Position numbers and translations under genes: made by a program
Part shown: positions 1-64,000 of the stretch, piece after piece
Layout of the letters: each line of letters begins with the position of its first letter
Position numbering within the stretch: position 1 is the stretch's first letter
Assembly (NCBI GenBank): GCA_038326775.1
Contig: JBBQKJ010000001.1
Location: 71,510-135,509 of the forward strand
Length of the DNA: 64,000 nt
Source of the DNA: Candidatus Geothermincolia bacterium
GTDB lineage: Bacteria; Actinomycetota; Geothermincolia; Fen-727; Anoxymicrobiaceae
Direction: 5' to 3'
Notes under the pieces: generated by a model
Databases searched by the model: none
What the model saw: only the letters and a program-made list of their open reading frames with translations
What the model was told of the DNA's origin: nothing

Positions 1-113
1 CTACGAAAAGGTGGTCCCCCCTGTGGATGGCGTCGAACACCTTCGTCTCGGGCACGAACTTCTCGGGGTACGCTTTCTTCATCTCCTCAAGAGTCTTGGA
101 ACAGGTATCCTCG
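1..113 (-). CDS. Partial CDS: N-terminal 37 codons of a minus-strand gene running off the window (MAEDTCSKTLEEMKKAYPEKFVPETKVFDAIHRGDHLF...). Function not recognisable.
   Basis: ATG at 111-113 (minus) preceded by GGAGGAG RBS. ORF is open to the window edge. Manual reverse-complement translation. Confidence 0.4.
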
Positions 114-223
114 GCCATGTTATATGCTCCTCCAGCTTGTCCTAGCCCCCTCCGAGCGGGGAGCCCCTTCTCTTCACCCCGTTACGGGGTCGTTTCATCA
201 CCCGCCGAAGCAGGGCTCTCGTA

Positions 224-242
224 TAGATACATATTGTATCTA
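224..242. promoter_or_regulatory. 19-bp perfect palindrome TAGATACATATTGTATCTA, operator-like, about 110 bp upstream of the minus-strand partial gene. Core ATACATATTGTAT is identical to a site in the GRE promoter at 24949-24961.
   Basis: Palindrome read directly from the sequence. The shared 13-mer was checked by eye against 24949-24961. Confidence 0.35.
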
Positions 243-299
243 CAATGAAACTACAATAACTCCTGCCGGGAGCAGCGGCACAGGCGCTGTCTTTAGATT

Positions 300-1364
300 C
301 TAGTGGCAGCCCAGCATGCCGAAGCCGGGGACGGAACCGGGCAGGTTCCTGGTTTCGACGACACTGACCAGCCGCTCCGTGCGCGGGACTCCGAGCGTGT
401 TTATCACCTTCTCCATCGCGTCCACGTGCGGGCGGACGCGGTAGAAGACCTTGTTCTTGAAGTAGTACGCCGCCTTGAAGCGGCGGGTGATGCGGTGGAA
501 CTCCGCGGCCGCCTTCTCCCGGTCGCTGACGGCCATAGCCGCTATCTTGCCGGTCATGATGGCCCCCAGTATGCCGAACCACATGACCGGGTCCATGGCA
601 CCGCTCATGGTTCCGCACATTATGAGGTCTCCCCTGAAGAGGCCGGGGTTATCGGGGCCGGCAACCGGTACCGCGCCCGATACGTACTCCCAGTCGAGGT
701 GCTCCACGCCCTCGTTACGGCGCATGCAGTCCACGTACCGCTTCAGGGCCTCGCGGCTCACCTGGCCCGTCGAGTAGAAGAAGTCGAAGTAATAGTTGTT
801 GACCGAGGAGAGGTAGCCGAACTCGGTGATGGACGCCTCGAGGTAGATCCAGGCGTAGTTGCTGAAGCCGCACTCCCCGCGGGAGAGCCAGCCGTACCAT
901 CGGAGGTACGGGATATCCAGCATCTCGTACGCGGAGGGGCTTAGCCCGCAGGCGACTATCGTCCCGGGGTCTAGTTTGGGGATGTCCTCTTTCTTGAGCG
1001 GGGTATCAAAATGGAATGTCACGCCTAGGTCGAGGCACATCCCGTAGAGCATTGTGTCGATGCTGCCAGGGCGGCTGCCCCTCTCAACGGTGAAGAGCTT
1101 GCCGGCGGGCGCCTGCGCCTTCGTCTCGTTGTAGTACCAGGGGCAGGCCAGCAGGGGGTAGAAGACAGGCCTCAAGTCGATTCCGACGTACTCGCTGGTG
1201 CGCTCGAGGTCGATTGGCGTCGTGTGGGCCGAAGGGTTGTATATCCTGGACCCGCCGTAGCCGCTCTCCCGGTCGAGGACCTCCACCTCGTAGCCGTCGC
1301 GCGCCAGGTTGACGGCCGCGATCATGCCTGACATCCCCGCGCCGTATATGCTGACTTTCTTCAT
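300..1364 (-). CDS. FAD/NAD(P)-binding oxidoreductase, 354 aa, N-terminal Rossmann motif YGAGMSG. Paralog of 11869..12945, with a shared conserved C-terminal ...PGFG.L.CH. Divergent from the heliorhodopsin gene.
   Basis: GxGxxG dinucleotide-binding motif. Full-length alignment to the second copy in the window is visible by eye. Confidence 0.7.
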   Translation of the reverse strand: MKKVSIYGAGMSGMIAAVNLARDGYEVEVLDRESGYGGSRIYNPSAHTTPIDLERTSEYVGIDLRPVFYPLLACPWYYNETKAQAPAGKLFTVERGSRPGSIDTMLYGMCLDLGVTFHFDTPLKKEDIPKLDPGTIVACGLSPSAYEMLDIPYLRWYGWLSRGECGFSNYAWIYLEASITEFGYLSSVNNYYFDFFYSTGQVSREALKRYVDCMRRNEGVEHLDWEYVSGAVPVAGPDNPGLFRGDLIMCGTMSGAMDPVMWFGILGAIMTGKIAAMAVSDREKAAAEFHRITRRFKAAYYFKNKVFYRVRPHVDAMEKVINTLGVPRTERLVSVVETRNLPGSVPGFGMLGCH

Positions 1365-1472
1365 CTGCCTCTCCTCCCTTGCCGTCTGGCAGTTTTATTA
1401 TATCCCTGGCGGCCTGTGCAGGATTGGGAGCCCGTTCCCAGAAACAATTAACTCAGGACGAGGCGAAGGAGG

Positions 1473-2267
1473 TTGACCATGACGGACGCCACCGCTCCAG
1501 AGGGGATGGAACGACGGTTGAACCGACTCCGTGTCTTCAACTTTGTAGTGGGCATCGTGCTGCTGGCCCAGGGCCTGCTGATGCTTTTCATCAGCAACGA
1601 CTACGCGGCGCCCGTTACGACCCACTACCTCGGTGCAGGCACCCGCAGAGCTTTCCCGATCCCTGTCACCAGGCAGCCGGGCAGCCTGAGGCTGGGCCCG
1701 ATGGTAGCTCTTTTCCTACTCCTCAGCGGAATCGCCCTCCTGTTGATCGCGGCGCCGGGGATAAACAACTGGTACAGGAAGAACCTTCTGAAGGGGGCCA
1801 ACTACGGCAGGTGGATAGAGTATTCGATCACCGCGTCTCTGATGATAGTCGTTATCGCAATGCTTTCCGGAATATACGACTTGTCCACCCTCATCCTTCT
1901 CTTCTTCATGAACGCCATGATGATACTGTTCGGCTGGATGATGGAGCTGCACAACCAGACCACCGAAAAGACCGACTGGACAGCTTTCTATTTCGGATGC
2001 ATCGCCGGAGCTGTGCCGTGGGTGATAATCTGGCTGTACTTCATCTCCGCGGCCTCCGACCCGACCAGTAAGATGCCGGGTTTCGTGTACGGCATCATGG
2101 TCTCGCTGTTCATCTTCTTCAACATCTTCGCGGTAAACATGGTGCTGCAGTACAAGAAGGTAGGGCCGTGGAAGGACTACCTGTTCGGCGAGAAGGTTTA
2201 CATCATACTCAGCCTGGCGGCCAAGTCACTCCTGGCCTGGCAGGTGTTCTTCGGCACTCTTCGCTAA
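1473..2267 (+). CDS. Heliorhodopsin, a 7TM microbial rhodopsin of the heliorhodopsin family, 264 aa.
   Basis: Matches heliorhodopsin 48C12 blocks from memory: RW(I/V)EYS (Glu counterion position), MILFGW, FGCIAG.VPW, PGFVYGI, LQYK, YI.LSL.AKSLLAWQ.F.GTL (putative Schiff-base Lys). GAAGGAGG RBS 7 nt before the ATG. Confidence 0.8.
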   Translation: MTMTDATAPEGMERRLNRLRVFNFVVGIVLLAQGLLMLFISNDYAAPVTTHYLGAGTRRAFPIPVTRQPGSLRLGPMVALFLLLSGIALLLIAAPGINNWYRKNLLKGANYGRWIEYSITASLMIVVIAMLSGIYDLSTLILLFFMNAMMILFGWMMELHNQTTEKTDWTAFYFGCIAGAVPWVIIWLYFISAASDPTSKMPGFVYGIMVSLFIFFNIFAVNMVLQYKKVGPWKDYLFGEKVYIILSLAAKSLLAWQVFFGTLR

Positions 2268-2533
2268 CCCCAGGAACTCCTGTAGCCCTTGCCACCCGGT
2301 GGCCAGGAGAAGTCGACTGCGCCGCGCGTGCAGACGAACCAGCAGGCGGCGCACTCCATGCACTCTGCGAGGCTCTTGATGCGCGCCTTTTTATCGGCGA
2401 TCTCGTAGCAGCCGCCGAGGCATACCTTCACGCAGCGAGCGCACGCGTCGCACTTATCCTTGTCGATGGTGATGAAGTTGCCTGCGCCCTGGACCCATTC
2501 GACGCCCGGGAACTCTTCAGATGTTCTCGCCAT
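2264..2533 (-). CDS. fixX: FixX-like ferredoxin, 89 aa, with 4Fe-4S Cys motifs and a FixX-like C-terminus (DFSWPPGGKGY).
   Basis: CxxCxxC.../CxxC ferredoxin motifs. Resembles rhizobial FixX (C..CYE... EWSYPRGGFGV). Overlaps the stop of the FixC-like gene. Confidence 0.65.
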   Translation of the reverse strand: MARTSEEFPGVEWVQGAGNFITIDKDKCDACARCVKVCLGGCYEIADKKARIKSLAECMECAACWFVCTRGAVDFSWPPGGKGYRSSWG

Positions 2534-2534
2534 C

Positions 2535-4205
2535 TCATTTCCCTTTCGCGGGTGGGTTGTCGAACATGGCGGGGTCGGCGCGGCTTACGAAGCTCACCAG
2601 TTTCCTGCTCAACGGGTCGGTCAACGGCTCGAGAAATCTTATGACGGCCAGGTAGACGGGCTCCATCACCGGCAGAATGACCTTCATCACCGGGTTGGCG
2701 GCGGCCGAAGCCGGGGCCAGGAACGCGGCCGCTTTTCTGAGCGGGGACGCGAACCGGGCAAGGCCCCCGTCCAGGAGCTCGAGCGACTTTCCGAACGCCC
2801 TGTGTCCGAGGGTCTGCACCTTGCGCGGCCTGCGCCTGGAGGAAGCCTCGCCGTCGTAGCGCTCGTGGAGCCAGTTGTAGTAGTACCTTGGGAACATCCG
2901 TATCCAGGCGGCAACGATGGCGGGTTCGTCAGCGATCGAGTCCAGCACGGTCCTCAGCAGCGGGGTGCTCATGTGGGTGAAACCGCCCAGGCCCCATCCG
3001 TTGTGGACGAGCTTCCGGAGGAGCTTGATGTCGTGGTTCTGCTGGGCGTAGCGCAGGTCGTGGCGGTTGGTCCGGGAGATCGACCACTGGATTATGGGGT
3101 GCGCCTTTATCCGTTCGTCGTAACGTTTGAGGAAAGTCGCGGAGGTATCCCCGGCGCGTATCGCCTCGATCGTCACGTCCGCGGCGATGTCCGCGGAAAA
3201 CCAGGCCGCGGGCACCCCGTCGCAAAGCTCGGTGCTCTCGAGCCCGGCGGCGTCACCGATGAGCAGCATCCCGTCGGTGTGGTTGGGCATCTTGCGCGCT
3301 CGCTCGTCGAGCCCCACGAATATCTCGAAGCCGTCCCACATCCGGGCGCGCAAGCGTATGTGCGGGGCCACCTCCTCCCTCCACCAGGGCAGGCCTCCGG
3401 TGATGTTGCGATGGTACTCGTCGAAATCTTTGAGGCTCGGGACCTTTCCACTGCCGGTTTCAAGGCTCTGGTCCTGGATGAAGTGGAGGCTGTTTCTGTA
3501 GGGCCAGACCATGAGACCGTTTCCGAAGCCGAGGGGAGGCGCGACCCTCTGCTCGTCCCAACCCCAGCAAAAACGAAGGGTATGGCCGAATATCCTGTCC
3601 ACGTCCGCCTTGGACATCTCGTAGTCATAGCAGTCGGCGAGCGAGATGGCGTCCGGCGGGTACTTCTCGCGGATTCCCGCTTTTATCGCCAGCAGGCCCT
3701 GGCAGCCTTCCCCGTCGATGACCACCTTCGAGCTTATGTGCTCGCCGCCGTCGGTCAAGATGCCCGTGATGAAACCATCCTCCCGGATGACGTCCACCGC
3801 CACGGTGGAGGTCCGTAGCTCGACCCCCGATTCGACCGCCCTGTCCGCCTCCCACTCGCAGAACGGCTGGCAGTAGGCGTTGTAGCCGAAAGCGAGCACA
3901 GGGGAGAGGGGTTTGGGGATCTTAAGGGTATCATCGATCTCGATATCGCCCGTGGCGATATCTTTGACGATGTAGTTGATGATCCCGTCGGCCGGCCGCT
4001 CGATGGGCGGGTTCCCGTCACGGATGAACGCCGGACCGAAGAGGAAGCCGTAGAATGGGATCGTGAGGCCGGAGATGACCTTCTCGCCGACCCTTGCCCC
4101 CCTCTCGAGCATGAGCGTGCGCAGGCCGGCTTCGGCACATTTCTTAGCCGCCACCGGCCCGCCGAACCCGGCGCCGACAACTATGACATCGTATTCGTCG
4201 TCCAT
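2535..4205 (-). CDS. fixC: FixC-like FAD-dependent oxidoreductase (ETF-QO / geranylgeranyl reductase superfamily), 556 aa, with a C-terminal extension of about 120 aa.
   Basis: N-terminal DVIVVGAGFGGPVAAKK FAD motif. Gene order fixC-fixX. No fixAB was seen in the window. Confidence 0.65.
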   Translation of the reverse strand: MDDEYDVIVVGAGFGGPVAAKKCAEAGLRTLMLERGARVGEKVISGLTIPFYGFLFGPAFIRDGNPPIERPADGIINYIVKDIATGDIEIDDTLKIPKPLSPVLAFGYNAYCQPFCEWEADRAVESGVELRTSTVAVDVIREDGFITGILTDGGEHISSKVVIDGEGCQGLLAIKAGIREKYPPDAISLADCYDYEMSKADVDRIFGHTLRFCWGWDEQRVAPPLGFGNGLMVWPYRNSLHFIQDQSLETGSGKVPSLKDFDEYHRNITGGLPWWREEVAPHIRLRARMWDGFEIFVGLDERARKMPNHTDGMLLIGDAAGLESTELCDGVPAAWFSADIAADVTIEAIRAGDTSATFLKRYDERIKAHPIIQWSISRTNRHDLRYAQQNHDIKLLRKLVHNGWGLGGFTHMSTPLLRTVLDSIADEPAIVAAWIRMFPRYYYNWLHERYDGEASSRRRPRKVQTLGHRAFGKSLELLDGGLARFASPLRKAAAFLAPASAAANPVMKVILPVMEPVYLAVIRFLEPLTDPLSRKLVSFVSRADPAMFDNPPAKGK

Positions 4206-4215
4206 AGTGTCAGCC

Positions 4216-5793
4216 TCATTCCCGCGGGTCAGCCGGCTGTTCGTTGAACTGGACTCGCAAGTCTTTCTTCAGGATCTTTCCGGTTGGGGTGCGGGGCAGA
4301 GCGTCGGTGAACACCACCGACTTGGGCATCTTGAACTTCCCGATCTTGCCTTTCGTCCACTCGATTATCTCTTCCTCGGTAAGTGTCTCGCCTGGCGTGA
4401 CAACCACCACCGCCCTGACTGCCTCTCCCCACAACTCGTCCGGGTAGCCTATGACGCCGGCGTCCTGGATCTTGGGATGGTGCAACAGAAGGTCCTCGAT
4501 CTCTGCGGGATAAATGTTCTCGCCACCGGAGATTATCATGTCTTTCTTGCGGTCCATGATGTAAAGGAAACCGTCTGAGTCCATCCTGCCGATGTCCCCG
4601 GTGCAGAGCCAGCCGTCCTTGATGCTCTGGGCCGTGGCCTCGGGGTTGTTCCAGTAGCCTGTCATCACGAAATCGCCGCGCATGAGGACCTCGCCCAGCT
4701 CTTCGGGGCCGACCTCGTTGCCGTCATCATCAACGAGCTTGATCTCTGAGAAGAACTCCGGCAGCCCGCAGGAGCCGGCCTTCACCATGGAGTGCTCGCC
4801 GTCGATGACGGTACCCATGCCGCATGACTCGGTCAGGCCGTAGAGGTTGCGCACCTCTATTCCAGCTTCCGCGTACTCTTCGAGCACGGCGACGGGGAGG
4901 GGCGCGGCGTAAACAAATACCATCTTCACCGAGCTCCAGTCATACTTTTCGAAGTCGGGGACCATTTTGAGTATCTGCAGGAGGACGGGCACCGAGCCGA
5001 ACACGTTGACCTTCTCTTCCTCGATGAGCTCGAGAAAGCGTTTGGGGTCGAGGCTCCTGAGCATTATGCAGCGTAGGCCGGCCTGCACGCCCAGGGGAAC
5101 GTTGGCAAGGCCGCCTATGTGGAAGAGGGGTAATACGAGCATGGCGGTCTCACCCAGATGTCCCACCGTGGCGATGATGTTGGTCGAGCCCACGAAGTAG
5201 TTCCTGTGGGTGAGCATGGCGCCCTTGGGCCGCCCGGTGGTGCCCGAGGTGTATAGGATGGAGAGCACGTCATCATCGCCACCCGTTATCTCGGGCTCAT
5301 CTTCGGGCTCATCCTTTATCAGTTGGTTGTAGGAGAGCGCCCAATCAGGCGGATTGTCGCCGAGAGCCACGAGATGTTCGGCCGGTATGTCGCCGCGGAA
5401 TGAATCAACGACGTCCACGTACTCCGGGCCGAAGACGAACACATCAGCGCCGCTGTCGGAGAGGATGTACTGCATCTCCGGACCGGCAATACGGTAGTTG
5501 ATGGGCACCAGTATAGCCCCGATCTTCCCCAGGCCGAAGAACATGCTCAGGTACTCGGGCTCGTTCAGGGCGAGAAGGCCTACCCTTACGCCGCGCTCCA
5601 CACCGAGCTTTTTCATGGCGTGAGCGAGCTTGTTGGCCTCGGCGTTGGCCTCGGACCACGTGAGGCGGACGTCCTCGCAGACGATCGCCTCCTTTTCGGG
5701 GTCGAGCATTGCTCGCTGGGTAAGGTAACTGCCGATATTGATAGGCATGTCGACCAACTCCTTTCCGCCCTGAGGTACCGTCATGGGTAGCAC
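4216..5793 (-). CDS. AMP-dependent acyl-CoA synthetase/ligase, 525 aa.
   Basis: AMP-binding signature ILYTSGTTGRPKGAMLTHRN. Typical length. C-terminal ...PRTPTGKILK. Confidence 0.85.
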   Translation of the reverse strand: MLPMTVPQGGKELVDMPINIGSYLTQRAMLDPEKEAIVCEDVRLTWSEANAEANKLAHAMKKLGVERGVRVGLLALNEPEYLSMFFGLGKIGAILVPINYRIAGPEMQYILSDSGADVFVFGPEYVDVVDSFRGDIPAEHLVALGDNPPDWALSYNQLIKDEPEDEPEITGGDDDVLSILYTSGTTGRPKGAMLTHRNYFVGSTNIIATVGHLGETAMLVLPLFHIGGLANVPLGVQAGLRCIMLRSLDPKRFLELIEEEKVNVFGSVPVLLQILKMVPDFEKYDWSSVKMVFVYAAPLPVAVLEEYAEAGIEVRNLYGLTESCGMGTVIDGEHSMVKAGSCGLPEFFSEIKLVDDDGNEVGPEELGEVLMRGDFVMTGYWNNPEATAQSIKDGWLCTGDIGRMDSDGFLYIMDRKKDMIISGGENIYPAEIEDLLLHHPKIQDAGVIGYPDELWGEAVRAVVVVTPGETLTEEEIIEWTKGKIGKFKMPKSVVFTDALPRTPTGKILKKDLRVQFNEQPADPRE

Positions 5794-5920
5794 TATATTA
5801 ATCCATTCAGGTCACGGCGCAATAGCGGAATCGAACGCGCCTTCGCGGCCGTACTCGTCAATCGGGCTTTTGCGATATAATTCGCGGCGGAACAGGCACT
5901 TAAGAACACGGGAGTCTGCG

Positions 5921-6763
5921 ATGCTTGCACACCTCGACCACTCGGGAAAACGTCTTCACCACCATATCCCGTTTCCCCTCGACATCATCGGCGCGAAGTA
6001 CGAGTACCTGCTGATGAAAACGCTCGGGTGGATGACCGACAAGGAATGGCTCTACCGGCACGGGGCCGTCAAAGGATTTGTCGACTGGCTGGCCAACCAC
6101 GTGTTGCTCCCGATAATCCACGGTGAGGTGCTTACCCCCGACGAGCTCGAAAATCTTATCAGGCAGCTCGAGAACGAGGGCGTGGTCATGGCCGTCGGGA
6201 TATGTGAGTGCCGGCACGGCGAGAACAACATCGACCCGGAGCTCGTCGACGGGGCGGACCCCAACTATACGTGCGTGATGATAGGTGACTGGGGCAAGGG
6301 GCACCTCTATAACTATCCCTCTTTGTACAAGAGGGTCGGAGCGGACGAGCTTATCGAGAAGGCCCGCTTCTGGCACGCGCGGGGAAGAGTGCTGGACGCC
6401 TGGGGCTTGATCGATTCTCACGGCTTCGTGGTCAGCTACTGCCACTGCCTGCCGGAATACTGCGTGCCCCTGCGAAACCAGATCAAGCGAGGCACCAGGG
6501 TTTTTGCGCCCGGGAACAGCTACGCGGTGCACGACCCCGCCAGGTGTCTCGGGCCGGATAAATGCGACTGGGACTGCACCCGGCGGTGCTACTTCGGCGC
6601 CATCGAGGTGCGCGACGGAAAGGCGGTCTGTGACCCCTCGAAGTGCCACGGCTGCGGCCAGTGCTTCGTTTACTGTCCGGCCGGCGCCGCCACTTCGGTG
6701 CGCAAGAAGGACTACGAGCTTACCTACTGCTCGCCCGACCTGCTCGCCCGCGCCGGCAAGTGA
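5921..6763 (+). CDS. Cysteine-rich putative Fe-S/metal-binding protein of unknown family (motifs GICECRHG, YCHCLPEYC, CDWDC, CHGCGQCFVYCP).
   Basis: ORF with GGGAG RBS before the ATG at 5921. About 20 Cys, including a C-terminal ferredoxin-like CxxCxxCxxxCP. No confident family match from memory. Confidence 0.45.
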   Translation: MLAHLDHSGKRLHHHIPFPLDIIGAKYEYLLMKTLGWMTDKEWLYRHGAVKGFVDWLANHVLLPIIHGEVLTPDELENLIRQLENEGVVMAVGICECRHGENNIDPELVDGADPNYTCVMIGDWGKGHLYNYPSLYKRVGADELIEKARFWHARGRVLDAWGLIDSHGFVVSYCHCLPEYCVPLRNQIKRGTRVFAPGNSYAVHDPARCLGPDKCDWDCTRRCYFGAIEVRDGKAVCDPSKCHGCGQCFVYCPAGAATSVRKKDYELTYCSPDLLARAGK

Positions 6764-6826
6764 GCCGCCGGCCGGAGGGCCGGCTTAAGACTCCTTGCGC
6801 CGGTTCTCATACTCATCCTCCTCTTC

Positions 6827-7204
6827 ATGGCGGCCATCGCAGGATGCGCGGGCACCAGGAAGGTGAAGGAGGGCTCGCGGTGGGTCCAGACGGAGGTGTA
6901 CTTCGGCAGGAACATACCCGCGGGAGGCGCCGTCTCCGAGGAGCAGTTCGCCCGGTTCCTGGACGAAGTCATAACGCCTGAGTTCCCGCAGGGCCTCACC
7001 GTGTTCGACGCCTACGGCCAGATGCGCCACGAGGACGGTATGATCGAGAAGCAGCAGACGAAGGCCGTCCTGCTGGTCCACGAGAAGACCGGGGCTAACA
7101 GCGATGCCGTCGAGAGCATCATCTCCGAATACCGCGCGCGGTTCGGCAAGCCCCAGGTGATGCACACGACGCAGCCGCTGGAAGTTGAGTTCTTCGGCGA
7201 CTGA
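6827..7204 (+). CDS. DUF3574-like small protein, probably a lipoprotein. Start uncertain: a hydrophobic in-frame leader (...LLAPVLILILLF) sits upstream without a canonical start codon.
   Basis: Resembles DUF3574 (VYFGRN.P.GG.VSE..F..FLDEV.TP.FP.GLTV.DA.GQ). LAGC-like lipobox context AIAGCAG. Confidence 0.45.
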   Translation: MAAIAGCAGTRKVKEGSRWVQTEVYFGRNIPAGGAVSEEQFARFLDEVITPEFPQGLTVFDAYGQMRHEDGMIEKQQTKAVLLVHEKTGANSDAVESIISEYRARFGKPQVMHTTQPLEVEFFGD

Positions 7205-7468
7205 CGGGCCGGCGTGGCTGTTCGCGCCATATTCGCCATCGTGCGGCGCCTCGCGGGACCGATCTGGACCGGTAAGGACAGAGTCCCGATCCCGGGCATT
7301 TCCGCATTGTCTTTTTCTTCTCTTAGTAATACTCTTGAGCCGCCGGAGCGCATCGCCGTTCGCATGCGTCGAGCGATGCCGGCAGTCAATGCCCGGAAAG
7401 CTGGTGCGGGCGGCATATTTCGAGGATTGTGCGGCGCTGAGTCAACAGAGAACAGGCGGTGATGATTG

Positions 7469-8908
7469 ATGCGTTCAAAAGAGGAGTACCACGAGAGCCT
7501 CAAGGCCATGAAGCCAAACGTCTACATGGGGGGCGAGGTGCTGGGAAGGGACGATATCCCGGGGCAGGACATCCTGGACCTCACTTTCGACATGGCCCGC
7601 GCCCCCGAGTTCCAGCACCTTACCACCACGAAGTCTCACCTGACCGGCGAGACCATCAACCGGTTTTGCCACATACACCAGAGCCCGGAAGACCTCCTGG
7701 TCAAGCAGGAGATGACGCGCGCCTCCGCCAGGCTGGTTGGAGGCTGCATCGCTCGCTGCATGGGCATCGATTCTCTGAACGCTCTTTCAGTCATAACCCA
7801 CATGTGTGACCAGGCGCACGGCACCGAGTACCACGACAGGTTCCTCGAGTTCATCAAGAATTTCCAGAAGAACGACCTTGTCGGGTGCTGCGCGCAGTCC
7901 GACGTCAAAGGCGACAGGAGCCGCAGGCCCGGGGAGCAGACCGACCCGGACCTCTACTTGAGGGTTATAGAAAAGAAGAAGGACGGCATCGTGGTGCGGG
8001 GGGCCAAGGCCCATAACTCGTTCGCGCCTCTCGCCGAGGAGATAATAGCCATCCCCACCCGTTTTCTCCGCCCGAACGAGAGCGACTGGGCGGTGGCGGT
8101 GGCTGTTCCGGGCGACCACCCGGGCGTCAAGCTGGTTTGCCGCGGCTCTCGCTATCGCGACAGGTTGCCCGAGGTCGCCGGGTTGCATTCGGGCAAGGGC
8201 GAGATAGAGTCACTGACGATCTTCGACGACGTCTTCGTGCCGTGGGAGCGGGTGTTCCTTTGTGGCGAGGCCGAGTTCGGCGGGCAGCTCGCCCTGCTTT
8301 TCTCGCTCTATCACCGTCATTCCTATACCGGGTGCAAGCCCGCGATGAGCGACGTCATCATGGGCACCGCCGCCCTGGTGGCCGAGTACAGCGGCATCGC
8401 GAAGGAAGACCACATCGGCTCCAAGCTCGCCGAGCTCATCAGCACGGCCGAGCTGGTCTACGGGTGCGGCATAGCCGCCGCCGTGAAGTCGATCAAATCA
8501 CCATCGGGAACCCAGATACCCGACGTCGTATACTGCAACGTGGCCAGGAAGCACGCCGGGGTCAACATCTACCACGAGTACGACCTGCTGACCGAGATAG
8601 CGGGCGGCCTGCCGGCGACGCTGCCGTACGATACGGAGTTCGTTAGCCCCGAGGTCGGCGACCTGGTCAAGAAATACCTGATGCGCGTGGATGATGTGAG
8701 CCCCGAGGATATGTACAAGCTGTACGCCTGGGTGAGCGACTACACCTGCTCCGGCATGGCGGGTGTCATGCAGTACGCCGGCGTGCACGGGGGAGGCTCT
8801 CCCATCATGGAGGACATAGCGATACTCCGGACGTATGACATGGAGCCCAAGAAGCAGCTGGCAAGATGGCTCGCGGGCATCGAGAAACCGCCGTACGAGA
8901 TCACCTGA
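7469..8908 (+). CDS. 4-hydroxybutyryl-CoA dehydratase / vinylacetyl-CoA delta-isomerase family (AbfD / HpaB-like flavoprotein), 479 aa.
   Basis: HpaB/AbfD-type N-terminus (EY..SLK...NVY..GE.V) plus a CxxxC motif (GGCIARCMG) matching the [4Fe-4S] ligands of AbfD-type dehydratases. The ATG at 7469 follows an in-frame TTG. Confidence 0.7.
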   Translation: MRSKEEYHESLKAMKPNVYMGGEVLGRDDIPGQDILDLTFDMARAPEFQHLTTTKSHLTGETINRFCHIHQSPEDLLVKQEMTRASARLVGGCIARCMGIDSLNALSVITHMCDQAHGTEYHDRFLEFIKNFQKNDLVGCCAQSDVKGDRSRRPGEQTDPDLYLRVIEKKKDGIVVRGAKAHNSFAPLAEEIIAIPTRFLRPNESDWAVAVAVPGDHPGVKLVCRGSRYRDRLPEVAGLHSGKGEIESLTIFDDVFVPWERVFLCGEAEFGGQLALLFSLYHRHSYTGCKPAMSDVIMGTAALVAEYSGIAKEDHIGSKLAELISTAELVYGCGIAAAVKSIKSPSGTQIPDVVYCNVARKHAGVNIYHEYDLLTEIAGGLPATLPYDTEFVSPEVGDLVKKYLMRVDDVSPEDMYKLYAWVSDYTCSGMAGVMQYAGVHGGGSPIMEDIAILRTYDMEPKKQLARWLAGIEKPPYEIT

Positions 8909-8959
8909 ACCCGCGGGCAAAGCAGATCGAGGCCGAGATGTCGAGGGAGGTGGCGTTTG

Positions 8960-9892
8960 ATGATTATCGACGGTCACTGCCACTTGGTTGACGAGGGATG
9001 GCACGACATGAGTTTTTTCATCGGCATGGCCAGGGTGGCCACGGCGCCGATGGGAAAGCTGACCGGGGTCTATCCCGACCCGGCCGAGTTGATCAAGAAC
9101 CTGATGCCGGTGCTCGCCGACCCGACCGGCGAGAAGCTGATCGGCAGCATGGACACCGCGGGTGTGGATAAAACGTGTGTCTTCACGCATGACACCGGCA
9201 TGCAGGCGGGAGAGCCGGATGTGCCGATCGAGGAGCAGAACCTGCTGGTAGGCAAGGCCGCGGCCCGGTTCCCGGATCGCCTGGTATCGTTCTTCAGCAT
9301 CGACCCCCGCCGCGAGGGGGCTCTAGACCTGTTCAAGAGGGGCGTCGAGGACTGGGGGATGAAAGGGCTCAAGCTGCACCCCACTTCCGGGTTCTTCCCT
9401 CACGACGAGGCTTGCTACCCGTTCTACGAGAAGTGCATGGAATACGGCATACCGGTGCTGTTTCACACCGGAAACCAGCCCCTGCCGATGAAGGCTCGCT
9501 TTAGCCAGCCAATCCACGTCGACGACGTGGCGGCCGACTTTCCCGACCTGCCTATCATCATGGCGCACATCGGCCACCTTCTCTGGCACGAGGCCCTGTT
9601 TGTCGCGATCAGGAAGCCCAACGTCTACTTCGACTTCTCCGATTGGCAGGCGACGTTCAACGAACGCCCTGAAGAGTTCTACCGGATGCTGCGCCGGGTG
9701 ATCGACGACCTGGGGCCGTGGAGGGTGTTCTTCGGAACCGACGGCCCGTATCTAACCGTCCTATGTCCGTTGGACAGGTGGGTCAACGCGATCAGGGAGC
9801 CCGACCTGTCCAGCTGCCCTGAGGTAAGCTTCACCGACGAGGAAAAGCGCATCATCATGGGAGACGCTTTCGCGAGGCTTCTGGGAATATGA
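8960..9892 (+). CDS. Metal-dependent amidohydrolase (amidohydrolase-2 / TIM-barrel family), 310 aa.
   Basis: N-terminal IIDGHCHL motif and overall pattern of amidohydrolase-2 proteins. GGGAGGTGG RBS. Confidence 0.7.
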   Translation: MIIDGHCHLVDEGWHDMSFFIGMARVATAPMGKLTGVYPDPAELIKNLMPVLADPTGEKLIGSMDTAGVDKTCVFTHDTGMQAGEPDVPIEEQNLLVGKAAARFPDRLVSFFSIDPRREGALDLFKRGVEDWGMKGLKLHPTSGFFPHDEACYPFYEKCMEYGIPVLFHTGNQPLPMKARFSQPIHVDDVAADFPDLPIIMAHIGHLLWHEALFVAIRKPNVYFDFSDWQATFNERPEEFYRMLRRVIDDLGPWRVFFGTDGPYLTVLCPLDRWVNAIREPDLSSCPEVSFTDEEKRIIMGDAFARLLGI

Positions 9893-9905
9893 TCGTAAGA
9901 CGGGT

Positions 9906-10979
9906 GTGAAAGAGGAACCGCAAGAGCCCGGCAAATCGGCAAGGCGGAGAAGATCCATAAGGGTCCCTCCACGCGCCCGGCTGGTGCTGGTCCTGATGGC
10001 ATTCATCCTCATCGTGCTCTTGCTCATCGCGGCAGTGCTCGAGCTCGCAAACGTCGGGAAGGTTTTCAAGGGAGTGACGATAGCCGGCGAACCGGTCGGT
10101 GGCATGACTAAGTCGCAGGCTGTCAAGGTCGCCGAGGCAAAGGTCAAGCCGCTTGACGAGGACCTCGTTCTCTACCAAGCCGACAAGGAGTTCAAGCTCG
10201 ACCCCGAGTCGTACTCCTTGCGCCCCCAGCCGCAGGCGATGGCGTACGCCGCGTGGTTGAAGGGCAGGCAGGGTTTTCTGCCGGTCCGGTTGTTCAAGCG
10301 GTTGTTCGGCATCCCGGTGAAAGCTGATATCCCTTTGCTCTTCTCGTATAACGACACAAGGCTGAAGACATGCATCATGAGGGTTGCCCGGGCAGTCAAT
10401 TGCGAGCCCACCAGCGTGCGGATAAGCCTGGCGTCCGGCAGCCTTGAGATAGTGGCGTCGCGCAACGGGGTGAGGGTCAAGGTCGACGAGACCGCTCGTG
10501 ATGTCGTGGGGGCGATTCCCGGCGCGGACCGGCGGGTCCCGATCGTCGTGGAGTACGTCCACCCGGAGCTCACCGAGAAGGACATCGGTAGGATAGTCGT
10601 CATAAGCCTGAGCAAGTTTCGCCTGTACCTGTATGACAGAGAGAAGTACATCGATGACTACCTGATAGCGGTCGGGATGCCGGCTTACCCCACCCCAACC
10701 GGTAAGTTTCACGTCACTTACAAAGAGAAAAACCCGACCTGGCTTCCCACCTCCGAGTGGGCGAAGGACAAGCAAGGGATACCGCAGCCGCCCGGCAAGG
10801 ACAACCCTCTGGGGGACTACTGGTTAGACCTGGGCGGCGGCATAGGTATCCACGGCACGCCGTTCGTCAAGTCGCTCGGCGAGCAGGCGTCCCACGGCTG
10901 CATAAGGATGGCCAACGAGAACGCCAAGGTGCTCTACGAGACTGTCAACGTCGGGGCGCCGGTCTTCATAATCCCTTAG
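9906..10979 (+). CDS. L,D-transpeptidase (YkuD domain) with N-terminal signal-anchor, 357 aa.
   Basis: Catalytic motif SHGCIRM and flanking YkuD pattern (G.P..PTP.G.F.V......P.W...). GTG start is weakly supported; an internal Met at 9996 is the alternative. Confidence 0.8.
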   Translation: MKEEPQEPGKSARRRRSIRVPPRARLVLVLMAFILIVLLLIAAVLELANVGKVFKGVTIAGEPVGGMTKSQAVKVAEAKVKPLDEDLVLYQADKEFKLDPESYSLRPQPQAMAYAAWLKGRQGFLPVRLFKRLFGIPVKADIPLLFSYNDTRLKTCIMRVARAVNCEPTSVRISLASGSLEIVASRNGVRVKVDETARDVVGAIPGADRRVPIVVEYVHPELTEKDIGRIVVISLSKFRLYLYDREKYIDDYLIAVGMPAYPTPTGKFHVTYKEKNPTWLPTSEWAKDKQGIPQPPGKDNPLGDYWLDLGGGIGIHGTPFVKSLGEQASHGCIRMANENAKVLYETVNVGAPVFIIP

Positions 10980-11138
10980 TGCTCCCTTCCATAAATACGG
11001 TTACGTACCGAAGAGCGTCCGTGCGCCGCGCCCGACAAGGCTCGCGACCGAGTCGTACTCGGAAGTACGGCGAAGGAGCGGAACGCCCTCGGAGTGGATG
11101 CAGGGGCTCGAACGCCACCGTATTTATAGAAGGGAGCA
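10980..11138. mobile_element. MITE-like element, 159 bp, with 21-bp terminal inverted repeats (TGCTCCCTTCCATAAATACGG / CCGTATTTATAGAAGGGAGCA, 1 mismatch) and flanking 5-bp direct repeat CTTAG. Inserted exactly at the stop codon of the L,D-transpeptidase gene.
   Basis: TIRs and the TSD (10975-10979 and 11139-11143) read directly from the sequence. No coding capacity inside. Confidence 0.5.
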
Positions 11139-11442
11139 CTTAGCATCACCCCGGGAGCCGGATACCCGGCTTCAAGAGTCGTGAACAGACGGGGCTGCCA
11201 GCGTTTATTCCCCGTCATCCGGCCGCGCTGTTTTCACCCTGTGCCCTTTGAGTCCCAGCGTCAGGCGTAGTAGAGTTGAGATGCGCATTTCTCCCTCCTG
11301 TATTCTGGTCACGTTTACAGCAACCGGAAGATAGAGGGAGAATGACGTTATGACAAGGTTTGCGGGGGTTCAGCTACCCACAGATTCTTGTGAGGACCCA
11401 TATAATAACCGTGTCGTCGTACCGGTCGAGAGGAGAGCGCGC

Positions 11443-11826
11443 ATGCCGAAGATGAGCCACGACCCGGAGGTCAAGGAAGTCCTCGACTCGATGCTGCTCG
11501 ACAACGTGGAGGTCGAGCCTGGAAAGGCGTTCGGGCTTCCGGCGTATTACATAAACGGCAAGATGTTCGCGGCCGTATACGAGGACGGGGCGACCATCAA
11601 GGTCCCGGAGGAGATGGTCGCCGAACTCCTGGAACGTGACGGCATATACGAGTTTCGCCCGATGGAAAAACACGTCATGAAGAACTGGGTGCTAATAAGG
11701 AGAGAGAGCCCCGAGGATTACCGGGAGGACAGTGGGCTCTTCCAGTTGGCGTTCGAACATGTTTACGTGCTCTCCATGCAGAAAAAGCCTGTAAAGAAAA
11801 AGAAGAAGCCGGCGACGGGCGGATAG
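11443..11826 (+). CDS. TfoX N-terminal-domain-like small protein, 127 aa. The annotated longer ORF from 11350 is probably an over-extension.
   Basis: Pattern KAFGLPAYYINGKMFAAVYEDG...KVPEE typical of the TfoX_N fold. Lys-rich C-terminal tail. Confidence 0.45.
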   Translation: MPKMSHDPEVKEVLDSMLLDNVEVEPGKAFGLPAYYINGKMFAAVYEDGATIKVPEEMVAELLERDGIYEFRPMEKHVMKNWVLIRRESPEDYREDSGLFQLAFEHVYVLSMQKKPVKKKKKPATGG

Positions 11827-11868
11827 CGGCGAGGTCCCTGTCCTGAGAAGAACGGGAGGTGCGAGGAA

Positions 11869-12945
11869 ATGGCCAGTAAGGAAGTGCTTGTCTACGGAGC
11901 GGGGATGTCCGGGCTGGTGGCGGCTTACAACCTGGCGGCGGAGGGGCACTCGGTGCTGGTCCGCGACCAGGAGCCGGGGTACGGTGGTTCCAGCGTGTTC
12001 AACCCCTCCCTGCACACCACGCCTCTCGACGTGCCCGCCACCTCCGAGTATATCGGCATCGACGTCACGCCCGCTTTCCGGCCGGTGAGCGCGCTGACAA
12101 TCTACCTGCACGACCTCCCCGTGGAAGCCCCCGTTTTCATGGCGTACCACGTGGAGCGAAGCTCGCGCCCGGCGAGCCTCGACACCCTTCTCTACGAGAA
12201 GTGCCTCGGCGCCGACGTAAAGTTCGAGTTCGATTCGCCCCTGCGCTCCGACGACATACCGGGCCTTCCCCCGGGCACCATCATCGCCTGCGGGCTCAAC
12301 CAGCCAGCCTACGACTACCTGGGCATCCCGTACACCGACTGGTACGCGTGGATGGCCTCGGGCGAGATGGAGTCCGACGACTACGCCTGGATGTGGCTCG
12401 ACGAGTGCATCAACGAGTACGGCTATATCTCGTTCGCCAACGGCATCTACTACAACCTCCTTTTCGCCTACGGCCAGGAGGTGCCCCCGGAAGCCCTCGA
12501 GCGGTACCGGGGGTTCATGCGGCGGGTGCGCGACATGGACAACGAGGGCTGGGAGTACGTGCACGGGGTGGCGCCGGTCACCTCGCCAGATAACCCTCAG
12601 CTCTTCCGCGACGGGCTTATAATGTGCGGGACCATCTCCGGGGCCCTTGACCCGTTCATGGGCTTCGGTATCTCGGGGGCGCTGGTGTCCGGAAAGGTCG
12701 CCGCCATCGCGGTGACAGACAGGGAGAAAGCCGCCGAGGAGTTCGAGCGCTTCACCCGTAACTATGCGAAGGTGTTCCGGTTCAAGCACGATTTCTGGTA
12801 CGACCTGCGGGCGCGGGTGGACCTCCTGGAGGGCCTCGCCGGGGTCATCGGCCCTGAGCGCTCTGTGAGGATGCTTATCGAGGGCATCAAGCAGGGCAGG
12901 AAGAGCTCGGCTATTCCGGGCTTCGGCCCACTGGCCTGTCACTAG
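11869..12945 (+). CDS. FAD/NAD(P)-binding oxidoreductase, 358 aa, paralog of 300..1364.
   Basis: YGAGMSG Rossmann motif. Collinear similarity to the first copy. GGGAGGTG RBS. Confidence 0.7.
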   Translation: MASKEVLVYGAGMSGLVAAYNLAAEGHSVLVRDQEPGYGGSSVFNPSLHTTPLDVPATSEYIGIDVTPAFRPVSALTIYLHDLPVEAPVFMAYHVERSSRPASLDTLLYEKCLGADVKFEFDSPLRSDDIPGLPPGTIIACGLNQPAYDYLGIPYTDWYAWMASGEMESDDYAWMWLDECINEYGYISFANGIYYNLLFAYGQEVPPEALERYRGFMRRVRDMDNEGWEYVHGVAPVTSPDNPQLFRDGLIMCGTISGALDPFMGFGISGALVSGKVAAIAVTDREKAAEEFERFTRNYAKVFRFKHDFWYDLRARVDLLEGLAGVIGPERSVRMLIEGIKQGRKSSAIPGFGPLACH

Positions 12946-12960
12946 CAAGAAGGAGCGAGC

Positions 12961-14697
12961 ATGTTCGACATCATTCTCGAGAACGCCAGCGTGGTTGACG
13001 GCACCGGCAAACCGGCCTTCAACTCGGACGTCGGCATCAAGGGCGAGCGAATAAAGAAGATGGGCAACCTCGCGGACGCGGAAGCGGCGCGCAGGGTCGA
13101 CGTCTCGGGCAGGACGGTCTGCCCCGGGTTCATCGACGTCCACTCGCACGCCGACCTGGCTTTCTTCCGTGGGGACCACGCGAAGCTGCTGGCGCCCCTG
13201 GTCGCCCAGGGCATCACCACGTTCATGGGTGGCAACTGCGGGATGTCGTTATCGCCCATAACAGAGCACCACAGGGACGGCCAGCAGATGTACCTCGAGG
13301 TGTTCACGCAGATGGACTTCGACAAGGACGTCCGCTGGAGCGACATGGTCAGCTTCATGGAGCACATGGACTCCCAGGACATCGCGCTCAACTGCGGGCT
13401 GCTCGCGCCGCACGGCGTCATGCGCATCTCCGCCTGCGGGATGGAGACCAGGCTCGCCGAGAAGGACGAAGTGGCCGAGATGGCGCGGTCTCTAGAGGAA
13501 TGCATGGAGGCCGGCGCTTTCGGGCTCAGCACGGGGCTCCAGTATTTCCCGGGCAACCAGAGCGACACCGAAGAGCTGGTCGAGCTCGGTAAGACCGTCG
13601 CGAAGTACGACGGAATATTCACGAGCCACCTGCGGTCGTACACGGCGAGCACCCTGGGGAAGGCGATGGAGGAGGTGGCCGAGGTCTCGCGCAGGAACGG
13701 CATCCGGGGGCAGATATCGCACATCTTCTCCCTTCCGTGGTTCGGCCCGGTTCACAAGCCGGTTCTGAAGAGCCTCAAGTGGCTGATCAACCACCCGGAG
13801 GTCTCCCGGTTCATCCCCGACTTCGCGGTCGAGATGGAGATGAAGAACATACTGAAGAGGCTCGACAACCTGAACACCGGCAGCGCGCGGGTGGGCATGG
13901 ACTTCATGCCGACCACCGCCGGTTTCACCCACCTGATGGCGTTCTTCCCGTCCTGGGCGCTCACCGGGGGCCGGGAGGCGGTGCTCGAGCGCGTCGCGGA
14001 CCCGGCAGTGCGCAAGGAGATACTGGCCGACATCGAGAACGGCAAGCCCACCTGGCCCCACCGGGGCAGGAACGACTGGTCCTTGAACATCATGAGGCAG
14101 ATGGGGTGGGACGCGGTGACCATCATGGCGGTGCACAGCGAGAAGAACAAGCACCTCGAGGGCCGGAGGTTTACCGAGATAGGGGAGGAGCGCCGAAAGC
14201 ACCCGTTCGACGTCATGTGCGACCTGCTGCTGGAGGAAGAGGGCAGGGTGCTGGTGTTCGAGTCGATGTCCGAGCCCGACGACATCTTCACCGAGACGTA
14301 TACGTTCCCGGCCATACGGCACCCCGATACGATGGTCGTCACCGATACCATCCTCATGGGAATCGGTAAGCCCTCGTACCTGTTCTACGGCTGTTATCCG
14401 AAGTTCATCAACAGGTACGTCTTTAAGAAAGGTCTGATCGCCCTCCCGGACGCGATAAGACGCTGCACGTCGCTGCCCGCCGAGTGGTTCGGCATCAAGG
14501 ACAGGGGCCAGGTGCGCGAGGGGTACTACGCGGACCTGCTGGTCATGGACGCGCCCAACTTCAAGACTGAGGCGGTGTTCCGCGACCCCGAACGTTACCC
14601 GGAAGGCCTGGAGATGGTGATGATAAACGGCCGGGTCGTCATCGACGACGGGGAGATACTGCCCGGGGCGCTCCCCGGCAAGATGCTACGCAAATAA
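12961..14697 (+). CDS. D-aminoacylase / N-acyl-D-amino-acid deacylase family amidohydrolase, 578 aa.
   Basis: N-terminal ...ENASVVDGTG......DVGI.GERI......-VDVSGR.V.PGFIDVHSH, characteristic of D-aminoacylases. AAGGAG RBS. Confidence 0.75.
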   Translation: MFDIILENASVVDGTGKPAFNSDVGIKGERIKKMGNLADAEAARRVDVSGRTVCPGFIDVHSHADLAFFRGDHAKLLAPLVAQGITTFMGGNCGMSLSPITEHHRDGQQMYLEVFTQMDFDKDVRWSDMVSFMEHMDSQDIALNCGLLAPHGVMRISACGMETRLAEKDEVAEMARSLEECMEAGAFGLSTGLQYFPGNQSDTEELVELGKTVAKYDGIFTSHLRSYTASTLGKAMEEVAEVSRRNGIRGQISHIFSLPWFGPVHKPVLKSLKWLINHPEVSRFIPDFAVEMEMKNILKRLDNLNTGSARVGMDFMPTTAGFTHLMAFFPSWALTGGREAVLERVADPAVRKEILADIENGKPTWPHRGRNDWSLNIMRQMGWDAVTIMAVHSEKNKHLEGRRFTEIGEERRKHPFDVMCDLLLEEEGRVLVFESMSEPDDIFTETYTFPAIRHPDTMVVTDTILMGIGKPSYLFYGCYPKFINRYVFKKGLIALPDAIRRCTSLPAEWFGIKDRGQVREGYYADLLVMDAPNFKTEAVFRDPERYPEGLEMVMINGRVVIDDGEILPGALPGKMLRK

Positions 14698-14727
14698 TAA
14701 TCGGGGTCAGACCCCGATTATTATTTG
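14692..14727. terminator. Bidirectional intrinsic terminator: palindrome AATAATAATCGGGGTCAGACCCCGATTATTATT between convergent genes, overlapping both stop codons.
   Basis: GC-rich stem with A/T-rich arms on both strands. Core GGGGTCAGAC is shared with the palindromic repeat family (19007.., 48246..). Confidence 0.6.
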
Positions 14728-15230
14728 GAGGATTCGGTTTTGGCCTGGTCCTGCTTTATCGGGGCGAAGTACTCGACCTTGTGCGCCGGACGGCGGGAGA
14801 TGACGGTCCATGAAGTGACCGAGGCTCCCAGCGCCACGCAGGCCACGCAGAGGAGCAAGCCCGTCACGATGTTTAACCCACCCAGTATAATGACCAGGGC
14901 CAGGGCACCGGTCGTAACTGACGAGACGGCGGTTGAGACCCTGGCCACCATCTTCGTCTTCCGGTGGGGGTCGGTCTCTTCGTCAAGCCAGATGACCGGG
15001 CCGGGCGCGTCGATCCTGGCGCACTCCTCGCAGACTTCTTCCTGGATTTCGACCGGTATGGGTTGCCCGCAGCGAATGCAAGCTTTCAATTTATCGGGTG
15101 GGAGCAGGAGGCCGTCGCCACCCACCGGTCTCTGGATGGAGCCGCACTTGTCGCAGATGCGTCCGTAAGGGCCCAGGCCGTGCCCGCAGACGATGCACGT
15201 CCTGTCGACGGTTCCGCGTACTCTTGGCAT
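14721..15230 (-). CDS. Zinc-ribbon (three CxxC pairs) membrane protein, 169 aa, with two C-terminal TM helices.
   Basis: Strong GGAGGAG RBS. CxxC...CxxC x3, then hydrophobic segments. Confidence 0.55.
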   Translation of the reverse strand: MPRVRGTVDRTCIVCGHGLGPYGRICDKCGSIQRPVGGDGLLLPPDKLKACIRCGQPIPVEIQEEVCEECARIDAPGPVIWLDEETDPHRKTKMVARVSTAVSSVTTGALALVIILGGLNIVTGLLLCVACVALGASVTSWTVISRRPAHKVEYFAPIKQDQAKTESSK

Positions 15231-15631
15231 TCGCTGCTCCTCCAGCTAAAACATCACCGATACTCTATCGCAAACCATGAAATCGCGCTTGACACAACCC
15301 GGTCATTCTCACCCGGCGGCGCCCCGGGCCCGAGGGCCGGTCGCGTGTTCTCTCACTGATCAATGATACACCAAGTCCGGCCTCCAGCCGCCGCCTTTTC
15401 GGCTGCCGATCCCGGGTCTGAGGGATTCTGCGCAAAGCCCGGGAAGGAGAAGGCAAATGCTTCGGCCTGGTGGTAGCAATGGCCGAGTCGGAACCGCGCG
15501 TGACGGAAGTCGGGGAGATGATGCCTCGCCTTCCGCCCCGGCGGAGAATCCCCCATGTGCTCTCATTTTCATGTCATACCCCCGGTTCATAATTGGCATG
15601 CAGCTTGTATTGCTAACGAGGGAGGGGCGCA

Positions 15632-16090
15632 GTGGTGAGCCACCATACCAAGGACAAGGGAGACCGGGGTGTCTACGAGGTGATAGCCGATCTCGGCCGC
15701 AACGGGATACATGCCTGCATGCCCATATCGGAGCACCTGCCGTTCGATCTCGTAGCCGTCTCGAGTACGGCACAACTGAGGCGAGTTCAGGTCAAATACA
15801 GGTCACTCTGTGACAACGGCGCATTGGTCATACCTTTCAAGAGCGCATACTCGGATTCCAACGGTTACCACGAGCGTCCTGTTGACAGGACGCAATTCGA
15901 CTGCTACGCGGTGTACTGCCCTGACAGTCGTAAGGTATACTACATTCGGAACGATGAGATATCGATAGCGTATTCGAAGTGCCTCACCTTGAGAGTGCTT
16001 CCACCCAGAAACAACCAACGTGCCAACATATGTTTCGCGGCAGATTTCGAAGGAGCCGCCCGCATTTTCGAGGAGCAAGCGCCCCCGTAG
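15632..16090 (+). CDS. PD-(D/E)XK nuclease-fold (Hjc/endonuclease-like) hypothetical protein, 152 aa. Its 3' end overlaps the first 10 nt of tRNA-Arg.
   Basis: GAGGGAGGGG RBS. Pattern G.YEV...L...G......P.....FDLVAV......RVQVK matches the E...D...(E/Q)xK nuclease core. Confidence 0.4.
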   Translation: MVSHHTKDKGDRGVYEVIADLGRNGIHACMPISEHLPFDLVAVSSTAQLRRVQVKYRSLCDNGALVIPFKSAYSDSNGYHERPVDRTQFDCYAVYCPDSRKVYYIRNDEISIAYSKCLTLRVLPPRNNQRANICFAADFEGAARIFEEQAPP

Positions 16091-16157
16091 CTCAATTGGA
16101 TAGAGCAGTTGGTTTCTACCCAACAGGTTGAGGGTTCGAGTCCTTCCGGGGGCGCCA
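16081..16157 (+). tRNA. tRNA-Arg (anticodon TCT).
   Basis: Manual cloverleaf: acceptor GCCCCCG/CGGGGGC, D-arm GCTC-AATTGGAT-AGAGC, anticodon stem GTTGG/CCAAC with loop TTTCTAC, T-arm with GGTTCGAGTCC, 3' GCCA. Confidence 0.85.
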
Positions 16158-16182
16158 AACCCATTCAGGAGGCATCCGTAGA

Positions 16183-17232
16183 ATGGAGCGGAAACAAACG
16201 CCGGAGCGGATGGTCGAGAACGGCCGGGTCGCGGAATACGGCGCCTTCCGCTCGCCTTTTGCTCACATAGACCTCTACGATGCGCGGATATCCACCGCGG
16301 GCATGAGGATGCCGCGCTTCTATTCCCGTTTCAGGCTCAAGGAGTGGCAGCATATCGGGATAGTCGGCAGCGACTTCTACTTCGGCTTCGCGATAGTCAA
16401 CGCCAAATACCTGGGCAACACCTTCTGCTACTTCCTCGACCGCGCCGACGGCGTCACCGTCGAGCACGACCGGGTGGCCCCTCCCGGGGTAGCGAGGGTG
16501 GCCCGTGAGCTCTGGCGCGGCGAGTGCGGCTTTCGCTTCAGGGGATACGAGATAAAGATAGAGAACAGGCTCTCCGACGGCTACCACCGGGCGGTCGTGG
16601 ACATCGGCGAGTCGAAAGGCAAGCCGCCCATACACGCTGAGGTCGAGGTTGTCGAGGACCTCGGTGAAGTCGAGCCCCTCGAGCTCATCTGCCCGCTCAA
16701 AGGAGAGCGGCCCGCCTATACCCACAAGGTTGCCTGCCCCGCCAGGGGGGAGATAACCGTGGGAGACAAGACCCGCGCCTTCGACACCGACACCGGCATC
16801 GCGCTCGTCGACGTGCAGAAGACGTTCTTCCCTTACAACTCCTTCTGGAACTGGGCGACCTGCGCCGGGCATGACGAGCAGGGGCGTGCAATCGCCATAA
16901 ACCTGAGCAAGGGCATCAACCTTCGCTGGGAGGAGTACAACGACTGCTGCCTCTGGGTTGACGGCAAGATATCGTTCTTGAACCCGGCGACGTTCACCTT
17001 CGACGAGAAAGCGGTGCTCGAGCCGTGGCACATAGAGACCGAAGGCGGCCTTTGCGCGCTCGACTTCAAACCGGAGGGTGAGAGGTGGGGCAGGATAAAC
17101 GCTCTTCTGGTGAAGTCCGACTTCCACCAGCCGTACGGCACTTTCCGGGGCTCCGCCCTCGACTCGGAGGGGGTCGCCCACGAGATAAGCGACTACTTCG
17201 GTGTGGTCGAGCACCACCTTGCCAGGTTCTAG
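16183..17232 (+). CDS. Conserved hypothetical protein, DUF2804-like, 349 aa.
   Basis: AGGAGG RBS. Length and several conserved blocks recalled for DUF2804. No catalytic motif recognised. Confidence 0.5.
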   Translation: MERKQTPERMVENGRVAEYGAFRSPFAHIDLYDARISTAGMRMPRFYSRFRLKEWQHIGIVGSDFYFGFAIVNAKYLGNTFCYFLDRADGVTVEHDRVAPPGVARVARELWRGECGFRFRGYEIKIENRLSDGYHRAVVDIGESKGKPPIHAEVEVVEDLGEVEPLELICPLKGERPAYTHKVACPARGEITVGDKTRAFDTDTGIALVDVQKTFFPYNSFWNWATCAGHDEQGRAIAINLSKGINLRWEEYNDCCLWVDGKISFLNPATFTFDEKAVLEPWHIETEGGLCALDFKPEGERWGRINALLVKSDFHQPYGTFRGSALDSEGVAHEISDYFGVVEHHLARF

Positions 17233-17257
17233 GCGGTGCGACCCGGTACGGCCCTGC

Positions 17258-18028
17258 TCATTTTGACAGCGCCGACAGGATGAACGACAGAAGGAAACCA
17301 GCCGTAGCGGCCAACGGGGTGGCAAAGGGCGTTATCCGCCCCTCGTAGTCGAACGCCTCGGGTATCATCGTGGAGGAGACCATCGCCAGTATAGCTCCGC
17401 CGGCGAGCGCCGTGACGAAGGCGTTGGCGTCCACGCCCATGTGCCCCAGCACGAGGTAACCGAACAGCGAGCTGAGCGAGCTCATGATCGCAATGGAAGC
17501 CCACATGGCGATGGTGGAAGCTTTCTTCCATCCCGCGCCCGCCATGCTGATAGACCCGGATACTCCTTCGGGCAGGTTGCTGATGAACACCGCGGCCAGC
17601 ATCACCCCGCTCACGCCGTTGCCGCCGAGCAAGGTGATGCCTATAGCGGCGGATTCCGGGATGCCGTCCAGAAGGGCTCCGATGAAGATGGCGAGCCCCG
17701 AGCCATCCTTGCGCTCGGGCTTGTAGGCCTCGTACCTCTTGTGAAGCGTCAACCTTCTGAGGTGGCCCCCCTGGCTGTTAACCGCCAGGTCACCGATTAT
17801 AAAGAGCGCCGCCCCGACAATGAAACCGCTCACGGAGGAGTCGAAACCGCCTTTGATGTAAGCTTTCTCCACCAGCTCGAAGGAAAGGGTGGCTATCAGC
17901 ACCCCGGCGCCGAACGCGGTGACCACAGCAATGGTCCTTCTCTTTACCTTGACGTAGAGGCCTATGAGAGCCCCCAGCACCAGGGTGCTCCCGCCCAGCA
18001 GTCCGAAAAGCGCCGCCCTCAGTGCCAT
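17258..18028 (-). CDS. ZIP-family (ZupT-like) divalent metal transporter, 256 aa. The 619-aa ORF in the track is an upstream over-extension.
   Basis: MALRAALFGLLGG... with multiple TM helices and ZIP-like GIPE..A and HMGVD-type segments. GGGGAG RBS directly upstream of the ATG at 18028. Confidence 0.75.
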   Translation of the reverse strand: MALRAALFGLLGGSTLVLGALIGLYVKVKRRTIAVVTAFGAGVLIATLSFELVEKAYIKGGFDSSVSGFIVGAALFIIGDLAVNSQGGHLRRLTLHKRYEAYKPERKDGSGLAIFIGALLDGIPESAAIGITLLGGNGVSGVMLAAVFISNLPEGVSGSISMAGAGWKKASTIAMWASIAIMSSLSSLFGYLVLGHMGVDANAFVTALAGGAILAMVSSTMIPEAFDYEGRITPFATPLAATAGFLLSFILSALSK

Positions 18029-18076
18029 TTCTCCCCTTGTTGACTGTACTAGACCGGCTGCTGATATACTAAGCGC

Positions 18077-18997
18077 ATGAGTGGAAGAGTGATAGAGCTT
18101 GCCGAACTGAGCAGTCCGGAGATAGACGCCCTCGACCCCGCGAAGACGCTGTTCGTGATGGCGATGAGCCCCCTCGAGGTCCACGGCCCGCATCTCCCGC
18201 TCGGCACCGACGTCCGGGTGGCGGAGGAGCTCAAGGGCCGCGCGATAGCCAGGGTCGCCGAGCGCCACCCGGAGTTTGATTTCGTGGTCTTTCCGTCGTG
18301 CTACGTGGGGAGCGACACAATTCCGCGCTCGGTCGAGGTAGACAGCCGGGCCATCTACTACATCCTCAAGGCCAGCGGTGAGTTCCTCGCCGACCGGGGG
18401 TTTTACTACCTGCTGGTGCTTGACAACCACGGGGGCCCGCGGCACCAGATAGCGACCGCCAAGGCTGTCGTAAAGCTCTACAGCAAGCGCGGGTTCCACA
18501 TCATCGCCCCGTTCTTGTCGTTCTTCCGCAGGATGGTAGACCTTGACCCTGAGCTCGTGGAGCGCATCGGCGCGGGCCGGGGCGCCTGCGGCGACGTCGA
18601 GGACTCTCATGCCGGCCTCAATGAAACTTCCCTCATGCTCTGCGCGTACCCGGACTCCGTGCGCTCGGAGTACAAGGGTCTGCAACGTACCGCCATCAAC
18701 CCCCGCCGGTGGCCCGGCCTCCTGCTGGGCCTGCTCGGGCGCGGGCTGCGAGCGCTGGGTCTCGAGGAGATTGGTGGCGATATTCGATACGCCGGGGTCC
18801 TGCTCTCGTGGGTGACCATGAAGAACCCTCCCACGTACATCGGCGAGCCGCGCGCCGCGACACCGGAAGCCGGAGACCGCATGTTCGATGCCCACAGCGA
18901 CGAGGCGGCGGAGTTGGTGGAAGCGGCATTGCGAGGCGATCCCCCGTACAGCACCCCCATAGGCTGGTCGCTCCGCTTCATCGAGCCCAGCCGCTAG
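18077..18997 (+). CDS. Creatininase-family amidohydrolase, 306 aa.
   Basis: Signature ...MSPLEVHGPHLPLGTD... and the downstream HGG/His-rich pattern of the creatininase fold. Confidence 0.75.
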   Translation: MSGRVIELAELSSPEIDALDPAKTLFVMAMSPLEVHGPHLPLGTDVRVAEELKGRAIARVAERHPEFDFVVFPSCYVGSDTIPRSVEVDSRAIYYILKASGEFLADRGFYYLLVLDNHGGPRHQIATAKAVVKLYSKRGFHIIAPFLSFFRRMVDLDPELVERIGAGRGACGDVEDSHAGLNETSLMLCAYPDSVRSEYKGLQRTAINPRRWPGLLLGLLGRGLRALGLEEIGGDIRYAGVLLSWVTMKNPPTYIGEPRAATPEAGDRMFDAHSDEAAELVEAALRGDPPYSTPIGWSLRFIEPSR

Positions 18998-19006
18998 CCC
19001 GACATT

Positions 19007-19143
19007 CATGCTGGGGTCAGACACCTTGACATGAATTTTAGTCGGCTTTTCATGTGTCTCAAGGTGTCTGACCCCGGTGATGCTTTGCGAAAATGCAAGA
19101 AAGTGACCTGACCCCAATGTTACATATTGATTGAAATAGCGGG
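19007..19143. repeat. Palindromic intergenic repeat element, copy A (about 137 bp): arm GGGGTCAGACACCTTGACATGAATTT and its inverted copy, then a conserved tail AGTGACCTGACCCCAATGTTACAT...ATAGCG.
   Basis: About 80 percent identical over about 135 bp to 48246..48383. Nested inverted repeats read from the sequence. Lies between the creatininase gene and tRNA-His. Confidence 0.6.
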
Positions 19144-19223
19144 TCGAAAGCTCTATCTTTTATCTTGTTCTTATAGACACATTTGTGGGGCAGGCGCGTT
19201 AGACCCCATGGAGATATTCTCGC

Positions 19224-19301
19224 GGTGGACGTAGCTCAGTAGGTTAGAGCGCCGGGTTGTGGCCCCGGAGGTCGGGGGTTCGAGTCCCCTCGTTCACCCC
19301 A
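19224..19301 (+). tRNA. tRNA-His (anticodon GTG) with the His-specific extra 5' G(-1) and discriminator C.
   Basis: Manual cloverleaf: G-1 + GTGGACG/CGTTCAC acceptor, D-arm GCTC-AGTAGGTT-AGAGC, anticodon stem CCGGG/CCCGG with loop TTGTGGC, T-arm GGGGG-TTCGAGT-CCCCT, 3' CCCA. Confidence 0.85.
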
Positions 19302-19433
19302 ACGCTCGGGGTACTGGTTCACCCTAAGGTTGATATGCTCCCTCGCTACCCCCATCGTGGAGTATCTCTTGTTTGATGCGAGCGTGACGATGGGGACCCC
19401 GGCCACCTTATTGATGTCTTAGGGAGCAAACGA

Positions 19434-19775
19434 TTACTCCGCGCCCTCGCTCCTGTAGATGATCACGTGAGCGTCGCTCAAGGTCACCAGGCCCTCGGTT
19501 ACAAGCTCGTCGATCGCCGGGAGGACCGAGTTTATCCGCTCCTCTTTGTCGATGACCCAGATCACGATCGGCAGGTCCTCGGACATCCGCAAGACGGCTG
19601 CCGTGTGTATCCGGCTCGTCTTTCCGAACCCTTCTATTCCACGCAGAACTGTCGCGCCGGCCATCCCATGCTCGCGAAGCTTCTCAACGAGCACCTGGTA
19701 TAGAGGACGGTGGTGGTACCTGTCGCCTTCACCCACGTATATGGTTAACTGCTTCGCGTCTCCCTCGACCTTCAT
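19434..19775 (-). CDS. DUF190-domain protein (crcB-associated family), 113 aa.
   Basis: Characteristic N-terminus MK.EG.A..LTIYVGE.D......LY..LV..LRE.G.AGATVLRGIEGFG. Confidence 0.7.
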   Translation of the reverse strand: MKVEGDAKQLTIYVGEGDRYHHRPLYQVLVEKLREHGMAGATVLRGIEGFGKTSRIHTAAVLRMSEDLPIVIWVIDKEERINSVLPAIDELVTEGLVTLSDAHVIIYRSEGAE

Positions 19776-19927
19776 GAGGGCCCCCTTTCAAAGCAGCCGA
19801 CCACGTTGACCACGAGAGTCCCGTATGGAAACACTCCGTGACCAATGCGAGATACCAGGGTGCTCAGCCAGTACCGCCCGCCGGCGCCGATCATTCCCCC
19901 GGCGCACAAATAAATATAGTTGTTCAT
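19772..19927 (-). pseudogene. crcB: Truncated crcB (fluoride channel) remnant: 51 codons covering the first TM with the GG..GA..RY...FP.GTL.VNV.GCF motif. It stops where a full CrcB (about 120 aa) would continue, and its stop overlaps the DUF190 start (ATGA).
   Basis: Manual translation of the minus strand: MNNYIYLCAGGMIGAGGRYWLSTLVSRIGHGVFPYGTLVVNVVGCFERGPS*. Confidence 0.45.
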
Positions 19928-20089
19928 CAAACCTCATGAACGCACCCATGTTCGTCTCGGTGGAATGGGGCCTCCTGCTGCTGACCCCTCCTTAACGGTA
20001 ATTGAACTTCGCTCTGTGAACACGTATATAATCTGTCCCGGCGGATGGAAGCCCAGTTTGGCGGCTGTCCGAAAAGGCACACGAGGAGC

Positions 20090-21538
20090 ATGCTTGTGAG
20101 TGGCGCACCGGTATTGCCTCAAATGGAAAAGTCGATGCCACCGGGGCTTTTCAGCCGCATTCTCTCGTTTGCTCCCGCCCTCAAGGGCCTGCCGGCAACG
20201 TTGAGCAACGAGGAGGTGGAAGGCCTTCTCTTCTTCCTCCCCGGGGACACCGCGGACGCCTTGCGGTACCTGCTGAAGCCCGGTATCAGGGACGCGAGCC
20301 TCCTTTTCATAAACACCCTCCTTGGCTTCTTCGAGGAGGTCGCGGCCGCGAAGCGCGAGGGCAAAAAGGTGATCCTGACCGCGTTCAACTTCCCACCCGA
20401 GCTTATTCACGCGTTCAACAACGCGGCTGTGGTGACGAGCGAGGTCATCACCACGTTCGGGGTCATGACTCTTCAAGGCCAGGGCGAAAGATACTGGGAC
20501 TACGCCATCGGGCTGGGTTTGCCCGACCACCTGTGCTCGGCCAGCACAATAGAGGTGGGCTCAATGATCGCAGGGGGAGAGTACCCTCCCGACGCCATCA
20601 TCATCTCCGCGGCGGGAAGCTGCGACGCGAACGCCAAGGTCCACCAGTTCCTGGCCTATTACCTGGGCATCCCCGAGTTTGTTATAGACAAGCAGCCCGA
20701 CGACTCGGACAGGGGCCTCGAGGCTTTCAAGCGGGGCTACATGCGACTGGTAGCCGAGCTCGAGGAGTTTATCGGCGAGGAGCTCGACCTCGAGAACCTG
20801 CGCCGGGTCGCCGAGAACACCAACCGCTGCACCGAGCTCTACTACGAGCTCTGGGAGCTGCGAAAGCACACGCCCTGCCCGGTCCCCGGCATCTTCTCGC
20901 CTTTCACCTACGGCAACCGCTTCACCATGTGGGGCAGGGCCGAGGGCGTCGCGCTCCTCGATAAGTGCGTCGAGACAGCGAAGAGCAACCTCGAGGAAGG
21001 CCGGTTCCCGGTCCCGGATGAGAAGGCGCGCGTCTACTGGACTTACGTCAGCCATTACTTCGATGTCCTCAACTTCTTCGGGTGGATGGAGGAGCAGGGG
21101 ATCTCTTACATGGGCGACCTGGTCCTGCTGTGCTTCCCGCGCCCCATCTCGCTCGAGTCGAAGGAGTCCATCCTCAACGGCATGGCCGAGACGGCCTGGG
21201 ACATGTTCATGACCCGCCAGATGGGCTCGGAGATAATGTCGGCCCGGTGGGTGGAAGACCTCCTCTACATCATCAGGGAGCTCAAGGTCGACTGCTGCGT
21301 CTACTGCGGGCACCACTCGTGCAAACAGACATGGAGCGTCTTCTCACTGGTCAGCAACGAGGTGATGAAACGGGCGGGTGTGCCCACCCTGTGCCTCTAC
21401 GGCGATTCCTGGATAAAGAGGGTGACGCCGGTGACGATGCTCCAGGAAGATATCAAGAGGTTCATGGATAACGTGGTCGTCAAGGCAGGCAGGGGTCGCT
21501 GGTCGCGGCCGATCGCCGCGAGCCGGGGAGGTAAGTGA
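20090..21538 (+). CDS. 2-hydroxyacyl-CoA dehydratase / benzoyl-CoA reductase (HAD/BCR) family subunit, HgdAB/BcrB-like. Paralog of 42145..43641 and 43655..45058.
   Basis: Collinear similarity to the two downstream paralogs (LFDR...P..MS.EE..G..., K.ILT.FNFPPE.IHAF.N, GL.PDHLCSA..IE.GSM, ...CG.HSCKQTWSV...). GGAGG RBS before the ATG at 20090; the track ORF starts earlier, at 20045. Confidence 0.7.
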   Translation: MLVSGAPVLPQMEKSMPPGLFSRILSFAPALKGLPATLSNEEVEGLLFFLPGDTADALRYLLKPGIRDASLLFINTLLGFFEEVAAAKREGKKVILTAFNFPPELIHAFNNAAVVTSEVITTFGVMTLQGQGERYWDYAIGLGLPDHLCSASTIEVGSMIAGGEYPPDAIIISAAGSCDANAKVHQFLAYYLGIPEFVIDKQPDDSDRGLEAFKRGYMRLVAELEEFIGEELDLENLRRVAENTNRCTELYYELWELRKHTPCPVPGIFSPFTYGNRFTMWGRAEGVALLDKCVETAKSNLEEGRFPVPDEKARVYWTYVSHYFDVLNFFGWMEEQGISYMGDLVLLCFPRPISLESKESILNGMAETAWDMFMTRQMGSEIMSARWVEDLLYIIRELKVDCCVYCGHHSCKQTWSVFSLVSNEVMKRAGVPTLCLYGDSWIKRVTPVTMLQEDIKRFMDNVVVKAGRGRWSRPIAASRGGK

Positions 21539-21583
21539 TTGACCCGAGCGAAGAGTTGCAGCACTCGTAAGGGGAGGGTCCGC

Positions 21584-22816
21584 ATGAGCAGCTTCGAGTT
21601 ATTCCCATGCTCCGGGCACAGGCTTGCCGACCTGGACAGGGCACTCGCGACCAGCTTGAACGAGATGCTGGAGAAAGAGGTCAGGAGCAGGCGGCTCGAG
21701 CTGAAAGAGGACTATGAGGGTTTGCTGAGACCGGCGCTCGAGCGGCTTCTGGCGGATGTCGGTCTGCAGAGGGTGTTCTGGGACGAGTCCCTCGGCGGAG
21801 AGGGTCACAACGGGCCCGAGGCGGCCTTCACCGTGGCCGCCGCCCTCGAGCAGGTCGGATGGGCCGACACCGGGCTCGCGTTTGTCGCGGCCCACAGCCT
21901 GGCTCTGCAGGCGTCGATGGCGGGTGTGGGTGGGGCTGGAGCAGCCGCCTGCTCGCGGTTCGCGCCGCTCTTCTGCGCAAACGGCCCGCCGGTATTGGTG
22001 GCGTTCGTCCTGCCTGGGTATTCCGAGGCCGACGGTCCGACCTGGAAGGGCAGGTCCCTGCAGGTCGAGTCGCGCAGGGAGGACAAGGAGCTGGTCCTGA
22101 AAGGCGAGATGGTTCGCCCGACCTGCTCGGGCGCCGACGCCGACCTCTTCGGGGTGCTCTGCGCCCTGGAAGGGGCCGAGGAGCCCGCTTTCGTGCTGGT
22201 CCCGGGTGACGCGGCCGGGCTCGTGCGGGGGCCCGTGTTCAAGAAGACCGGGCTCGCGGCCAGCCTGAATGCCGACCTCCGCTTTGATTCGGTCCGGGTG
22301 CCGGTGGAGAACCTCATATGGAGCTCGGAGGAAGGCACGCATCTGCTCCTCTCCTGGTACTACCTCGGACTGGCCGCTGCCGGGGCAGGCTCGCTGATCG
22401 CCAGCTACGAGATACTCAAGGAATGGGGGGACACCCGGGTCATAAAGGGGAAGGGGAGCATATTCAAGGAGAACCCTCTCACCGCCGCGTTGATGGGGAA
22501 AGTGGCGGGGGACGTGGCGCTGGCCCGCGCGCTAGCCTACTGGCTGGCCGGGTTGCTGGCCGAGCCGGACTCCTTTGTTTCGGACGGCATCCAGGGCGCC
22601 TGGACCATCGCTTCGATGGTCGCCCAGCGGATCTACGCCACGGCCGAGCAGTGCCTCCACAACACTATGGAGCTTATGGCATCAGCGGGGTACGCCAGTG
22701 AGTGGCAGCTCGAGCGTTACTGGCGCGACCTTAAGACCGTGCAGTGCTGCCTGGGCTCCCAGGAGCTCGCGAACATAGACGTGGCACGGCGTTTCTACGA
22801 CTGCAAGACGCTTTGA
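21584..22816 (+). CDS. Acyl-CoA dehydrogenase-fold protein, degenerate 'alpha-type' partner, 410 aa. Paralog of 35744..36976.
   Basis: AAGGGGAGGG RBS. ACAD-like C-terminal helices (RYWRDLKTVQ..LGSQEL...VAR). The middle-domain TEP..GSD substrate/FAD motif is replaced (VLPGYSEADG). Confidence 0.6.
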   Translation: MSSFELFPCSGHRLADLDRALATSLNEMLEKEVRSRRLELKEDYEGLLRPALERLLADVGLQRVFWDESLGGEGHNGPEAAFTVAAALEQVGWADTGLAFVAAHSLALQASMAGVGGAGAAACSRFAPLFCANGPPVLVAFVLPGYSEADGPTWKGRSLQVESRREDKELVLKGEMVRPTCSGADADLFGVLCALEGAEEPAFVLVPGDAAGLVRGPVFKKTGLAASLNADLRFDSVRVPVENLIWSSEEGTHLLLSWYYLGLAAAGAGSLIASYEILKEWGDTRVIKGKGSIFKENPLTAALMGKVAGDVALARALAYWLAGLLAEPDSFVSDGIQGAWTIASMVAQRIYATAEQCLHNTMELMASAGYASEWQLERYWRDLKTVQCCLGSQELANIDVARRFYDCKTL

Positions 22817-22832
22817 TGGAGGTGCGCGCGTT

Positions 22833-24098
22833 ATGAGGACCATTGACGATTTCACCCGGCCCCTGGAGTACATATCCCCGATTGACAAAACCCTGGGCAA
22901 CATATTTCGCGAGTGGGTGAACAATGAGGTCATTCCCAACCGGCGCCTCTACGACGAGGACTGGAAAGAGCACAAGCTCATCGGCGAGCCGTTCAAGAAA
23001 CTCCTTGTGGATTACGGCATCCAGCGAATCCTGTTCCCCGAGGACCTGGGCGGCTGGGGCCTCGGGCATTCCGGTGTGCTGTGCAGCGCTTCCCAGCGGA
23101 TGTTCGAGGAGATAGCGCGCGCGGACTCGGGGATGGCGGTAGCTTTCGGGGTCGTCTTCTGGCCCCTGGTGTTCATCACGGTGGAGCCCCACGTCAACCG
23201 TCGCCTCTGCGAGGAGTTCGCCCCGCTTTACATGCGGGACAAACCGGTCTTCGCCGCGCTTGCGATGACCGAGCCGCAGGGCGGCTCCGACATCGAGAAC
23301 GTGGATGTGTTGAAGGGCAGCACCATCGAGACCACCGCTGTCCGGGACAAAGACGAGTGGGTCATCAACGGCCACAAGCTCTGGGCCACCAACACCGGCG
23401 GCGTGGCGGAGCTGCTCGGTGTTGTGTGCACCACCAACCCGGGCTCGAGAGATCCCGACGACATCGCGGTGATATTCGTGCCTACCGACCTGCCCGGGGT
23501 CACCCAGGGGCCACCGTACGAGAAAGCGGGAATGGCCGCCGACAAGAACGGCGACGTCTGGTTCGAGGACGTTCGGGTGCCGCTGTGGTACCGCGCCTGC
23601 GGCCCGGGCGATGACGCGAAGTACTACAACGAGGTGGTCGCGCTCGGCCACATGGGGAGCATCGGCTTCGCCGTCGGGGTCATGATGAACGTGTATGAGA
23701 AGCTGCAGGAGTTCGTGAACCTGAAGCGCCACAGGGGCAAGCCGCTAAAGGAGAACGACGCCATCGCCGGGGTGCTCGCCGACTACGCCGCAACCCTTCA
23801 GGCACTCAGGATAATCGCCTACCAGGCCGCGCGGATGTGCGACCGGCAGGACCTCTACGGCCCGCGCTGGAGCCACGAGGTAGTGGCAAAGACGAGGGCC
23901 CTGCGTTACTTCGCGATGGACCGCTGCCTGGAGATGCTGGGCAAGGCTATGAACGTGATGGAAACGTACGGCGCCGACCGCGACTGGGATGTCGAGAAGC
24001 ACTGGCGCGACGTGAAGATGGTACAGCTCTGGCTCGGGGGCAAGCAGCTCTGTCAGATGGAGGTCGCCCGCTGGTTCTTCGAGTGCGAGACGCTCTAA
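22833..24098 (+). CDS. Acyl-CoA dehydrogenase family protein ('beta-type'), 421 aa. Paralog of 37031..38296.
   Basis: ACAD middle-domain motifs ALAMTEPQGGSD, EWVINGHKLWATN, PGVT.G....K.GMAAD...DV.FEDVRVP. At the usual YEG(T) catalytic-Glu position the sequence reads VQLWLGGKQL. Confidence 0.7.
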   Translation: MRTIDDFTRPLEYISPIDKTLGNIFREWVNNEVIPNRRLYDEDWKEHKLIGEPFKKLLVDYGIQRILFPEDLGGWGLGHSGVLCSASQRMFEEIARADSGMAVAFGVVFWPLVFITVEPHVNRRLCEEFAPLYMRDKPVFAALAMTEPQGGSDIENVDVLKGSTIETTAVRDKDEWVINGHKLWATNTGGVAELLGVVCTTNPGSRDPDDIAVIFVPTDLPGVTQGPPYEKAGMAADKNGDVWFEDVRVPLWYRACGPGDDAKYYNEVVALGHMGSIGFAVGVMMNVYEKLQEFVNLKRHRGKPLKENDAIAGVLADYAATLQALRIIAYQAARMCDRQDLYGPRWSHEVVAKTRALRYFAMDRCLEMLGKAMNVMETYGADRDWDVEKHWRDVKMVQLWLGGKQLCQMEVARWFFECETL

Positions 24099-24171
24099 GA
24101 ATGCCGTCGGTGAAATCAGTCAAGGATGCCGGTTCCCGAAAAGCAGAAGTCTATCACGCGGGCAGACCGCC

Positions 24172-24846
24172 TCACTGGTCCTTGTCCCAGCCTTTCTTCT
24201 TTATGAACTCGACCGCGCGATCTCTTACGTGGTCGACAAGCTCGCGGATGACCTGGGCGGCCTCCTCGGCCTTCCGGTTGTGAAAGTGATCGGTTGCCGC
24301 GGCAAAGTAACTTACATTGCTCTTCAGCTTTTTCTTCTCCATGGTGAGTGCCGCGTACTGGACTCTGCTGACTAAAGGCCATATGTCGAGCAGGATCTGT
24401 TCGAGCAGGGGGTTCTTGGTGGCCTTCAGGGAGATAACCAGGTACTGGACTGTCGCTTCGAGGTAGCCCGGGATATCACCGTGCTCCGCGGCGTCGCGGA
24501 GCTCCCGGATAGCGATTCGCTGCTTCTGGAAATCCTCTTCGTCCCCGTTCTCGACGCCCCTTCTCGCGACAAGCGCCAGCAGCTCTTTTAACACGTCGCA
24601 CAAGCGCTCGATTCCTGGAATGGACATCGGCGCTACACTGGCGCCACGCCTGGGAAGGATCTCCACAAGCCGCATTCTCTCAAGTATCCGCAACGCTTCA
24701 CGCACGGGAGCGCGGCTCACACCCAGATCCGACGCAAGCCTGGTCTCGATCAGTCTCTCTCCCGGGCTCAGCTCCATCCTGATTATCCGCTGGCTCAAAT
24801 ACTGCGCAATCTGCTCCGAGAGATTGTCAGAGGCCTGGAATTCCAC
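24172..24846 (-). CDS. GntR-family transcriptional regulator (FadR/FCD-like C-terminal domain), 224 aa, divergent from the GRE operon.
   Basis: N-terminal winged-HTH pattern (...L.PGERL.E..LA..LGVSR.PVREAL..LE..) typical of GntR regulators. Confidence 0.8.
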   Translation of the reverse strand: MEFQASDNLSEQIAQYLSQRIIRMELSPGERLIETRLASDLGVSRAPVREALRILERMRLVEILPRRGASVAPMSIPGIERLCDVLKELLALVARRGVENGDEEDFQKQRIAIRELRDAAEHGDIPGYLEATVQYLVISLKATKNPLLEQILLDIWPLVSRVQYAALTMEKKKLKSNVSYFAAATDHFHNRKAEEAAQVIRELVDHVRDRAVEFIKKKGWDKDQ

Positions 24847-24936
24847 CGTTGGTCTCCAATTCGTTATTGTTGCGACTCTATTCTAATCGTTGACCCGGCC
24901 ACGCGGCATCCCGGCGTGAGAAGCACGGCAACTCTA

Positions 24937-24973
24937 TTGACAAAGAACATACATATTGTATATTGTCGACAAT
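24937..24973 (+). promoter_or_regulatory. Putative sigma70-like promoter of the GRE operon (TTGACA at 24937-24942, 16-nt spacer, TATATT at 24959-24964) overlapped by two palindromic operator candidates: ATACATATTGTAT (24949-24961) and ATTGTCGACAAT (24962-24973).
   Basis: Hexamers and palindromes read from the sequence. Located in the divergent GntR/GRE intergenic region about 50 nt upstream of the GRE1 start. Confidence 0.4.
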
Positions 24974-25014
24974 TGAGGGGGAAGCTGGCACCTGGTGCAA
25001 AGGGGATGGTCTGT

Positions 25015-27681
25015 ATGAGCACCGCTACCCAAACTCTTAATTCCGAGAGGGTTTACCGCGTCATCCACATCAAGGTGGCAGAGGAGCCCAACGTGCACGT
25101 GCCCATCAAGCCCACGCTCGATTCCAGGGTAAAGATCTGCCTCGAAAGAGCGGAGCTGGTCACGGAATCCTACAGGCTCACCGAAGGCGAACCGTGGATA
25201 CTGCGCCGCGCCAAAGCCCTGGATCACCTGCTGCGCAATATGACCATTTACATCCTCGAGGGCGAAGAGATCGTGGGTAATTATTCCAGCACACCGGACA
25301 GTTTGCCCACCCATCCCGAATACTCCTACCGTTGGCTGGAGGACGCGCTTGAGACCGATTTCACGGACGCCCTGGATGAGGAAGGCAGGAGAAGACTGCG
25401 GCAAATCAATGAGTATTGGGCCGGACACAGCGTGGAGAGCAGGTTCCTCGAGACGGTGCCGGATGACTTGAAGCCATATACGGAATGGACGGGGGCCGTG
25501 GGAGGGACCTGGCTGTGGCCCCTGGGATGCATGGTGCTGAATTACGAAGGGGCCTTTGAAGAAGGGCTGAAGGGGTTGCTGGACGAGGTGCGGGAGCACA
25601 GCTCCAGGCTCGAGCCGGATGACCGGGATTATCAGGAGAAGCACGAGTTCTATATGGCTGCGGAGATCTGCGCTGAGGCGTTAATGGCCTTCGCCAGCCG
25701 TTTTGCCGCTCTGGCTGAGGAAAAGGCGGTCGGGGCTGAGGGCGAGCAGAAGGAGAGGTACGAGAGGATCGCCCACATCTGTTCGCGCATCCCGGAAAAC
25801 CCTCCCGAGAGTTTCCATGAAGCACTGCAGGCCTTCTGGTTCTACCACCTCGTGACCACGCAGATCGACTGGAACAGCGTGGGTCTGGGGCAGCGTTTCG
25901 ACCAGCTCTTCTGGCCATATTACGAGAAGGACAAAATGGAGAAACGCATCACCTACGAACGGGCGGTGGAGCTCTTTGAACACCTTTGGATAAAACTGGA
26001 TGACCTGGGGCAGATCAATCCCCAGATCTCCTCAATGCTCCAGGTAGGTGGCACCAAGTTTCAGAGCGCAACCCTTGGCGGGGTTGACAGGTACGGCAAC
26101 GACGCTACTAACGAGCTTTCATTCGCCATGATCGACGCTACAATGAATATCCGGACGCTGCAGCCCAGCCTCAGCGTTCGCTATCACGATAATATTGATC
26201 CGAGGATTATCGACAGGGCGGTGGACTGCATCGCCACGGGCATAGGCATGCCGGCTATATTCAATGACAACGCGGTCATCCCCTGGTCCCTGTACAAAGC
26301 GCTGGAACACCTCTATCCCGAATCGGGAAAGCTGTTCGGAGTGGGCTGCCTTCCGATACTTCAGAAGACCCATCATGCAGCGAAAAAGGCCATATCGCAC
26401 CTCCCGAAGTCATGGGAGGAAGGCCTGGAGAGCTACTTCCATAACTGGCCCTATAAGTTGTGTACCGCCGGCGGCAGGGCAGGGGACGCCTTACGCTATC
26501 TTACGAAACGTGCCCGGATATTCGATGCCGAGGAGATCATGTACCTTGCCCGAAACTGGTCAAACACGGCCTGTGTAGGGCCGGGATTTACGGGAATGGC
26601 CTCCCTCCAGGGCACGCTGGCAACCCTCATCACCGCCGCCATCCTCAATTACGCAAAGTGCCTGGAGTATGTCCTCTACCAGGGTGTGGAGCCGACCACC
26701 GGCGAGCAGTTGGGGGCAAGAACCCCAGACCCGCGCACTTTCAAGGCCTACGATGAGTTTCTGGATGCCTTCCTCTCTCAGATCAAGTACGCGCTGGAGC
26801 AAAACGCGAAAGTGTACGAGATAAGCGAGAAGCTCTACCAGGAGATGATGCCCCGTCCCCTCGCCTCCATGCTGGTGGGAAGGAAGACATCCATAGAGCG
26901 GGGCAAGGACGCGACCCGCAAGGGGGACGCCGCCTACAGCGAAGTCTTCCTGGCGGGCGGCGTGAACGCCGCGGACTCTCTGGCGGTCATAAAGAAACTC
27001 GTCTGCGAGGAGAAGTCGGTCAGCATCGACGAATTGATCAGAGCCTGTCAGTCAGACTGGGCGGGATGCGAGGACCTGCGCGGCAAGTGCCTGGCCGTTC
27101 CCAAGTTCGGCAACGATGACGACTCCGTGGACCTGGTCCTGGAGGATATGTACCGTAAGTCTGTAAAGGTCTTCAATGGAGTGAAGGACCATTTCGGCAA
27201 GCCCTTCGTACCGGAGGCGACCCTGGCCGGAGGGTACTTCGCCACCGGGCTTTCCACGGGCGCCACTCCTGACGGCCGCCGGGCCGCCGAGACCCTTTCG
27301 GACGGGCAGCTCTCGCCCATGCACGGTCGGGACTTGAGCGGTCCGACCGCCGTTCTCAAGTCATGCTCCAAGGTGAACCCCACGCGCTGCGGCAACCAGC
27401 TGGTCAACCAGAAGTTCCTGCCATCCGCACTCAAAGCCGCGAACAAGAAGCTGTTCGCCGATTACCTCAAGACCTGGTCCGAGTTCGGCAACTGGCATAT
27501 CCAGTTCAACTGTATCGACGCGGACACCCTGAGGGAAGCACGCGAGTATCCGGAAAGGCACAAGAACCTCATCGTGCGCGTTGCAGGGTACAGCGCTTTC
27601 TTCACCGAGCTTAATCCCGAGATACAAGCGGATATCATCAGGCGTTCCGAGCAGGACCTGGGTTCCTCGAGGTGTTGTTGA
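25015..27681 (+). CDS. Glycyl radical enzyme paralog 1 (GRE1), 888 aa, unknown substrate specificity.
   Basis: C-terminal glycyl-radical motif IVRVAGYSAFF plus TPDGR...SDGQLSPMHGRD...GPTAV. Putative thiyl Cys loop NTACVGPG about 338 residues before the Gly. Start chosen at MSTATQTLNSE by alignment with GRE3; RBS AAGGGGATGG. Confidence 0.9.
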   Translation: MSTATQTLNSERVYRVIHIKVAEEPNVHVPIKPTLDSRVKICLERAELVTESYRLTEGEPWILRRAKALDHLLRNMTIYILEGEEIVGNYSSTPDSLPTHPEYSYRWLEDALETDFTDALDEEGRRRLRQINEYWAGHSVESRFLETVPDDLKPYTEWTGAVGGTWLWPLGCMVLNYEGAFEEGLKGLLDEVREHSSRLEPDDRDYQEKHEFYMAAEICAEALMAFASRFAALAEEKAVGAEGEQKERYERIAHICSRIPENPPESFHEALQAFWFYHLVTTQIDWNSVGLGQRFDQLFWPYYEKDKMEKRITYERAVELFEHLWIKLDDLGQINPQISSMLQVGGTKFQSATLGGVDRYGNDATNELSFAMIDATMNIRTLQPSLSVRYHDNIDPRIIDRAVDCIATGIGMPAIFNDNAVIPWSLYKALEHLYPESGKLFGVGCLPILQKTHHAAKKAISHLPKSWEEGLESYFHNWPYKLCTAGGRAGDALRYLTKRARIFDAEEIMYLARNWSNTACVGPGFTGMASLQGTLATLITAAILNYAKCLEYVLYQGVEPTTGEQLGARTPDPRTFKAYDEFLDAFLSQIKYALEQNAKVYEISEKLYQEMMPRPLASMLVGRKTSIERGKDATRKGDAAYSEVFLAGGVNAADSLAVIKKLVCEEKSVSIDELIRACQSDWAGCEDLRGKCLAVPKFGNDDDSVDLVLEDMYRKSVKVFNGVKDHFGKPFVPEATLAGGYFATGLSTGATPDGRRAAETLSDGQLSPMHGRDLSGPTAVLKSCSKVNPTRCGNQLVNQKFLPSALKAANKKLFADYLKTWSEFGNWHIQFNCIDADTLREAREYPERHKNLIVRVAGYSAFFTELNPEIQADIIRRSEQDLGSSRCC

Positions 27682-27695
27682 GAGGGGTGGGTAGA

Positions 27696-30359
27696 ATGAG
27701 CGAGACGGCGAGAAGATTGAATGAAGAGAGGCTGATCAAGGCGGTCCAGATCACCGACGCGGAGAGCCCGTCGGTGAGCATGCCGGTCAAAGTGAAGCTC
27801 GATCCCAACGTTAAGATCTGCCTGGAGAGGGCGGAGCTGGTGACGGAGTCTTACCGGCGCACCGAGGGTGAGCCTTGGATAATCCGGCGCGCCAGGGCCC
27901 TGGACCACCAACTCCGGAACATGACCATTTATATACTCGAGGGCGAACAGATAGTGGGCAACTATGCCAGCACGCCGGACAGCCTGCCCACCTACCCGGA
28001 GATCTCCTGCCGCTGGTTGGACGAAGAGCTCGACGACGCCTACACACACGCGCTTGACGAGGAAGGAAAAAGAAGGCTGCGGGAGATACACCAGTACTGG
28101 TACGATGTGAACGTCGAGGGGACTATCCTCAGGGACCTGCCGGAGGAGCTGGAAGATTTCATCAGTTCCAGCAAGACCACGGCCATGTTCACCATGTTCT
28201 GGCCCGCGGGCGCCTTCCCCCTGGACCTTAAGGACTGGGTCTTTCCGCGTGGCTTGAACGGTATCCTGGAAGAGGTGGGCGAGCGGCGCGCCGCGTTGTC
28301 GAAAGACGACGTGGATTTCCAGGAGAAAGAAGATTTCTATAACGCTGCCGAGATAAGCACCAGGGCCGTGATTGCCTTCGCCCGTCGCTACTCCGCGCTG
28401 GCCTGGGAGAAGGCGGCATCGGCCGGCGGGAAGGCCAGGGAGGATTACCTGAAGGTGGCCGAGGTCTGCGCGCGCGTGCCAGAGCATCCCCCCCGGACCT
28501 TCCATGAAGCCCTGCAAACTTTCTTCTTCTGCCACCTGGTAACCGCCCAGATAGACTGGTACGGCCTGGGCCTTGGACAACGCTTCGACCAGCTCTTCTG
28601 GCCCTGCTACGCACGCGAAAAGGAAGAAGGAAGCATCACCTACGACCGCGCCGTGGAGCTGCTGGAGTTTCTCTGGATAAAACTGGACGACCTGGGCCAG
28701 ATCAATCCCGTCAGCACTTCCATCTACCAGGCGGGAGGGACCAAGTTCCAGAACGTATCCGTGGGCGGCGTGGACGAGAACGGCGAGGACGCGAGCAATG
28801 AGCTCTCCCTGGCGGTCCTGGACGCCACCATCAATATCCGTACTCCCCAGCCCGGCGTCTGTGTGTTATACCACGACAGGATCGACCCCAGGTTGCTCGA
28901 CAAGGCCATAGATTGCATCGCCTCGGGGATGGGGCAGCCCGCACTTTTCAATAACGATGTGTGTGTAAAGTGGCACCTTAACCTGGCGTTGGATATCCTC
29001 TACCCGGATTCGGGGGGATTCATCGGCGTCCCCTACCTTGGTCTGGTCCAGAAGACGGACAACCTCGTGAGGAAGGTTGTCTCTCACCTCCCGGCATCCC
29101 TGCGTAAAAAGATAGAGGAAAGATACGACGAATGGCCTTACGCAGTATATACGGGAGGCGGAAAGCCGGGTGACTTGTTGCGGGCGGCCTTGAAGAAGGT
29201 TCACCTCTGGGACGCTCAGAAGGGGTTGGCCCTGGCCCGGGGGTGGGCTCCCACCTCCTGCGTGGGAGGGGGATTGCAGGGCAAGGTGACCATACAGGGT
29301 ACCCTCACCTCAATACTCATCTTCACCGTATTGGATTTCCTGAAGTGCTTCGAGTACGTCATGTACCAGGGGGTGGAGCCTGAGACCGGCGAGCTGGTGG
29401 CGGTCCCCACCCCGGACCCCGGTTGCTTCCAGACCTACGACGAGTTCCTCGACGCCTACCTGGAGCAGGTCGAGTTCCAGGTGGACAGGGCCAACCGGGC
29501 TTACCAGATCGCCGAGATGACTTACGAGGAGCACATGCCCCGTCCTTTCGCCTCGGCCTGCACCGAGACCTGCGTCGCGAGGGGCAGGGACGGTATGCGG
29601 CGGGGAGACGCCTCCATCAGCGAGATCTTCAGTATGGGCAGCGTGAACGCCGCCGAATCCCTGGCCGCGGTGAAAAAACTGGTCTTCGATGATGGAGCGG
29701 TGACCATGGAGGAGCTGCTGAAGGCTTGCGACTCCAACTGGGAAGGCTATGAGGACGTGCACCGCAAATGCCTGGAGGTCCCCAAGTTCGGCAACGACGA
29801 CGACTACGTCGATCATATCCTGGACGACCTCTATCGCAAGGCCCAGGCCCTGGTCTACAGCCACAAGGACCATTGGGGCAACGGGCTGCACCTGGAGTCG
29901 TCCCTGGCGGCCGGTTATTACGTGGGCGGGCTCACCTGCTCTGCCACCCCGGACGGAAGGGTAAAGGGGGAGACCGTCTCCGACGGACAGCTCTCGCCAA
30001 TGCACGGCAGAGACATAAACGGCCCCACCGCGGTGCTCAAGTCCTGCTCGAAGGTGGACCCCCTCAAGAGCTGGAACCAGCTCTGCAATCAGAAGATAAA
30101 CCCCACCTTCCTCAAGGGAAAGAACAAGAGGCTTTTCGCTGATTACCTGCGTACCTGGCTCGGGTTCGGCAACTGGCATATCCAGTTTAACTGCCAGGAC
30201 GCGGAGAGCCTCAGGGATGCCATGGTTTATCCGGAGAGGCACCGGGATCTGATCGTGCGCGTAGCCGGATACAGCGCCTTCTTCATAGACCTGGCGCCCG
30301 GCTTGCAGCAGGATATCATCAGGAGAACGGAGCAGAGCCTGAAGGATACGGTTCACTGA
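27696..30359 (+). CDS. Glycyl radical enzyme paralog 2 (GRE2), 887 aa, the most divergent of the three.
   Basis: RVAGYSAFF Gly motif, TPDGR block, Cys loop TSCVGGG. Start at MSETARRL with RBS GAGGGGTGGG. Confidence 0.9.
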   Translation: MSETARRLNEERLIKAVQITDAESPSVSMPVKVKLDPNVKICLERAELVTESYRRTEGEPWIIRRARALDHQLRNMTIYILEGEQIVGNYASTPDSLPTYPEISCRWLDEELDDAYTHALDEEGKRRLREIHQYWYDVNVEGTILRDLPEELEDFISSSKTTAMFTMFWPAGAFPLDLKDWVFPRGLNGILEEVGERRAALSKDDVDFQEKEDFYNAAEISTRAVIAFARRYSALAWEKAASAGGKAREDYLKVAEVCARVPEHPPRTFHEALQTFFFCHLVTAQIDWYGLGLGQRFDQLFWPCYAREKEEGSITYDRAVELLEFLWIKLDDLGQINPVSTSIYQAGGTKFQNVSVGGVDENGEDASNELSLAVLDATINIRTPQPGVCVLYHDRIDPRLLDKAIDCIASGMGQPALFNNDVCVKWHLNLALDILYPDSGGFIGVPYLGLVQKTDNLVRKVVSHLPASLRKKIEERYDEWPYAVYTGGGKPGDLLRAALKKVHLWDAQKGLALARGWAPTSCVGGGLQGKVTIQGTLTSILIFTVLDFLKCFEYVMYQGVEPETGELVAVPTPDPGCFQTYDEFLDAYLEQVEFQVDRANRAYQIAEMTYEEHMPRPFASACTETCVARGRDGMRRGDASISEIFSMGSVNAAESLAAVKKLVFDDGAVTMEELLKACDSNWEGYEDVHRKCLEVPKFGNDDDYVDHILDDLYRKAQALVYSHKDHWGNGLHLESSLAAGYYVGGLTCSATPDGRVKGETVSDGQLSPMHGRDINGPTAVLKSCSKVDPLKSWNQLCNQKINPTFLKGKNKRLFADYLRTWLGFGNWHIQFNCQDAESLRDAMVYPERHRDLIVRVAGYSAFFIDLAPGLQQDIIRRTEQSLKDTVH

Positions 30360-30434
30360 GGCGCCAGCATTCGGGTATTTTGGTTGAGGGCAGGACCAGA
30401 ATCGGCCTGCTGATTTGTCAAGGGGGTAGTTTCG

Positions 30435-33110
30435 ATGAGCGTCATCACACAAACTCTTAATTCCGAGAGGCTTTATCGCGTCATCCACATCAGGACGGCA
30501 GACAATCCCAACGTGCATAGACCGATAGACTGTGTCCTGGATCCCAGGGTGAAGATCTGCCTGGAGAGAGCAGAACTGGTGACTGAGTCCTACATGCGTA
30601 CCGAGGGTGAACCCTGGATTATGCGCAGAGCCAAGGCGCTGGACCACCTGTTGCGCAACATGACGATTTACATACTGGAGGGAGAAGAGATCGTCGGCAA
30701 TTATTCCAGTTCACCGGACAGCCTGCCTACGCATCCGGAATTCTCCTACCGCTGGCTGGAGAAAGCCCTCGAGGATGAGTTCAGGCACGCCCTGGACGAG
30801 GAGGGCAAGAGAAGGCTCAGGGAGATCAACAGATACTGGCAGGACGACAGCGTTGAGAGCAGGTTCCTTGAGGCTGCGCTGTCCTTTCCTGAGGAACTCA
30901 AGCCTTTTACCGGCTGGACGGGTGCGGTCGGAGCGGCCTGGGAATGGCCACTGGGTTGTATGGTACTCAACTACGAGCTTGCCTTCGAGGAAGGGCTGAA
31001 CGGGATGCTGGCCGAGGTGCGCAGATACCGCTCCATGCTTTCTGCAAAAGACCCGGAATATAAGGAGAAGCAGGAATTCTACCAGGCGGCGGAGATCTGC
31101 GCCGAGGCTGTGATGGCTTTCGCCAGGCGTTTTGCCGCCCTGGCCGAGGAGAAGGCAACCGGGGCTGAGGGCGAGCAGAAACAAAGATATGAGCGGATTG
31201 CCCGTATCTGCTCACGCGTGCCCGATAACCCCCCGGAGAACTTCCATGAGGCCCTGCAGGCTTTCTGGTTCTACCACCTCATAACCAGCCAGATCGATTG
31301 GAATAGCGTAGGGCTGGGCCAGCGTTTCGATCAACTCTTCTGGCCCTACTACGAGAAGGACAAGTTTGAGGAGAGGATAACCTATGAAGGTGCGGTAGAA
31401 CTCTTCGAGCACCTGTGGATAAAGCTGGACGACCTTGGCCAGATCAACCCTTGGAAGCACGCTATGCTCCAGGTGGGAGGCACCAAGTTCCAGAGCGCCA
31501 CCCTGGGCGGTGTTGACAGGTACGGCAACGACGCCACCAACGAACTCTCCTTCGCCATGATCGACGCCACCATGAACATCCGCACCCTGCAACCCAGCCT
31601 CAGCCTGCGCTATCACGAAAACATCGACCCCCGCATCGTCGAAAAGGCGGTGGACTGCATCTCCACCGGTATCGGCATGCCGGCCATCTTCAACGATAAG
31701 CCGGTCATATCCTGGATGCTCAATGCCGCAATGGAACATCTCTATCCTGAGAGTGGAAAGATCTTCGGGGTGGCCTGTATGCCAGTCCTCAAGAAGGTGC
31801 ACGACCAGGCAAAGAAGGCCATCTCATTTCTGCCCAAGTCCTGGGAGGAAGGCCTGGAGAGCTACTTCCACAACTGGCCCTACAAGCTTTGCACCGCAGG
31901 TGGCAGGGCAGGGGACGCCCTTCGCGGCATTACCAAGCACCTGGGCATCTTCGACGCCGACGAGGTCCTCTACTTCGCTCGCAATTGGTCCAACACCGCC
32001 TGCGTGGGGCCGGGATTTACCGGCATGGCCGCTGTCCAGGGTAGCCTCGCCACTATTATCTGCGCCGCCGTCTTCAACTACGCCAAGTGCCTGGAATACG
32101 TCCTTTATCAAGGCGTGGAACCGACTACCGGTGAACAGCTGGGAGCGCGGACCCTCGACCCGCGTACCCTCAAAACCTATGACGAGTTCCTGGACGCCTT
32201 CCTGGCGCAGGTGAAGTACGCCCTGGAGCAGATCGCCAAGGTCTACGAGATAAGCGAGAAGCTCTTCGAGGAGATGATGCCACGCCCCCTGCCTTCCATG
32301 CTGGTAGGAAGAAAGAGTTCCATCATACGCGGCAAGGACGCCACCCGTAAGGGCGACCTCGGCTACAGCGAGGTCTTCCTGGCCGGCTCCGTGAACACGG
32401 CCGATTCCCTGGCGGTGATCAAGAGACTGGTCTATGAGGAGAAGACGGTGACCATGAGTGAGATCATCGAGGCCTCCAGGTCCGACTGGGCGGGGAATGA
32501 GGACCTGCGCCGCAAGTGCCTGGCGGTACCCAAGTTCGGCAACGACGACGACTACGTGGACCTCGTCCTGGAGGAAATGTACCGCAAGACCGTTAAGGTG
32601 TTCAAGGGGGTGAAGGACCACTTCGGAAATCACTTAGTGCCGGAAGCCACCATGGCGGGAGGCTATTTCGCTATCGGCGTCTCCACCGGAGCCACGCCCG
32701 ACGGCCGCCGGGCGCGCGAAACCCTCTCGGACGGTCAGCTCTCGCCCATGCACGGCCGTGACGTGAAGGGACCCACGGCGGTGCTAAAGTCCTGTTCGAA
32801 GGTGGATCCCACGCGCTGCGGCAACCAACTGGTCAACCAGAAGTTCCTGCCCTCTGCACTCAAAGGCGAGAACAAGAAGCTGTTCGCCGATTACCTCAAG
32901 ACCTGGTCCGAGTTCGGCAACTGGCACATCCAGTTCAACTGCATCGACGTGGATACATTGCGAGAAGCACAGGCGCATCCCGAGAGCCACGGGAACCTCA
33001 TCGTACGCGTGGCCGGATACAGCGCTTTCTTCACCGAGCTCAATCCCGAGATACAAGCGGATATCATCAGGCGTTCAGATCAGGATCTGGGCAAGTCCAG
33101 ACGCTGTTGA
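30435..33110 (+). CDS. Glycyl radical enzyme paralog 3 (GRE3), 891 aa, about 80 percent identical to GRE1.
   Basis: RVAGYSAFF Gly motif, Cys loop NTACVGPG. Long near-identical stretches to GRE1 at protein and DNA level. Confidence 0.9.
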   Translation: MSVITQTLNSERLYRVIHIRTADNPNVHRPIDCVLDPRVKICLERAELVTESYMRTEGEPWIMRRAKALDHLLRNMTIYILEGEEIVGNYSSSPDSLPTHPEFSYRWLEKALEDEFRHALDEEGKRRLREINRYWQDDSVESRFLEAALSFPEELKPFTGWTGAVGAAWEWPLGCMVLNYELAFEEGLNGMLAEVRRYRSMLSAKDPEYKEKQEFYQAAEICAEAVMAFARRFAALAEEKATGAEGEQKQRYERIARICSRVPDNPPENFHEALQAFWFYHLITSQIDWNSVGLGQRFDQLFWPYYEKDKFEERITYEGAVELFEHLWIKLDDLGQINPWKHAMLQVGGTKFQSATLGGVDRYGNDATNELSFAMIDATMNIRTLQPSLSLRYHENIDPRIVEKAVDCISTGIGMPAIFNDKPVISWMLNAAMEHLYPESGKIFGVACMPVLKKVHDQAKKAISFLPKSWEEGLESYFHNWPYKLCTAGGRAGDALRGITKHLGIFDADEVLYFARNWSNTACVGPGFTGMAAVQGSLATIICAAVFNYAKCLEYVLYQGVEPTTGEQLGARTLDPRTLKTYDEFLDAFLAQVKYALEQIAKVYEISEKLFEEMMPRPLPSMLVGRKSSIIRGKDATRKGDLGYSEVFLAGSVNTADSLAVIKRLVYEEKTVTMSEIIEASRSDWAGNEDLRRKCLAVPKFGNDDDYVDLVLEEMYRKTVKVFKGVKDHFGNHLVPEATMAGGYFAIGVSTGATPDGRRARETLSDGQLSPMHGRDVKGPTAVLKSCSKVDPTRCGNQLVNQKFLPSALKGENKKLFADYLKTWSEFGNWHIQFNCIDVDTLREAQAHPESHGNLIVRVAGYSAFFTELNPEIQADIIRRSDQDLGKSRRC

Positions 33111-33126
33111 AGGAGCTTTCCGACAC

Positions 33127-34155
33127 ATGGCTCTTGATAGAATCAATTCCTGGAAGAAAAAAGCGGTCGCGTTAGCCAGGAATTCTGGCGGGGGGCGGCT
33201 GAACATGGACCTCGATATTCAGGGGCTGGTCTTCAATATCCAAAAATTCAGCATCGACGACGGCCCGGGAATCCGGACCACCGTCTTCATGAAGGGATGT
33301 CCCTTCAGATGCCCGTGGTGTTCCAACCCAGAGTCCATCAACCCCTATCCCGAGGTCATCACGAAATTCGACGCTCTCTGCAAAGACTGCGGTCGCTGCC
33401 AGGATTCCTGCGAGATTGGGGCTATTAAGGTGATCGAGAGCCTGCTACCCGGAGACGACCGGCCGCGGGAGCGCACCCGCGACCTCGACCGCCATCTGTG
33501 CAACAGATGTATGAAATGCGTGGAAGCCTGCCCGACCGGCGCCTTGAGTAGCGTGGGAGAGGCCAAGACTGTAAGGGAAGTTCTCGAGGTTGTGGAACAG
33601 GACCGCCCGTTCTACGAAAACAGCGGTGGGGGAGTGACCCTTTCTGGCGGAGAGCCTCTCATGCAGCCCGATTTCGCTCTGGCGCTGCTGAGGGAAAGCA
33701 AGAGGAGGGGTCTTCATACGGCCCTGGACACATGCGGTCAAGCGCCAACCGATTCCCTGGAGGCCCTGCTGCCCTTCCTGGACCTGGTCCTCTACGACGT
33801 AAAACACACTGACCCCACAGCCCACGAGAAGGCGGTGGGCTCGGATAACCTGACCATTCTCGAGAACCTGCGATTCCTCAGCGGCAAGGTCGCCATCTGG
33901 CTCCGCGTTCCGTTGATACCCGGCTTCAACGATGACCTCGAGACCCTGCGGGATATCGTGGAGCTGGCCGGGGAAGTCTGCATCGAAAGATTGTTTTTCC
34001 TGCCCTACCACCGATGGGGATCTGGCAAATATCCCGGTTTGGGAAGGGAGTACGAGCTCGCGAATACAGGCGAGATCTCGGCGAACAAGCTGGAAACGGT
34101 GAAGGAGCTTTGTGGCTCATCGGGAATCGCCGCCTGCGAGATCGCCAGCGAATGA
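33127..34155 (+). CDS. Glycyl radical enzyme activating enzyme (radical SAM) with an inserted ferredoxin-like two-cluster domain, 342 aa. An alternative start at 33205 (MDLDIQGLVFNIQKFS...) is possible.
   Basis: CPFRCPWCSNPE radical-SAM CxxxCxxC immediately after FSIDDGPGIRTTVF. CKDCGRCQDSC and CNRCMKCVEAC extra clusters. GGEPL SAM motif. Confidence 0.9.
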   Translation: MALDRINSWKKKAVALARNSGGGRLNMDLDIQGLVFNIQKFSIDDGPGIRTTVFMKGCPFRCPWCSNPESINPYPEVITKFDALCKDCGRCQDSCEIGAIKVIESLLPGDDRPRERTRDLDRHLCNRCMKCVEACPTGALSSVGEAKTVREVLEVVEQDRPFYENSGGGVTLSGGEPLMQPDFALALLRESKRRGLHTALDTCGQAPTDSLEALLPFLDLVLYDVKHTDPTAHEKAVGSDNLTILENLRFLSGKVAIWLRVPLIPGFNDDLETLRDIVELAGEVCIERLFFLPYHRWGSGKYPGLGREYELANTGEISANKLETVKELCGSSGIAACEIASE

Positions 34156-34165
34156 TTCTGCCGAA

Positions 34166-34762
34166 ATGGATAGAGGAGAGAGCCAGTTGGGTAAGAAAGA
34201 GGAGTTGATCGAGGAGATCCTCCAGGTGGAGTGGGAGATGTTCACTTCGGTCCGCGCCAGGGGAAGAAGTGCCCTCTGCCAGGAAGATCCCGATTCCTTC
34301 CGGATCATCAGAGCGGCCAACTTCATGACCTGGTCAGATGACACCCTTACCAGCTACCTGGACGATGTAAAGACGGCCGGGAGCCTGGGCAGGAACCTGA
34401 TGACCGAGAAATACGCCCGCATGGAGGGCATCATCCCACCGCTCAACCCGGCGGTCCAACCGATTATTGACAAAATCGTAGAACAGGAATGCCTGTGGGC
34501 GGAGGATTTCTCGCGGAGCAACCCGAGCGCAAGATTAGCCCGTCCCATATATGCTCGCGACGAATCACCTGGCGTCGTCTCCTCCGAGACCTACTCCAGG
34601 GCAGAGCTGGAAACGTATTCCGCCCGCACCCTCGAACAGTACTACTCGGATGTCATGGGCATGTTGTCCGGGGGTGAGAACCGCATCGAGTTCGCGGTTC
34701 GCTACATGCGGGAGCTGGCATCGATTAGAAAGAGGAGCGGGCGTGTTCGGTTACGTTCCTGA
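34166..34762 (+). CDS. Conserved hypothetical protein, about 199 aa, immediately downstream of the activase. No Fe-S motif. Possibly DUF4125-like.
   Basis: ORF in operon position with the GRE/activase genes. Family assignment from memory only; low certainty. Confidence 0.4.
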   Translation: MDRGESQLGKKEELIEEILQVEWEMFTSVRARGRSALCQEDPDSFRIIRAANFMTWSDDTLTSYLDDVKTAGSLGRNLMTEKYARMEGIIPPLNPAVQPIIDKIVEQECLWAEDFSRSNPSARLARPIYARDESPGVVSSETYSRAELETYSARTLEQYYSDVMGMLSGGENRIEFAVRYMRELASIRKRSGRVRLRS

Positions 34763-34876
34763 CGCAAAGACTTGAGAAAGTGCAAGCTGCGGAGGTCGAG
34801 CAGGATAAGCACCCTACCGGTGGTTGATTGTTTCTCCGGCCTGTTGACAGTTGCTGGAAACCATATTTACAATGGC

Positions 34877-34900
34877 GCGCATAGGGAACATACATACATG
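34877..34900. promoter_or_regulatory. 24-bp palindrome GGAACATACAT-AC-ATGTATGTTCC (11-bp arms), about 40 bp upstream of the TetR gene. Candidate TetR operator.
   Basis: Perfect inverted arms read from the sequence. The ATACAT/ATGTAT half-sites echo the GRE-promoter motif. Confidence 0.45.
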
Positions 34901-34938
34901 TATGTTCCATCCTCAACCTCAATGCACGATTGGTTGAA

Positions 34939-35674
34939 CATGAGTTCTGTCGAGAAGCGGGACCAGATTATCGCGGCCGGCGTCCGCGTATTCCCGAAGC
35001 TCGGCTATCACGGGACGACCGTCGAGGACGTCATTCGCGAAGCCGGGGTCGCGCGGGCGACTTTCTACGCTTACTTCGCGGACAAGCGCGGGCTTTTCAT
35101 CGAGATCGCCACGGGAAGAACCACACAGATCGTGCACATTCTCACTGTCGGTGTCGACTCGGTCATCGAACAATATGAAACCCTGGGGGCTGAAGCGCTC
35201 GACCAGGAAACGTTCCAGGCGCCTCTCTCCGACCTGGTGGAAGCCATATTCCGATTCGTGAGGAGTAACCGCGGGGTAACGAAGATCTTCTTCCACGACA
35301 TGGTCGGCGCGGACAAAGAGTTCACCCGCATCTTCAACGACTACCAGGAGGCGCTGATCAACCAGATGGAGCGCTTGATGGAATACGGAGTCGGCCATGG
35401 GGTGCTCAAGAAGACCGACTGCAGGAAGGCCGCGGAGTTCATAATAAGCGGGCACATGCACCTGGCCAGGAGCTTCAGCGCCGGCACCGGCAGGTACGAT
35501 GTCGAGGAGGTCGCGCGCCAGTTCATCGACTATCAGTTCAACGGTCTTATGGAGAGAAACGACCCCCCTTCAGCGGACGGCAAGAAGAAAAGCGCGGCGG
35601 CAGGGGCAGGAGCACGGGGCCAGGAGCGCCCAGGGGGCATCAACACCGGCGGAGCCCCGGAAACCCGCCGTTAG
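34939..35674 (+). CDS. TetR-family transcriptional regulator with a low-complexity basic/Ala-Gly C-terminal tail.
   Basis: N-terminal HTH: GYHGTTVEDVIREAGVARATFYAYFADKRGLF (canonical TetR_N). Start at MSSVEKRDQ; an ATG at 34921 is also possible. Confidence 0.8.
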
Positions 35675-35743
35675 AATAGAGAAGTAGAGAGTAGGCGTAC
35701 CGGTTGGTCGAAGCGTCGATAAGAGAAGCCTTGAGGTGGTGCT

Positions 35744-36976
35744 ATGAGATACCAGGAATTGTTCCCCGTTCCGATCGAGTGGCTTCAGGATTCTGACAGG
35801 TCGATGGTCGAGACGATCTCCTTATGGGCCGAGCAGGAGGTGAAGTCGAAGCGCCTCGAGCACAAGGAAGATTACGAAGGTCTCCTGCTGCCGGCGATGC
35901 GCAAGCTCTTTTTAGACATCGGCCTCCAGTCCATGATGCTCCCCGAGGAGCTGGGCGGCGGCGGGATAGACTCGCCGGATGCCGCTGTAACGACTACCGC
36001 GGTCCTTGAGCAGGTCGCCGCGGCGGATTCAGGCATCGGGTTCCTGTTCGCCAACGCGCTCGCCCTGCAGTACGCCCTCGCGATATCGCCCAACAAGAGC
36101 GCCGAGCCCCTCAAGGAGGCGGCCCCGGTGTTCACCGGTGGCGACATCGCGCTCTGCTCGCTTGTGCTCCCCGCCTACGGCTCCGACACGAAAGAGCGCC
36201 CGCGCTATTACGGCCTGGACTACCCCGCCACGGCCGTGAAGACCGGCGCCGGTTGGGTCGTGAGCGGCGGACCGGCGCGCCCACAGTGCTGCGGCGCGAC
36301 CGCGAGCATATTCGGGGTGGTCTGCGACCTGGGCGACGGTACTCCCGGGATGCTGATAGTCCCCGCCGGCGCGAAGGGCGTGAAGAAAGGCAAGCCGTTC
36401 AAGAAGACCGGCCTGGCCGCGAGCGTGAATGCCGACGTGACCTTCAAGGATGTCAAGGTGCCGGGAAGCGCCCTGGTGCTCGAGGGGATCGAAGCGCTGC
36501 GCGCTGTGCTCTCATGGTATTACATGGCCTGCGCCGCGGTGTGTGCGGGCTCGCTGCAGACGACTCACGAGATACTCCAGGAGTGGGGCGACACCCGGGT
36601 CATAAAGGGCAAGGGCCAGGTGTTCAAGGAGAACCCGCTGGTCGCCTCCCTGATGGGTGAGATCGGTGGCAAGATGGGCACGAGCCGCCTGCTTACCTAT
36701 AACCTGGCCAGGATGCTCTCGCGCCCCGATGTCTACGGGCCCGCCGGTGCGGGCAGCCTTCACGTGTCGGCTATCTCGGCTTTCAAGCAGGTGGGACGCA
36801 TGGCCATGGAGGCCATGGACAACACGATGGAGCTCATGGCCTCCGCCGGGTACGCCACCGAGTGGAACCTCGAGCGATACTGGCGTGACGTCAAGACAGT
36901 GGAGACTTACGTGGTCCCCGAGACTGTCGCCCAGACCTGCATGGCCAGGCAGTACTTCAACCTCAAACAACTCTAA
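35744..36976 (+). CDS. Acyl-CoA dehydrogenase-fold protein, degenerate 'alpha-type', 410 aa. Paralog of 21584..22816.
   Basis: Collinear with 21584..22816 (…KRLE.KEDYEGLL.PA...L..D.GLQ..., C-terminal ERYWRDVKTVE). GAGGTGG RBS. Confidence 0.6.
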   Translation: MRYQELFPVPIEWLQDSDRSMVETISLWAEQEVKSKRLEHKEDYEGLLLPAMRKLFLDIGLQSMMLPEELGGGGIDSPDAAVTTTAVLEQVAAADSGIGFLFANALALQYALAISPNKSAEPLKEAAPVFTGGDIALCSLVLPAYGSDTKERPRYYGLDYPATAVKTGAGWVVSGGPARPQCCGATASIFGVVCDLGDGTPGMLIVPAGAKGVKKGKPFKKTGLAASVNADVTFKDVKVPGSALVLEGIEALRAVLSWYYMACAAVCAGSLQTTHEILQEWGDTRVIKGKGQVFKENPLVASLMGEIGGKMGTSRLLTYNLARMLSRPDVYGPAGAGSLHVSAISAFKQVGRMAMEAMDNTMELMASAGYATEWNLERYWRDVKTVETYVVPETVAQTCMARQYFNLKQL

Positions 36977-37030
36977 AGCCGGGACCGACCGCCGGGCTTT
37001 GCTCGGACGGCTCTCTAGCAGGAGGAGCGA

Positions 37031-38296
37031 ATGCGGACAATAGATGACTTTACCAGGCCCCTCGAGTACCTGAGCCCGCTCGACCGTTACCTCGGAGAGA
37101 TAGGCCGCAAATGGGCGGACACCGAGGTGATACCCATCAGGCGCGATTTCGACGAGGACTGGGAGCACCACAAGTTGATCGAGCCGTGCTTCAGGTCTCT
37201 CCAGGCAGAGATCGGCTTCCAGCGAATGCTGTTCCCGGAGGACCTCGGGGGCTGGGGCCTCGGCCATTCCGGGTACATGGGCACGGGCGCGGCCCGTCTT
37301 TTCGAGGAAGTCGCGAGGGCCGACTCGGGCATGGCCGTCGCGTTCGGCGTCCTCTTCTGGCCGCTGGTGATGATATGCGTAGAGCCGCATGTCAACCGGC
37401 GCCTTTGCGAGGAGTTCGCGCCGATGTTCATGGAGTCCCGCCCGGTGTTCGCCGCAAACGCGATGACCGAACCCCAGGGTGGAGCGGATATCGAGAACAT
37501 GGAGATCGTCGGTGGCAGCACCATTCAGACGACCGCGGTCCTCGAAGGCGACGAGTGGGTGATAAACGGGCATAAGCTCTGGCCCACTAACTCCGGCGGG
37601 GTGGCCGACCTTTTCGGGGTCGTATGCACCACCAACCCGGGCTCGAAAGACCCTGACGACTTAGCCTTCATATTCGTCCCCGCCAAGACCCCTGGCTGCA
37701 CCCAGGGCGGGCCTTACGAGAAGGCGGGTATGGCCGCGGACAAGAACAGCGACATCTGGTTCGACAACGTGCGGGTGCCTTCCTGGTTCCGGGCCTGTGG
37801 CCCGGGCCTCGACGCATTGTACTTCAAGGAGGTCGTCTCGCTCGGCAACCTTGGCAGTCTGGCGTTCGTCAGCGGCGCCATGATGAACGTCTGGGAGATC
37901 TTAAGGGATTTCACAAGCGAGACTACGTTCCGGGGTAAGCCGCTGAAGGAGAACGACGACGTGGCGGGGGTGCTCGCCAACTTCGCGGGTGGCGTTGACA
38001 TCATCAGGGTCCTCACTTATCAGTACGCGAGGATGCTCGACAGGCCGGACCTCTACGGGGACCGGTGGTCCGAAGAGATAGTCGCCAAGGGCAGGGCTTA
38101 TAAGTATTTCGCCTGCGACAAGGCCGTCGAGGACCTCAAGAAGGTCATGAACCTGATGGGGGCGCACGGAAGCGACCGCGCGCACGACGTGGAGAAGCAC
38201 TGGCGAGACATCAAGATAGTCCAGCTCTGGATGGGCGGCAAGCAGCTTTGCCAGATGGAGGTCGCCCGCTGGTTCTATGAATGCGAGACCCTGTGA
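37031..38296 (+). CDS. Acyl-CoA dehydrogenase family protein ('beta-type'), 421 aa. Paralog of 22833..24098.
   Basis: MRTIDDFTRPLEY... N-terminus shared with 22833. Motifs NAMTEPQGGADIEN, EWVINGHKLWPTN, GMAADKN. AGGAGGAG RBS. Confidence 0.7.
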   Translation: MRTIDDFTRPLEYLSPLDRYLGEIGRKWADTEVIPIRRDFDEDWEHHKLIEPCFRSLQAEIGFQRMLFPEDLGGWGLGHSGYMGTGAARLFEEVARADSGMAVAFGVLFWPLVMICVEPHVNRRLCEEFAPMFMESRPVFAANAMTEPQGGADIENMEIVGGSTIQTTAVLEGDEWVINGHKLWPTNSGGVADLFGVVCTTNPGSKDPDDLAFIFVPAKTPGCTQGGPYEKAGMAADKNSDIWFDNVRVPSWFRACGPGLDALYFKEVVSLGNLGSLAFVSGAMMNVWEILRDFTSETTFRGKPLKENDDVAGVLANFAGGVDIIRVLTYQYARMLDRPDLYGDRWSEEIVAKGRAYKYFACDKAVEDLKKVMNLMGAHGSDRAHDVEKHWRDIKIVQLWMGGKQLCQMEVARWFYECETL

Positions 38297-38339
38297 GTTC
38301 GCGAATGCCGGGTTGGAGACGATTCAAGGCGGTGAGGTG

Positions 38340-39044
38340 ATGGAAGAGACGTCGTTGCCGCGCAGAGGGCCGATCGAGGGCACCAGCAGGGTGGTCCGCG
38401 AGCTCCTGCGAACCCCGAGGTTCAAGAAAACGGTGAACATCCTCCTGAGCGAGCTGGACCCTGAGAACACCGGCTTGCTCGTGAAGACGCTGATGTGGGA
38501 AGACCCGGAGTTATTCCTGAGCCTGTTCGGTGCCACGCCCGATATCGCGAATGTCGCCATCAACGGGTTGCTCGAGCTGTCCCGCCAGCTGTCCAACTTC
38601 CCCCCCGGGCTTCTCGCGAGCTTCCTGTCCGTCCTGATGGAGGGGCTCGAGATGGAGAGCCTCGGCACGGCTGTCGGGAAGGTGCGGGATCTTCTGGTGG
38701 AAGTCCGCGACAGCGGAGGACAGCCGCTCGTAGATTCTCTTACAGACCTCCTCAGAAGGTTCGCCAGGGGGGCAACGGGCTTCACACCGGTTTCCGGCGC
38801 TCCCTCGGTATCGGCGGACAAGGTCGTGGACAGCGTCTTGCCAGTGCTCGCTTCGGCCGCCGCGAGATTCGGCGGGGAGGCCGCGCGCGAGGGTTCGGAG
38901 ACGAGCGCCGCGGTCAAGAAGCTGGCGGACGGCGTGAGGGATATCGCCTCCAGGAACCCCGAGTTCATGAAATCGGTCGTAGCCCCGCTGGTGGAGGCAG
39001 GCAAAGCCGCGCTGGCCGGAACGGACGCAGGGGAGGGCTCCTGA
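38340..39044 (+). CDS. Hypothetical alpha-helical protein, 234 aa, paralog of the next gene. No Cys, Ala/Leu-rich.
   Basis: GGTGAGGTG RBS then ATG. Shared block ...R.PAF.......L.....DPE....L....LWED.EL.LS..G..P.I.N.....LEL.RQ..NFP.GLL... with 39044..39643. Confidence 0.5.
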   Translation: MEETSLPRRGPIEGTSRVVRELLRTPRFKKTVNILLSELDPENTGLLVKTLMWEDPELFLSLFGATPDIANVAINGLLELSRQLSNFPPGLLASFLSVLMEGLEMESLGTAVGKVRDLLVEVRDSGGQPLVDSLTDLLRRFARGATGFTPVSGAPSVSADKVVDSVLPVLASAAARFGGEAAREGSETSAAVKKLADGVRDIASRNPEFMKSVVAPLVEAGKAALAGTDAGEGS

Positions 39045-39643
39045 TGGAAAACGCAATATTGGGGTCAGGTCAGATTTCTGCAATTGGAAAGCCGTCCCAG
39101 GCGGGGGCGGGCTCTCGAGTCCTTAGGGAGATAATAAAAACCCCCGCATTCCTGGAAATAATCAAGCTCCACGCCAAGGGCTTCGACCCCGAGTCCGCCC
39201 GCGAGTTGGTGCGCGCGTTCCTGTGGGAGGACGTGGAACTCTCGCTCAGCTTTGTGGGCACGGTCCCCGAGATAGTCAACTACCTGGCCGCCGCGGTGCT
39301 GGAACTGGGCAGGCAGATGAACAACTTCCCCGGCGGGCTCCTCGACCAGTACGTGATGCAGAGTGGCTCGGAGATCGACGTGGAGGTGCTCAAGGAGCTT
39401 CCCGGCGTCTTCGGCCCGTTGCTTGACAACATCAGGTTCAAGAAGACCGCGGCGATGGGGCTCGGCAAGGCGGTGAACGCGGGTGCCGGGTTTGTGAACC
39501 GCGCGGCCGCGAGTAACCCGCACTTCGTACGGGACGTCCTCTCGGAGGTCGACGGGCTGGAGGTTTTACGCGCGTCGTTCGCGGTGGCGCGTTCGGTAAT
39601 GAAGTGGTTCGTATCAGGTGTTTCACGTCTATTCGGCAGGTAG
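39044..39643 (+). CDS. Hypothetical alpha-helical protein, 199 aa, paralog of 38340..39044. Start overlaps the previous stop (TGATG). The first ~17 codons coincide with a partial copy of the palindromic repeat.
   Basis: Manual frame analysis. Similarity to the upstream paralog begins at ...GSRVLREIIKTP. Confidence 0.5.
   Translation: MENAILGSGQISAIGKPSQAGAGSRVLREIIKTPAFLEIIKLHAKGFDPESARELVRAFLWEDVELSLSFVGTVPEIVNYLAAAVLELGRQMNNFPGGLLDQYVMQSGSEIDVEVLKELPGVFGPLLDNIRFKKTAAMGLGKAVNAGAGFVNRAAASNPHFVRDVLSEVDGLEVLRASFAVARSVMKWFVSGVSRLFGR
39046..39095. repeat. Partial inverted copy of the palindromic repeat tail (CAATATTGGGGTCAGGTCAGATTTCTGC is the reverse complement of the GCAAGAAAGTGACCTGACCCCAATGTTACAT-type tail).
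   Basis: About 24/30 matches to the reverse complement of the tail of copy A, by eye. Confidence 0.4.
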
Positions 39644-39680
39644 TAGGCAATAGTGCCTTATCCATGTGAGGTGATGCGAG

Positions 39681-40967
39681 TTGAGCGCTAAAGAGACGGG
39701 AAAGGAAGTTATGGAGCTCTCCGGCGAGGAGAGGGCGGCGCGTTTCAAGGAAGCGTTCGCAAGCTACGATGGGAAGGCCCTGGCACAGAGCGCCAACCAG
39801 TTCTCCCTGATGATGATGGCGGCGCACGGCGAGAACCCCGACCTGGCGAGCGAGGCTTTTCCGGCCATCGAGACGGCGCTCGCCGACATAGACTTCGGCA
39901 AGATGCGTGAGGCTATCATGGCGTTGCTCGACTACGGCGGCGCGGTGGTGTCCAAAGCGCTCGAGGAGGGGCTCGCGAACCCGGTCGTGATAGCCAACCT
40001 GGTGGGAGTCCTGCCACCGCTGGCGAACAGTCTCATCGACGCGCTCGCGGTCCTGCTGGACAACCTGGACCTCCCGGCCGAGATACTGGCAAGCGCGCTG
40101 TTCAACGTCCTGAGCGCGCTCGACGCGGAGAAGCTCGGGCACGTGCTCTCGGAGATATCAAAACAACTGAACCTACTGCACGCAGGCAACTACATCTTGG
40201 GGGGCGACGAGCCGCGCCTCCGGGCGGTGTTCACCGAGTTCACAAAGAAGGTCCTTGACAACATGGACGCCGACGTAGTGGCGAAGGCCCTGGTGGCCCT
40301 TGGCGAGGACGGCGAGATAATCGCCGGAGTCCTCGTGGACCTCCTCGCGCGGGACCCGGAGCTCATCGATACCATGGCATGGGCGTCCGTGGAACTCACC
40401 AACACCGTGGCACGGGTGCTGGCGAACGCGCTGAGCCGGGTCGCGGAGTGGCCGGACGAGGTGCTCGCCGTTCTGGGCAAGGAGGGGCGCATACTCGATA
40501 CCGTGGAGATGGGTCGCGCCGCCGACTCTTTCGTGACGTATGCCTTGCGCCTCAGAGAGGCGAATCCCGGCCTGCATAGAGAGCTCTACACCCGGGCGCT
40601 CCAGCCGGTGAACACCGAGAGCGTGGAGGTTCACCTGCGGGCCGTCGCGGGCGACCTCAAGGCCGCCGCGGTCGCACACCCTGGAATCAGCAAAGCCCTG
40701 GAGCCGGAGGAGATGGGCCGGCGCGTGAACGAGATGCTGGCGGGTTTCAACAAGGCGGCGAGCCCCGCCGGGGTCAAGGAATATCTCTCGAGGGTGTTCT
40801 CGGAAATCGACTCGCGCGAGCTCGAGGTGGCCGTTCGAAACATCGCCGGCGGAGTTGTGGACGGCCTCTTCGCGAACGCACAGGCGGCAAAGTCGATATT
40901 GAAGGCTGTCGCCTCGAGCGCATGGAAGTTGACGAAAAACATGGTCGGCCTTCTCGTCAAGCGGTAA
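39681..40967 (+). CDS. Hypothetical alpha-helical protein, 428 aa, Ala/Leu-rich, no Cys, TTG start.
   Basis: ORF in co-oriented gene string between the ACAD-like and HAD/BCR genes. No recognisable motif. Confidence 0.45.
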   Translation: MSAKETGKEVMELSGEERAARFKEAFASYDGKALAQSANQFSLMMMAAHGENPDLASEAFPAIETALADIDFGKMREAIMALLDYGGAVVSKALEEGLANPVVIANLVGVLPPLANSLIDALAVLLDNLDLPAEILASALFNVLSALDAEKLGHVLSEISKQLNLLHAGNYILGGDEPRLRAVFTEFTKKVLDNMDADVVAKALVALGEDGEIIAGVLVDLLARDPELIDTMAWASVELTNTVARVLANALSRVAEWPDEVLAVLGKEGRILDTVEMGRAADSFVTYALRLREANPGLHRELYTRALQPVNTESVEVHLRAVAGDLKAAAVAHPGISKALEPEEMGRRVNEMLAGFNKAASPAGVKEYLSRVFSEIDSRELEVAVRNIAGGVVDGLFANAQAAKSILKAVASSAWKLTKNMVGLLVKR

Positions 40968-41002
40968 CGGTAGAGTCTAACCTGAGTTTTGAGGTGATTT
41001 AA

Positions 41003-42148
41003 GTGGCAAGCGTAAAAGTAGGAAGCGCCATGGAGCAGGTCATCAAGCAGTCGGAGGTCGTGGAGAACGACTTTGTCAAGAAGTGGAAAGAGGGCGGCGG
41101 CAAGGTGCTGGGGTACGCCTGCGTCACCACTCCGCCCGAGATAATCGACGCGGCGGGCATCCTGCCCTACCGCCTCAGGGCGCTCGGCAACCCCAACACG
41201 GAGATAGCCGACGCGCACCTTGCGCGATTCAACTGCAGCTTCTGCCGCTCCTGCCTGCAGCTCGGCCTGGACGGTACCTACGCGTTCCTGGACGGGTCTA
41301 TCGAGACCAACGGGTGCGACCACCTGCGGGGGATGTTCGAGAACTGGGAGTATGTCCAGCCGTCGGAGTTCTTTCACTACGTCAAGGTGCCGCACCAGGT
41401 CAATGAGGACGCGATGGTGTACTACATCGAGGAGCTCAGGCTCTTCAAGTCCGCCATCGAAGAGCACTTCGGGGTCAAGATAACCGACGAGGCGATGAAG
41501 GGCGCGATAGAGCGCCAGGAGACGATAAGGGACAAGCTGCGCGAGGTGTACGAGATGCGGATGGGCCGGAAGCCGGCGTTCACCGGCACGGAGGCACTCT
41601 CCATATTCCTGCTCGCCTCCGCGGTGCCTTACGACGACTTTATCAGGCTGGCCGAAAGCGCCATCGAGGAGCGCAGGGGAACGGGCGTGTCCGGCTACCG
41701 CGCGCGCCTGATGCTCTGCGGCGCCGCAACCGACGAGCTCGAACTCATCAACGCCATCGAGGACGTTGGCGGACTGGTCGTCACCGACGGGCTGTGCTAC
41801 GGGGCCAGGGCGTTCTGGAGCCCGGTCGACACGACCAGGGACCCGATAGAGGCGCTCGCCGACGTTTACCTCAAGGACCTGCTATGCCCCAGGATGTACG
41901 AGGACTATCCGCGGCGGCGGGATTTTGTCCTGGACGCCGTGAAGAAGTACGACGTGGACGGCGTGATGGTCATGCATAACAAGTTCTGCGACGTGCACGG
42001 CGTCGATAACGTGCAGCTCAGGCTAGATCTGGAGAAGCGCAGCATCCCCGTGCTGCAGCTCGAGAAGGAGTACGGCTCGACAGCCGACATAGGCCGCATC
42101 AGGACCAGGGTTCAGGCTTTCCTGGAGAGGATTGGTGATCAGTCATGA
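41003..42148 (+). CDS. HAD/BCR family subunit, BcrC/HgdB-like, 381 aa. An ATG at 41030 with an AGGAAG RBS is an alternative start.
   Basis: K.LGYACVTTPPEIIDAAGILPYRL and conserved Cys (CSFCRSC, NGCDHL, ...FCDVHG) typical of the beta-type dehydratase/reductase subunits. Confidence 0.7.
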   Translation: MASVKVGSAMEQVIKQSEVVENDFVKKWKEGGGKVLGYACVTTPPEIIDAAGILPYRLRALGNPNTEIADAHLARFNCSFCRSCLQLGLDGTYAFLDGSIETNGCDHLRGMFENWEYVQPSEFFHYVKVPHQVNEDAMVYYIEELRLFKSAIEEHFGVKITDEAMKGAIERQETIRDKLREVYEMRMGRKPAFTGTEALSIFLLASAVPYDDFIRLAESAIEERRGTGVSGYRARLMLCGAATDELELINAIEDVGGLVVTDGLCYGARAFWSPVDTTRDPIEALADVYLKDLLCPRMYEDYPRRRDFVLDAVKKYDVDGVMVMHNKFCDVHGVDNVQLRLDLEKRSIPVLQLEKEYGSTADIGRIRTRVQAFLERIGDQS

Positions 42149-43641
42149 ACGCTGTCACCGCTACCGCAACCCAATCGTACACCTCGGGGGGTAAGGGGCC
42201 CCAGGATTTGAAGCTCGGCCTGTTCGATCGCGTGTCCGGCCTTTTCGAGATTATCGGAAAGCTTCCAGACGTGATGAGCGACGAGGAGGTCGACGGCCTT
42301 ATGGCCGTGCTGGCTGAGGACACGCGCAAGTCGTTGAGCGCAATGCTGATACCACGCGCCCGGGAGGGCAGCATGGCGTTCATGAAGATGCTTGCCAGGT
42401 GGCTCGAGGACGCCAGGAACGCCCCGCTGGAGGGAAAGAAATCCATCCTGATTCCCTTCTGCTTTCCCCCGGAGATCATTCACTGTTTCGAAAACTCCTT
42501 TCCATTAACAAGTGAGGTGCTCTCCTCGCTGGGGGTGATAGCGCTCGAGGGACAGGGCGAGCGGTACTACGACATGGCTCTCGGCCTCGGACTGCCCGAC
42601 CACATCTGCTCGGCCAACGCCGTGGAGGTGGGGTCCATGCTGGGCAGCGACGACTTTCAGCCGCAGGCGATAGTCAGCGCCGCGGTCGGCTCCTGCGATA
42701 TCAACTCCAAGACCCACGAGCTGGTATCCAACTACTTCGGCATCCCCCTGTTCATACTGGAGAAGCCTGTGGATGGCTCCGAGCGTGGCCGCGCGCAGTA
42801 TCAGAAGAACTTCGACAGGCTGGTCCGCGAGCTCGAGGAGTACCTCGGGGAGGAGCTTACGGATGACATGCTGCGGCGGACCTGCGAGAAGGTCAACAAG
42901 GCAAACAGGCTGATGGCAGAGCTGTGGGACCTGCACAAGGCGGTTCCAGACCCGGTGCCCAACCTGTTCTCTCTCTACTCATACGCGGCCAGGTTTGCCA
43001 TGTGGGGCACGGACCTGGCCATCGAGAGTATGAGGACCCTTGTCGACGTTTCCAAAAGGCGCTTGAAGGAGGGGGCTTACCCTGCCGACAGCGAGGTCGC
43101 CCGCTGCTTCCTGACCTATACCAGCTACTACTTCGACCTGGCGGGGCTTTTCAACTGGATGGAGGAACGGGGTTACACTTACCTCGGTGACGGGCTCGGC
43201 CTGCTATTCCCAGGTGTCATAGACACCTCTTCGCGCGAAAGCATGCTCTGGGGGATGGCCGAGGAGGCATGGAACATGCCGATGACCAGGCAGGTGGGCG
43301 GAGAATCGATGTCAATGTGCTGGCTGGAGGACGCGCTCTACGCGGCAAAGGATCTCGGCGCCGACTGCGCGATCTACTCAGGCCACCACTCCTGCAAGCA
43401 GACCTGGAGTGTGGCCTCGATCCTGCGCACGGAGTTGATGAAGCGGGCGGGCGTGCCCATGCTCGCCCTGCAGGGCGACTCCTGGCTCAAGCGGACCACT
43501 CCCATAACAGTCATACAGCAGGAGATAGACGAGTTCATCAAGAACGTGGTATTGCCGAAGAGCGGGGCCAAGAGGAAGTTGCGCAGGCGGGGGGTCGGGG
43601 CCGCGGGCACCGCGAGCACAGCGGAAACCACGAGCGCTTGA
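42145..43641 (+). CDS. HAD/BCR family subunit, HgdA/BcrB-like, 498 aa. Start overlaps the previous stop (ATGA).
   Basis: Paralogous to 20090..21538 and 43655..45058 (SILIPFCFPPEIIHCFEN, GLPDHICSANAVE, SGHHSCKQTWSV). Confidence 0.75.
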   Translation: MNAVTATATQSYTSGGKGPQDLKLGLFDRVSGLFEIIGKLPDVMSDEEVDGLMAVLAEDTRKSLSAMLIPRAREGSMAFMKMLARWLEDARNAPLEGKKSILIPFCFPPEIIHCFENSFPLTSEVLSSLGVIALEGQGERYYDMALGLGLPDHICSANAVEVGSMLGSDDFQPQAIVSAAVGSCDINSKTHELVSNYFGIPLFILEKPVDGSERGRAQYQKNFDRLVRELEEYLGEELTDDMLRRTCEKVNKANRLMAELWDLHKAVPDPVPNLFSLYSYAARFAMWGTDLAIESMRTLVDVSKRRLKEGAYPADSEVARCFLTYTSYYFDLAGLFNWMEERGYTYLGDGLGLLFPGVIDTSSRESMLWGMAEEAWNMPMTRQVGGESMSMCWLEDALYAAKDLGADCAIYSGHHSCKQTWSVASILRTELMKRAGVPMLALQGDSWLKRTTPITVIQQEIDEFIKNVVLPKSGAKRKLRRRGVGAAGTASTAETTSA

Positions 43642-43654
43642 GAGAGGAGAAGCA

Positions 43655-45058
43655 ATGCCTGTGATAGCCAGCACCATCCCCGGCTCGGGACTCTTCGACA
43701 GGGTCCAGCAGCTCTTCGAGGTTGTTCTCAAGGTACCCGACGAGATGAGCCACGAGGAGGCCCGGGGTATCATCGACGTGATGCCCCCGGACGTTGCCGC
43801 CACGCTCGAGGCTGTCCTTGAAGACCGGATCCGGCGCGCCGGGATCATCTTCCTGAAGATGGTCGGGCAGTGGCTGAAGAACGCCAGGGAGGCTAAGGCC
43901 GCGGGAAAGAAGGTCATCCTCGTGCCGTTCAACTTCGTTCCCGAGCTCGTACACGCGTTCGAGAACGCGGTGCCGCTGACCAGCGAGATACTCTCCACGC
44001 TGGCGGGCAGCGCCACCGAGGGCAAGGGGCACCGCTACTGGGATTACGCGATGGGCCTCGGCATCCCCGACCACCTGTGCTCCGCGAGCGCCATCGAGCT
44101 GGGCTCGATGCTGACCGGCGTGGACTTCGAGGCGGATGCCATCATCTCCTGCACCGCCGGCGCATGCGACGCCAACTCGAAGATCCACGAGTTCGTCGCC
44201 AACTACATGGGCATCCCGCAGTTCGTGGTGGAGAAGCCGGTGGACGACACAGAGCGCGGCATAGAGCAGTACAAGAAGAACTTCTTCAGAATGGTCGAGC
44301 AGCTCGAGGAGTTCGTGGGGGAGACCATCAAGGAAGAGCGCCTGCGCGAGGTCGTCGATTACTGCAACCGCTCCGCGGAGCTACACTACCAGCTCTGGGA
44401 GCTCAAGAAGAACGCCCCCTGCCCGGTGCCGAACATATACAACATGTTCATCTACGCCGCCCGCTTCACGCAGTGGGGCAGGCCCGAGTCGCTGAGGACG
44501 ATGGAAGTCATGGTGGAGGAGGCTAAAAAGCGGCTGGAGGCGGGCGATTACCCGGCGGAAAAGGAGCTCGCGCGCGTCGGATGGCTGTACACGAGCTACT
44601 ACATAGACTTCGCCGGGCTCTTCAACTGGATGGAGGAGCAGGGATACACGCACCTCTTCGACGTGCTCGACCTCTTCTTCCCGGAACCGATCTCGACGGA
44701 GAGCAGGCAGACGATGCTCGAGGGCATCTGCGAGGCGGCCAGGACGTTTCCCATGACCCGCCAGATGGGTGCCGAGTCGATGTCGGTGGCGTGGATAGAT
44801 GACGCCATCAGCATGGCGAAGATGCTGGACGCGAACTGCGCCATCTACTGCGGTCACCACGCCTGCAAGCAGACCTGGAGCGTCATCTCCATAGTCCAGA
44901 AGGAGCTGATGGACCGCATAGGGGCGCCGGTGCTGTCCCTTCAGGGCGACGCCTGGCTGAGCGGAATGACCCCGGTGTCGACCCTGCAGGAAAACATCGA
45001 CGAGTTCATGCGTAACGTTGTGGTCAAGAAGCGAAAGGTCAAAACACGAAAAAGGTAA
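43655..45058 (+). CDS. HAD/BCR family subunit, HgdA/BcrB-like, 467 aa.
   Basis: Paralogous blocks (VILVPFNFVPELVHAFEN, GIPDHLCSASAIE, CGHHACKQTWSV). Confidence 0.75.
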   Translation: MPVIASTIPGSGLFDRVQQLFEVVLKVPDEMSHEEARGIIDVMPPDVAATLEAVLEDRIRRAGIIFLKMVGQWLKNAREAKAAGKKVILVPFNFVPELVHAFENAVPLTSEILSTLAGSATEGKGHRYWDYAMGLGIPDHLCSASAIELGSMLTGVDFEADAIISCTAGACDANSKIHEFVANYMGIPQFVVEKPVDDTERGIEQYKKNFFRMVEQLEEFVGETIKEERLREVVDYCNRSAELHYQLWELKKNAPCPVPNIYNMFIYAARFTQWGRPESLRTMEVMVEEAKKRLEAGDYPAEKELARVGWLYTSYYIDFAGLFNWMEEQGYTHLFDVLDLFFPEPISTESRQTMLEGICEAARTFPMTRQMGAESMSVAWIDDAISMAKMLDANCAIYCGHHACKQTWSVISIVQKELMDRIGAPVLSLQGDAWLSGMTPVSTLQENIDEFMRNVVVKKRKVKTRKR

Positions 45059-45059
45059 A

Positions 45060-45090
45060 GTGGGGTCAAGCCACTTTCTTGTTCTCAGCA
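45060..45090. repeat. Short partial copy of the palindromic repeat tail (GTGGGGTCAAGCCACTTTCTTG, similar to GGGGTCAGGTCACTTTCTTGC).
   Basis: About 19/21 identity by eye. Intergenic between the HAD/BCR subunit and the activator genes. Confidence 0.35.
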
Positions 45091-45141
45091 CTACCGCGAC
45101 AGCGACCGAAGCGCTATGACCAAAAAAGAAAGGGAGATTGA

Positions 45142-45960
45142 ATGTCGTTTGCTGGAATCGACGTGGGCTCGCTGACCGCGCAGGCGGTCCTGATAGAGGA
45201 CGGCCGCACCCCGTTACTCAAGACGATAGGCGTAAAGCTCCTCTCGAAAAGCATAAGGGTGAAACCCAACCCTTTGGATTCTGCCCGCACCGTGATGGGG
45301 CAACTCCTCGATGAGCATAGCCTGTCGTGGGGTGACATCACCTACTGCGTGAGCACCGGGTACGGACGCGACAAGGTCCAGGGCGAAGGGCTGGCCCAGG
45401 AGAACGTGAGCGAGATATCCTGCCACGGGATAGGTGCTTTCACCATCGCCCCGCAGGTCCGCACCATAATCGACATCGGTGGCCAGGACGCCAAGGTCAT
45501 CCGCGTCAACGAGAGCGGAGACCTGGTCAACTTCGTCATGAACGACAAGTGCGCCGCGGGCACCGGCCGCTTCCTGGAGGTCATGAGCCGCACCCTGGGC
45601 GTCTCGTTCGAAGACCTGGGCGGCATCGCGCTCAGGGCGCGGGGGAAGATCGAGCTCAGCTCGAGGTGCAGCATCTTCGCCGAGACCGAAGTCCTGCACT
45701 ATCTTCAGAAGGGTTTCGACAAGGCCGACCTGGCGGCCGGGACGTGCAAGTCCATGGCGGACAGGGTGATGGCCCTGGTGCGACGCGTGGGCTGGGAGAA
45801 AGAGGTCATGATGACAGGTGGCGTGGCCAAGAACGTCGCGGTCAAGGCGGAGCTGGAGAGGGTGCTCAACCTGAGGATGTTCGTCCCGCACCTCGACCCG
45901 CAACTGATGGGCGCTTTCGGCGCCGCCGTGCTGGCGCAGAAGGCAGGTGCTGCCCTGTGA
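45142..45960 (+). CDS. CoA-substrate-specific enzyme activase (HgdC/BcrAD/BadFG-type ASKHA ATPase), 272 aa.
   Basis: N-terminal ...GIDVGS...AVL... ; DKCAAGTGRFLE and the two-Cys [4Fe-4S]-bridging pattern of HgdC-like activators. Confidence 0.8.
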   Translation: MSFAGIDVGSLTAQAVLIEDGRTPLLKTIGVKLLSKSIRVKPNPLDSARTVMGQLLDEHSLSWGDITYCVSTGYGRDKVQGEGLAQENVSEISCHGIGAFTIAPQVRTIIDIGGQDAKVIRVNESGDLVNFVMNDKCAAGTGRFLEVMSRTLGVSFEDLGGIALRARGKIELSSRCSIFAETEVLHYLQKGFDKADLAAGTCKSMADRVMALVRRVGWEKEVMMTGGVAKNVAVKAELERVLNLRMFVPHLDPQLMGAFGAAVLAQKAGAAL

Positions 45961-45965
45961 AGACA

Positions 45966-46739
45966 ATGGGGATAGACATCGGCAACCTGCTCTCGAAGGT
46001 GGTCATCCTTGATGGGGACAAGTTGGTCGCGAGCGGAATAATGGACACCACCGGGAACGTGGCGAGCGAGATCGACATGCTGGTGAGCTCCGTCCTGCTG
46101 GACGCGGGCTTCGGGCTCGAAGGGCTGGATGCGCGCGCCGCCACCGGTGGCGGGGCCGAACTGCTGAGGGGCCTGGACTTCACCGAGGACGAGGTGACCT
46201 GCGTGGCGGCGGCGGGCGCTTACCTCCTGCCCGAGATAAACATGATAGTGCACGTCGGCGGCCAGAGCATCGCCTCGATTCTCATCAACGAGGACGGCGA
46301 CGTGGTCAACTTCATGCGCAACGACAAGTGCGCCTCGGGGTCCGGGCGCTTCCTGGAGGTCATGAGCCACGCTATTGGCGTGGGCATCGACGACATCGAT
46401 GGCGTGGTGGAGGGGGCCGAAAAGCCGGTTTCCATAAGCAGCCAGTGTGGTGTTTTCGCGGAGAGCGAGGTCATCACTCATGTTAACGACGGCGAGAAGC
46501 CGGCGGATATTGTCGCCGGTCTGTGCGACTCGGTGGCGAGCATCGTGTCCGCGCAGGCCCGCAAATTCACCGAGGGGGACAAGTATACCCTTACCGGTGG
46601 TGTAGCGAGGATAGACGCAGTCAGGGGACGTATAACGCAGAAGATGAACGGGACGTTCTACGAGTTTCCCCATGACCCGAGGCTGGCGGCCGCCGTCGGC
46701 GCGGCCCTGCTCGCCGGCATGGAAGAAGAAGAGGAGTAA
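45966..46739 (+). CDS. Second CoA-substrate-specific enzyme activase (HgdC-type ATPase), 257 aa. The 396-aa track ORF is an out-of-context upstream extension.
   Basis: MGIDIGNLLSKVVIL..., DKCASGSGRFLE. ATG at 45966 immediately after the stop of the first activase. Confidence 0.8.
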   Translation: MGIDIGNLLSKVVILDGDKLVASGIMDTTGNVASEIDMLVSSVLLDAGFGLEGLDARAATGGGAELLRGLDFTEDEVTCVAAAGAYLLPEINMIVHVGGQSIASILINEDGDVVNFMRNDKCASGSGRFLEVMSHAIGVGIDDIDGVVEGAEKPVSISSQCGVFAESEVITHVNDGEKPADIVAGLCDSVASIVSAQARKFTEGDKYTLTGGVARIDAVRGRITQKMNGTFYEFPHDPRLAAAVGAALLAGMEEEEE

Positions 46740-46785
46740 GAGACCGCTTTTGGGAGCTTTCAGCCCCACGAAGCATTGAGACGAC

Positions 46786-47502
46786 ATGGCCTTGTTCGAT
46801 GAACAGCTTGGCGAAGTAAGACGGATTCTCGCCGACTGGCGGGAAGGAGCCGGAGCGCGCGAGTTCAGCGCCGGGGAGCGGGCACCCTGGCCCGAAGGGC
46901 AGAGCCTCGTGCTGGAGGAGGACACAGCCCTCGAGCTCGGCAACCCCTCTGTCGCGTCCCTGTCTCTTCTGCTCTGGAGCGAGGGAGGCGACGTCGAGGA
47001 CGGGCGTATTACTCTCGTGGGGCCCGACGTACCTGAGGCGAAAGAGCGCAACGTGCCTTTCGCGCAGGTTGTCATAGCGGGTGGCTCCTTCGCAAGCGAG
47101 TACGACTCCTACCGCGACGCTCGGGACGCCGTTTACGATACCAGGCTCCATGGCTTCTCGGTGCGAACGATGCCCAGCAGGCAGAGCATCTGGTGCAGGG
47201 TGGCGCGCGTTGCCAGGGAGGAGGGTTTTTCCCTGGTGGATCTGGGGGCGGCCTTTATCGAGGCGCTCAAGAGCCTGGACGAGGTCTCGGCCGCACAGGT
47301 CGTCTTCGTGACCGCGAGCGTCGAGGACGTGAAGAAGCTGTCGGGCGCCGCGGCGGGCGCCCAGAGGATAGTCGACGCTATGATGAAGATGTACCAGGAG
47401 GAGAACTTCGACTGTGAGACCTGCGAGTACCAGGAGGTCTGCGACACCGTGATGGACCTGAAGATGATAAGGAAGAAGCTGACCGAAGGAAAGGTGCCCT
47501 GA
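46786..47502 (+). CDS. Hypothetical protein, 238 aa, with C-terminal Cys cluster FDCETCEYQEVCD. Stop overlaps the start of the CooC-like gene.
   Basis: ORF in operon position. No family recognised. Confidence 0.45.
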   Translation: MALFDEQLGEVRRILADWREGAGAREFSAGERAPWPEGQSLVLEEDTALELGNPSVASLSLLLWSEGGDVEDGRITLVGPDVPEAKERNVPFAQVVIAGGSFASEYDSYRDARDAVYDTRLHGFSVRTMPSRQSIWCRVARVAREEGFSLVDLGAAFIEALKSLDEVSAAQVVFVTASVEDVKKLSGAAAGAQRIVDAMMKMYQEENFDCETCEYQEVCDTVMDLKMIRKKLTEGKVP

Positions 47503-48245
47503 TGATCCTGTCGGTGTGCGGTAAGGGAGGCGTCGGCAAGACCACCGTTTCCGCGGTTGCGGCGCAGGCTCTCTCGGCCAGGGATGGAGTGCGCGCGCTA
47601 ATCGTCGACGCCGACCCGGCGGGCGGGCTTGGCATGGCGCTCGGGCTCACCCCTCGAAAGACGCTCAACGATGTTCGAAAGGAGATAATCGAGGAGGTCA
47701 AAGCTGGAGGGCGCGACGAGAAGGACCTGGCCGTCTCGCTCGATTACCTGCTCGCCGAAGCGCTTACGGAAAAGGGCAACCTGGCGTTCCTGTCCATCGG
47801 GCGGCCCGAGGACGTGGGCTGCTACTGCAAGGTGAACGTCATCCTCAAGGACGCAATCGAAGGCCTGGCGGGCCGCTTCGACGCGACCGTCATAGACGCC
47901 GAAGCGGGTATCGAGCAGGTCAACCGCAAGGTGATGAGCCCGGTCGATTACGTTTTGCTCGTGTCGGACACCTCGGCCAAGGCGGTCAGGGTCGCGGAGA
48001 CCATAAAGGGCGTCGCGGACAGCATGATCGGCGGCGAGGATGCCGGCCTGCTGGTCAACAGGGCGCGCGAAGGGCGCGAGGCCGAGAAGATTCGCATGGG
48101 GACCTCGCTCGAGGTGCTGGGCTGGATACCGGAGGACGACACCATCCGCCGGTTCGACGGCGAGGAGATATCCTTCCTCGAGCTGCCGGAGTGCCCCGCC
48201 CGCGAGGCCATCACCGCCGCTCTCGAGAAGACCGGCCTGCTATAA
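47502..48245 (+). CDS. CooC/AcsF-family P-loop ATPase (MinD/ParA superfamily), a putative metallocentre (Ni) insertion/maturation ATPase, 247 aa.
   Basis: Deviant Walker A GKGGVGKTT at the N-terminus plus the CooC-type CxC motif (EDVGCYCKVN) at the expected position. Confidence 0.7.
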   Translation: MILSVCGKGGVGKTTVSAVAAQALSARDGVRALIVDADPAGGLGMALGLTPRKTLNDVRKEIIEEVKAGGRDEKDLAVSLDYLLAEALTEKGNLAFLSIGRPEDVGCYCKVNVILKDAIEGLAGRFDATVIDAEAGIEQVNRKVMSPVDYVLLVSDTSAKAVRVAETIKGVADSMIGGEDAGLLVNRAREGREAEKIRMGTSLEVLGWIPEDDTIRRFDGEEISFLELPECPAREAITAALEKTGLL

Positions 48246-48383
48246 TTCATCTTGGGGTCAGACACCCTGACATGAATTTTCAGCGGCATCCGGATGTCTC
48301 GGATACAAATTCATGTCAGGGTACCTGACCCCAGGGTGAGAATGCACAAAAGTGACCTGACCCCAATGTTGCATTATGGATGA
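48246..48383. repeat. Palindromic intergenic repeat element, copy B (about 138 bp). Its tail reaches into the annotated start of the metallophosphoesterase gene.
   Basis: Alignment with copy A: ATTCAT..TGGGGTCAGACACC(T/C)TGACATGAATTTT ... inverted arm ... AAAGTGACCTGACCCCAATGTT(A/G)CAT...ATAGCG. Confidence 0.6.
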
Positions 48384-49488
48384 AGATAGCGAGAAGAATG
48401 GAAGGAAGCGCGCGGGCGGTGGGTCGCGCCGACACATCGCGGTGGAGGCACGCCGCCGTATCGAGCTCATCGCCTCTCGCATTCCGGGGGCCCGGGCGCT
48501 TGTAAAACACCAGTTGCCCGAAGCGGTGGCCGACCGCCTGGTTGTTGTTTCCGACATGCATTTCGGGAACGATTACGGAGCGCTGGGCACCGCTGATAAC
48601 AGGATGAGGCTCACAAATGGCCTGAGGGAGCTCGGGCAAATCGACGAGCTGGTCCTGCTCGGCGATATCTTCGACTTCTGGACCGCTACCCTCGACAACG
48701 CGCTGGAGCAGTCAAGGGAGCTCATTTCTTCGCTGTTCAAGCTTGAGAACGTCGGGCGCATAATATATATACCGGGAAACCACGACCACCACGCGGTACG
48801 CCTTTACCACAACGAGCAGGTAAGCAAGAGGCTGCGCTCGGGCGAGCTGGAGGCGCCACCTCTCACCATCCCGCTGGTCGCCGACTGCCCGGTGCTGGAG
48901 CCTTTGAGGCCGGAAGGGGCGACGGTACCCTCGTTCATGGCCTATCCGTGGCACCACGTGGCGGTGCGCGGCAAGACGGCGCTTCTAACCCACGGCCACC
49001 TTCTGGGGTTTTTCGAGCGCTCGCTCTGGCGCCCGAAGCGAAGGTTCCTGAACGCCTTTCTACTGAAGAAAAACCCGAGTGTGGGCCTCGACGACATGGA
49101 GGCGTTCCTGTCTCCCTATTACGAGATGTTGTCACTGAGCACAGCGGTGCCGGGTGTCGTAGACGGCAGGTACCGTTTCTATCGAATAGTGAGCCGGACG
49201 GCGAAGATGCTCGGTTTCGAGCGGGAGTACAGGGTGTCGTCGTTCCGCGATACCAGTATCGAGGAAAACGCTGTCGAGATAGAGGCCCTTCTCGACCACT
49301 TCTACGAGGTGAAGCCAGACTACTTCATCTACGGGCACACACACAGGGCGGCCACCCTGGACCTTCCCCTGTCCGGCACCACCGCGGTTAACACCGGCGC
49401 CTGGTTCAACAACCCCGCCGACGCCGAGAATCACTCCAGGTACACAATCGTCGAGGTCACGGACAAGCCCCGCATCATCGACCTGTAG
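48376..49488 (+). CDS. Calcineurin-like metallophosphoesterase, 370 aa. The true start is possibly downstream, because the first codons lie inside the repeat.
   Basis: Motifs VVSDMHFG, GDIFDFW, GNHDHH, GHLL...GHTH characteristic of metallophosphoesterases. Confidence 0.7.
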   Translation: MDEDSEKNGRKRAGGGSRRHIAVEARRRIELIASRIPGARALVKHQLPEAVADRLVVVSDMHFGNDYGALGTADNRMRLTNGLRELGQIDELVLLGDIFDFWTATLDNALEQSRELISSLFKLENVGRIIYIPGNHDHHAVRLYHNEQVSKRLRSGELEAPPLTIPLVADCPVLEPLRPEGATVPSFMAYPWHHVAVRGKTALLTHGHLLGFFERSLWRPKRRFLNAFLLKKNPSVGLDDMEAFLSPYYEMLSLSTAVPGVVDGRYRFYRIVSRTAKMLGFEREYRVSSFRDTSIEENAVEIEALLDHFYEVKPDYFIYGHTHRAATLDLPLSGTTAVNTGAWFNNPADAENHSRYTIVEVTDKPRIIDL

Positions 49489-49585
49489 ACGGTCGGGGTT
49501 GCGTCGCTCACCCCCGCTTTGAACTTGTTAAACGCGAGCCCGATGTATAATAGCGGCACGACTGACCAAAGTGATGGGAGGAGTC

Positions 49586-52500
49586 ATGAAGAGGCTGCCG
49601 GGAAAAGCTCTTTCTTCGACGATAATCTTCTTGATAGCGGCAGTCCTTATGGCGTTCGCGTTAGCGCCGGCCGGTGCGCTGGCGGCCGACGGATATGTCT
49701 GGAGCTGGCAGAACCCGCTGCCGCAAGGGAACGACCTTTTCAGCATCTCTGCCGCGGACACGGCGCACGTCTGGGCCGTCGGGGCCGGCGGCACCATCCT
49801 CTTCAACAACGGGGATTACTGGGTCCGGCAGACCGTCGGCACCACTGGTACTCTCAACGACGTGCTGGCGGTGGACCCGACACATGTCTGGGCCGTCGGG
49901 GCAGGCGGCACCATACTTTTCTACAACGGCACATCCTGGACCGCGCAGGCCGGCGGCACCATCAACAGCCTTAACGGGCTCGCCGCTGTCGACGCGACCC
50001 ATGTCTGGGCTGTGGGTTCCGGCGGCACGGTCCTTTTCTTCAACGGCTCCAGCTGGACCGCGCAGGTGACCGGCACGACCAACGCCCTGATCTCCGCCTC
50101 CGCCGTGGACGCCACGCACGCCTGGGCGGTGGGGTCCGGTGGAACTGTCATCTTCTACAACGGTACGACGTGGACCGGCCAGGCCGGCGGCGTCAGCGAC
50201 GGCTGGATAAACGGGGTCTCGGCTGTAGACGCCACGCACGCCTGGGCGGTCGGCTACCGGCAGGTCAGCCACACTCTTTCCTACTTCATCCTTTTCTTCA
50301 ACGGCTCGTCCTGGGTGACGCAGGCCACCGGCGAGGACTGCTGGCTGACAGACGTTTCCGCGGTCGACGCCTCGAATGCCTGGGCGGTGGGTTCGGACGG
50401 GAAAGCGCTCTTTTTCAAGGGAACGACCTGGGCCGAACAGATGACCGGCTCCTCGGAGACGCTTCACAGTGTCCTGGCCCTCAATGCGACCCACGTCTGG
50501 GCCGCGGGTAACGCCGGCGAGATCCTCTCCTACGACGGCGCCTGGAACCGACAGACAGCCGGCGAGAGTTTCGACATCCTCGGGATGTCCGCGTTCGATC
50601 AGAACCAGGCCTGGGCGGTCGGGGCCAGTGGAGATATCCTCCACTACAACGGCTCGGCCTGGACGGCCCAGCCGAGCGGCGCAAGCGGACCGTACTTTGA
50701 CGTATTCGCGCTCGACTCCGAACACGTATGGGCCGTAGGTGAGGGGGGCAAGGTCGCTTTCTGGAACGGGGCCGCCTGGGCCCTGCAGAGCAGCGGGACT
50801 TCAAGCACGCTCTTCGCCGTGACCGCCGCGGACGAGAACCACGTATGGGCTGTCGGCGCGTCGGGCACGGTGCGCTTCAGCAACGGGTCTGCATGGAGCG
50901 GGCAGACGTCGGGCACCACCCAGTGGCTCAACGGCGTTTCCGCCGCGGACTCGAAGCACGTCTGGGCGGTCGGCAGCGGAAAGACCCTCCTCTATTACAA
51001 CGGCGCTTCCTGGAAGGGCACGGATACAGGCGCCTTCAACGGGCTCAACTCGGTTTCTGCGCTGGACGCGACCCATGCCTGGGCAGTGGGCCCCGGCGGC
51101 TTCATCATGTTCATAAACGGGCCCGGCACCTGGAGCCAGCAGGCCAGCGGCACCACGGCCGACCTTTTCGCCGTGGCGGCGGTGTCCGCCGGCCGTGTAT
51201 GGGCGGTGGGCGATGGAGGGGTCGCCCGTTACTATGACGGGAACACCTGGACCGCGCAGAACACCGGCTCGGTGAACAACCTCGGAGGTTTGACCGCACC
51301 GGACGGCGGCCATGCGTGGGTGGGTGGTGACGATGGCAATATTCTGCTGGGCCAGGTCGTCCTACCCCCGACCAGCCGCACCTGGGGGACCGGCTCCATA
51401 GCCGCCGCGGCGCCGGCGACCGACTGGTTCCTGGCCGAGGGCTCCACGGGCCCGGGCTTTGAGACATGGGTCCTGGTTCAGAATCCCGGCGACGTGACGG
51501 CCACGGTCGAGCTCGACTACATGACCTCCACGGGCCAGGTCGACGGACCGACGCTGAACATACCGGCCAGGTCGCGCTCAACGGTCAACGTCGCCGCCAC
51601 GGTGCCCAACTCCTGGGACGTCTCAACGAAGGTGGGCAGCAACAAACCGGTCATCGGGGAGAGGTCCATGTATGGAGGGGACCGGACCTGGGGCACCGAC
51701 TCCATCGGCGCATCGGCTCCCGCGAAGACCTGGTACCTTGCCGAGGGCTCGACCGGGACCGGCTTCGAGACCTGGGTCCTGGTGCAGAACCCCAACGATA
51801 CTTCGGCGAACGTAGAGATAACCTACATGACAGGCTCCGGCCCGGTGAGCGGGCCCAGGGTCAACCTCCCCGCCAGGACGCGGAGGACTTTCGACGTTGC
51901 CGATACCGTGCCCGGCAAATTCGACGTGTCGACCATGGTCAAGGCCAACAAGCCGGTGGTGGTCGAGCGCTCGATGTACGGCAGCGGCAGGACCTGGGGC
52001 ACCGACTCGATCGGCGCGGCCGCCCCTTCGGGGTTGTGGTACCTCGCCGAGGGCTCGACGGGCCCGGGCTTTGAGACCTGGATACTGGTACAGAACCCGA
52101 ACGGGCTTCCGGCCGAGGTTACCCTGACCTACATGACTCCCGCGGGCGCCGTGGCGCAAAAGGTCGATAAGGTGCCCGCGAACGCGCGCAAATCGTTTGA
52201 CGTCGGGCGCGTCGTGCCGGGCGCCTGGGAAGTCTCCACCAAGGTCGAGGCCAACCGTCCGGTGGTGGCAGAGCGGGCGATGTACGGCAACAACCGGGTC
52301 TGGGCGCACGACTCCATCGGCGCCTCGGCTCCCGCGAAGACCTGGTACCTCGCCGAGGGCTCGACCGGGACCGGCTTCGAGACCTGGATACTGGTGCAGA
52401 ACCCGGGCGGCGACCCGGCTGAAGTCAGGGTCGACTACCTGACCACCGCGGGCGAGGTAAAAGGCCCGGCCGTGATGGTCCCCGCACGCTCACGCATGAA

Positions 52501-52606
52501 CTTCAACGCGGGAGAGACCGTACCCGGGACCTGGGATGTCTCGACCAGGGTCGAGAGCGACAAACCGGTCATCGCCGAGCGGGCGATGTACGGCAGCCCC
52601 AAATGA
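49586..52606 (+). CDS. Large secreted repeat protein, 1006 aa: signal peptide, about 13 beta-propeller-type blades of ~47 aa (HVWAVG.GGTILF.NG..W..Q..GTT..LN.VSAVD.T, BNR/Ycf48-like), then four tandem 102-aa repeats (RTWGTDSIGA.AP...WYLAEGSTG.GFETW.LVQNP....A.V...YMT..G.V.GP....PARSR.....A.TVP..WDVST.V..NKPV..ER.MYG).
   Basis: GGGAGGAG RBS before the ATG at 49586. Signal peptide ...AFALAPAGALAADG. Repeats counted by eye in the translation; near-identical DNA stretches occur between C-terminal repeat units. Confidence 0.75.
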   Translation: MKRLPGKALSSTIIFLIAAVLMAFALAPAGALAADGYVWSWQNPLPQGNDLFSISAADTAHVWAVGAGGTILFNNGDYWVRQTVGTTGTLNDVLAVDPTHVWAVGAGGTILFYNGTSWTAQAGGTINSLNGLAAVDATHVWAVGSGGTVLFFNGSSWTAQVTGTTNALISASAVDATHAWAVGSGGTVIFYNGTTWTGQAGGVSDGWINGVSAVDATHAWAVGYRQVSHTLSYFILFFNGSSWVTQATGEDCWLTDVSAVDASNAWAVGSDGKALFFKGTTWAEQMTGSSETLHSVLALNATHVWAAGNAGEILSYDGAWNRQTAGESFDILGMSAFDQNQAWAVGASGDILHYNGSAWTAQPSGASGPYFDVFALDSEHVWAVGEGGKVAFWNGAAWALQSSGTSSTLFAVTAADENHVWAVGASGTVRFSNGSAWSGQTSGTTQWLNGVSAADSKHVWAVGSGKTLLYYNGASWKGTDTGAFNGLNSVSALDATHAWAVGPGGFIMFINGPGTWSQQASGTTADLFAVAAVSAGRVWAVGDGGVARYYDGNTWTAQNTGSVNNLGGLTAPDGGHAWVGGDDGNILLGQVVLPPTSRTWGTGSIAAAAPATDWFLAEGSTGPGFETWVLVQNPGDVTATVELDYMTSTGQVDGPTLNIPARSRSTVNVAATVPNSWDVSTKVGSNKPVIGERSMYGGDRTWGTDSIGASAPAKTWYLAEGSTGTGFETWVLVQNPNDTSANVEITYMTGSGPVSGPRVNLPARTRRTFDVADTVPGKFDVSTMVKANKPVVVERSMYGSGRTWGTDSIGAAAPSGLWYLAEGSTGPGFETWILVQNPNGLPAEVTLTYMTPAGAVAQKVDKVPANARKSFDVGRVVPGAWEVSTKVEANRPVVAERAMYGNNRVWAHDSIGASAPAKTWYLAEGSTGTGFETWILVQNPGGDPAEVRVDYLTTAGEVKGPAVMVPARSRMNFNAGETVPGTWDVSTRVESDKPVIAERAMYGSPK

Positions 52607-52619
52607 CAGCCGGTCATAG

Positions 52620-53777
52620 GTGAGCGACGAGCGAGTATCACTGGCGAGGTGCGGTGGTTACCACCGGGAGCTTGTAAGAAAGAGCGTCGCCACGGTGCTC
52701 GAGTCGCTGGGCGGGGCAGGCAGCATAGCCGGGCCCGGACAGACCGTCTTTCTCAAGGTCAACGCGGCCGTGGCCGTCGCGCCCGAGACCGCCCGGGTGA
52801 CCCATCCCGAGGTCGTTCGGGCCGTCGCCGAGGAGTTCAGAAAGGTCACCGACAGGGTACTGATAGGCGACAGCCCCGGCGGCCCGTTCAACCCGGCGCT
52901 GCTCAAGAGGGTTTACGAGAAGAACGGCCTGGCCGAAGTCGCCCGACAGACCGGGGCCGAACTCGCGTTCGACACGCGCACGGTGGATGTCTCCCTGCCT
53001 GATGGCACGGCCATGAAGCGCTTGAAACTCTGCGCGGCAATGGTCGAGGCCGACCGACTTGTCTCCATCTCCAAGTTCAAGACCCACAGCTATCTGAACA
53101 TCACCGGACCCATCAAGAACCTCTACGGGGCGGTGCCGGGCACCACCAAGTTCTCTTACCACTCCCGGTTTGACAACGAGCGCGATTTTGCCGACCTCAT
53201 AGTGGACGTGCATCTTGCGGCCCGTCCCGCTTTCCACGTGGTGGACGCCGTCGACGTGATCGACGGCGACGGCTCCCGGCGTGGGGCCATAAGGAAGATG
53301 GGTGTCATCGCGGCGGGGGCGAACGCGTTCGCGTTGGAGTCGCTTCTTATGAAGCTGGTCGGCCTCGAGATGCGCGACAGCCTGGCCTTGAGGGCCGCGA
53401 TAGAGCGAGGCGTCTGCGGCGAGGGCACCGGTTGGTTCGAGGTGCTCGGCGACGTCGCCAGCGAGCCGTTATTGAGCGACTTCCGACTGCCCGCTGGGAG
53501 CGTTTTCAGCGAGCGAATACCCGCCCTGCTCGTCGAACGCCTCAGCCGGTGGCTCTCGGCGAGGCCCGTCCCCCTGCCCGGGGCATGCACCCTCTGCGGG
53601 ACGTGCGTGAAGGTCTGCCCGCGCCGCGCCGTGACACTTGGCGAGGACGCGGCCCTGGTGGACGCCGGGAAGTGCATCAGGTGCTTCTGCTGCTCGGAGC
53701 TGTGCGAGTACGGAGCGATCGACATACGGACGCCGGCGCTCCTGCGCGCTTTCCGCCGAAAAGTACATATTTTCTAA
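52620..53777 (+). CDS. DUF362-domain protein with C-terminal 2x[4Fe-4S] ferredoxin domain, 385 aa, GTG start.
   Basis: DUF362-like N-terminus (V.L..C..Y........V...L..LGG.......G..V.LKVN). C-terminal CTLCGTCVKVCP and CIRCFCCSELCEYGAI. Confidence 0.65.
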   Translation: MSDERVSLARCGGYHRELVRKSVATVLESLGGAGSIAGPGQTVFLKVNAAVAVAPETARVTHPEVVRAVAEEFRKVTDRVLIGDSPGGPFNPALLKRVYEKNGLAEVARQTGAELAFDTRTVDVSLPDGTAMKRLKLCAAMVEADRLVSISKFKTHSYLNITGPIKNLYGAVPGTTKFSYHSRFDNERDFADLIVDVHLAARPAFHVVDAVDVIDGDGSRRGAIRKMGVIAAGANAFALESLLMKLVGLEMRDSLALRAAIERGVCGEGTGWFEVLGDVASEPLLSDFRLPAGSVFSERIPALLVERLSRWLSARPVPLPGACTLCGTCVKVCPRRAVTLGEDAALVDAGKCIRCFCCSELCEYGAIDIRTPALLRAFRRKVHIF

Positions 53778-53890
53778 GAATCTTATGGTGGTAACCGGGG
53801 ATTCCTAATATGATTCAGGCAGAGCACCCGTGTGGGGCTCGGGCCGCGAATCTTTTTGCGCCAGGGCGCATGAAGCTGGAGGTGGATGTT

Positions 53891-55552
53891 ATGGCAGAGA
53901 TCTTCGGGGGGCAGATCGTAGCGAAATACATCAAGGAAGTCGAGGGAATCGACACGATCTTTTCGCTCTCGGGCGGGCACATCGCGCCTGTCTTCGACGG
54001 GTGCCTGGACTACGGGGTCCGCAACATCGACGTGCGCCACGAGCAGGCCGCGGTCATGGCGGCGCATGCCTGGTCTGTCTTCACCGGCAAGCCCGGTGTC
54101 TGCCTGGTCACCGCCGGCCCCGGTTTCACGAACGCCCTCACCGGCGTGGCGAACGCCTTCATGGAGAACGTCCCCGTGGTGGTGCTGAGCGGCATGGCAC
54201 CCATCCGCGACCTCGACAGGGGAGCCCTGCAGGACATGAACCAGGTCGATATGATAAGGCCCGTGGTCAAGTGGATCGGCAGGTGCTACGACGTCGCCCG
54301 GATACCGGAGTACCTCGGGATGGCGTTCAGGCACGCGGTCTCCGGCAGGCCCGGCCCGGTGTTCCTCGAGATACCCCCTGATGAGCTTTATATCTCCACC
54401 GAGGAGTCCGAGATGAAGTGGCCCGCGAGGCCGTCGAAGAAGTACGCGGTCGTCCCCGACGAGGAATCCGTCAACGAGGCTCTCGAGCTGCTCGATGGCG
54501 CCGAGAAACCGCTGCTGCTCGGGGGCAGCGGAATAGCGGCGAGCGGGGCGGCTGACGAGCTTCGCGCTTTCCTGGACAAGACCGGCATGCCCTTCATACT
54601 GATGGATAACGGGCGGGGAGCCGTCCCCGACGAGCACCCGCAGTCGCTCTGGGACGGAGGGCTGATGGGTGTGCTCGCGGCGGCCTCGATGGCCGACGTG
54701 GTCTTCACGGTGGGCATCAGGCTCAACTGGGTGCTCGGCTTCGGCGACGTGCTGGCGAACGCGAAGGTCGTAAGACTCGACATCGACTCCGCGGAGGTGG
54801 ACCGGAACCGCCAGGCCGACGTCGGCCTGGCAGGCGATGCCCGCGCCACGTTGAAGCTGTTGAACGAAAGCGTAAAAGAGGCTGACCGCGGTGAATGGTT
54901 GGGCTCCCTCAAGGGAATATTCGCCGGGCTGACCGAGACCGACAGGCAGCAGCGGGAGAACCCCGCCGACCCCATCCACCCGTTCTACCTGATGCAGCAG
55001 GTCAGGCAGACCGCGGGCGACGATACTGTATTTGTGCTCGACGGCGGCGACGCGCTCTACTTCTCCCTGATGACCTTCAGGGCCACGCGGACGTCCGGTG
55101 TCATCGGCAGCGGTACGTTGTTCGGTTGCCTCGGCACCGGAATGCCGTTCGCCCTGGGCGCCCAGGTCGCCCTTCCGGACAAGCGTGTCGTCCTTGTCAC
55201 CGGCGACGGCTCGTTCGGGCTTAACGCCATGGAGTTTGAGACCGCCGTACGCCACGGCATCCCCATGGTCTGCGTCATCAGCAACGATGAGGGGTGGGGC
55301 ATGGTCAAGCACCACCAGAGGCTCTGCTACTCGGACGACAGGGTGTGCGGGACCGAGCTCGGCACGATCCACTACGAGAAGATAGTGGAGGCGCTGGGCG
55401 GCTACGGCGAGTTCGTGGACAAGGCCGAGGGCATTGCGCCGGCCATCAAGCGCGCGCTGGAATGCGGCAAGCCCGCCTGCGTGAACGTCATGACCGACCC
55501 GACGGTATTCAGCCCCGCGACAGCGATGTTCGCCGAGGGGTTCAAGTTCTAG
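53891..55552 (+). CDS. Thiamine-pyrophosphate-dependent enzyme (acetolactate synthase / oxalyl-CoA decarboxylase-like family), 553 aa.
   Basis: TPP-binding motif GDGSFGLNAMEFETAVRHGIPMVCVISNDEGWG. N-terminal pyrimidine-binding domain pattern. Start moved to the internal ATG (MAEIFGG...). Confidence 0.8.
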   Translation: MAEIFGGQIVAKYIKEVEGIDTIFSLSGGHIAPVFDGCLDYGVRNIDVRHEQAAVMAAHAWSVFTGKPGVCLVTAGPGFTNALTGVANAFMENVPVVVLSGMAPIRDLDRGALQDMNQVDMIRPVVKWIGRCYDVARIPEYLGMAFRHAVSGRPGPVFLEIPPDELYISTEESEMKWPARPSKKYAVVPDEESVNEALELLDGAEKPLLLGGSGIAASGAADELRAFLDKTGMPFILMDNGRGAVPDEHPQSLWDGGLMGVLAAASMADVVFTVGIRLNWVLGFGDVLANAKVVRLDIDSAEVDRNRQADVGLAGDARATLKLLNESVKEADRGEWLGSLKGIFAGLTETDRQQRENPADPIHPFYLMQQVRQTAGDDTVFVLDGGDALYFSLMTFRATRTSGVIGSGTLFGCLGTGMPFALGAQVALPDKRVVLVTGDGSFGLNAMEFETAVRHGIPMVCVISNDEGWGMVKHHQRLCYSDDRVCGTELGTIHYEKIVEALGGYGEFVDKAEGIAPAIKRALECGKPACVNVMTDPTVFSPATAMFAEGFKF

Positions 55553-55624
55553 CAGTACTGAAACGCATCCGGGGAACCGGTGCTGTTTATTGGAATAGCC
55601 CGACCGGCGACAGGAGGGGATGAC

Positions 55625-56026
55625 ATGGCGGCACAGCGTATCGATGTTTACAGGGTCGAGATCGAAGACAGGCCGGGCGCGCTCCAGGAGATGCTCTCGG
55701 GAATCGCGGAAGCCGATCTGAACATCTTCCACCTCGCGGCTTTCTCTTGCGGTGGTGCGAAGGGGATGGCCTACTGCGTTCCCGACAAGCCGGACGGTCT
55801 GCGGGAATTCGCAGGTTCCCGGGGGCTCGGCGTCGAGAAATGCGCGGGCTTCCTGTTGAGCGGCATCGACCGGGTTGGCGTTGGTGCCGAGGTCACCAGG
55901 CCGCTATCAAACGCGGGTATCAACGTAGTGGTGGGAACAGCCACGGTCTCTGCAGGCGATTACTACCTCCTGATAATAGTGGAGGACAAGGACGGGGACG
56001 CCGCAGCGGCAGCGCTCGGCGCGTAG
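55625..56026 (+). CDS. ACT-domain-containing small protein, about 133 aa.
   Basis: Pattern YRVEIEDRPGALQEMLSGIAEADLNI..., then a second similar half (GVGAEVTRPLSNAGINVV...). Weak RBS, so the start is uncertain. Confidence 0.5.
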   Translation: MAAQRIDVYRVEIEDRPGALQEMLSGIAEADLNIFHLAAFSCGGAKGMAYCVPDKPDGLREFAGSRGLGVEKCAGFLLSGIDRVGVGAEVTRPLSNAGINVVVGTATVSAGDYYLLIIVEDKDGDAAAAALGA

Positions 56027-56038
56027 AGTTCCGCGCGG

Positions 56039-57243
56039 TCAGTCCTCATAGCGCGAAGCGAACTTCCAGAGCGCAGCGATCGACCTCAGGGCGCGGGCTG
56101 GGGAGGGGTAGGCCGGAACGCCGCCGCCCTCGATCGAGCTCTTCCACTCGGCGCACATCCGGGCGTCACCGCCCATCAGCACCGCCGCGAGCGGCTTTTT
56201 AGGGTAATGCGCGCGGAGCGAGGCGAACATCGCCGCCGAGTCCATGCCGGATTCCGGTATAACGGTGAAGATCACAACCACCGAGTCGATGCGCTCCTCT
56301 TCAAGCATCGTTTTCGCGGCCAGTGTAAAGCTTTCTTCGGGGCCGCGGGCCTCGATGGCGGCCCAGATGTCTGCCGGGTTTCGATACGGAACCCAGGCGG
56401 GCGCGACTTCTCTCATGCTGGCCGCGAACCGCTCCGAGAGCTGCGGCATCTCAAGGCCGAGACGCCCCACCGCGTCGGCGGAGAGAACGCACCCGGCACC
56501 GGTGATCGAGACCACCCCGACCCGGTTTCCGGCCGGAAGCGGCAAAGACGCGAACGCCTTCGCGCAGTCGAGCATCTCCTCGAAGTCGTCGACCCTGACG
56601 GCCCCTGCCTGCTCGACGAGCCCGTTGAAAATGCTGTCGTTGCCCGAAAGGGAGCCGGTGTGACTCGCCACCGCGCTTCGCCCCTGTTCGGTGCGACCGC
56701 TCTTGAGGAGGAGCACCGGCTTGGCCGCCGCGGCGAGCTTCAGCGAGTCGGCGAAGCCCCTGCCGTCGGACACGCCCTCGGTGTAGGCGCAGATGACTTT
56801 CGTCTCGGGGTCCCGGCGCAGGCAATGGAGCATGTCCACCTCGTCGATGTCCGCCTTGTTACCGAGGCAGGCTATCCTGCTGACAGCGAACCGCTCGCCG
56901 GTGTTTATCCAGCGCGCGATGCCGCTCGAGAAAAGCCCCGACTGGCCGAACATGGCGACCGTGCCGGGGCGCATCCGGTCGAGAGAGACGATGGAGGTGG
57001 CGAGCCCGGACGACGGGCAGACCGTGCCGATGCTGTTCGGGCCCATCACCCTTATCCCCGCGCCGCGGGCGACCTCCATCACGCCCTCTTCCAGGCGCCT
57101 GCCCTCCTCACCGGCGTCGGAGAAGCCCGCCGCGGGAATGATGACGTTTCTGATGCCTGCCCTCGCCTCGACGCTCCGACAACCGCCACCGACCGCGGGT
57201 GGAAGAAGGCTTGCAGCGCATCGACGGCGTGCCCGGTCATCTG
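56039..57243 (-). pseudogene. ADP-forming acyl-CoA synthetase (NDP-forming, succinyl-CoA-synthetase-like fold) remnant. N-terminal MTGHAVDALQAFFHPRSVAVVGAS is in one frame; the body (...AGIRNVIIPAAGFSDAGEEGRRLEEGVMEVARGAGIRVMGPNSIG...) is in another. About 100 aa of the CoA-binding Rossmann domain are missing between them.
   Basis: Manual two-frame translation of the minus strand 57085-57243. The 347-aa ORF (56039..57082) starts mid-domain. Confidence 0.5.
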
Positions 57244-57417
57244 GAAACCTCCTTTTCCGCGACGCTCAGCCGGTCCGCGGGCAATTCTATCACCGGCAGC
57301 CGCAGGCAGGAGTCCGACAGGTACCGTCGAATGTAGCAGGGCAGATCAAGAGGGCGGGAGACCGGCGGCCCCGCCGGCGCCCCGGGGACGGCTCGCGGGA
57401 TGAAAGGAGTGAACCAG

Positions 57418-58536
57418 ATGAGGGTAGTAGCGCTGGGAGGAGGCGGAGTCATGGGCCGGCTGGGGGTCAAGGACCTCGCCTCGAAGGAGAGCGTCGAGGA
57501 GATCCTGATCGCCGACCACGACCTCGACGCGGCGGAGGCGGTCGCGCGCGAGCTCGGGAGCAAGTGCAGCGCGAAGAAGGTGGACGCGAACAACCACGCC
57601 CAGATGGTGGAGACGGTCAGGGGCTTCGACGTGGCCATGGGGACCATCGGGCCGTTCTACAAGTACGAGAAGAAGGTGGCGAGCGCCTGCATCGACGCGG
57701 GCGTAAATTACGTGAGCATCTGCGACGACTATGACGCGGCAGCCGACTTCCTGGAGCTCGACGCCGCCGCCAAGAAGGCCGGCGTTACCGCGATCACAGG
57801 GGTCGGCTGGACCCCGGGCATCACCAACGTCTTCGCGCGCTTCGGTGCCGACCAACTCGACGAGGTGGAGGAGATAGCCGTCTCCTGGGCGTGCGACCCG
57901 GCGGACACCGCCGGCAAGGCGGTCACATTCCACTATATCCACGCGGTGACAGGCATGATACCTTCGTACATCGAAGGCCGGATGCAGAATATAAAGGCGG
58001 GCTCCGGCCTCGAGAGGATAAATTTCCCGGCGACCGTTGGGCCGGTCAACGTGTTCCACGCCGGGCACCCGGAGCCGGTGACAATTCCCCGCTACATTGA
58101 CGCGAGGACTGTTACGCTCAAGGGTGGCCTTACCGACGCGTTCCTGGTCGGCCTCACCAACGTGCTGGTCGGCTTGCGCTTGACGAACACCATGCGCAAG
58201 AAGGACCTGATAGGAGCGTTGTTCAACATGGTGCTGCCGTATCTCGAGAGCATCGGCAAGCCCCCCGAGACGTGCTCCGCCTGCCGGACCGACATCACCG
58301 GCAAAAAGAACGGTAAGTGGACGCACCTGGCCTACGGGGCCGCCGATCACATGGACAAGCTCACCTGCCTGCCGACTTCGATAGTGGTCCAGATGGTGGG
58401 GGAGGGCCTCATCACCGATAAAGGAGCCATGCCTCCGGAGGCATGCGTCGACCCAGGGGATTTTCTGAAGCGGCTCGTAGAGAGCGGGGTGCGCGTCTAT
58501 GAAGGCGACGAGATGGTCAAACCGCTGAAAGTCTGA
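57418..58536 (+). CDS. Saccharopine dehydrogenase-like NAD(P)-binding oxidoreductase, 372 aa.
   Basis: N-terminal MRVVALGGGGVMGRLGVKDLA Rossmann motif and family-typical layout. AAAGGAG RBS before the ATG at 57418. Confidence 0.7.
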   Translation: MRVVALGGGGVMGRLGVKDLASKESVEEILIADHDLDAAEAVARELGSKCSAKKVDANNHAQMVETVRGFDVAMGTIGPFYKYEKKVASACIDAGVNYVSICDDYDAAADFLELDAAAKKAGVTAITGVGWTPGITNVFARFGADQLDEVEEIAVSWACDPADTAGKAVTFHYIHAVTGMIPSYIEGRMQNIKAGSGLERINFPATVGPVNVFHAGHPEPVTIPRYIDARTVTLKGGLTDAFLVGLTNVLVGLRLTNTMRKKDLIGALFNMVLPYLESIGKPPETCSACRTDITGKKNGKWTHLAYGAADHMDKLTCLPTSIVVQMVGEGLITDKGAMPPEACVDPGDFLKRLVESGVRVYEGDEMVKPLKV

Positions 58537-58695
58537 ATCCGGCTCTTCCTGAGTCGACCGTGAGGTCGAGCCATTGGCGGTAGTGGATACGAACAGGTCT
58601 TTTGTGAACATGACGGCGCCCTCACAATAGTGAAGACCCGACTCGGCGTTTTTGAGGCCATGCAGGTTAACGCGAACGGCGATGTATTTGAACGG

Positions 58696-58920
58696 CTACA
58701 TCCTTTGTGTCAGGTTCGCGAAGCCAGCCTCGACTCCCCACGCCATCAGGCCCATCCGGCAGAACCGCCATTGGCCCCCGAAGTCGATGGCGGGCATCTT
58801 TCCCTGCCCGACCAGGTCAAGGATGGTGCCCCGGTCTATTCCGAGGTATGTGGCTACTTGTTCCGTGTCCATGAAGTCGGTCGCTCCATCGTCGCCCGGC
58901 TTGAGTGCTTCCTGCGCCAT
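58696..58920 (-). CDS. Excisionase/MerR-like helix-turn-helix DNA-binding protein, 74 aa.
   Basis: MDTEQVATYLGIDRGTILDLVGQGKMPAIDFGGQWRF... matches the excisionase-family HTH_17 pattern. Strong AAAGGAGA RBS upstream of the ATG at 58920. Confidence 0.5.
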   Translation of the reverse strand: MAQEALKPGDDGATDFMDTEQVATYLGIDRGTILDLVGQGKMPAIDFGGQWRFCRMGLMAWGVEAGFANLTQRM

Positions 58921-59125
58921 GCTGTCTCCTTTCGACCCGTTCTCTTGGGGCGGTGGGTTCTTATTCGTTACTCGGTTCATGACCTGTTGATTGTAGCGAA
59001 ACCAGGGGTTCGCCGGTGAACCGCGGCAGCTCAGCAGCCGGGATTATCGCGCTCATATACATCATGATACAGAACAACGAAATCTGATATAGTATGGCAA
59101 CGGTTCTCTGACAAAGGGAGGCAAC

Positions 59126-59320
59126 ATGGAGGGCAAGGGGATAGTCAAGAAGGCAGCGATAGCTATCGCGATAGCGCATATCACAGAGGCGCTCTTCGCC
59201 ATGCGCATGGCGAAGAAGAGAGGGAAGAGCCCCGTGCTCTACTTCTTCCTGACCCTGCCGATCGGCTTCCCGGTCATGCTGCGCCTGAGGAAGACCGAGT
59301 GCGTCGAGGAGTCCGCCTGA
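59126..59320 (+). CDS. Small hypothetical protein, 64 aa, with two hydrophobic segments.
   Basis: AAGGGAGG RBS. A hairpin (GCCGGAG...CTCCGGC) follows the stop. Confidence 0.35.
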   Translation: MEGKGIVKKAAIAIAIAHITEALFAMRMAKKRGKSPVLYFFLTLPIGFPVMLRLRKTECVEESA

Positions 59321-59472
59321 GGCCGGAGTCATCGCTATCGCCCGGCTCCGGCGTGGGAGACCGGCTAAGAACTGATGAAGTGAGCAGAATCCCCGGGGTG
59401 TACTTCTCAACGGGGAATTGGTGCGCAATTGCGAGCGATCAGATGGGCCACTCCCCGCCCCCGGTTCGGCTT

Positions 59473-60096
59473 CTATAGCGGATGTCGCTCCTTGACCAAC
59501 CCGGCCACTGCTTCGGCCGAGGCGGCCGCCTGCCACGTGCCGATGCCCCTGGCGCAAGCGTCGGACATGTAGATGATGGCGGGCATATCGAGGACCTGTT
59601 TGTCGAGCAGGTACTTGGCCACTACTCCCGACCCCGAGTAATCGAGCCCCGCGACATACCTGGCATAATCCAGGCCCATCGACTCCTCCCCCGCGAGCTG
59701 CAGCGTCAGGTCGATGCCGACGTTGGAGACTACGACATCGGCGGCAATCTTACCGTCGTCGGTGAGCACGCCGGTCACCTTTCCTCCATCGCTAAGCACA
59801 CGCACGACACCCCGACCCAGGTGGAGCTGCCCGCCGTGCCGCTCGAGCCCTCGCAGGTAGGCATCGGCTATGGCGCCCGAGCCGCCGCGCGGGTAGCTCG
59901 TGTCGGCTGCCTTGAACATCTCGCGGAAGCAGTGGACGAACTCCCCGGCCGAAGCCCCGCGGCACGACATAGCGAACATCATGTAGCAGAAAGTATTGAT
60001 GAAACGGTGCACCTGGGGGTCGCTGGTGTAGCTGTCGAGAAAGTCGGAAAGGATAACCTCGTCGTGGGCATCGATGAAAGCGTCGCTCGCTCTCAT
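59473..60096 (-). pseudogene. Fragment of a phytoene desaturase (CrtI)-like FAD oxidoreductase: about 200 aa from the middle of the fold. The N-terminal FAD-binding GxGxxG region and the C-terminal third are both missing.
   Basis: ...YPRGGSGAIADAYLRGLERHGGQLHLGRGVVRVLSDGGKVTGVLTDDGKIAADVVVSNVG... matches the central region of CrtI-family proteins (about 500 aa when intact). Confidence 0.45.
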
Positions 60097-60474
60097 CAGC
60101 TTTGAAAAAAGGCGCGCCGCATCCGGAGCCTTCTACCACTTGACCCCCAGGTTGAGCGCCATGCGGGCCCTGGCCGCCAGGGACCGGATATCGAGAGGCT
60201 GGGGATAGATGCATAGCTTGCCCTGCTGCAAGTCGTATATCAGGGCCGCCGGGTCGTGCTTTCTGAACTTGAGGGGCTCGCCGGGGGAACGTGCCATGGG
60301 GCGTTCTTGTGGATGGTCGTCGCTTCAAGACGAACGAGGGATGAGGGTGTTTAATGAGAATTCATGGATGTAATTCCCGCTGTTGATTTGTATGAAGAAC
60401 GGGAGAGAAAGCAATGCTATCGCAAAGAGGTTAGAATTTGCTGCTCGGGCAAGAGACGGTAATGCAGAGGTAAT

Positions 60475-61638
60475 GTGGACAACGCGGAAAGCGATACACG
60501 GATAGACGAGCGAAACGAGGGCGGCCGCGAGGATTCCCCGGCGGCCGCGAAGAAACCTTCACTCCTTAAACGTCTCGTGATGACCGTTTTCACCATCGCG
60601 ATAGTCGCGCTGGTCTTTTCTTACATCCTGCCCAAATTCGCCAGCTACAAGGACGTCTTCAAGGCCATGGGCGAGCTGAGCGTCCTGCAGCTGGCGGTCC
60701 TGCTGGTGGTCGCGCTTCTGAACCTTGCCTGCGCCTGGTCCATGAACCAGGCCTCGCTGCCCGGGATGCGCAACTGGCAGGCAGCCCAACTGACGCTCTC
60801 CCAGAACCTCATATCCAGCACGCTGCCACTGGGCGGCGCCTGGTCGATCGGGCTCGGGTACGCCATTATCCATTCCTACGGCTTCGGGGTGGCGCAGTAC
60901 TCCCTCATGCTGGGGGTTTCCGGCATCTGGAACACCTTCGCGAAACTCGCGCTCCCGGTGGTGGCGGTGCTGATGCTGGTCATAGTGGGCGGCGAGCAAA
61001 CGGGGGGTACGATCATCCTGGCGCTCATCGGCGCGGGTACCCTCCTTGGCGCCCTGGCGGTCTTCGGGCTAGTCCTCTGGAAACGCTCGATGGCCTTCCG
61101 CCTCGGTGACCTTGCGGGGAGGGCCGCCTCCAGGCTTATGCGCGTTTTTCACCGGGGCCCCTTCACCACATGGGGCGAAGCGCTCGCCCGCTTCCGGGAC
61201 CAGACCGTCCACGTTGCCAGGAAGCGCTGGTTCGCGCTTTCGGTTATCGCCGTCCTCTACCAGTTGAGCACCTTCTGGGTGTTTCTCCTGGCGCTGCGCT
61301 TCTCGGGCGTGCCTGCCACCGGCGACAACAGCGTGTCCTGGGTCGTGGCCTTCGGCGTGTTCGCTTTCGTGAGGCTTATCTCTGCCATTCCCATCACCCC
61401 GGGCGCGGTAGGCATCGCCGAGGCATCCTACACGAGCCTCCTTATTGCCGCCGGCGGATCCCGGGCCGAGGTGGTTGCGGGGGTCCTGCTGTTCCGAGGC
61501 CTTACCTGGCTGATGCCTATTCCGCTGGGAATCCCGGCATACGTCGCATGGTTGGTGAAGCAGCGCAAGAAGAATAGAGCGGTCGCCCCAGCCGGGGCGG
61601 CCGATGACGCCGTTGCGTACAAGGAGGATGGGCAATGA
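60475..61638 (+). CDS. Flippase-like membrane protein (lysylphosphatidylglycerol-synthase TM-region / UPF0104 family), 387 aa, GTG start.
   Basis: Basic N-terminus then multiple TM helices, with a family-typical layout. Confidence 0.6.
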   Translation: MDNAESDTRIDERNEGGREDSPAAAKKPSLLKRLVMTVFTIAIVALVFSYILPKFASYKDVFKAMGELSVLQLAVLLVVALLNLACAWSMNQASLPGMRNWQAAQLTLSQNLISSTLPLGGAWSIGLGYAIIHSYGFGVAQYSLMLGVSGIWNTFAKLALPVVAVLMLVIVGGEQTGGTIILALIGAGTLLGALAVFGLVLWKRSMAFRLGDLAGRAASRLMRVFHRGPFTTWGEALARFRDQTVHVARKRWFALSVIAVLYQLSTFWVFLLALRFSGVPATGDNSVSWVVAFGVFAFVRLISAIPITPGAVGIAEASYTSLLIAAGGSRAEVVAGVLLFRGLTWLMPIPLGIPAYVAWLVKQRKKNRAVAPAGAADDAVAYKEDGQ

Positions 61639-62360
61639 GCTTCTGGGAATGGCTGGCCCCGAGCGGCCGCGCCGAGCAGGCGGGCATGTTCCTGGCGGGT
61701 GCCTCAGTGCCCTTCACGTTCCAGCGCACCCTCATGCCGCGCGGTGTGCTCGACCAGGCGCTGGCCACCGGCATCGTAATGGCGTTGGAATACGCTGTCG
61801 GCGCACTTGTGCAGGACAGCGTGGAGGCGGTGGCCGCGCGGACGGCGAACGCTCACGAGCACGGTGTCGAGCTGGAGGACCGCTCCTGGCGGCGATATAC
61901 CATGGCGTTGGACCTGGCAGCCATCGGGCTCGGAGGAGCGCTGAAGAACACCTTCAAGCAGAGGGAGGGCGAGAACGTGGGGCGCGCCTGGGCCCGCCTC
62001 GCCGGGAGGTTCATCGCAAACGGCGCTTTCGCCGGGCTCTGCGTCGCGGTATTCCAGGAGGGGGCTGACGACCTTCACCTGCGCCGCCTGCGCGCCTTTC
62101 CGGTGGCCTTGCCGGGAGGGGTGATAGTCGCCGGAGTGCTCGATTCGCGCCGCCGACGCGCCGAGCGAGCCGCCGGCCCTGACCACCCGGCTCCCTTGAA
62201 AGCGTGGGAAGCACTGGGGATAAGCCAGCCCCGAACGGCTCTGGAGACCCCCGGGTCACTTCGCGGCTATCTCGGGTATAGGGTACGGGATAGGTTTGCT
62301 GATAAAGCTCGTATACGGCCGCATCGAGGAGGGCGCGAGCCGTATCGAACCCGCTTTTGA
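61635..62360 (+). CDS. Hypothetical membrane-associated protein, 241 aa. Possibly the N-terminal domain of the downstream alpha/beta hydrolase, separated by a frameshift.
   Basis: Start overlaps the previous stop (ATGA). Overlaps the next ORF by 65 nt in another frame. Confidence 0.4.
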   Translation: MSFWEWLAPSGRAEQAGMFLAGASVPFTFQRTLMPRGVLDQALATGIVMALEYAVGALVQDSVEAVAARTANAHEHGVELEDRSWRRYTMALDLAAIGLGGALKNTFKQREGENVGRAWARLAGRFIANGAFAGLCVAVFQEGADDLHLRRLRAFPVALPGGVIVAGVLDSRRRRAERAAGPDHPAPLKAWEALGISQPRTALETPGSLRGYLGYRVRDRFADKARIRPHRGGREPYRTRF

Positions 62361-63537
62361 CACTCCTCCGACGAGCGCGTTGGTGAGCGGGGGGCCGGGG
62401 AGCCTAGTGCCCTGGGAAACCTTATCCAGGCAGGGGCGTCGCTACGTCAGCACCTACCTGCGCTCCGAATGGATCGAGCGCGTGATGACGGAGCCGGCGT
62501 ATGCCGAGCCGATCCGCGTCTTCGCGGCCCTCGACTGCGCCGCTTCCGATGAAGAGCGCGTGGAGCTCACACTGCGCGAGCTGGAGCGAACCGGCGCGTT
62601 CGACCGCCCTTTGCTGATGGTCATCTCTCCGACCGGGACGGGTTACGTGAATTACGTTGCGGTGGAAGCGGCCGAGTACCTGACCCCGGGGCACATGGCG
62701 TCGGTTGCCCTGCAGTATTCCAAGCGCCCCTCGGTGCTGTCGATGGACCGGGTGCCCGAGGGGGTCAGGCAGTACCGGATGTTCCTGGAGGCGCTCCAGG
62801 CCAAACTGGCGGAGCTTCCCCGCGAGCGCAGGCCGCGCGTGGTGCTTTTCGGCGAGAGCCTGGGCGCCTGGACGAGCGAGGGGGCTTTTGACGGCACCGG
62901 CACTGAGGGGATGCTCGCCCTGGGGGTGGACCGCGGCCTCTGGATCGGGACACCCCACGCCACCAGGTGGAAAGACCAGGCACTGGGCCCGCCGCGCCCG
63001 GACGTCGATAAATCCCTGGTGGGAGCGTTCAACGATTTCGAGCAGGTCGAGGCGCTTTCGCAGGAGGAGCGGGCCCAGCTTCGCTACGTGATGATCACCC
63101 ACTACAACGACGCCGTGGCGCAGTTCGGCCTGGACCTGCTGGTGCGGGAGCCAAGGTGGCTGGGGGAGCCCGATAAACGGCCGCCGACGGTACCGGCGAC
63201 CGAGGAATACTACCCGCTGGTCACGTTCATCCTGACCTTGATCGACATGAAGAACTCGGCCAACGTGGTGCCGGGCAGGTTCGAGGCGAAGGGGCACGAC
63301 TACCGTAAAGACCTGGCGCGATTCGTGCGAGAGGTGTACTCGCTGCACTGCGGCGACGAAAGGCTCGACCGCGTCGAGAAGGCTCTCAGGGAATACGAGC
63401 TGGCGCGCCAGGAGTGGATAGACAGACTGGATAAGCCTGAGAAGAAGACGGTCAAGGCGGAGAACAAGAAGGAGAATGGCGGGAAGACCGAAGCGGAACA
63501 AAAGAAAGCGAAAGAGAACGGGGAGAAAAGAACTTGA
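62296..63537 (+). CDS. Alpha/beta-hydrolase family protein (Abhydrolase_9-like) with GESLG nucleophile motif and Lys/Glu-rich C-terminal tail. TTG start in the track; the frame stays open back to 62224.
   Basis: LVPWETLSRQGRRYV... and VLFGESLGAWTSE (GxSxG). Confidence 0.55.
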   Translation: MLIKLVYGRIEEGASRIEPAFDTPPTSALVSGGPGSLVPWETLSRQGRRYVSTYLRSEWIERVMTEPAYAEPIRVFAALDCAASDEERVELTLRELERTGAFDRPLLMVISPTGTGYVNYVAVEAAEYLTPGHMASVALQYSKRPSVLSMDRVPEGVRQYRMFLEALQAKLAELPRERRPRVVLFGESLGAWTSEGAFDGTGTEGMLALGVDRGLWIGTPHATRWKDQALGPPRPDVDKSLVGAFNDFEQVEALSQEERAQLRYVMITHYNDAVAQFGLDLLVREPRWLGEPDKRPPTVPATEEYYPLVTFILTLIDMKNSANVVPGRFEAKGHDYRKDLARFVREVYSLHCGDERLDRVEKALREYELARQEWIDRLDKPEKKTVKAENKKENGGKTEAEQKKAKENGEKRT

Positions 63538-63581
63538 GCGATGATCCCGCCGGGCGCCTTGCGGCTTACACCGGACCCGGA

Positions 63582-64000
63582 ATGGAGGTCGCCGCATCCA
63601 CCCTCGTGCTCGGATACGGGGTGGTGCTGGACCGGGTGCTGCCCGATTTTAGCCACGTCCCGGCGAACCTTGCCGCGGCCGCGGCGGCGGTCTACCTCGC
63701 GAGCCTTGCCGGGGTCTCCCTGGAAGATATGGGCCTGGAGCGATCACGGCTCGCGCCGGGGCTGAAGGCCGGGCTTTGTTCAGTCGCTCCCATCGCGGCC
63801 GCCGTGGCGGTGGGCGTGGCCCTCCCGTGGAGCAGGCGCTTCTTCCTCGACGGCGACGTGGTGAACGCGAGCACCGGGCGCGCCCTCTACGAGATGCTCG
63901 TTCGCATACCCCTGGCGACTGCCCTCGCCGAGGAGCTGATATTCCGGGGTGCGCTGCTGGGGCTGTTCTTGCAGAGGCATGAGCCCCGTGCCGCGGTGGC
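63582..64000 (+). CDS. Partial CDS: CPBP-family (CAAX-type) intramembrane metalloprotease, N-terminal part, continuing beyond the window. Start could instead be the TTG at 63534, which overlaps the upstream stop.
   Basis: Hydrophobic helices and the CPBP motif-1 EELIFRG in-frame. Manual translation. Confidence 0.55.
   Translation, partial: MEVAASTLVLGYGVVLDRVLPDFSHVPANLAAAAAAVYLASLAGVSLEDMGLERSRLAPGLKAGLCSVAPIAAAVAVGVALPWSRRFFLDGDVVNASTGRALYEMLVRIPLATALAEELIFRGALLGLFLQRHEPRAAV

Follow-up and report, generated by a model that had tools for sequence, protein, structure and literature searches.

A histidine-less heliorhodopsin in a genome segment of an anaerobic Geothermincolia bacterium: a probable photosensor of an already known type

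Background

Heliorhodopsins (HeRs, type-3 rhodopsins) form a family whose function is largely open, and each well-placed member adds context. One such gene lies in a stretch of 64,000 nucleotides, here called the window, from a Candidatus Geothermincolia bacterium (Actinomycetota; assembly GCA_038326775.1, contig JBBQKJ010000001.1, positions 71,510 to 135,509 of the forward strand). The same window carries genes of O2-sensitive radical enzymology, and the locus thus raises the question of what a light-sensing retinal protein does in these surroundings. The first-pass annotation, made from the sequence alone, regarded this as an unusual ecological combination, considered a photic but anoxic niche or a light-independent role, and expected the gene neighbourhood to be informative. 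The current work shows that the observation was correct but ordinary. The heliorhodopsin, its lysine and glutamate, its two leucines and its pairing with an FAD gene that has a paralogue were all recognized properly, but neither the unusual combination nor the informative neighbourhood was borne out.

Identification of the heliorhodopsin gene

The ORF map of the window contains a forward-strand open reading frame at 1473..2267, previously translated as 264 aa. A Shine-Dalgarno sequence, AAGGAGG, can be read directly from the sequence at 1465..1471 on the same strand. Only 1 nt separates this motif from the TTG at 1473, and 7 nt separate it from the ATG at 1479. Translation from ATG 1479 gives a 262-aa protein that equals a database protein over its whole length (P0001; 100% identity and coverage), and the gene calls on L001 and L002, two independent assemblies in which the neighbours are the same, use this start too. 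Because of this spacing, the match to P0001 and these gene calls, the coding sequence is most likely 1479..2267 on the forward strand (262 aa and a TAA stop), and TTG 1473 is probably an unused in-frame alternative start upstream. Between this gene and the divergent FAD gene lie 114 nt (1365..1478), which presumably hold both promoters. A scan of 1200-2700 for promoter and terminator consensus sequences yielded nothing above shuffled expectation, and a weak hairpin at 1379-1392 was the sole feature that it gave in the intergenic region.

The gene is a real, intact and full-length heliorhodopsin, as the annotation had stated. The Pfam model Heliorhodopsin (PF18761) matched over its whole profile (1-242 of 242) with E=4.6e-97 and 324.5 bits, against a cut-off of 26.7, and the NCBIfam equivalog NF038020, "heliorhodopsin HeR", scored 328.4 bits against a cut-off of 100. 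A sequence search of the PDB returned TaHeR (6is6, E=1.5e-72) and 48C12 (6su3, E=1.6e-61). An AlphaFold2 model built with 28 homologues (pLDDT 83.3, pTM 0.78) has seven helices and a long beta-hairpin in the loop between TM1 and TM2 (the AB loop; strands 43-52 and 61-71). Foldseek aligned this model to 6is6 with TM-scores of 0.88/0.92; type-1 rhodopsins reached only about 0.55-0.64.

The best solved relative is TaHeR of Thermoplasmatales archaeon SG8-52-1 (PDB 6IS6), with about 50% identity. The two proteins have in common the seven-helix fold, the long AB beta-hairpin, the Lys/Glu/Ser/Arg network and Met at position 213; TaHeR differs in its archaeal origin, its His/His pair and its Ser at 111. 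The founding member of the family, HeR 48C12 (PDB 6SU3), has the same fold at 43% identity (TM 0.82), and carries Gln instead of Met at position 213. The inverted topology of the family, with a cytoplasmic N-terminus, would follow from homology to TaHeR. The count of Lys and Arg residues, 10 on the predicted cytoplasmic side and 6 outside, of which 4 are in the AB hairpin, is consistent with this orientation, though not decisive. HeR hosts are expected to be monoderm prokaryotes. The relatives that carry a phylum-level name are Actinomycetota MAGs, and the window encodes an L,D-transpeptidase with a peptidoglycan-binding domain (Pfam), observations that may bear on the type of cell envelope.

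Key residues of the Schiff-base cavity

Residue positions were assigned from HMMER alignments and from an alignment of the protein and 120 homologues made with MAFFT. The lysine of SLAAKSLLAWQ, proposed earlier as the retinal-binding residue, is indeed the Schiff-base lysine: K249 aligns with K241 of 48C12 in TM7, and the SxxxK motif S245...K249 (2211..2225, forward strand) aligns with S237...K241 of 48C12 and with TaHeR. The glutamate of RWIEYS likewise proved to be the counterion, since R111-W112-I-E114 aligns with R104-W105-V-E107 of 48C12, where E107 is the single Glu counterion in TM3. The stretch E114-Y-S-I-T118 (1818..1832, forward strand) is of the "ET" type, with Thr at the position of S111. 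In 48C12 numbering, N16, Q26, S76, Y92, N101, R104, W105, E107, Y108, E149, E230, S237, K241 and W246 are all conserved in the window protein.

The conserved histidine pair of the Schiff-base cavity is absent. As the annotation had suspected, H23 (TM1) and H80 (TM2) of 48C12 are both replaced by Leu, at L28 (codon 1560..1562) and L87 (codon 1737..1739), both on the forward strand. Differences from 48C12 in the Schiff-base cavity and its network are limited to H23L, H80L and S111T (T118).

A Leu/Leu heliorhodopsin is already known

The Leu-for-His variant has already been described and characterized and is not new. HULAa30F3, a natural HeR from a fosmid of Lake Hula, a peat lake, has Leu in place of both TM1/TM2 histidines, which are numbered H25/H81 in that work (Chazan et al., bioRxiv 10.1101/2021.02.16.431466). 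When expressed in E. coli, it forms a pigment with all-trans retinal (lambda-max 562 nm), and its photocycle has a large, long-lived O and low M, resembling the TaHeR H23F/H82F mutant (Chazan et al.). Thus, the H23/H80 pair is not defining for HeRs, since HULAa30F3 works without it. HULAa30F3, by its published description, and the window protein have the same Leu/Leu pair. They differ in that HULAa30F3 is assigned to Dehalococcoidia (Chloroflexi) and has a DegV-family gene as neighbour, and the named Leu/Leu relatives of the window protein are Actinomycetota MAGs.

Residues of the cavity are highly conserved according to Kovalev et al. 2020 and a 2025 preprint, and one Asn/Asn case is mentioned in the main text of the former. 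His80/His23 of 48C12 has been proposed as the terminal proton-accepting group, and the same study reported that 48C12 H80F loses the O state and that TaHeR H23F/H82F still forms M (Tsujimura et al. 2022). Because 48C12 H80F was reported not to form O, the photochemistry of His-less proteins would appear to be context-dependent.

Distribution and evolution of the Leu/Leu type

The 120 nearest homologue clusters at 90% identity were aligned together with two His/His references. Among these 122 sequences, 70 are Leu/Leu, 47 are His/His (45 without the references), 4 are Phe/His and one is a fragment; neither Leu/His nor His/Leu occurs in the 120 clusters. Several further positions co-vary with the pair. 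S111T accompanies Leu/Leu in 60 of 70 clusters and is found in only 1 of 45 His/His clusters; for Q26E the counts are 36 of 70 and 0 of 45. Further changes that co-vary with Leu/Leu are A77G and substitutions at positions 19 and 22. The window protein has S111T and keeps Q26. The surveyed positions of the retinal pocket and cavity, the lysine and the counterion are essentially invariant across the 70 Leu/Leu clusters.

The Leu/Leu relatives that are named at the phylum level are all Actinomycetota MAGs, and one is labelled just "bacterium". Only five of the 80 nearest species-representative genomes with a HeR are Leu/Leu, counting L046, whose HeR lacks part of its N-terminus and shows only the Leu at position 80 and T111. 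Actinomycetota MAGs account for four of them (fen_727, fen_680, SURF_21 and co7_176), and the remaining one is a 4.7-kb contig placed in an "Eisenbacteria" bin. In a wider sample of 88 full-length top hits among representatives at 50% identity, His occupies position 80 in 78 and Leu in 2, and position 23 varies more, with His in 63, Tyr in 10, Phe in 5 and Leu in 4.

In neighbour-joining trees, Leu/Leu required at least two changes in 200 of 200 bootstrap replicates, with a mode of five. For a short protein and this one tree method, such a result hints that the pair may have been switched or exchanged repeatedly. Monophyly of the Leu/Leu type is contradicted on these distance trees, in a suggestive rather than conclusive way.

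Pairwise Nei-Gojobori comparison with seven Leu/Leu relatives gave dN/dS values of 0.06-0.25, with synonymous sites near saturation. The GC3 of the HeR gene is 0.81, and that of neighbouring genes is 0.75-0.89. Low dN/dS, together with a GC3 that matches the neighbours, indicates that the HeR is a constrained and functional resident gene, neither a relic nor a recent import.

Heliorhodopsins and anaerobic metabolism

The radical enzymology of the window is real. Pfam and NCBIfam scans identified three glycyl-radical enzymes in tandem (24916-33110) together with an activase, and four HGD-D paralogues accompanied by an activator of the BcrAD type. Acyl-CoA dehydrogenases and a gene of the HpaB family, similar to 4-hydroxybutyryl-CoA dehydratase, were identified as well. 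The presence of a HeR among them is not unusual, however, because HeRs are common in anaerobic lineages. The 80 nearest HeR-bearing species genomes include Anaerolineae, Dehalococcoidia, Caldisericota, Coprothermobacterota, Methanomassiliicoccales, Theionarchaea, Hadarchaeota and deep-subsurface Actinomycetota. HeRs have been reported in strictly anaerobic Firmicutes (Bulzu et al. 2021), and in the records AE000666 and AE009950 (Chazan et al., Dataset S2). Other Leu/Leu loci also lie beside anaerobe-type genes, among them a BcrAD ATPase, a rubrerythrin, a B12-radical-SAM enzyme and a molybdopterin oxidoreductase accompanied by a B12-binding protein. We take AE000666 to be Methanothermobacter thermautotrophicus and AE009950 to be Pyrococcus furiosus.

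Proposed function

The window HeR, a member of the His-less type already known, probably binds retinal and serves as a photosensor without ion transport, and the radical-enzyme genes are then probably other genes of the same anaerobe, functionally untied to it. Several parts of this reading were computed here: family, fold, conservation of the retinal and Schiff-base residues, purifying selection, the monocistronic layout and the want of a conserved partner. Retinal binding, red-shifted absorption, low M and long O are taken over from HULAa30F3, and the sensory role and the retinal source are inferred.

All-trans retinal would be bound to K249 as a protonated Schiff base, with E114 as the counterion, and would be isomerised by light. 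It is proposed that little deprotonated M accumulates because the two cavity histidines are missing, and that a long-lived O-like state forms. By analogy to HULAa30F3, the absorption of the window HeR is expected to be red-shifted, and its photocycle to show little M and a long-lived O as the signalling state. The O-like state may then act by altering the contact of the HeR with a putative partner; ions would not be transported.

Pfam and NCBIfam scans of the ORFs in the 64-kb window found no carotenoid or retinal genes. A carotenoid role considered for the neighbouring FAD protein is not supported, since the protein gave only sub-threshold matches of its N-terminal Rossmann region to the GG-reductase and CrtI families and one marginal PDB match. 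To our knowledge, the known retinal-forming cleavage enzymes need O2, which would make the supply of chromophore in a strict anaerobe a difficulty for this reading. The gene blh is rare near HeRs and in HeR-only genomes, and another route to retinal has been suggested (Chazan et al.). Retinal in this organism may be scavenged or made via some such other route.

An alternative is a light-independent role, in which an opsin without retinal, or with another ligand, would serve as a membrane scaffold or regulator in dark, anoxic habitats, and the double histidine loss would mark a relaxed photocycle. Judging by their names, Leu/Leu relatives come from the deep peat of fens (fen_727, fen_680) and from a site in the deep subsurface (SURF_21), places in which the presence of light is doubtful; the lack of retinal and carotenoid genes in the window and the rarity of blh in HeR-only genomes agree with such a role, as does the importance ascribed to His23/His80 for proton transfer and the M-to-O transition (Tsujimura et al. 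2022). However, near-invariance of the lysine, counterion and pocket in the 70 Leu/Leu clusters under strong purifying selection would be hard to explain without a chromophore, and a natural Leu/Leu HeR, HULAa30F3, does bind retinal and photocycles. Moreover, His/His HeRs occur in the same dark or anoxic lineages, so that Leu/Leu is no marker of darkness. A light-independent role is therefore considered unlikely, and the retinal-binding photosensor is retained as the better account.

Gene neighbourhood

Upstream of the HeR, a 354-aa FAD/NAD Rossmann protein (FAD354; Pfam NAD_binding_8) is encoded on the reverse strand at 300..1364; it is weakly geranylgeranyl-reductase-like, with an NCBIfam GG-red-SF score far below the cut-off. 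The divergent pairing of HeR with this FAD gene, and the second copy of the latter at 11869, were both confirmed: the paralogue (11869..12945, forward strand; Pfam) has 49.6% identity by tblastn. Downstream, a convergent operon on the reverse strand (2264..5793; Pfam, NCBIfam and PDB matches) encodes an acyl-CoA ligase (4216-5793), a FixC/GG-reductase-like flavoprotein (FAD556, 2535-4205; PDB 3oz2 and FixC 7koe) and a FixX-like ferredoxin (Fer4, 2264-2533), and its stop overlaps the HeR stop by 4 nt. Flanked by a divergent gene on its upstream side and a convergent one downstream, the HeR is predicted to be monocistronic, without a co-transcribed partner.

Synteny was examined by tblastn of eleven window proteins against the HeR loci of relatives and by gene tables for nine relatives. 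The whole block FAD354/HeR/Fer4/FAD556/CoA-ligase/Fer4 recurs in one genome, L089 (GCA_020723485.1), with identities of 83% for FAD354, 66% for the ferredoxin, 82% for the flavoprotein, 84% for the ligase and 75% for the next Fe-S protein. Collinearity with L089 continues past both ends of the block, with 77-80% of nucleotides identical, and an acetyl-CoA hydrolase-like gene upstream has 88% identity. L089 is thus a close relative, and the shared block points to common descent. Flanking genes are also better conserved (81-84%) than the HeR itself (69%) by tblastn.

In L004, whose HeR has 72% identity, the convergent operon is kept; the FAD gene was not detected beside the HeR there, and the matches to its family, at a distance of about 9 kb, resemble the second copy most. 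(The 460-aa read-through of the L004 HeR ORF is an artefact of ambiguous bases, translated as XX, at the stop.) The arrangement of HeR, ferredoxin, flavoprotein and CoA-ligase persists in three genomes. FAD354 is absent beside the HeR in L083, L085 and L087, relatives at 88%, 82% and 74% HeR identity. The neighbours are a nitroreductase and Polyketide_cyc2 at 88%, SHOCT and TMEM175 at 82%, and an HpaB-family gene upstream with a pyrimidine-dimer glycosylase downstream at 74%. The neighbourhood differs again in three further Leu/Leu groups.

FAD354 and HeR were considered as a functional unit and rejected as such, the sole full match being a collinear close relative; the pairing is concluded to reflect inherited gene order, as far as these gene comparisons tell. 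The expectation that the neighbourhood would be informative is thus not supported here, with neighbours that vary among relatives and FAD354 kept only in L089.

The same evidence bears on the possibility that FAD354, or the system of FixC/FixX-like flavoprotein and CoA ligase, is bound by the HeR and regulated by light, perhaps so that reactions sensitive to O2 or light are switched off near the surface. Precedents exist, in that characterized HeRs regulate an adjacently encoded glutamine synthetase (AbHeR), photolyase (TfHeR) and ABC transporter (OcHeR with OmrDE), and the block that is identical in L089 and partly kept in L004 would fit. In those cases, however, the partner is in the same operon, whereas the window HeR stands alone between divergent and convergent genes. 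The synteny with L089 is explained by descent, relatives as close as 88% have other neighbours, and sequence conservation is higher in the flanking genes than in the HeR. Kim et al. 2024 give ten recurrent classes of HeR operon partner (GS, NAD+ synthetase, photolyase, MerR, TerC, ABC transporter, SDR, alpha/beta hydrolase, DUF2177 and DUF2238), and none of these ten is co-transcribed with the window HeR. Coupling to the adjacent genes is thus rather improbable. The principle described for AbHeR, TfHeR and OcHeR, a non-transporting photosensor acting via protein-protein contact, likely applies by analogy to the window HeR as well.

A bolder combination was also weighed and is judged quite improbable as a whole. 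The His-less HeR would be a light switch, with light as a proxy for surface and oxygen, for the adjacent flavin/Fe-S acyl-CoA module, either the divergent GG-reductase-like flavoprotein or the FixC/FixX-like flavoprotein with the CoA ligase, a module that keeps its place beside the HeR in three genomes. Separately, His-to-Leu, with S111T and in half of the cases Q26E, would have had several origins and shifted absorption to the red as an adaptation to low-oxygen habitats rich in peat or humic matter.

A light-driven proton transporter like viral V2HeR3 is very improbable, for although some HeRs move protons according to an eLife 2022 paper, and removal of the histidines alters the internal proton path, TaHeR and 48C12, which do not transport, are the nearest proteins in both sequence and fold, the hydrophobic extracellular half has no added carboxylate on alignment, and the window protein shows the pattern of non-viral HeRs at the proposed lateral fenestration/carotenoid site (F170, F214, C174, A218 and G177). 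In 48C12 numbering, this pattern consists of aromatic residues at 162 and 206, small residues at 166 and 210, and Gly at 169. The proton-transporting viral subfamily 2 has polar or acidic residues in the extracellular half, such as Glu at 202, and a changed retinal pocket with His at 162/166, in contrast to L210, F170 and C174 at these positions in the window protein. The non-transporting, retinal-binding photosensor thus remains the preferred reading.

Implications

By itself, the window HeR adds little. Standard annotation finds it, HeRs in strict anaerobes are documented, and a Leu/Leu protein has already been measured. The finding does sharpen the question of where strict anaerobes obtain retinal. 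Moreover, the Leu/Leu group is sizeable and strongly constrained, belongs to uncultured anaerobic Actinomycetota and carries co-varying changes in the cavity. The group thus forms a natural set on which the proposed role of His80/His23 as terminal proton acceptor can be tested.

Gene clusters surrounding the heliorhodopsin locus

Three tandem glycyl-radical enzyme paralogues of 921, 895 and 891 aa lie within positions 24916-34762 of the window, and after them come one radical-SAM activase and a DUF4125 protein. Regulatory genes stand on both sides of this cluster, GntR upstream and TetR downstream. Four genes of the HGD-D (2-hydroxyacyl-CoA dehydratase) type and one BcrAD/BadFG activator ATPase are located at 20045-21538 and 41003-45960, and several acyl-CoA dehydrogenase genes, all atypical, are interspersed among them. 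Directly after this dehydratase cluster, at 46786-48245, is a short protein of 238 aa whose match covers just a portion of the profile for CdhC (acetyl-CoA synthase beta), and a gene for a CooC/ParA-type P-loop ATPase comes after it. Between tRNA-Arg (16081) and tRNA-His (19225), an ORF of 619 aa (17258-19117, minus strand) has no Pfam match; its C-terminal half weakly resembles the zinc transporter ZupT.

Neighbours of heliorhodopsin in related loci

Several database loci carry heliorhodopsins that, like that of the window (L28 and L87), have Leu at both positions corresponding to H23 and H80 of 48C12. In one relative (L087/L088), whose Leu/Leu heliorhodopsin is 74% identical to that of the window, the gene directly upstream is an orthologue (81%) of the HpaB-family gene of the window, and a Pyr_excise gene (6841-7155), belonging to the pyrimidine-dimer DNA glycosylase family that functions in UV-damage repair, follows directly downstream on the same strand after a 46-nt gap. 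Two unrelated contexts, L083 (7392-7724) and L091 (5806-6057), have a gene for a small DUF5808 protein downstream of the Leu/Leu heliorhodopsin and in the same orientation, and in L091 it begins only 10 nt past the heliorhodopsin stop; no DUF5808 was found among the annotated genes of the window. In a third Leu/Leu group (L092, 3930-5478), there is a 17-nt overlap between heliorhodopsin and the upstream gene, which encodes a DUF1295/steroid-reductase-like membrane protein; a B12-binding radical-SAM gene follows downstream of heliorhodopsin. In L093 (2683-4043), heliorhodopsin comes after DsbB, with rubrerythrin nearby.

The closest species-representative match, L003 (JBDRNT010000080.1; 89% heliorhodopsin identity), is a contig of 4.7 kb labeled Candidatus Eisenbacteria, on which none of the neighbour genes of the window is present. 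The GC content of this contig is 0.52, against a GC3 of 0.79 for its heliorhodopsin. It is probably a mis-binned actinobacterial contig.

Divergence of heliorhodopsin between collinear genomes

In the window, heliorhodopsin and the FixX-like ferredoxin gene converge with a 4-nt overlap of their stop codons (2264-2267), an arrangement too tight to fit a terminator in between; the collinear close relative L089 (GCA_020723485.1) has 116 nt separating the two genes. Between these genomes heliorhodopsin (window 1479-2267, L089 5001-5795) shares 69% amino acid identity, clearly less than the flanking genes (75-88%), with the exception of the 89-aa ferredoxin (66%). Moreover, the first ~200 nt of heliorhodopsin have no alignment at the DNA level, although the flanks do align. 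Together, the low identity and the unaligned start between aligned flanks point to an N-terminal part of heliorhodopsin that has evolved faster or undergone allele replacement.

Follow-up and report, generated by a model that had tools for sequence, protein, structure and literature searches.

Two pairs of adjacent genes in the window, the 64,000-nucleotide stretch of DNA analysed here, encode proteins of the acyl-CoA dehydrogenase (ACAD) type, and the question they raise is whether each pair makes a single flavoprotein and, if so, what chemistry it could perform with an active site that appears to lack the usual catalytic base. The reading that we favor, at a probability of roughly 60%, is that the pairs are heteromeric, base-less flavoproteins of the ACAD fold that form part of an operon resembling those for benzoyl-CoA reductase (BCR).

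The paired subunits and their flavin site

The earlier note had placed ACAD-like pairs at 21584/22833 and 35744/37031, and all four open reading frames are found there on the + strand. Pair 1 consists of A1 (21584..22816, 410 aa) and B1 (22833..24098, 421 aa), and pair 2 of A2 (35744..36976, 410 aa) and B2 (37031..38296, 421 aa). A2 is 44% identical to A1, and B2 is 68% identical to B1. The A proteins are degenerate ACAD-like subunits and the B proteins are ACAD-like subunits with a flavin pocket, assignments that rest for pair 1 on the ORF list, Pfam, alignments and AF2 models. A1 starts with the ATG at 21584, with GGGGAGGG 5′ of it, and its 410-aa gene is called identically on two independent contigs. 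The short A–B intergenic gaps (16 nt in pair 1 and 54 nt in pair 2), the Shine-Dalgarno sequence in each gap, and the absence of any terminator-like site between A and B in either pair argue for co-transcription of the two genes.

Each of the four proteins has Pfam matches to the N-terminal, middle and C-terminal domain models of ACADs, with the middle domain scoring under the cut-off of 33.3 bits in A1 (20.2 bits) and A2 (16.6 bits). The AF2 model of A1 (pLDDT 89.7) has a complete ACAD fold, that of B1 (pLDDT 88.1) gives TM scores of 0.85–0.89 to ACAD structures, and Foldseek matches both models to IBD, MCAD, IVD and Ch1DH with TM scores of 0.8–0.89. Both subunits are thus predicted to have the three-domain ACAD architecture, with an N-terminal helical, a middle beta and a C-terminal helical domain.

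The middle-domain motifs that had been reported are all present: TEPQGGSD, GHKLWATN and GMAAD in B1, and the eroded VLPGYSEADG in A1. The flavin pocket motifs of the B subunits take the form TEPQGG[SA]D and GHKLW[PA]TN, and in the alignment to MCAD the B proteins retain the flavin contacts Thr136, Glu137, Pro138, Gly141, Asp143, Trp166, Thr168 and Asn169. The isoalloxazine pocket (Thr136, Glu137-Pro138, Gly141, Trp166 and Thr168) is intact in B1, B2 and 85–87 of the 88 B-family sequences, whereas the same residues are not preserved in A1 or A2 when these are aligned to MCAD. Across the A family the Thr136 position is Pro in 55/57 sequences, the Trp166 position is Arg in 55/57, and the loop is deleted. 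In a separate metagenome set, TEPQGG occurs in 118/120 B homologues and TEP in 0/120 A homologues, and [SG][SA]GY is found in 120/120 A homologues. The alignment to MCAD that had been proposed as a check on the heteromer idea therefore finds the FAD-binding residues not intact in A, and the catalytic Glu intact in no member of either pair.

A possible contribution of A is suggested by the distribution of conserved residues. Mean conservation is 0.73 in B and 0.54 in A, and in the cis flavin loop it is 0.89 and 0.40, respectively. Only in the segments equivalent to MCAD 277–285 and 344–358 does the conservation of A surpass that of B, which is relaxed there. We take these segments to lie at the ADP-ribose of the partner subunit's FAD, with MCAD residues 281–292 and 349–355 presumably being the contacts to the FAD of the neighboring subunit. 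Because A exceeds B in conservation only at these partner-FAD segments, the pattern supports a single FAD per A–B dimer, as a predicted content and stoichiometry. Single-gene relatives retain both the cis and the trans motif sets, as expected for homomers. The A family as a whole appears to be under selection, since 44 columns are invariant over 58 sequences that share just 44–89% identity.

In the arrangement that we propose, each gene pair would give rise to one heteromer of the ACAD fold, probably α2β2. B would bind the isoalloxazine of the FAD and provide the pocket for the acyl thioester, and A, its own flavin pocket gone, would complete the FAD site of B in trans through two invariant segments of its C-terminal domain. 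Each A–B dimer would thereby have a single FAD and a single active site.

Origin of the heteromer

The pairs had been likened to the α2β2 ACADs of steroid catabolism (ChsE4-ChsE5/FadE26-27, ChsE1-ChsE2/FadE28-29, IpdE1-E2 and Scd1AB), which are also encoded by two adjacent ACAD-fold genes. The division of the FAD site between the ChsE α and β subunits is published: the isoalloxazine and substrate site belongs to one subunit, and the other, reported to be the β subunit, binds only the ADP-ribose of the FAD (PMC11153573, PMC8399759). A–B would share this division, as judged from sequence, as well as the ratio of one FAD per heterodimer. The part of the ChsE-like proposal that concerns one flavin-bearing subunit is thus upheld, with the pocket kept in B and lost in A, but its other part, homology to ChsE/FadE, is not.

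A and B match one another with 154–190 bits at 27–32% identity; their best scores against any solved ACAD are at most 102 and 61 bits. One A from an archaeon resembles the two subunits to the same degree. By these comparisons A and B are the closest relatives of one another, and the heteromer is the product of a separate duplication inside the family, which places its origin apart from those of ChsE/FadE and PimCD. No chain named ChsE or FadE26–29 is among the best 60 sequence matches or the best 50 fold matches in the PDB, and common descent with ChsE/FadE is unsupported on this ground and on that of the mutual kinship of A and B. PimC/PimD of Rhodopseudomonas palustris are similar in being a two-gene ACAD tied to anaerobic aromatic or dicarboxylate catabolism. 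However, the NCBIfam scores of the A–B proteins (44.7 and 33.3 bits) are far below the PimC/PimD cut-offs of 623.85 (TIGR03204) and 652.7 (TIGR03203), and are lower than those for several homomeric ACAD models. The mutual kinship of A and B, the lack of ChsE/FadE among the best matches and the low PimC/PimD scores together indicate, at the level of sequence, that the resemblance to ChsE is convergent.

The pairs also differ from the steroid enzymes in that the flavin-bearing subunits B1 and B2 lack the catalytic Glu at both of its known positions (Leu or Met stands at the MCAD-type one), in that their hosts are strict anaerobes, and in that they occur in the setting of a BCR/HAD-type Fe-S enzyme and not of steroid β-oxidation. 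To our knowledge, heteromeric ACADs have so far been described chiefly in the aerobic catabolism of steroids. An independent heteromer in strict anaerobes, if true, would make the splitting of the FAD site between paralogues a recurrent solution.

Positions of the catalytic base

At the place of the usual YEG(T) motif the four proteins read CLG, WLGG, YVVPE and WMGG, exactly as the earlier note had it. We located the Glu376 position by aligning the proteins to 2dvl and 3pfd with HMMER and to human MCAD with MAFFT; the MCAD sequence was verified by its 100% identity to 1ege. This position is occupied by Leu401 in B1, Met401 in B2, Leu390 in A1 and Val in A2, and in the B family by Met (49/88), Leu (16/88) or Glu (18/88). 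The suggestion that the base would sit elsewhere, as in IVD/LCAD, did not hold up: the corresponding position on helix G (Thr255) is Gly in 82/88 B sequences (Gly272 in both B1 and B2) and Leu, Tyr or Phe in the A family (Tyr259 in A1, Tyr in A2). Position 273 of B is Asn, Gln, Leu or His, so the absence of an IVD/LCAD-type base survives a one-residue shift of the alignment.

A third position is known from Ch1DH (cyclohexenoyl-CoA dehydrogenase), a Glu-less, homotetrameric ACAD that catalyzes a 1,4-dehydrogenation with Asp91 as the base, part of an invariant Asp91-Gly92 motif on a broken helix of the N-terminal domain (PMC9293079). Ch1DH acts on the products of ring reduction, and both A and B have it among their best matches in sequence and in fold. 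As in B, both of its canonical Glu residues are gone, the two positions being Thr363 and Asn241 in Ch1DH and Leu/Met401 and Gly272-Asn/His273 in B. Unlike in Ch1DH, however, the residue opposite Asp91 in the HMMER alignment is Trp110, which is Trp in 85/88 B sequences, and the identity between the proteins is only ∼22%. The active site of B in the window would instead be lined by Trp110, Gly272, Trp400 and Leu/Met401. As aligned, B1 and B2 thus lack an acid at all three of the known base positions, which makes classical Cα deprotonation by B unlikely.

Within the B family, Glu at the canonical position is confined to the "VEGS" and "YEGG" paralogues, which occur in other genomes. The VEGS-type proteins are close paralogues from related genomes (18/120 and 18/88 sequences) that are ∼70% identical to B1, show consistent differences at only five positions, and can fill the slot of B in otherwise identical modules. 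Because they occupy the place of B, the base may be important in some of the modules, and a different role for the Glu-less form is conceivable. A mostly base-less family with nested Glu paralogues offers a natural experiment on the switching of ACAD chemistry.

These data bear directly on whether the pairs are ordinary α2β2 ACADs in which the base has simply moved, so that a new carboxylate in B, or one supplied by A, supports standard α,β-dehydrogenation of an unusual acyl-CoA. We regard this as unlikely, even though the base has been relocated previously in the superfamily, as a comparison of MCAD, IVD/LCAD and Ch1DH indicates (PMC9293079), and even though B offers candidates for a relocated acid. 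The candidates are Glu155, which together with Asp153 and Asn156 is family-invariant in a B-specific, 8-residue insertion after TEPQGGSD; Glu267, also family-invariant, on helix G; and Glu349, at a position with a reciprocal pattern (Glu in 89% of the Leu/Met-type B sequences and Gly in 86% of the VEGS type). Aside from the lack of an acid at all documented positions, Glu267 is five residues off the active-site position of helix G and by helix geometry should face away, and Glu349 falls at the N-terminal end of a long helix in the C-terminal domain, following a 10-residue insertion, a region not known to line the active site.

The surrounding operon and the role of the pair

To place the pairs in context, we compared 79 related genome loci, 66 of which have room for a neighboring gene. 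A adjoins B in 61 of these 66, in several phyla and in both gene orders. Together with the short gaps and the lack of a terminator-like site between the genes, this shows that the pairing is not fortuitous. The 38 loci with at least 8 kb of downstream sequence contain HGD-D genes in 32 cases, BcrAD genes in 27, a CdhC-like gene in 19 and a CooC-like gene in 14. An identical block of 10–11 genes stands amid unrelated flanks on four long contigs, and several loci (L054, L068, L072, L083 and L085) have a TetR gene upstream of A. The hosts include Geothermincolia, other Actinomycetota, Syntrophomonadaceae, Smithella, other Syntrophaceae, further Deltaproteobacteria and at least one archaeon. The A–B pair is thus a fixed part of a self-contained, often TetR-headed, widespread and uncharacterised operon.

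In the window this operon surrounds pair 2, with all of its genes on the + strand. Directly upstream of A2 is a TetR-family regulator (34772..35674; Pfam TetR_N and TetR_C_24). B2 is followed by a helical protein of a module-specific family (38277..39044), for which searches of Pfam, NCBIfam and solved structures returned no match and homologues of which lie downstream of B in most loci. A second copy with an uncertain start (39050..39643, from homology and gene lists) corresponds, together with the next ORF, to a ∼560-aa protein of other modules, and a third member of the family has 428 aa (39681..40967). Next come three HGD-D proteins: a BzdN/BcrC-like candidate carrier of a double-cubane [8Fe-9S] cluster (41003..42148; Pfam E 7e-88), which scores 194 bits with the double_cubane model and 182.5 bits with BzdN (cut-off 453.8), both under the cut-offs; and two divergent BzdO/HadB-like proteins identified by domain and NCBIfam searches, one described as an "alpha" subunit (42145..43641) and the other as a second homologue (43655..45058). 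The BzdO score of the neighboring genes is at most 34, against a cut-off of 448.6. Two BcrAD-type ATPases follow, the first BcrAD/BadFG-type and BzdQ-like (45142..45960; Pfam E 7e-59; 231 bits with TIGR00241, above its cut-off, and 192.8 bits with bzdQ, cut-off 380.2) and the second with its start set at MGIDIG (45966..46739). The last two genes encode a small homologue of the acetyl-CoA synthase (ACS; CdhC/AcsB) middle domain (46786..47502; Pfam PF03598, E 3e-12), whose NCBIfam match spans model positions 306–478 of 705 and whose C-terminal DCxxC[ED]Yxx[VI]C motif is kept in 18/20 homologues, and a CooC/MinD-type P-loop ATPase found by domain searches (47502..48245), whose C[FY]C motif occurs in 15/15 homologues. 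A terminator-like hairpin lies 3′ of the ATPase gene, at 48252–48270.

The order of an N-like subunit, O-like subunits and two BcrAD ATPases, and the presence of HGD-D and BcrAD domains, recall BzdNOPQ and the double-cubane proteins (PMC11971306), and the BzdN-like subunit matches the models for both. Unlike BzdNOPQ, the operon scores below all equivalog cut-offs, and its O-like subunits are very divergent, with up to three paralogues; membership of the BzdN, BzdO and BzdP/Q equivalogs was rejected, leaving assignments at the family level only (HGD-D, BcrAD_BadFG and TIGR00241). The ACAD-like pair, the helical family, the ACS-domain protein and the CooC-like ATPase are extra in comparison with BCR operons, and we know of no BCR operon with any of them. 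The BCR operon components described in PMC11971306 include none of the four. The neighboring genes, as identified by homology, point to a BCR/2-hydroxyacyl-CoA-dehydratase-type partner and not to steroid side chains.

We propose that this partner would be a BZD-type, class-I benzoyl-CoA-reductase-like enzyme with one BzdN-like subunit, one to three BzdO-like subunits and two BcrAD ATPases. The ATP-driven Fe-S enzyme would reduce a hard-to-reduce CoA thioester. The conjugated CoA ester formed in this way could then receive a hydride or electrons from the A–B flavoprotein or pass them on to it, and no Glu376-type base would mediate the protonation. A–B would in that case be the flavoprotein partner of a benzoyl-CoA-reductase-like system, acting on a substrate whose nature we infer. 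More tentatively, and with the balance somewhat against it, the whole could be an undescribed, horizontally spread system of uncultured anaerobes that combines an ATP-driven [Fe-S] reductase of the Birch type, whose substrate subunits are divergent, a base-less heteromeric flavoprotein, helical scaffolds and a metal-center maturation pair (the ACS-domain Cys3 protein and the CooC-like ATPase), for a reductive or radical CoA-thioester conversion carried out by no currently known enzyme. The pair is constantly linked to a reductase-like enzyme of the BZD type, an ACS-domain protein and a CooC-like ATPase, and this linkage defines a concrete operon of 10 genes that can be cloned. The operon is present in syntrophs and subsurface Actinomycetota and could reveal new ATP-dependent CoA-ester chemistry in methanogenic and hydrocarbon-rich habitats.

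The same context could be read to mean that A–B converts no substrate and is a flavin electron relay or docking subunit for the BcrAD/HGD-D iron–sulfur enzyme. Neither an ETF nor a ferredoxin gene turned up in the window module or in the modules on the long contigs, the flavin pocket of B is strictly kept despite the absent base, and a conserved, surface-type insertion beside the B flavin loop has low pLDDT when the monomer is modeled, as would suit a loop that binds a partner. We nevertheless think such a role quite improbable. ACAD flavins would be poor donors to BcrAD-type [4Fe-4S] clusters because their potentials are normally far above those of the clusters, and the acyl-CoA pocket seems to be retained, given that the VEGS-type paralogues, which have a complete catalytic site, show so few consistent differences.

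A non-redox conversion of a CoA thioester (isomerisation, elimination or hydrolysis) on the ACAD scaffold is very improbable. Its model would be 3-sulfinopropionyl-CoA desulfinase, a non-dehydrogenating ACAD with structural FAD and no need for a Glu base, which is one of just two Glu-less members of the superfamily cited in PMC9293079, the other being Ch1DH. B1 and B2 do match the NCBIfam SulpropCoADesulf model (NF042439), but at 74.5 and 52.2 bits they are far under its cut-off of 600 and score better with other models, so identity with the desulfinase was rejected; a sulfur-metabolism context is absent around the pairs, and the link to an ATP-driven reductase suggests redox chemistry. That A and B form two separate homotetramers, A being a binding or regulatory protein devoid of flavin that merely shares the operon of B, is hardly credible: the complete and confidently predicted fold of A alone would permit it, but the adjacency of the genes across phyla, the conservation of A at the segments facing the partner FAD and the retention of both motif sets in single-gene relatives all speak for the heteromer.

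The composition of the operon varies among genomes, with two to four copies of the helical protein and one to three BzdO-like subunits. Pair 1 in the window has no full module of its own but a single adjacent HGD-D gene, which lies directly upstream (20045..21538, + strand; Pfam PF06050, E 5e-49) and encodes an "alpha" subunit similar to BzdO/HadB, from the BCR/HAD family of radical enzymes. This protein has weak NCBIfam matches to double_cubane, HadB and BzdO and is 53–55% identical to the α-type subunit of the Syntrophomonadaceae modules.

The paired genes and the probable division of their FAD site

Two pairs of ACAD-like genes occur in the window, each consisting of a degenerate subunit (A) and a subunit that keeps its flavin pocket (B). 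Pair 1 comprises A1 (21584-22816, + strand, 410 aa) and B1 (22833-24098, +, 421 aa), and pair 2 comprises A2 (35744-36976, +, 410 aa) and B2 (37031-38296, +, 421 aa). The sequence GGGGAGGG lies 5' of the A1 start ATG (21584), and the 410-aa A1 gene call was recovered identically on two independent contigs. The A-B spacing is 16 nt in pair 1 and 54 nt in pair 2, with a Shine-Dalgarno in each gap; a terminator scan found no terminator-like site between A and B in either pair, and the promoter and terminator scans are at background level and contribute little. All four proteins have Pfam matches to the N, M and C domains of ACADs; in A1 and A2 the M (middle) domain is under the gathering score. 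No NCBIfam equivalog is approached, the top one (cyclohexane-1-carbonyl-CoA dehydrogenase) reaching 131.6 of the 650 bits required. Identity is 68% between B1 and B2, 44% between A1 and A2, and 27-32% between A and B. There is no further ACAD-like gene elsewhere in the window, including a third, Glu-bearing one, and inspection of the Cys positions in A and B revealed no cluster that would indicate an Fe-S motif. The data support the view that A and B are paralogues of ACAD fold and nearly always neighbours.

The earlier note proposed a heteromer with one flavin-bearing subunit, and the conservation of FAD-contacting residues agrees with this idea. B keeps the MCAD residues that surround the isoalloxazine (Thr136, Glu137, Pro138, Gly141, Asp143, Trp166, Thr168 and Asn169). 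In the A family, Thr136 is replaced by Pro and Trp166 by Arg (each in 55/57 sequences) and the TEPxxGSD loop is deleted. An independent check set of 240 metagenome proteins agrees with the picture drawn here: TEP is found in 0/120 A homologues and [SG][SA]GY in 120/120. The AF2 model of A1 is a complete and confident ACAD fold (pLDDT 89.7), and in the A family 44 columns do not vary across 58 sequences with identities of only 44-89%, which indicates that A is under selection. In an unbiased scan, mean conservation is higher in B (0.73) than in A (0.54), and A is the more conserved in just two stretches, at MCAD 277-285 and 344-358. We take these to be the segments Arg281...Gln292 and Gln349...Gly355 that touch the ADP-ribose of the neighbouring subunit's FAD. 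They read R-V-I-K-G...F-K-x-N-P-L and M-E-x-M-x-S-A-G-Y in A and are invariant there, and B drifts in both. Single-gene relatives of B from Desulfobacteraceae MAGs combine the cis motifs with a trans motif resembling that of A ('LMGSxGY'), the pattern to be expected of homomers. These patterns support the view that FAD-site elements lost in one of the two subunits are retained in the other, and the assembly would be an alpha2beta2 heterotetramer with two FAD.

The division of labour that B and A appear to share is like that of the steroid enzyme ChsE, where alpha provides the isoalloxazine site, the Glu and the substrate site and beta the ADP-ribose contact (PMC11153573); in ChsE-type enzymes each alpha-beta dimer holds a single FAD and a single active site (PMC8399759). 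Kinship with the ChsE/FadE pairs, to which the earlier note likened them, is not borne out. A matches B at 154-190 bits, and no solved ACAD is matched at more than 102 and 61 bits. The first matches of the family profiles and of fold searches are 3pfd, 7p98, 2dvl, 1rx0, 1ukw and MCAD, which are short-/medium-chain homotetrameric ACADs, and no chain named ChsE or FadE26-29 is among the best 60 sequence matches or the best 50 fold matches. Because A and B are closest to each other and these chains are missing from the best matches, the A-B pair is, by these comparisons, analogous to ChsE and not homologous to it. PimC and PimD models score far under their cut-offs. The naphthalene-pathway enzymes ThnO and ThnT were rejected as equivalents because ThnO is a homotetramer and both are active dehydrogenases. 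An A-type protein of a Methanobacteriota MAG (L038_6858, locus L038 6858-8147) has LPEY and LRP motifs, is as similar to A as to B, and looks like an evolutionary intermediate in the A lineage.

Catalytic base positions

Human MCAD, in a reference copy identical to PDB 1ege, was aligned with 88 B-type and 57 A-type sequences from 79 genome loci. At the position of Glu376 the B family has Met in 49, Leu in 16 and Glu in 18 sequences, and the A family has Leu in 48, Val in 4, Met in 3 and Ile in 2. HMMER places 'LWLGG' of B1 and 'CCLGS' of A1 opposite 'IYEGT' of solved ACADs. The usual YEG(T) Glu is absent from the four proteins of the window, as the earlier note had it, and all of the motif strings quoted there are present. 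Its further suggestion that the base sits elsewhere, as in IVD/LCAD, does not hold: the position of Thr255, which is Glu in IVD/LCAD, is Gly in 82/88 B sequences and Leu, Tyr or Phe in A, and an IVD/LCAD-type base in B was rejected on this ground. The adjacent Arg256 position is Asn, Gln, Leu or His in B. Among the metagenome B homologues, 71 have LWMGG, 29 are of the Leu-/Ile-type and 18 have [LM]VEGS.

A precedent for an ACAD with no Glu at either canonical position is cyclohexenoyl-CoA dehydrogenase (Ch1DH, 7p98), where Thr363 and Asn241 replace the two Glu (PMC9293079). Aligned to the B profile with HMMER, Thr363 lies opposite B position 401 (Leu or Met) and Asn241 opposite B 272/273 (Gly, then Asn, His, Gln or Leu). 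Ch1DH uses Asp91 as its base, whereas B has Trp110 opposite this residue (Trp in 85/88), so that a Ch1DH-type base was rejected as well. Given the equivalences at Leu/Met401, 272/273 and Trp110, an acid is missing from all three, and the alignments support the conclusion that every known base position is vacant in B.

Glu at position 401 occurs in 18/88 B-type sequences: 14 with 'Q[LM]VEGSK' (Actinomycetota), 3 with 'QL[YF]EGGK' (Deltaproteobacteria) and 1 that is more distant. In a neighbour-joining tree these sequences are nested among W[LM]GG sequences. The Glu-bearing paralogue (B') is found in B'(Glu)-A-B(Leu) triples at L001, L003, L034, L025 and L016, in the order B'-B-A at L011, and in B'(Glu)-A pairs at L007-L010, L013 and L037; triples and pairs precede the same downstream genes. 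To judge from this distribution, the state of residue 401 has switched inside one functional context, whether Glu was repeatedly lost or regained. The VEGS type is ~70% identical to B1 and has a complete catalytic set; it departs from the Leu/Met type (which includes B1 and B2) in a consistent way at no more than five positions (44, 144, 349, 400 and 403), which suggests that a CoA thioester is still bound by B. One of the five could formally supply a relocated acid: position 349 is Glu in the Leu/Met type versus Gly in the VEGS type, and Glu349 sits where a long C-terminal-domain helix begins, after a family-specific insertion. Even with this candidate, we consider it unlikely that the base has been relocated within the A-B enzyme.

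Met-type ('SLWMGGR') single-gene relatives of B occur without an A partner in Desulfobacteraceae MAGs (L067 and L069-L075; for example L070 4052-9503 and L075 8961-14851). Their context is conserved but different, with an amino-acid permease, an ACAD-like gene, a URO-D-family protein and an aldehyde:ferredoxin oxidoreductase. Since such relatives exist without A, loss of the base may be older than the heteromer.

The conserved operon and a proposed role of A-B

A tblastn comparison of the window proteins with the 79 retained loci, all MAG-derived, revealed a block consisting of A-B, 1-4 helical proteins, a BzdN-like protein and 1-3 BzdO/HadB-like proteins with benzoyl-CoA-reductase/2-hydroxyacyl-CoA-dehydratase-type domains (HGD-D), two BcrAD ATPases, a CdhC-like protein and a CooC-like ATPase, often headed by a TetR gene. 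The full block accompanies pair 2 (34772-48245); pair 1 has a single HGD-D gene upstream (20045-21538). Among 38 loci with >=8 kb downstream, HGD-D genes are found in 32, BcrAD in 27, CdhC-like in 19 and CooC-like in 14, and an identical set of 10-11 genes with unrelated flanks recurs on four long contigs of up to 1.47 Mb. The HGD-D and BcrAD genes follow the order of bzdNOPQ, and their products match the double_cubane, BzdN and BzdQ models under cut-off (for background on the BzdN/double-cubane family, see PMC11971306). The bzdNOPQ genes of Chloroflexi were rejected as this module because they belong to an ordinary benzoate pathway (PMC5736913). The comparison supports a constant link between A-B and a BCR/HAD-type enzyme, and we found no published description of this gene combination in the literature searched.

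The most economical reading, given the Ch1DH precedent in the benzoyl-CoA pathway, is that the A-B flavoprotein would act on the ATP-driven reductase's substrate or its product, through a transfer of hydride or electrons that does not require Glu-mediated C-alpha deprotonation. That A-B is a pure electron relay is improbable, set beside the predicted CoA-thioester site of B, and non-redox chemistry is more improbable still. Least probable of all is that A and B form no heteromer, given two paralogues that seem to divide the elements of one FAD site between them. Heteromeric ACADs and Glu-less ACADs are already known separately; the literature searched has no example of a Glu-less heteromer of independent origin inside such an operon. 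The operon as a whole is perhaps a new ATP-dependent system for transforming CoA esters, to which we give somewhat less than even odds and which would be a larger prize than the A-B pair itself.

The closest genome matches of B1 (77-79%) are in Geothermincolia and other Actinomycetota MAGs (Ca. Solincola and Ca. Geothermincola). Further hosts are Syntrophomonadaceae, Smithella and other Syntrophaceae, more Deltaproteobacteria including Phox-21, and one Methanobacteriota MAG. An exhaustive search of 1.84 billion 50%-identity clusters with the A-family profile returned 100 representatives at E <= 1e-30, and by this measure the family is small and discrete.

Partner genes and neighbours

The CdhC-like protein (46786-47502, 238 aa) is homologous to the acetyl-CoA synthase middle domain only and has a C-terminal DCxxC[ED]Yxx[VI]C motif in 18/20 homologues. 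Its gene overlaps the start of the CooC/MinD-like ATPase gene (together 46786-48245), whose product has GKGGVGKT and, in 15/15 homologues, C[FY]C, features known from CooC metallochaperones. The two resemble a pair devoted to a metal centre or to maturation within the BCR-like operon. The helical proteins (38277-40967; also L082-L085) form one family with 2-4 copies per operon, in ~240-aa and ~560-aa forms, and have no relatives in Pfam, NCBIfam or solved structures (best profile E-value 0.038). The ~560-aa form is seemingly divided in the window (39050-39643 and 39681-40967), either by a true split or by a frameshift. Three divergent BzdO/HadB-like 'alpha' HGD-D proteins (20045-21538, 42145-43641 and 43655-45058) are found versus one BzdN-like protein (41003-42148) and one ATPase pair, which suggests interchangeable substrate subunits with one electron-activating unit in common.

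Between the pairs lie a GntR gene, three glycyl-radical enzyme genes, an activase gene, a DUF4125 gene and a TetR gene. The glycyl-radical enzymes (921, 895 and 891 aa) are tandem paralogues encoded, with the activase (33127-34155) and the DUF4125 protein, within 24916-34762. They belong to the PFL2/glycerol-dehydratase family, score under all NCBIfam cut-offs (best subfamily 524-548 bits versus 678), and have B12-independent glycerol dehydratase as their closest solved relative (E 5e-118). No such genes were seen near A-B pairs in the other loci compared, and we rejected a functional link and treat their presence as local.

Directly after TEPQGGSD, B1 has a B-specific 8-residue insertion (residues 153-164, window 23289-23324) in which Asp153, Ile154, Glu155 and Asn156 are invariant and pLDDT is low in the monomer model. 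The second B-specific feature is the extreme C-terminus of B1 (residues 418-421, window 24084-24095), a nearly invariant C-x-T-L; A1 ends in CKTL too. Upstream are an acyl-CoA ligase (4216-5793, - strand), whose score exceeds the cut-off of the PRK06187 subfamily, and a protein of the HpaB family (4-hydroxyphenylacetate hydroxylase family; 7466-8908, +), which stays far under the equivalog cut-offs; the two may supply or process CoA esters.

Follow-up and report, generated by a model that had tools for sequence, protein, structure and literature searches.

A tandem set of three glycyl radical enzymes from a Candidatus Geothermincolia bacterium, members of a small clade apparently outside the characterised classes

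Among the chemically demanding reactions that glycyl radical enzymes (GREs) catalyse under anaerobic conditions are hydrocarbon activation and the production of TMA, cresol and skatole. In their active-site loop, a C-x-E motif, with the glutamate two residues after the catalytic cysteine (position C+2), is universal in GD, PD, HypD, CutC, IslA, HpsG, HplG, YbiW and PflD; no glutamate stands at this position in formate lyases, which have Cys-Cys, in X-succinate synthases, which have C-M-S, or in phenylacetate decarboxylase (PAD), which has Gln484 (PMC13450708). The described systems most comparable to the present locus are the X-succinate synthases (BssA/TutD, 4pkc; MasD, 9o8u), which come with genes for beta, gamma and delta subunits, the glycerol and 1,2-propanediol dehydratases (1r8w, 5i2a), and the decarboxylases PAD/PhdB and AAD (7e7l), which are encoded in compact loci of GRE plus activase with no small subunit. 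Whole clades of GREs are still without experimental validation, according to a 2026 review (PMC13450708).

In the window (the whole stretch of 64,000 nucleotides that was analysed), three GRE genes and a single activase gene make up an operon that is preceded by a divergently oriented GntR/FCD gene. The features are:

24172..24846, minus strand: divergent regulator of the GntR/FCD family (PF00392 and PF07729)
24937..24964, plus strand: sigma-70-like promoter candidate of the GRE operon (TTGACA-16-TATATT, an 11/12 consensus match only)
25015..27681, plus strand: GRE1, A-type, 888 aa (Cys520 at nt 26572-26574, Gly858 at nt 27586-27588)
27696..30359, plus strand: GRE2, B-type, 887 aa (Cys522 at nt 29259-29261, Gly858 at nt 30267-30269)
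30435..33110, plus strand: GRE3, A'-type, 891 aa (Cys523 at nt 32001-32003, Gly861 at nt 33015-33017)
31695..31982, plus strand: helical insertion in GRE3, aa 421-516 (seven predicted helices, directly before the Cys-loop strand)
33127..34155, plus strand: GRE-activating radical SAM enzyme (CX3CX2C and two ferredoxin-type Cys clusters)
34166..34762, plus strand: DUF4125 protein, last gene of the operon (PF13526, E 8e-51)
34922..35674, plus strand: TetR-family regulator in its 250-aa form (PF00440; ATG at 34922)

The three full-length GREs in tandem with one activase, as described in the original prediction, were found as open reading frames at these positions. PF02901 (E about 1e-146 to 1e-151) and PF01228 were present in each GRE, and the promoter candidate lies ~50 nt 5' of the GRE1 ATG. 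The activase gene was intact, scored 338 bits with TIGR02494 (cut-off 174) and displayed the motif CPFRCPWC together with two CxxCxxCxxxC motifs. Its additional ferredoxin-like domain, which had been pointed out, is indeed there, and is the norm for activases except PFL-AE and RNR-AE (PMC13450708). Intergenic gaps in the operon measured only 9-168 bp, and every small Cys-rich ORF overlapped a large gene in another frame, so that no free-standing small Fe-S subunit is encoded at the operon, in agreement with the earlier reading; genes for HiPIP-like beta/gamma [4Fe-4S] subunits were not called in related loci either. The small ORF at the end of the operon, rightly described as lacking an Fe-S motif, encodes the DUF4125 protein. 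In L019-L021, relatives with 99% identity, this gene also stood beside the activase; it was missing from the other loci and is no conserved partner of the GREs.

All three proteins displayed the hallmarks of the PFL-like GRE superfamily (IPR004184), namely the barrel domain, the RVxG glycyl domain and an aligned loop cysteine. By profile scores and structure matches, GRE1-3 nevertheless appear to lie outside every characterised GRE class, as had been suspected: all equivalog and subfamily models remained under their cut-offs, and sequence and fold matches in the PDB were equally far from every class (21-31% identity, TM 0.78-0.83). NCBIfam equivalogs gave 270-450 bits, below half of their cut-offs of 1000 or more, and the models for HypD, HpsG, HpfG, CutC and NF007437 gave 361-448 bits (cut-offs 1000-1109). 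TIGR01255 for formate lyases reached 70-74 bits against 994, and the PFL2-3 subfamily model TIGR01774 reached 524-548 bits against 678. In a profile search, 25 clusters scored at least 1430 bits, whereas the match after them scored 906 bits. The clade comprises about 25 clusters in 5.8 billion proteins, each of them stemming from a MAG or metagenome. Of 1727 hits at E<=1e-30, a single full-length 50%-identity representative aligned in one stretch. To judge from these searches, this is a small clade with sharp limits and, as yet, no characterised member. Hosts included Smithella (from a paraffin-degrading culture), Desulfosudaceae, Desulfobacterales and a Nitrospirae MAG.

The radical glycine of the RVAGYS motif was kept in all three GREs (Gly858, Gly858 and Gly861), and the presumed thiyl-radical cysteine was found where it had been predicted, in a CVG(P/G)G loop 338 (Cys520), 336 (Cys522) and 338 (Cys523) residues before it. 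The loops read NTACVGPG in GRE1 and GRE3 and PTSCVGGG in GRE2, and their cysteine, invariant over 66 aligned homologues (as Cys523), aligns to the GCVEP cysteine of propanediol dehydratase and the ACMSP cysteine of MasD. All clade members conserved the loop AR.W..(A/S)CV(G/A/T)(P/G/A/H)G. A second adjacent cysteine, as displayed by the formate lyases PFL and TdcE, was absent from the loop of all three GREs (A-C-V or S-C-V). The reported absence of a C-x-E glutamate was upheld, C+2 being Gly in the three GREs and Gly, Ala or Thr over the clade. By itself, however, it is no sign of novelty: of the 143 nearest representatives at 50% identity, 72 likewise lacked this glutamate, as do several characterised classes. 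A missing catalytic glutamate being common in unstudied relatives, the clade is therefore a good experimental target and no proven case of new chemistry.

Pocket residues were mapped by sequence alignment and are given in GRE3 numbering. Known pocket positions were occupied by small or apolar residues, and IslA Arg678, BSS Gln707, BSS Trp613 and BSS Ile617 corresponded to Glu737, Thr739, Glu646 and Ala650 (or Met), respectively. Two of these are acidic residues on barrel strands, Glu737 being invariant and Glu646 present in 21 of 24 members; Lys351 was invariant as well. Domains, Gly motif, aligned cysteine, an AF2 model (described below) and the intact activase mark GRE1-3 as genuine, probably active glycyl radical enzymes. 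To go by homology, the neighbouring activase, a radical SAM enzyme, would place the radical on Gly858/858/861, from which a thiyl radical would be generated on Cys520/522/523. Hydrogen-atom-transfer chemistry with no base in the Cys loop could then form or cleave a C-C bond in the manner of a hydroalkylase, on a bulky, mostly apolar substrate and with neither fumarate nor accessory subunits. Base-free chemistry is favoured because the eliminase acid/base set, a second cysteine and the fumarate arginine are all lacking, and because the Gly/Pro-rich loop resembles that of alkylsuccinate synthases and is combined with a small/apolar pocket and acidic barrel-strand residues. As a whole explanation, base-independent, hydroalkylase-like C-C chemistry by a distinct GRE clade was given a probability of roughly 0.4.

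Whole-length comparisons led elsewhere. Glycerol and 1,2-propanediol dehydratases gave the top whole-length score (404 bits versus 343-344 bits for X-succinate synthases) and the top Foldseek E-value, at 29-31% identity and a TM of 0.81. This marginally higher similarity counts against the C-C reading and fits eliminases or isomerases acting on a hydroxylated or aminated substrate, with the general base on a barrel strand instead of in the Cys loop. The invariant Glu737 sits at the site of the sulfonate-binding arginine of the C-S lyase IslA, and the strand-borne Glu637 of HPAD shows that such a glutamate can be catalytic (PMC13450708); that Glu737 and Glu646 could act as relocated general bases is likewise a point against C-C chemistry. 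A relocated base is still distinctly unlikely, since C-x-E is kept by every characterised eliminase and isomerase (PMC13450708) and, besides GDH Glu435 (replaced by Gly525), the partner residues are missing too: Ser282 is replaced by Gly293, and His164 (Cys175 in GRE3) and Asp447 fall on variable positions with apolar residues or Cys. The dehydratase alignments also break at an insertion specified below, and the global score differences are small and partly a length effect.

Around the cysteine, the nearest relatives were X-succinate synthases, which likewise display neither a C+2 glutamate nor an acid/base residue beside the cysteine and share AR.W...(A/L)C(V/M)(G/S)P with the clade. MasD was the best PDB match for the segment from the Cys loop to beta7 (aa 488-720; E 3e-26 versus 8e-22 for the next) and, in a search with 72 residues, the sole GRE aligned across the Cys loop (E 0.003), PFL2, HplG and PFL matching in the flanks only. 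Reaction class and substrate had both been declared beyond inference from known families; the class can in part be narrowed by the proximity to MasD and the absence of the eliminase acid/base set. The loop similarity, the anaerobic Desulfobacterota-type hosts common to both groups (among them the Smithella member from a paraffin-degrading source), and the family III CoA-transferase, ACAD and ECH genes near some loci could indicate true fumarate-adding X-succinate synthases, with another mode of fumarate binding, possibly through Lys351 in place of arginine, and no need for small subunits. Such an identity is very unlikely. The fumarate-binding arginine common to both enzymes (BSS Arg508, MASS Arg492, C+15) is replaced by Ile541/542, no Lys or Arg occurred within 25 residues after the cysteine in GRE1 and GRE3 (GRE2 had only a Lys at C+8), beta/gamma genes were absent, identity to BSS and MasD was only 25-26%, and no bbs- or ass-like operon was consistently linked. 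The lack of this arginine, which defines X-succinate synthases, and of beta/gamma subunits weighs against the wider C-C reading too.

Compared with X-succinate synthases, roughly 70-80 additional residues are inserted ahead of the Cys loop in most of the clade, and GRE1 and GRE2 have segments equivalent to the insertion of GRE3. Pfam, NCBIfam and PDB alignments all broke at about aa 430-515. Of 24 clade members, 21 displayed the insertion; it was missing in P0016, P0020, P0024 and all outgroups. An AF2 model of GRE3 (pLDDT 94.2, pTM 0.94) matched all solved PFL-like GREs with a TM of about 0.8, and block-mean pLDDT in the insertion was about 90-97. In IAD, the tetramer interface is formed by the helices preceding the Cys loop, and built-in extensions of GREs overlap the binding sites of small subunits (PMC13232127). 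The helical insertion may accordingly modulate Cys-loop dynamics or oligomerisation, or may stand in for a small subunit.

Among regulators, GntR/FCD proteins were most often tied to the GRE module, with orthologues (44-55% identity) divergent and upstream of the GRE in L001, L003, L006, L017 and L025. The locus had been placed under both GntR and TetR; the divergent GntR was retained, and TetR probably opens the next transcription unit, of ACAD and HGD-D genes, outside the GRE operon, because a near-consensus promoter-like site (34844-34873) precedes its start at 34922. Homologous loci use this same start, the 250-aa form being called in L019 and L020, which display a gap of ~160 bp between DUF4125 and TetR. 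The context of ACAD, HGD-D, TetR and DUF4125 recurred only in near-identical relatives, other clade members having quite different neighbours, which leaves the supposed embedding in CoA-thioester enzymology unsupported. Acyl-CoA genes stood near six of 11 distinct loci, a point in favour of C-C chemistry, as are the hosts; these neighbours may be there by chance, since the host organisms are rich in such genes. Locus L017 adjoins flagellar genes and has no beta-oxidation genes downstream, which also counts against C-C chemistry. GntR/FCD regulators typically bind carboxylates and, together with a DctP TRAP binding protein downstream in L016, they point to a carboxylate substrate rather than a hydrocarbon.

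A carboxylate that is taken up and sensed would suit enzymes that decarboxylate a hydrophobic carboxylic acid through hydrogen-atom transfer, as PAD does, and release a hydrocarbon-like end product for which no further dedicated enzymes are needed. The self-contained module of regulator, GRE(s) and activase among unrelated neighbours (e.g. the flagellar genes of L017) is consistent with this, as is the best PDB match for aa 326-429 and for aa 350-429, arylacetate decarboxylase 7e7l. PAD is likewise devoid of a C+2 glutamate (PMC13450708), small subunits are also absent from IAD, PAD and AAD (PMC13450708, PMC13232127), and backbone amides of the Cys loop bind carboxylate in other GREs (PMC13232127). 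Decarboxylation is nonetheless rather unlikely. In the Kolbe-type reactions of HPAD and IAD, the C+2 glutamate serves to re-protonate the cysteine (PMC13450708, PMC13232127); C+2 is Gly here. HPAD has a gamma subunit in addition. Gln484 and Trp495, both essential in PAD, would correspond to Gly and Gly at C+2 and C+13 by offset from Cys482, as inferred from the review's numbering, and no aromatic-acid context was seen. Decarboxylase models NF033715 and NF033718 gave 273-385 bits (cut-offs 1100-1150), the lowest among non-PFL classes.

GRE1 and GRE3 were 82% identical as proteins and GRE1 and GRE2 56%, close to the original figure of about 80 percent for the first pair and in line with a far more divergent GRE2. 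The long identical DNA stretches and recent duplication also proposed were not borne out: DNA identity was 78.8% with a longest exact run of 57 nt, and the duplication is therefore not recent. GRE2 shared 85-89% identity with its B-type counterparts in L016 and L017, and GntR-GRE1-GRE2 matched the GntR-A-B module of L017 (A-B-activase, as in L018, with a divergent GntR upstream in L017). In L024 (A'-activase), the GRE was 89% identical to GRE3 and the activase 72% to that of the window, which was only 52-55% identical to activases of A-B loci. We infer that the operon was put together from two modules, GntR-A-B and A'-activase. Locus L022 has only one GRE, distantly B-like, beside its activase, and L024 has A' with an activase, which shows that either type can occur on its own. 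A- and B-types differed at aligned pocket positions (e.g. Ala650 versus Met at the BSS Ile617 site), and the A-type (GRE1, GRE3) and B-type (GRE2) most likely act on different but related substrates, with no obligate heteromer. That one or more of the three genes might be inactive or in decay is suggested by the sharing of one activase and by L006, whose GRE2 orthologue is apparently truncated (665 aa, no Gly domain) and has no normal activase. It is extremely improbable, the window genes being full length with Gly, Cys and every clade-invariant residue, and the B-type being 76-89% conserved over several contigs.

The clade offers a well-defined target, being sharply bounded and devoid of the signature residues of every characterised class. 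Its extra helical module, confidently modelled, lies exactly at the site presumed to control tetramerisation and the dynamics of the Cys loop, and the minimal cassette of regulator, one to three GREs and one activase should be easy to express. It is conceivable, though somewhat doubtful, that the clade forms an eighth functional class among PFL-like GREs: single-subunit enzymes with an internal helical module replacing accessory subunits and a Gly-rich, base-free loop, performing a radical C-C (or other) reaction on a non-fumarate substrate beyond those of known GREs, with the A/B paralogs serving related substrates or stereoisomers. If hydroalkylase-like C-C chemistry were true, a single-subunit enzyme would be of interest to hydrocarbon bioremediation as well as to C(sp3)-C(sp3) biocatalysis, dependence on accessory subunits having been a practical obstacle; if the clade proved to be merely another decarboxylase or eliminase, it would add one more substrate to the GRE map.

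The same atypical layout of adjacent paralogs (~40-56% identity) followed by one activase is found in threonyl radical enzymes, with two tandem paralogs, of the aminoacyl radical enzyme group (AAREs; PMC11528403). These replace the radical glycine by Ala, Ser or Thr, whereas the GREs of the window keep it. Variants with Thr or Ala at the radical position occurred in eight of the 143 nearest representatives.

The locus of three glycyl radical enzyme (GRE) genes and one activase gene is real. Every reading frame of the original prediction was retrieved at the place described, as follows.

24172-24846, divergent to the GRE genes: GntR/FCD regulator gene
25015-27681, + strand: GRE1, 888 aa, PF02901 and PF01228
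27696-30359, + strand: GRE2, 887 aa, PF02901 and PF01228
30435-33110, + strand: GRE3, 891 aa, PF02901 and PF01228
33127-34155, + strand: activase, TIGR02494 (338 bits, cut-off 174)
34166-34762, + strand: DUF4125 ORF, 198 aa (E 8e-51)
homologue-supported start 34922, + strand: TetR gene, 3' of the DUF4125 ORF

Gaps between the genes of the locus were 9-168 bp. The activase displayed a CX3CX2C motif and two ferredoxin-type clusters; such a ferredoxin-like domain is the norm in activases except PFL-AE and RNR-AE (2026 GRE review, PMC13450708). Threonyl radical enzymes offer a precedent for tandem paralogs with one common activase, an arrangement described as atypical (PMC11528403). No free-standing Cys-rich small ORF was found in the GRE locus and ORF 34166-34762 encodes a DUF4125 protein, in agreement with the earlier claim that no Fe-S small subunit lies nearby.

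All three GREs retained the radical glycine within an RVAGYSAFF motif. The candidate catalytic cysteine (residue 520, 522 and 523 in GRE1, GRE2 and GRE3) was located 338, 336 and 338 residues upstream of this glycine, in loops NTACVGPG, PTSCVGGG and NTACVGPG, respectively. It aligned with the cysteine of GCVEP in propanediol dehydratase (PD) and with that of ACMSP in MasD, and did not vary among 66 aligned homologues. The second residue after it (C+2) was glycine in all three proteins, which bore out the predicted non-canonical Cys loop devoid of glutamate. By homology, the activase would install a glycyl radical on each GRE, from which a thiyl radical would arise on the aligned cysteine; that one or more of the three are inactive copies is very improbable. 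A further cysteine, clade-specific and invariant, is Cys836 of GRE3 (32940-32942), encountered with its GRE1 and GRE2 equivalents in the sequence HIQFNC (FNV in other GREs); its strand leads to the Gly loop.

None of the three GREs fitted a characterised class, as had been proposed. They scored 70-450 bits against the NCBIfam equivalogs for HypD, HpsG, HpfG, CutC, IAD, HPAD and PFL (cut-offs 994-1150), and the broad PFL2-3 subfamily model also remained below its cut-off (524-548 bits vs 678). Searches of PDB sequences with phmmer gave similar scores across PFL-like classes (PD 404, CutC 392, glycerol dehydratase (GDH) 390, MasD 344 and TutD 343 bits). The AF2 model of GRE3 (pLDDT 94.2, pTM 0.94) matched all solved GREs alike, with TM scores of 0.78-0.83 and identities of 21-31 %. 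Class-defining residues were missing as well. According to the 2026 review (PMC13450708), all eliminases and isomerases keep C-x-E and the decarboxylases HPAD and IAD use the C+2 glutamate, whereas the GREs of the window display glycine; phenylacetate decarboxylase (PAD) has Gln484 instead. Formate lyases are marked by Cys-Cys in the same review, in contrast to the single cysteine found here. X-succinate synthases (XSS) hold fumarate with a conserved arginine and require beta and gamma subunits, neither of which was present, and aminoacyl radical enzymes (AAREs) have their radical glycine replaced while it is normal here (PMC13450708). The window GREs lack what defines every characterised class, and their locus illustrates cleanly a GRE clade that has yet to be studied; clades of this sort are, however, already recognised in number (PMC13450708). 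That this clade forms a new functional class is doubtful.

A single-sequence search gathered ~25 clusters (90 % identity level) of ~890-aa proteins displaying 53-85 % identity, all of metagenomic or MAG origin (Smithella sp. SDB, which stems from a paraffin culture, Desulfosudaceae, Desulfobacterales and a Nitrospirae MAG). A profile built on 24 members picked up the identical set, with scores of at least 1430 bits, the next protein scoring 906 bits. In a 50 %-identity library of 1.84 billion representatives, of which 1727 were GRE-like matches at E<=1e-30, P0012 (57 % identity) was the sole full-length representative to align in a single stretch; the others aligned in two stretches, with identities of at most 43 %. 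Members shared the loop signature AR.W..(A/S)CV(G/A/T)(P/G/A/H)G, an invariant GGTKFQ motif (Lys351) and, in 21 of 24 cases, an insertion of ~80 residues that separates the PAIFND strand from the strand of the Cys loop (aa 421-516 in GRE3); the three exceptions are P0016, P0020 and P0024. This insertion matched no Pfam family and was modelled as seven helices (block-mean pLDDT ~90-97). It may affect Cys-loop dynamics or oligomerisation, a role made plausible by IAD, whose tetramer interface consists of helices ahead of the Cys loop and where built-in extensions overlap the binding sites of small subunits (PMC13232127). What is distinctive is how these features combine, along with the sharp clade boundary.

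The missing C+2 glutamate, which the original prediction took as the mark of an exceptional class, turned out to be common. When the 143 nearest full-length 50 %-identity representatives were aligned, 71 displayed glutamate at C+2 and the remaining 72 another residue (Ser 14, Asp 10, Gln 8, His 7, Thr 6, Arg 4 and Gly 3, among others); this criterion alone therefore marks nothing exceptional. The closest outgroups were ~800-aa proteins, mostly from Chloroflexota, with loops of the type C(M/V)xW.IPGK. Eight of the 143 representatives (P0157-P0302) displayed Thr (five) or Ala (three) in the radical-Gly column, which marks them as AAREs near the clade's part of GRE sequence space.

Active-site residues (GRE3 numbering) were mapped at the sequence level, the equivalences for BSS, MASS and IslA being pieced together from PDB alignments. 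Glu435 of GDH corresponded to Gly525, Ser282 to the invariant Gly293, and His164 to Cys175, at a position variable in the clade (C, M, L, H, V, P, A, F, I); the position of Asp447 and PD Asp452, occupied by Cys543, was also variable. Among XSS, the loop region was most like MasD, which was the top match for aa 488-720 (E 3e-26) and the only GRE to align the Cys loop itself in a 72-aa loop search, PFL2, HplG and PFL matching the flanks only. Arg508 of BSS and Arg492 of MASS (PMC12358834) fell on Ile541/542, and the 25 residues following the cysteine contained no Lys or Arg in GRE1 and GRE3. A true fumarate-adding enzyme with another binding mode is quite improbable. On the later strands, BSS Trp613 corresponded to Glu646, BSS Ile617 to Ala650 in A-type proteins (GRE1 and GRE3) and to Met in the B-type (GRE2), and IslA Arg678 to Glu737. 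Thr739 occupied the position of BSS Gln707, MASS Glu690, IslA Val680 and GDH Tyr640, while BSS Val709 and Leu711 were matched by Ala741 and Gly743. From these equivalences the pocket seems spacious and largely apolar; barrel strands contribute one or two acidic residues, and no acid/base residue lies beside the cysteine. Such a pocket would fit radical chemistry relying on H-atom transfer only, as in hydroalkylases, and not eliminase chemistry. An eliminase or isomerase with its base relocated to Glu737 (invariant in the clade) or Glu646 (21 of 24 members) is improbable. The reading favoured here, at a probability of roughly 40 %, is a hydroalkylase-like C-C chemistry that needs no base and acts on a bulky, mostly apolar substrate, with neither fumarate nor accessory subunits. 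Pockets would differ between the A-type and B-type paralogs.

The homologous loci on other contigs uncovered a recurring unit composed of a local regulator, one or two GREs and an activase. The regulator was GntR/FCD in the window and five other loci, and AraC, MarR or TetR elsewhere. The GntR/FCD protein of the window probably responds to the substrate or product of the GREs as its inducer. The order A-B-activase was found in L016, L017 and L018, L017 having a divergent GntR gene upstream and flagellar genes after the module; L024 contained A'-activase (A' denoting the GRE3 type) and L022 one distantly B-like GRE with its own activase. These last two loci weaken the case for an obligate A/B heteromer. 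GRE3 and the window activase were 89 % and 72 % identical to their L024 counterparts, while the activase shared only 52-55 % identity with those of A-B loci. GntR, GRE1 and GRE2 were 55 %, 72 % and 89 % identical to those of L017. Judging by these identities, the operon looks like a composite of two modules, GntR-A-B joined to A'-activase. The recent duplication earlier proposed for GRE1 and GRE3 was rejected on the same module matches and on DNA identity, which was 78.8 %, the longest identical stretch being 57 nt; GRE1 was equally near P0004, a protein from another contig (82 %), and GRE3.

Several loci displayed peculiarities. L024 included a second activase-like gene (7113-7790, - strand, contig edge), 48 % identical to the window activase, which may point to a further GRE module in the vicinity. 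In L012 (JGI 3300017989), whose GRE is a distant relative within the clade, a radical SAM protein of 582 aa (4855-6603) was located between this GRE and a normal 333-aa activase; an 89-aa ORF came ahead of the GRE, and another GRE of ~800 aa was encoded 8 kb downstream. The GRE2 orthologue of L006 (9932-13603, 75 % identity) looked truncated or frameshifted, at 665-688 aa and without the Gly domain, and the Fer4 protein downstream of it did not resemble a normal activase. Either decay of the locus or faulty assembly may account for this.

The GRE cassette split two old paralogous gene sets (44-68 % identity), composed as follows.

20045-24098, upstream set: HGD-D (497 aa), ACAD-like (425 aa), ACAD (421 aa)
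35744-45058, downstream set: ACAD-like (410 aa), ACAD (421 aa), three unknown genes, HGD-D (381, 498 and 467 aa)

The cassette (24001-36000) displayed a GC of 0.57-0.61 and a GC3 of 0.71-0.81, against 0.62-0.64 and 0.84-0.87 in the flanks, which suggests lateral acquisition. These values and the split weaken the ACAD/HGD-D neighbourhood as a functional partner. The closest models to the 381-aa HGD-D were double-cubane reductase and BzdN, below cut-off, and no BcrAD/BadFG-type ATPase was seen. DUF4125, TetR, ACAD pairs and HGD-D genes accompanied GREs only in 99 %-identical relatives; DUF4125 was rejected as a GRE subunit on this ground. In the sole paper to mention DUF4125 in a comparable setting, it forms part of an operon for ring cleavage rather than going with the GRE (PMC12583861). 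Near-identical loci were present in samples SRR17021127-31. TetR probably opens a separate transcription unit, because a promoter-like site (34844-34873) precedes its homologue-supported start. Acyl-CoA genes (ACAD, ECH, CoA ligase, CoA transferases, HGD-D) did occur near six of 11 distinct loci; as a functional link this recurrence is weak, since none of the neighbouring ACAD, ECH, CoA-ligase, CoA-transferase and DctP genes exceeded a curated NCBIfam cut-off and the lineages are rich in such genes. The self-contained cassette, regulators of carboxylate type and a DctP protein would suit a PAD-like decarboxylase acting on a hydrophobic acid by H-atom transfer, which we consider unlikely.

Across the window, an Rfam scan yielded no riboswitch and two tRNAs only. 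These tRNA genes (16081-16154 and 19225-19298) flank ~3 kb of lower GC3 that contains ORFs with no Pfam matches, and a PD-(D/E)XK endonuclease gene (15632-16090) is located just upstream; the bracketed region may be the remnant of an integrated element. An HpaB/4-hydroxybutyryl-CoA dehydratase-family protein, far under the HpaB equivalog cut-off, is encoded at 7466-8908 and followed by an Amidohydro_2 gene. The region 49571-52606 encodes a 1011-aa protein with DUF5719 as its sole Pfam match, and the next gene a DUF362 plus 4Fe-4S protein.
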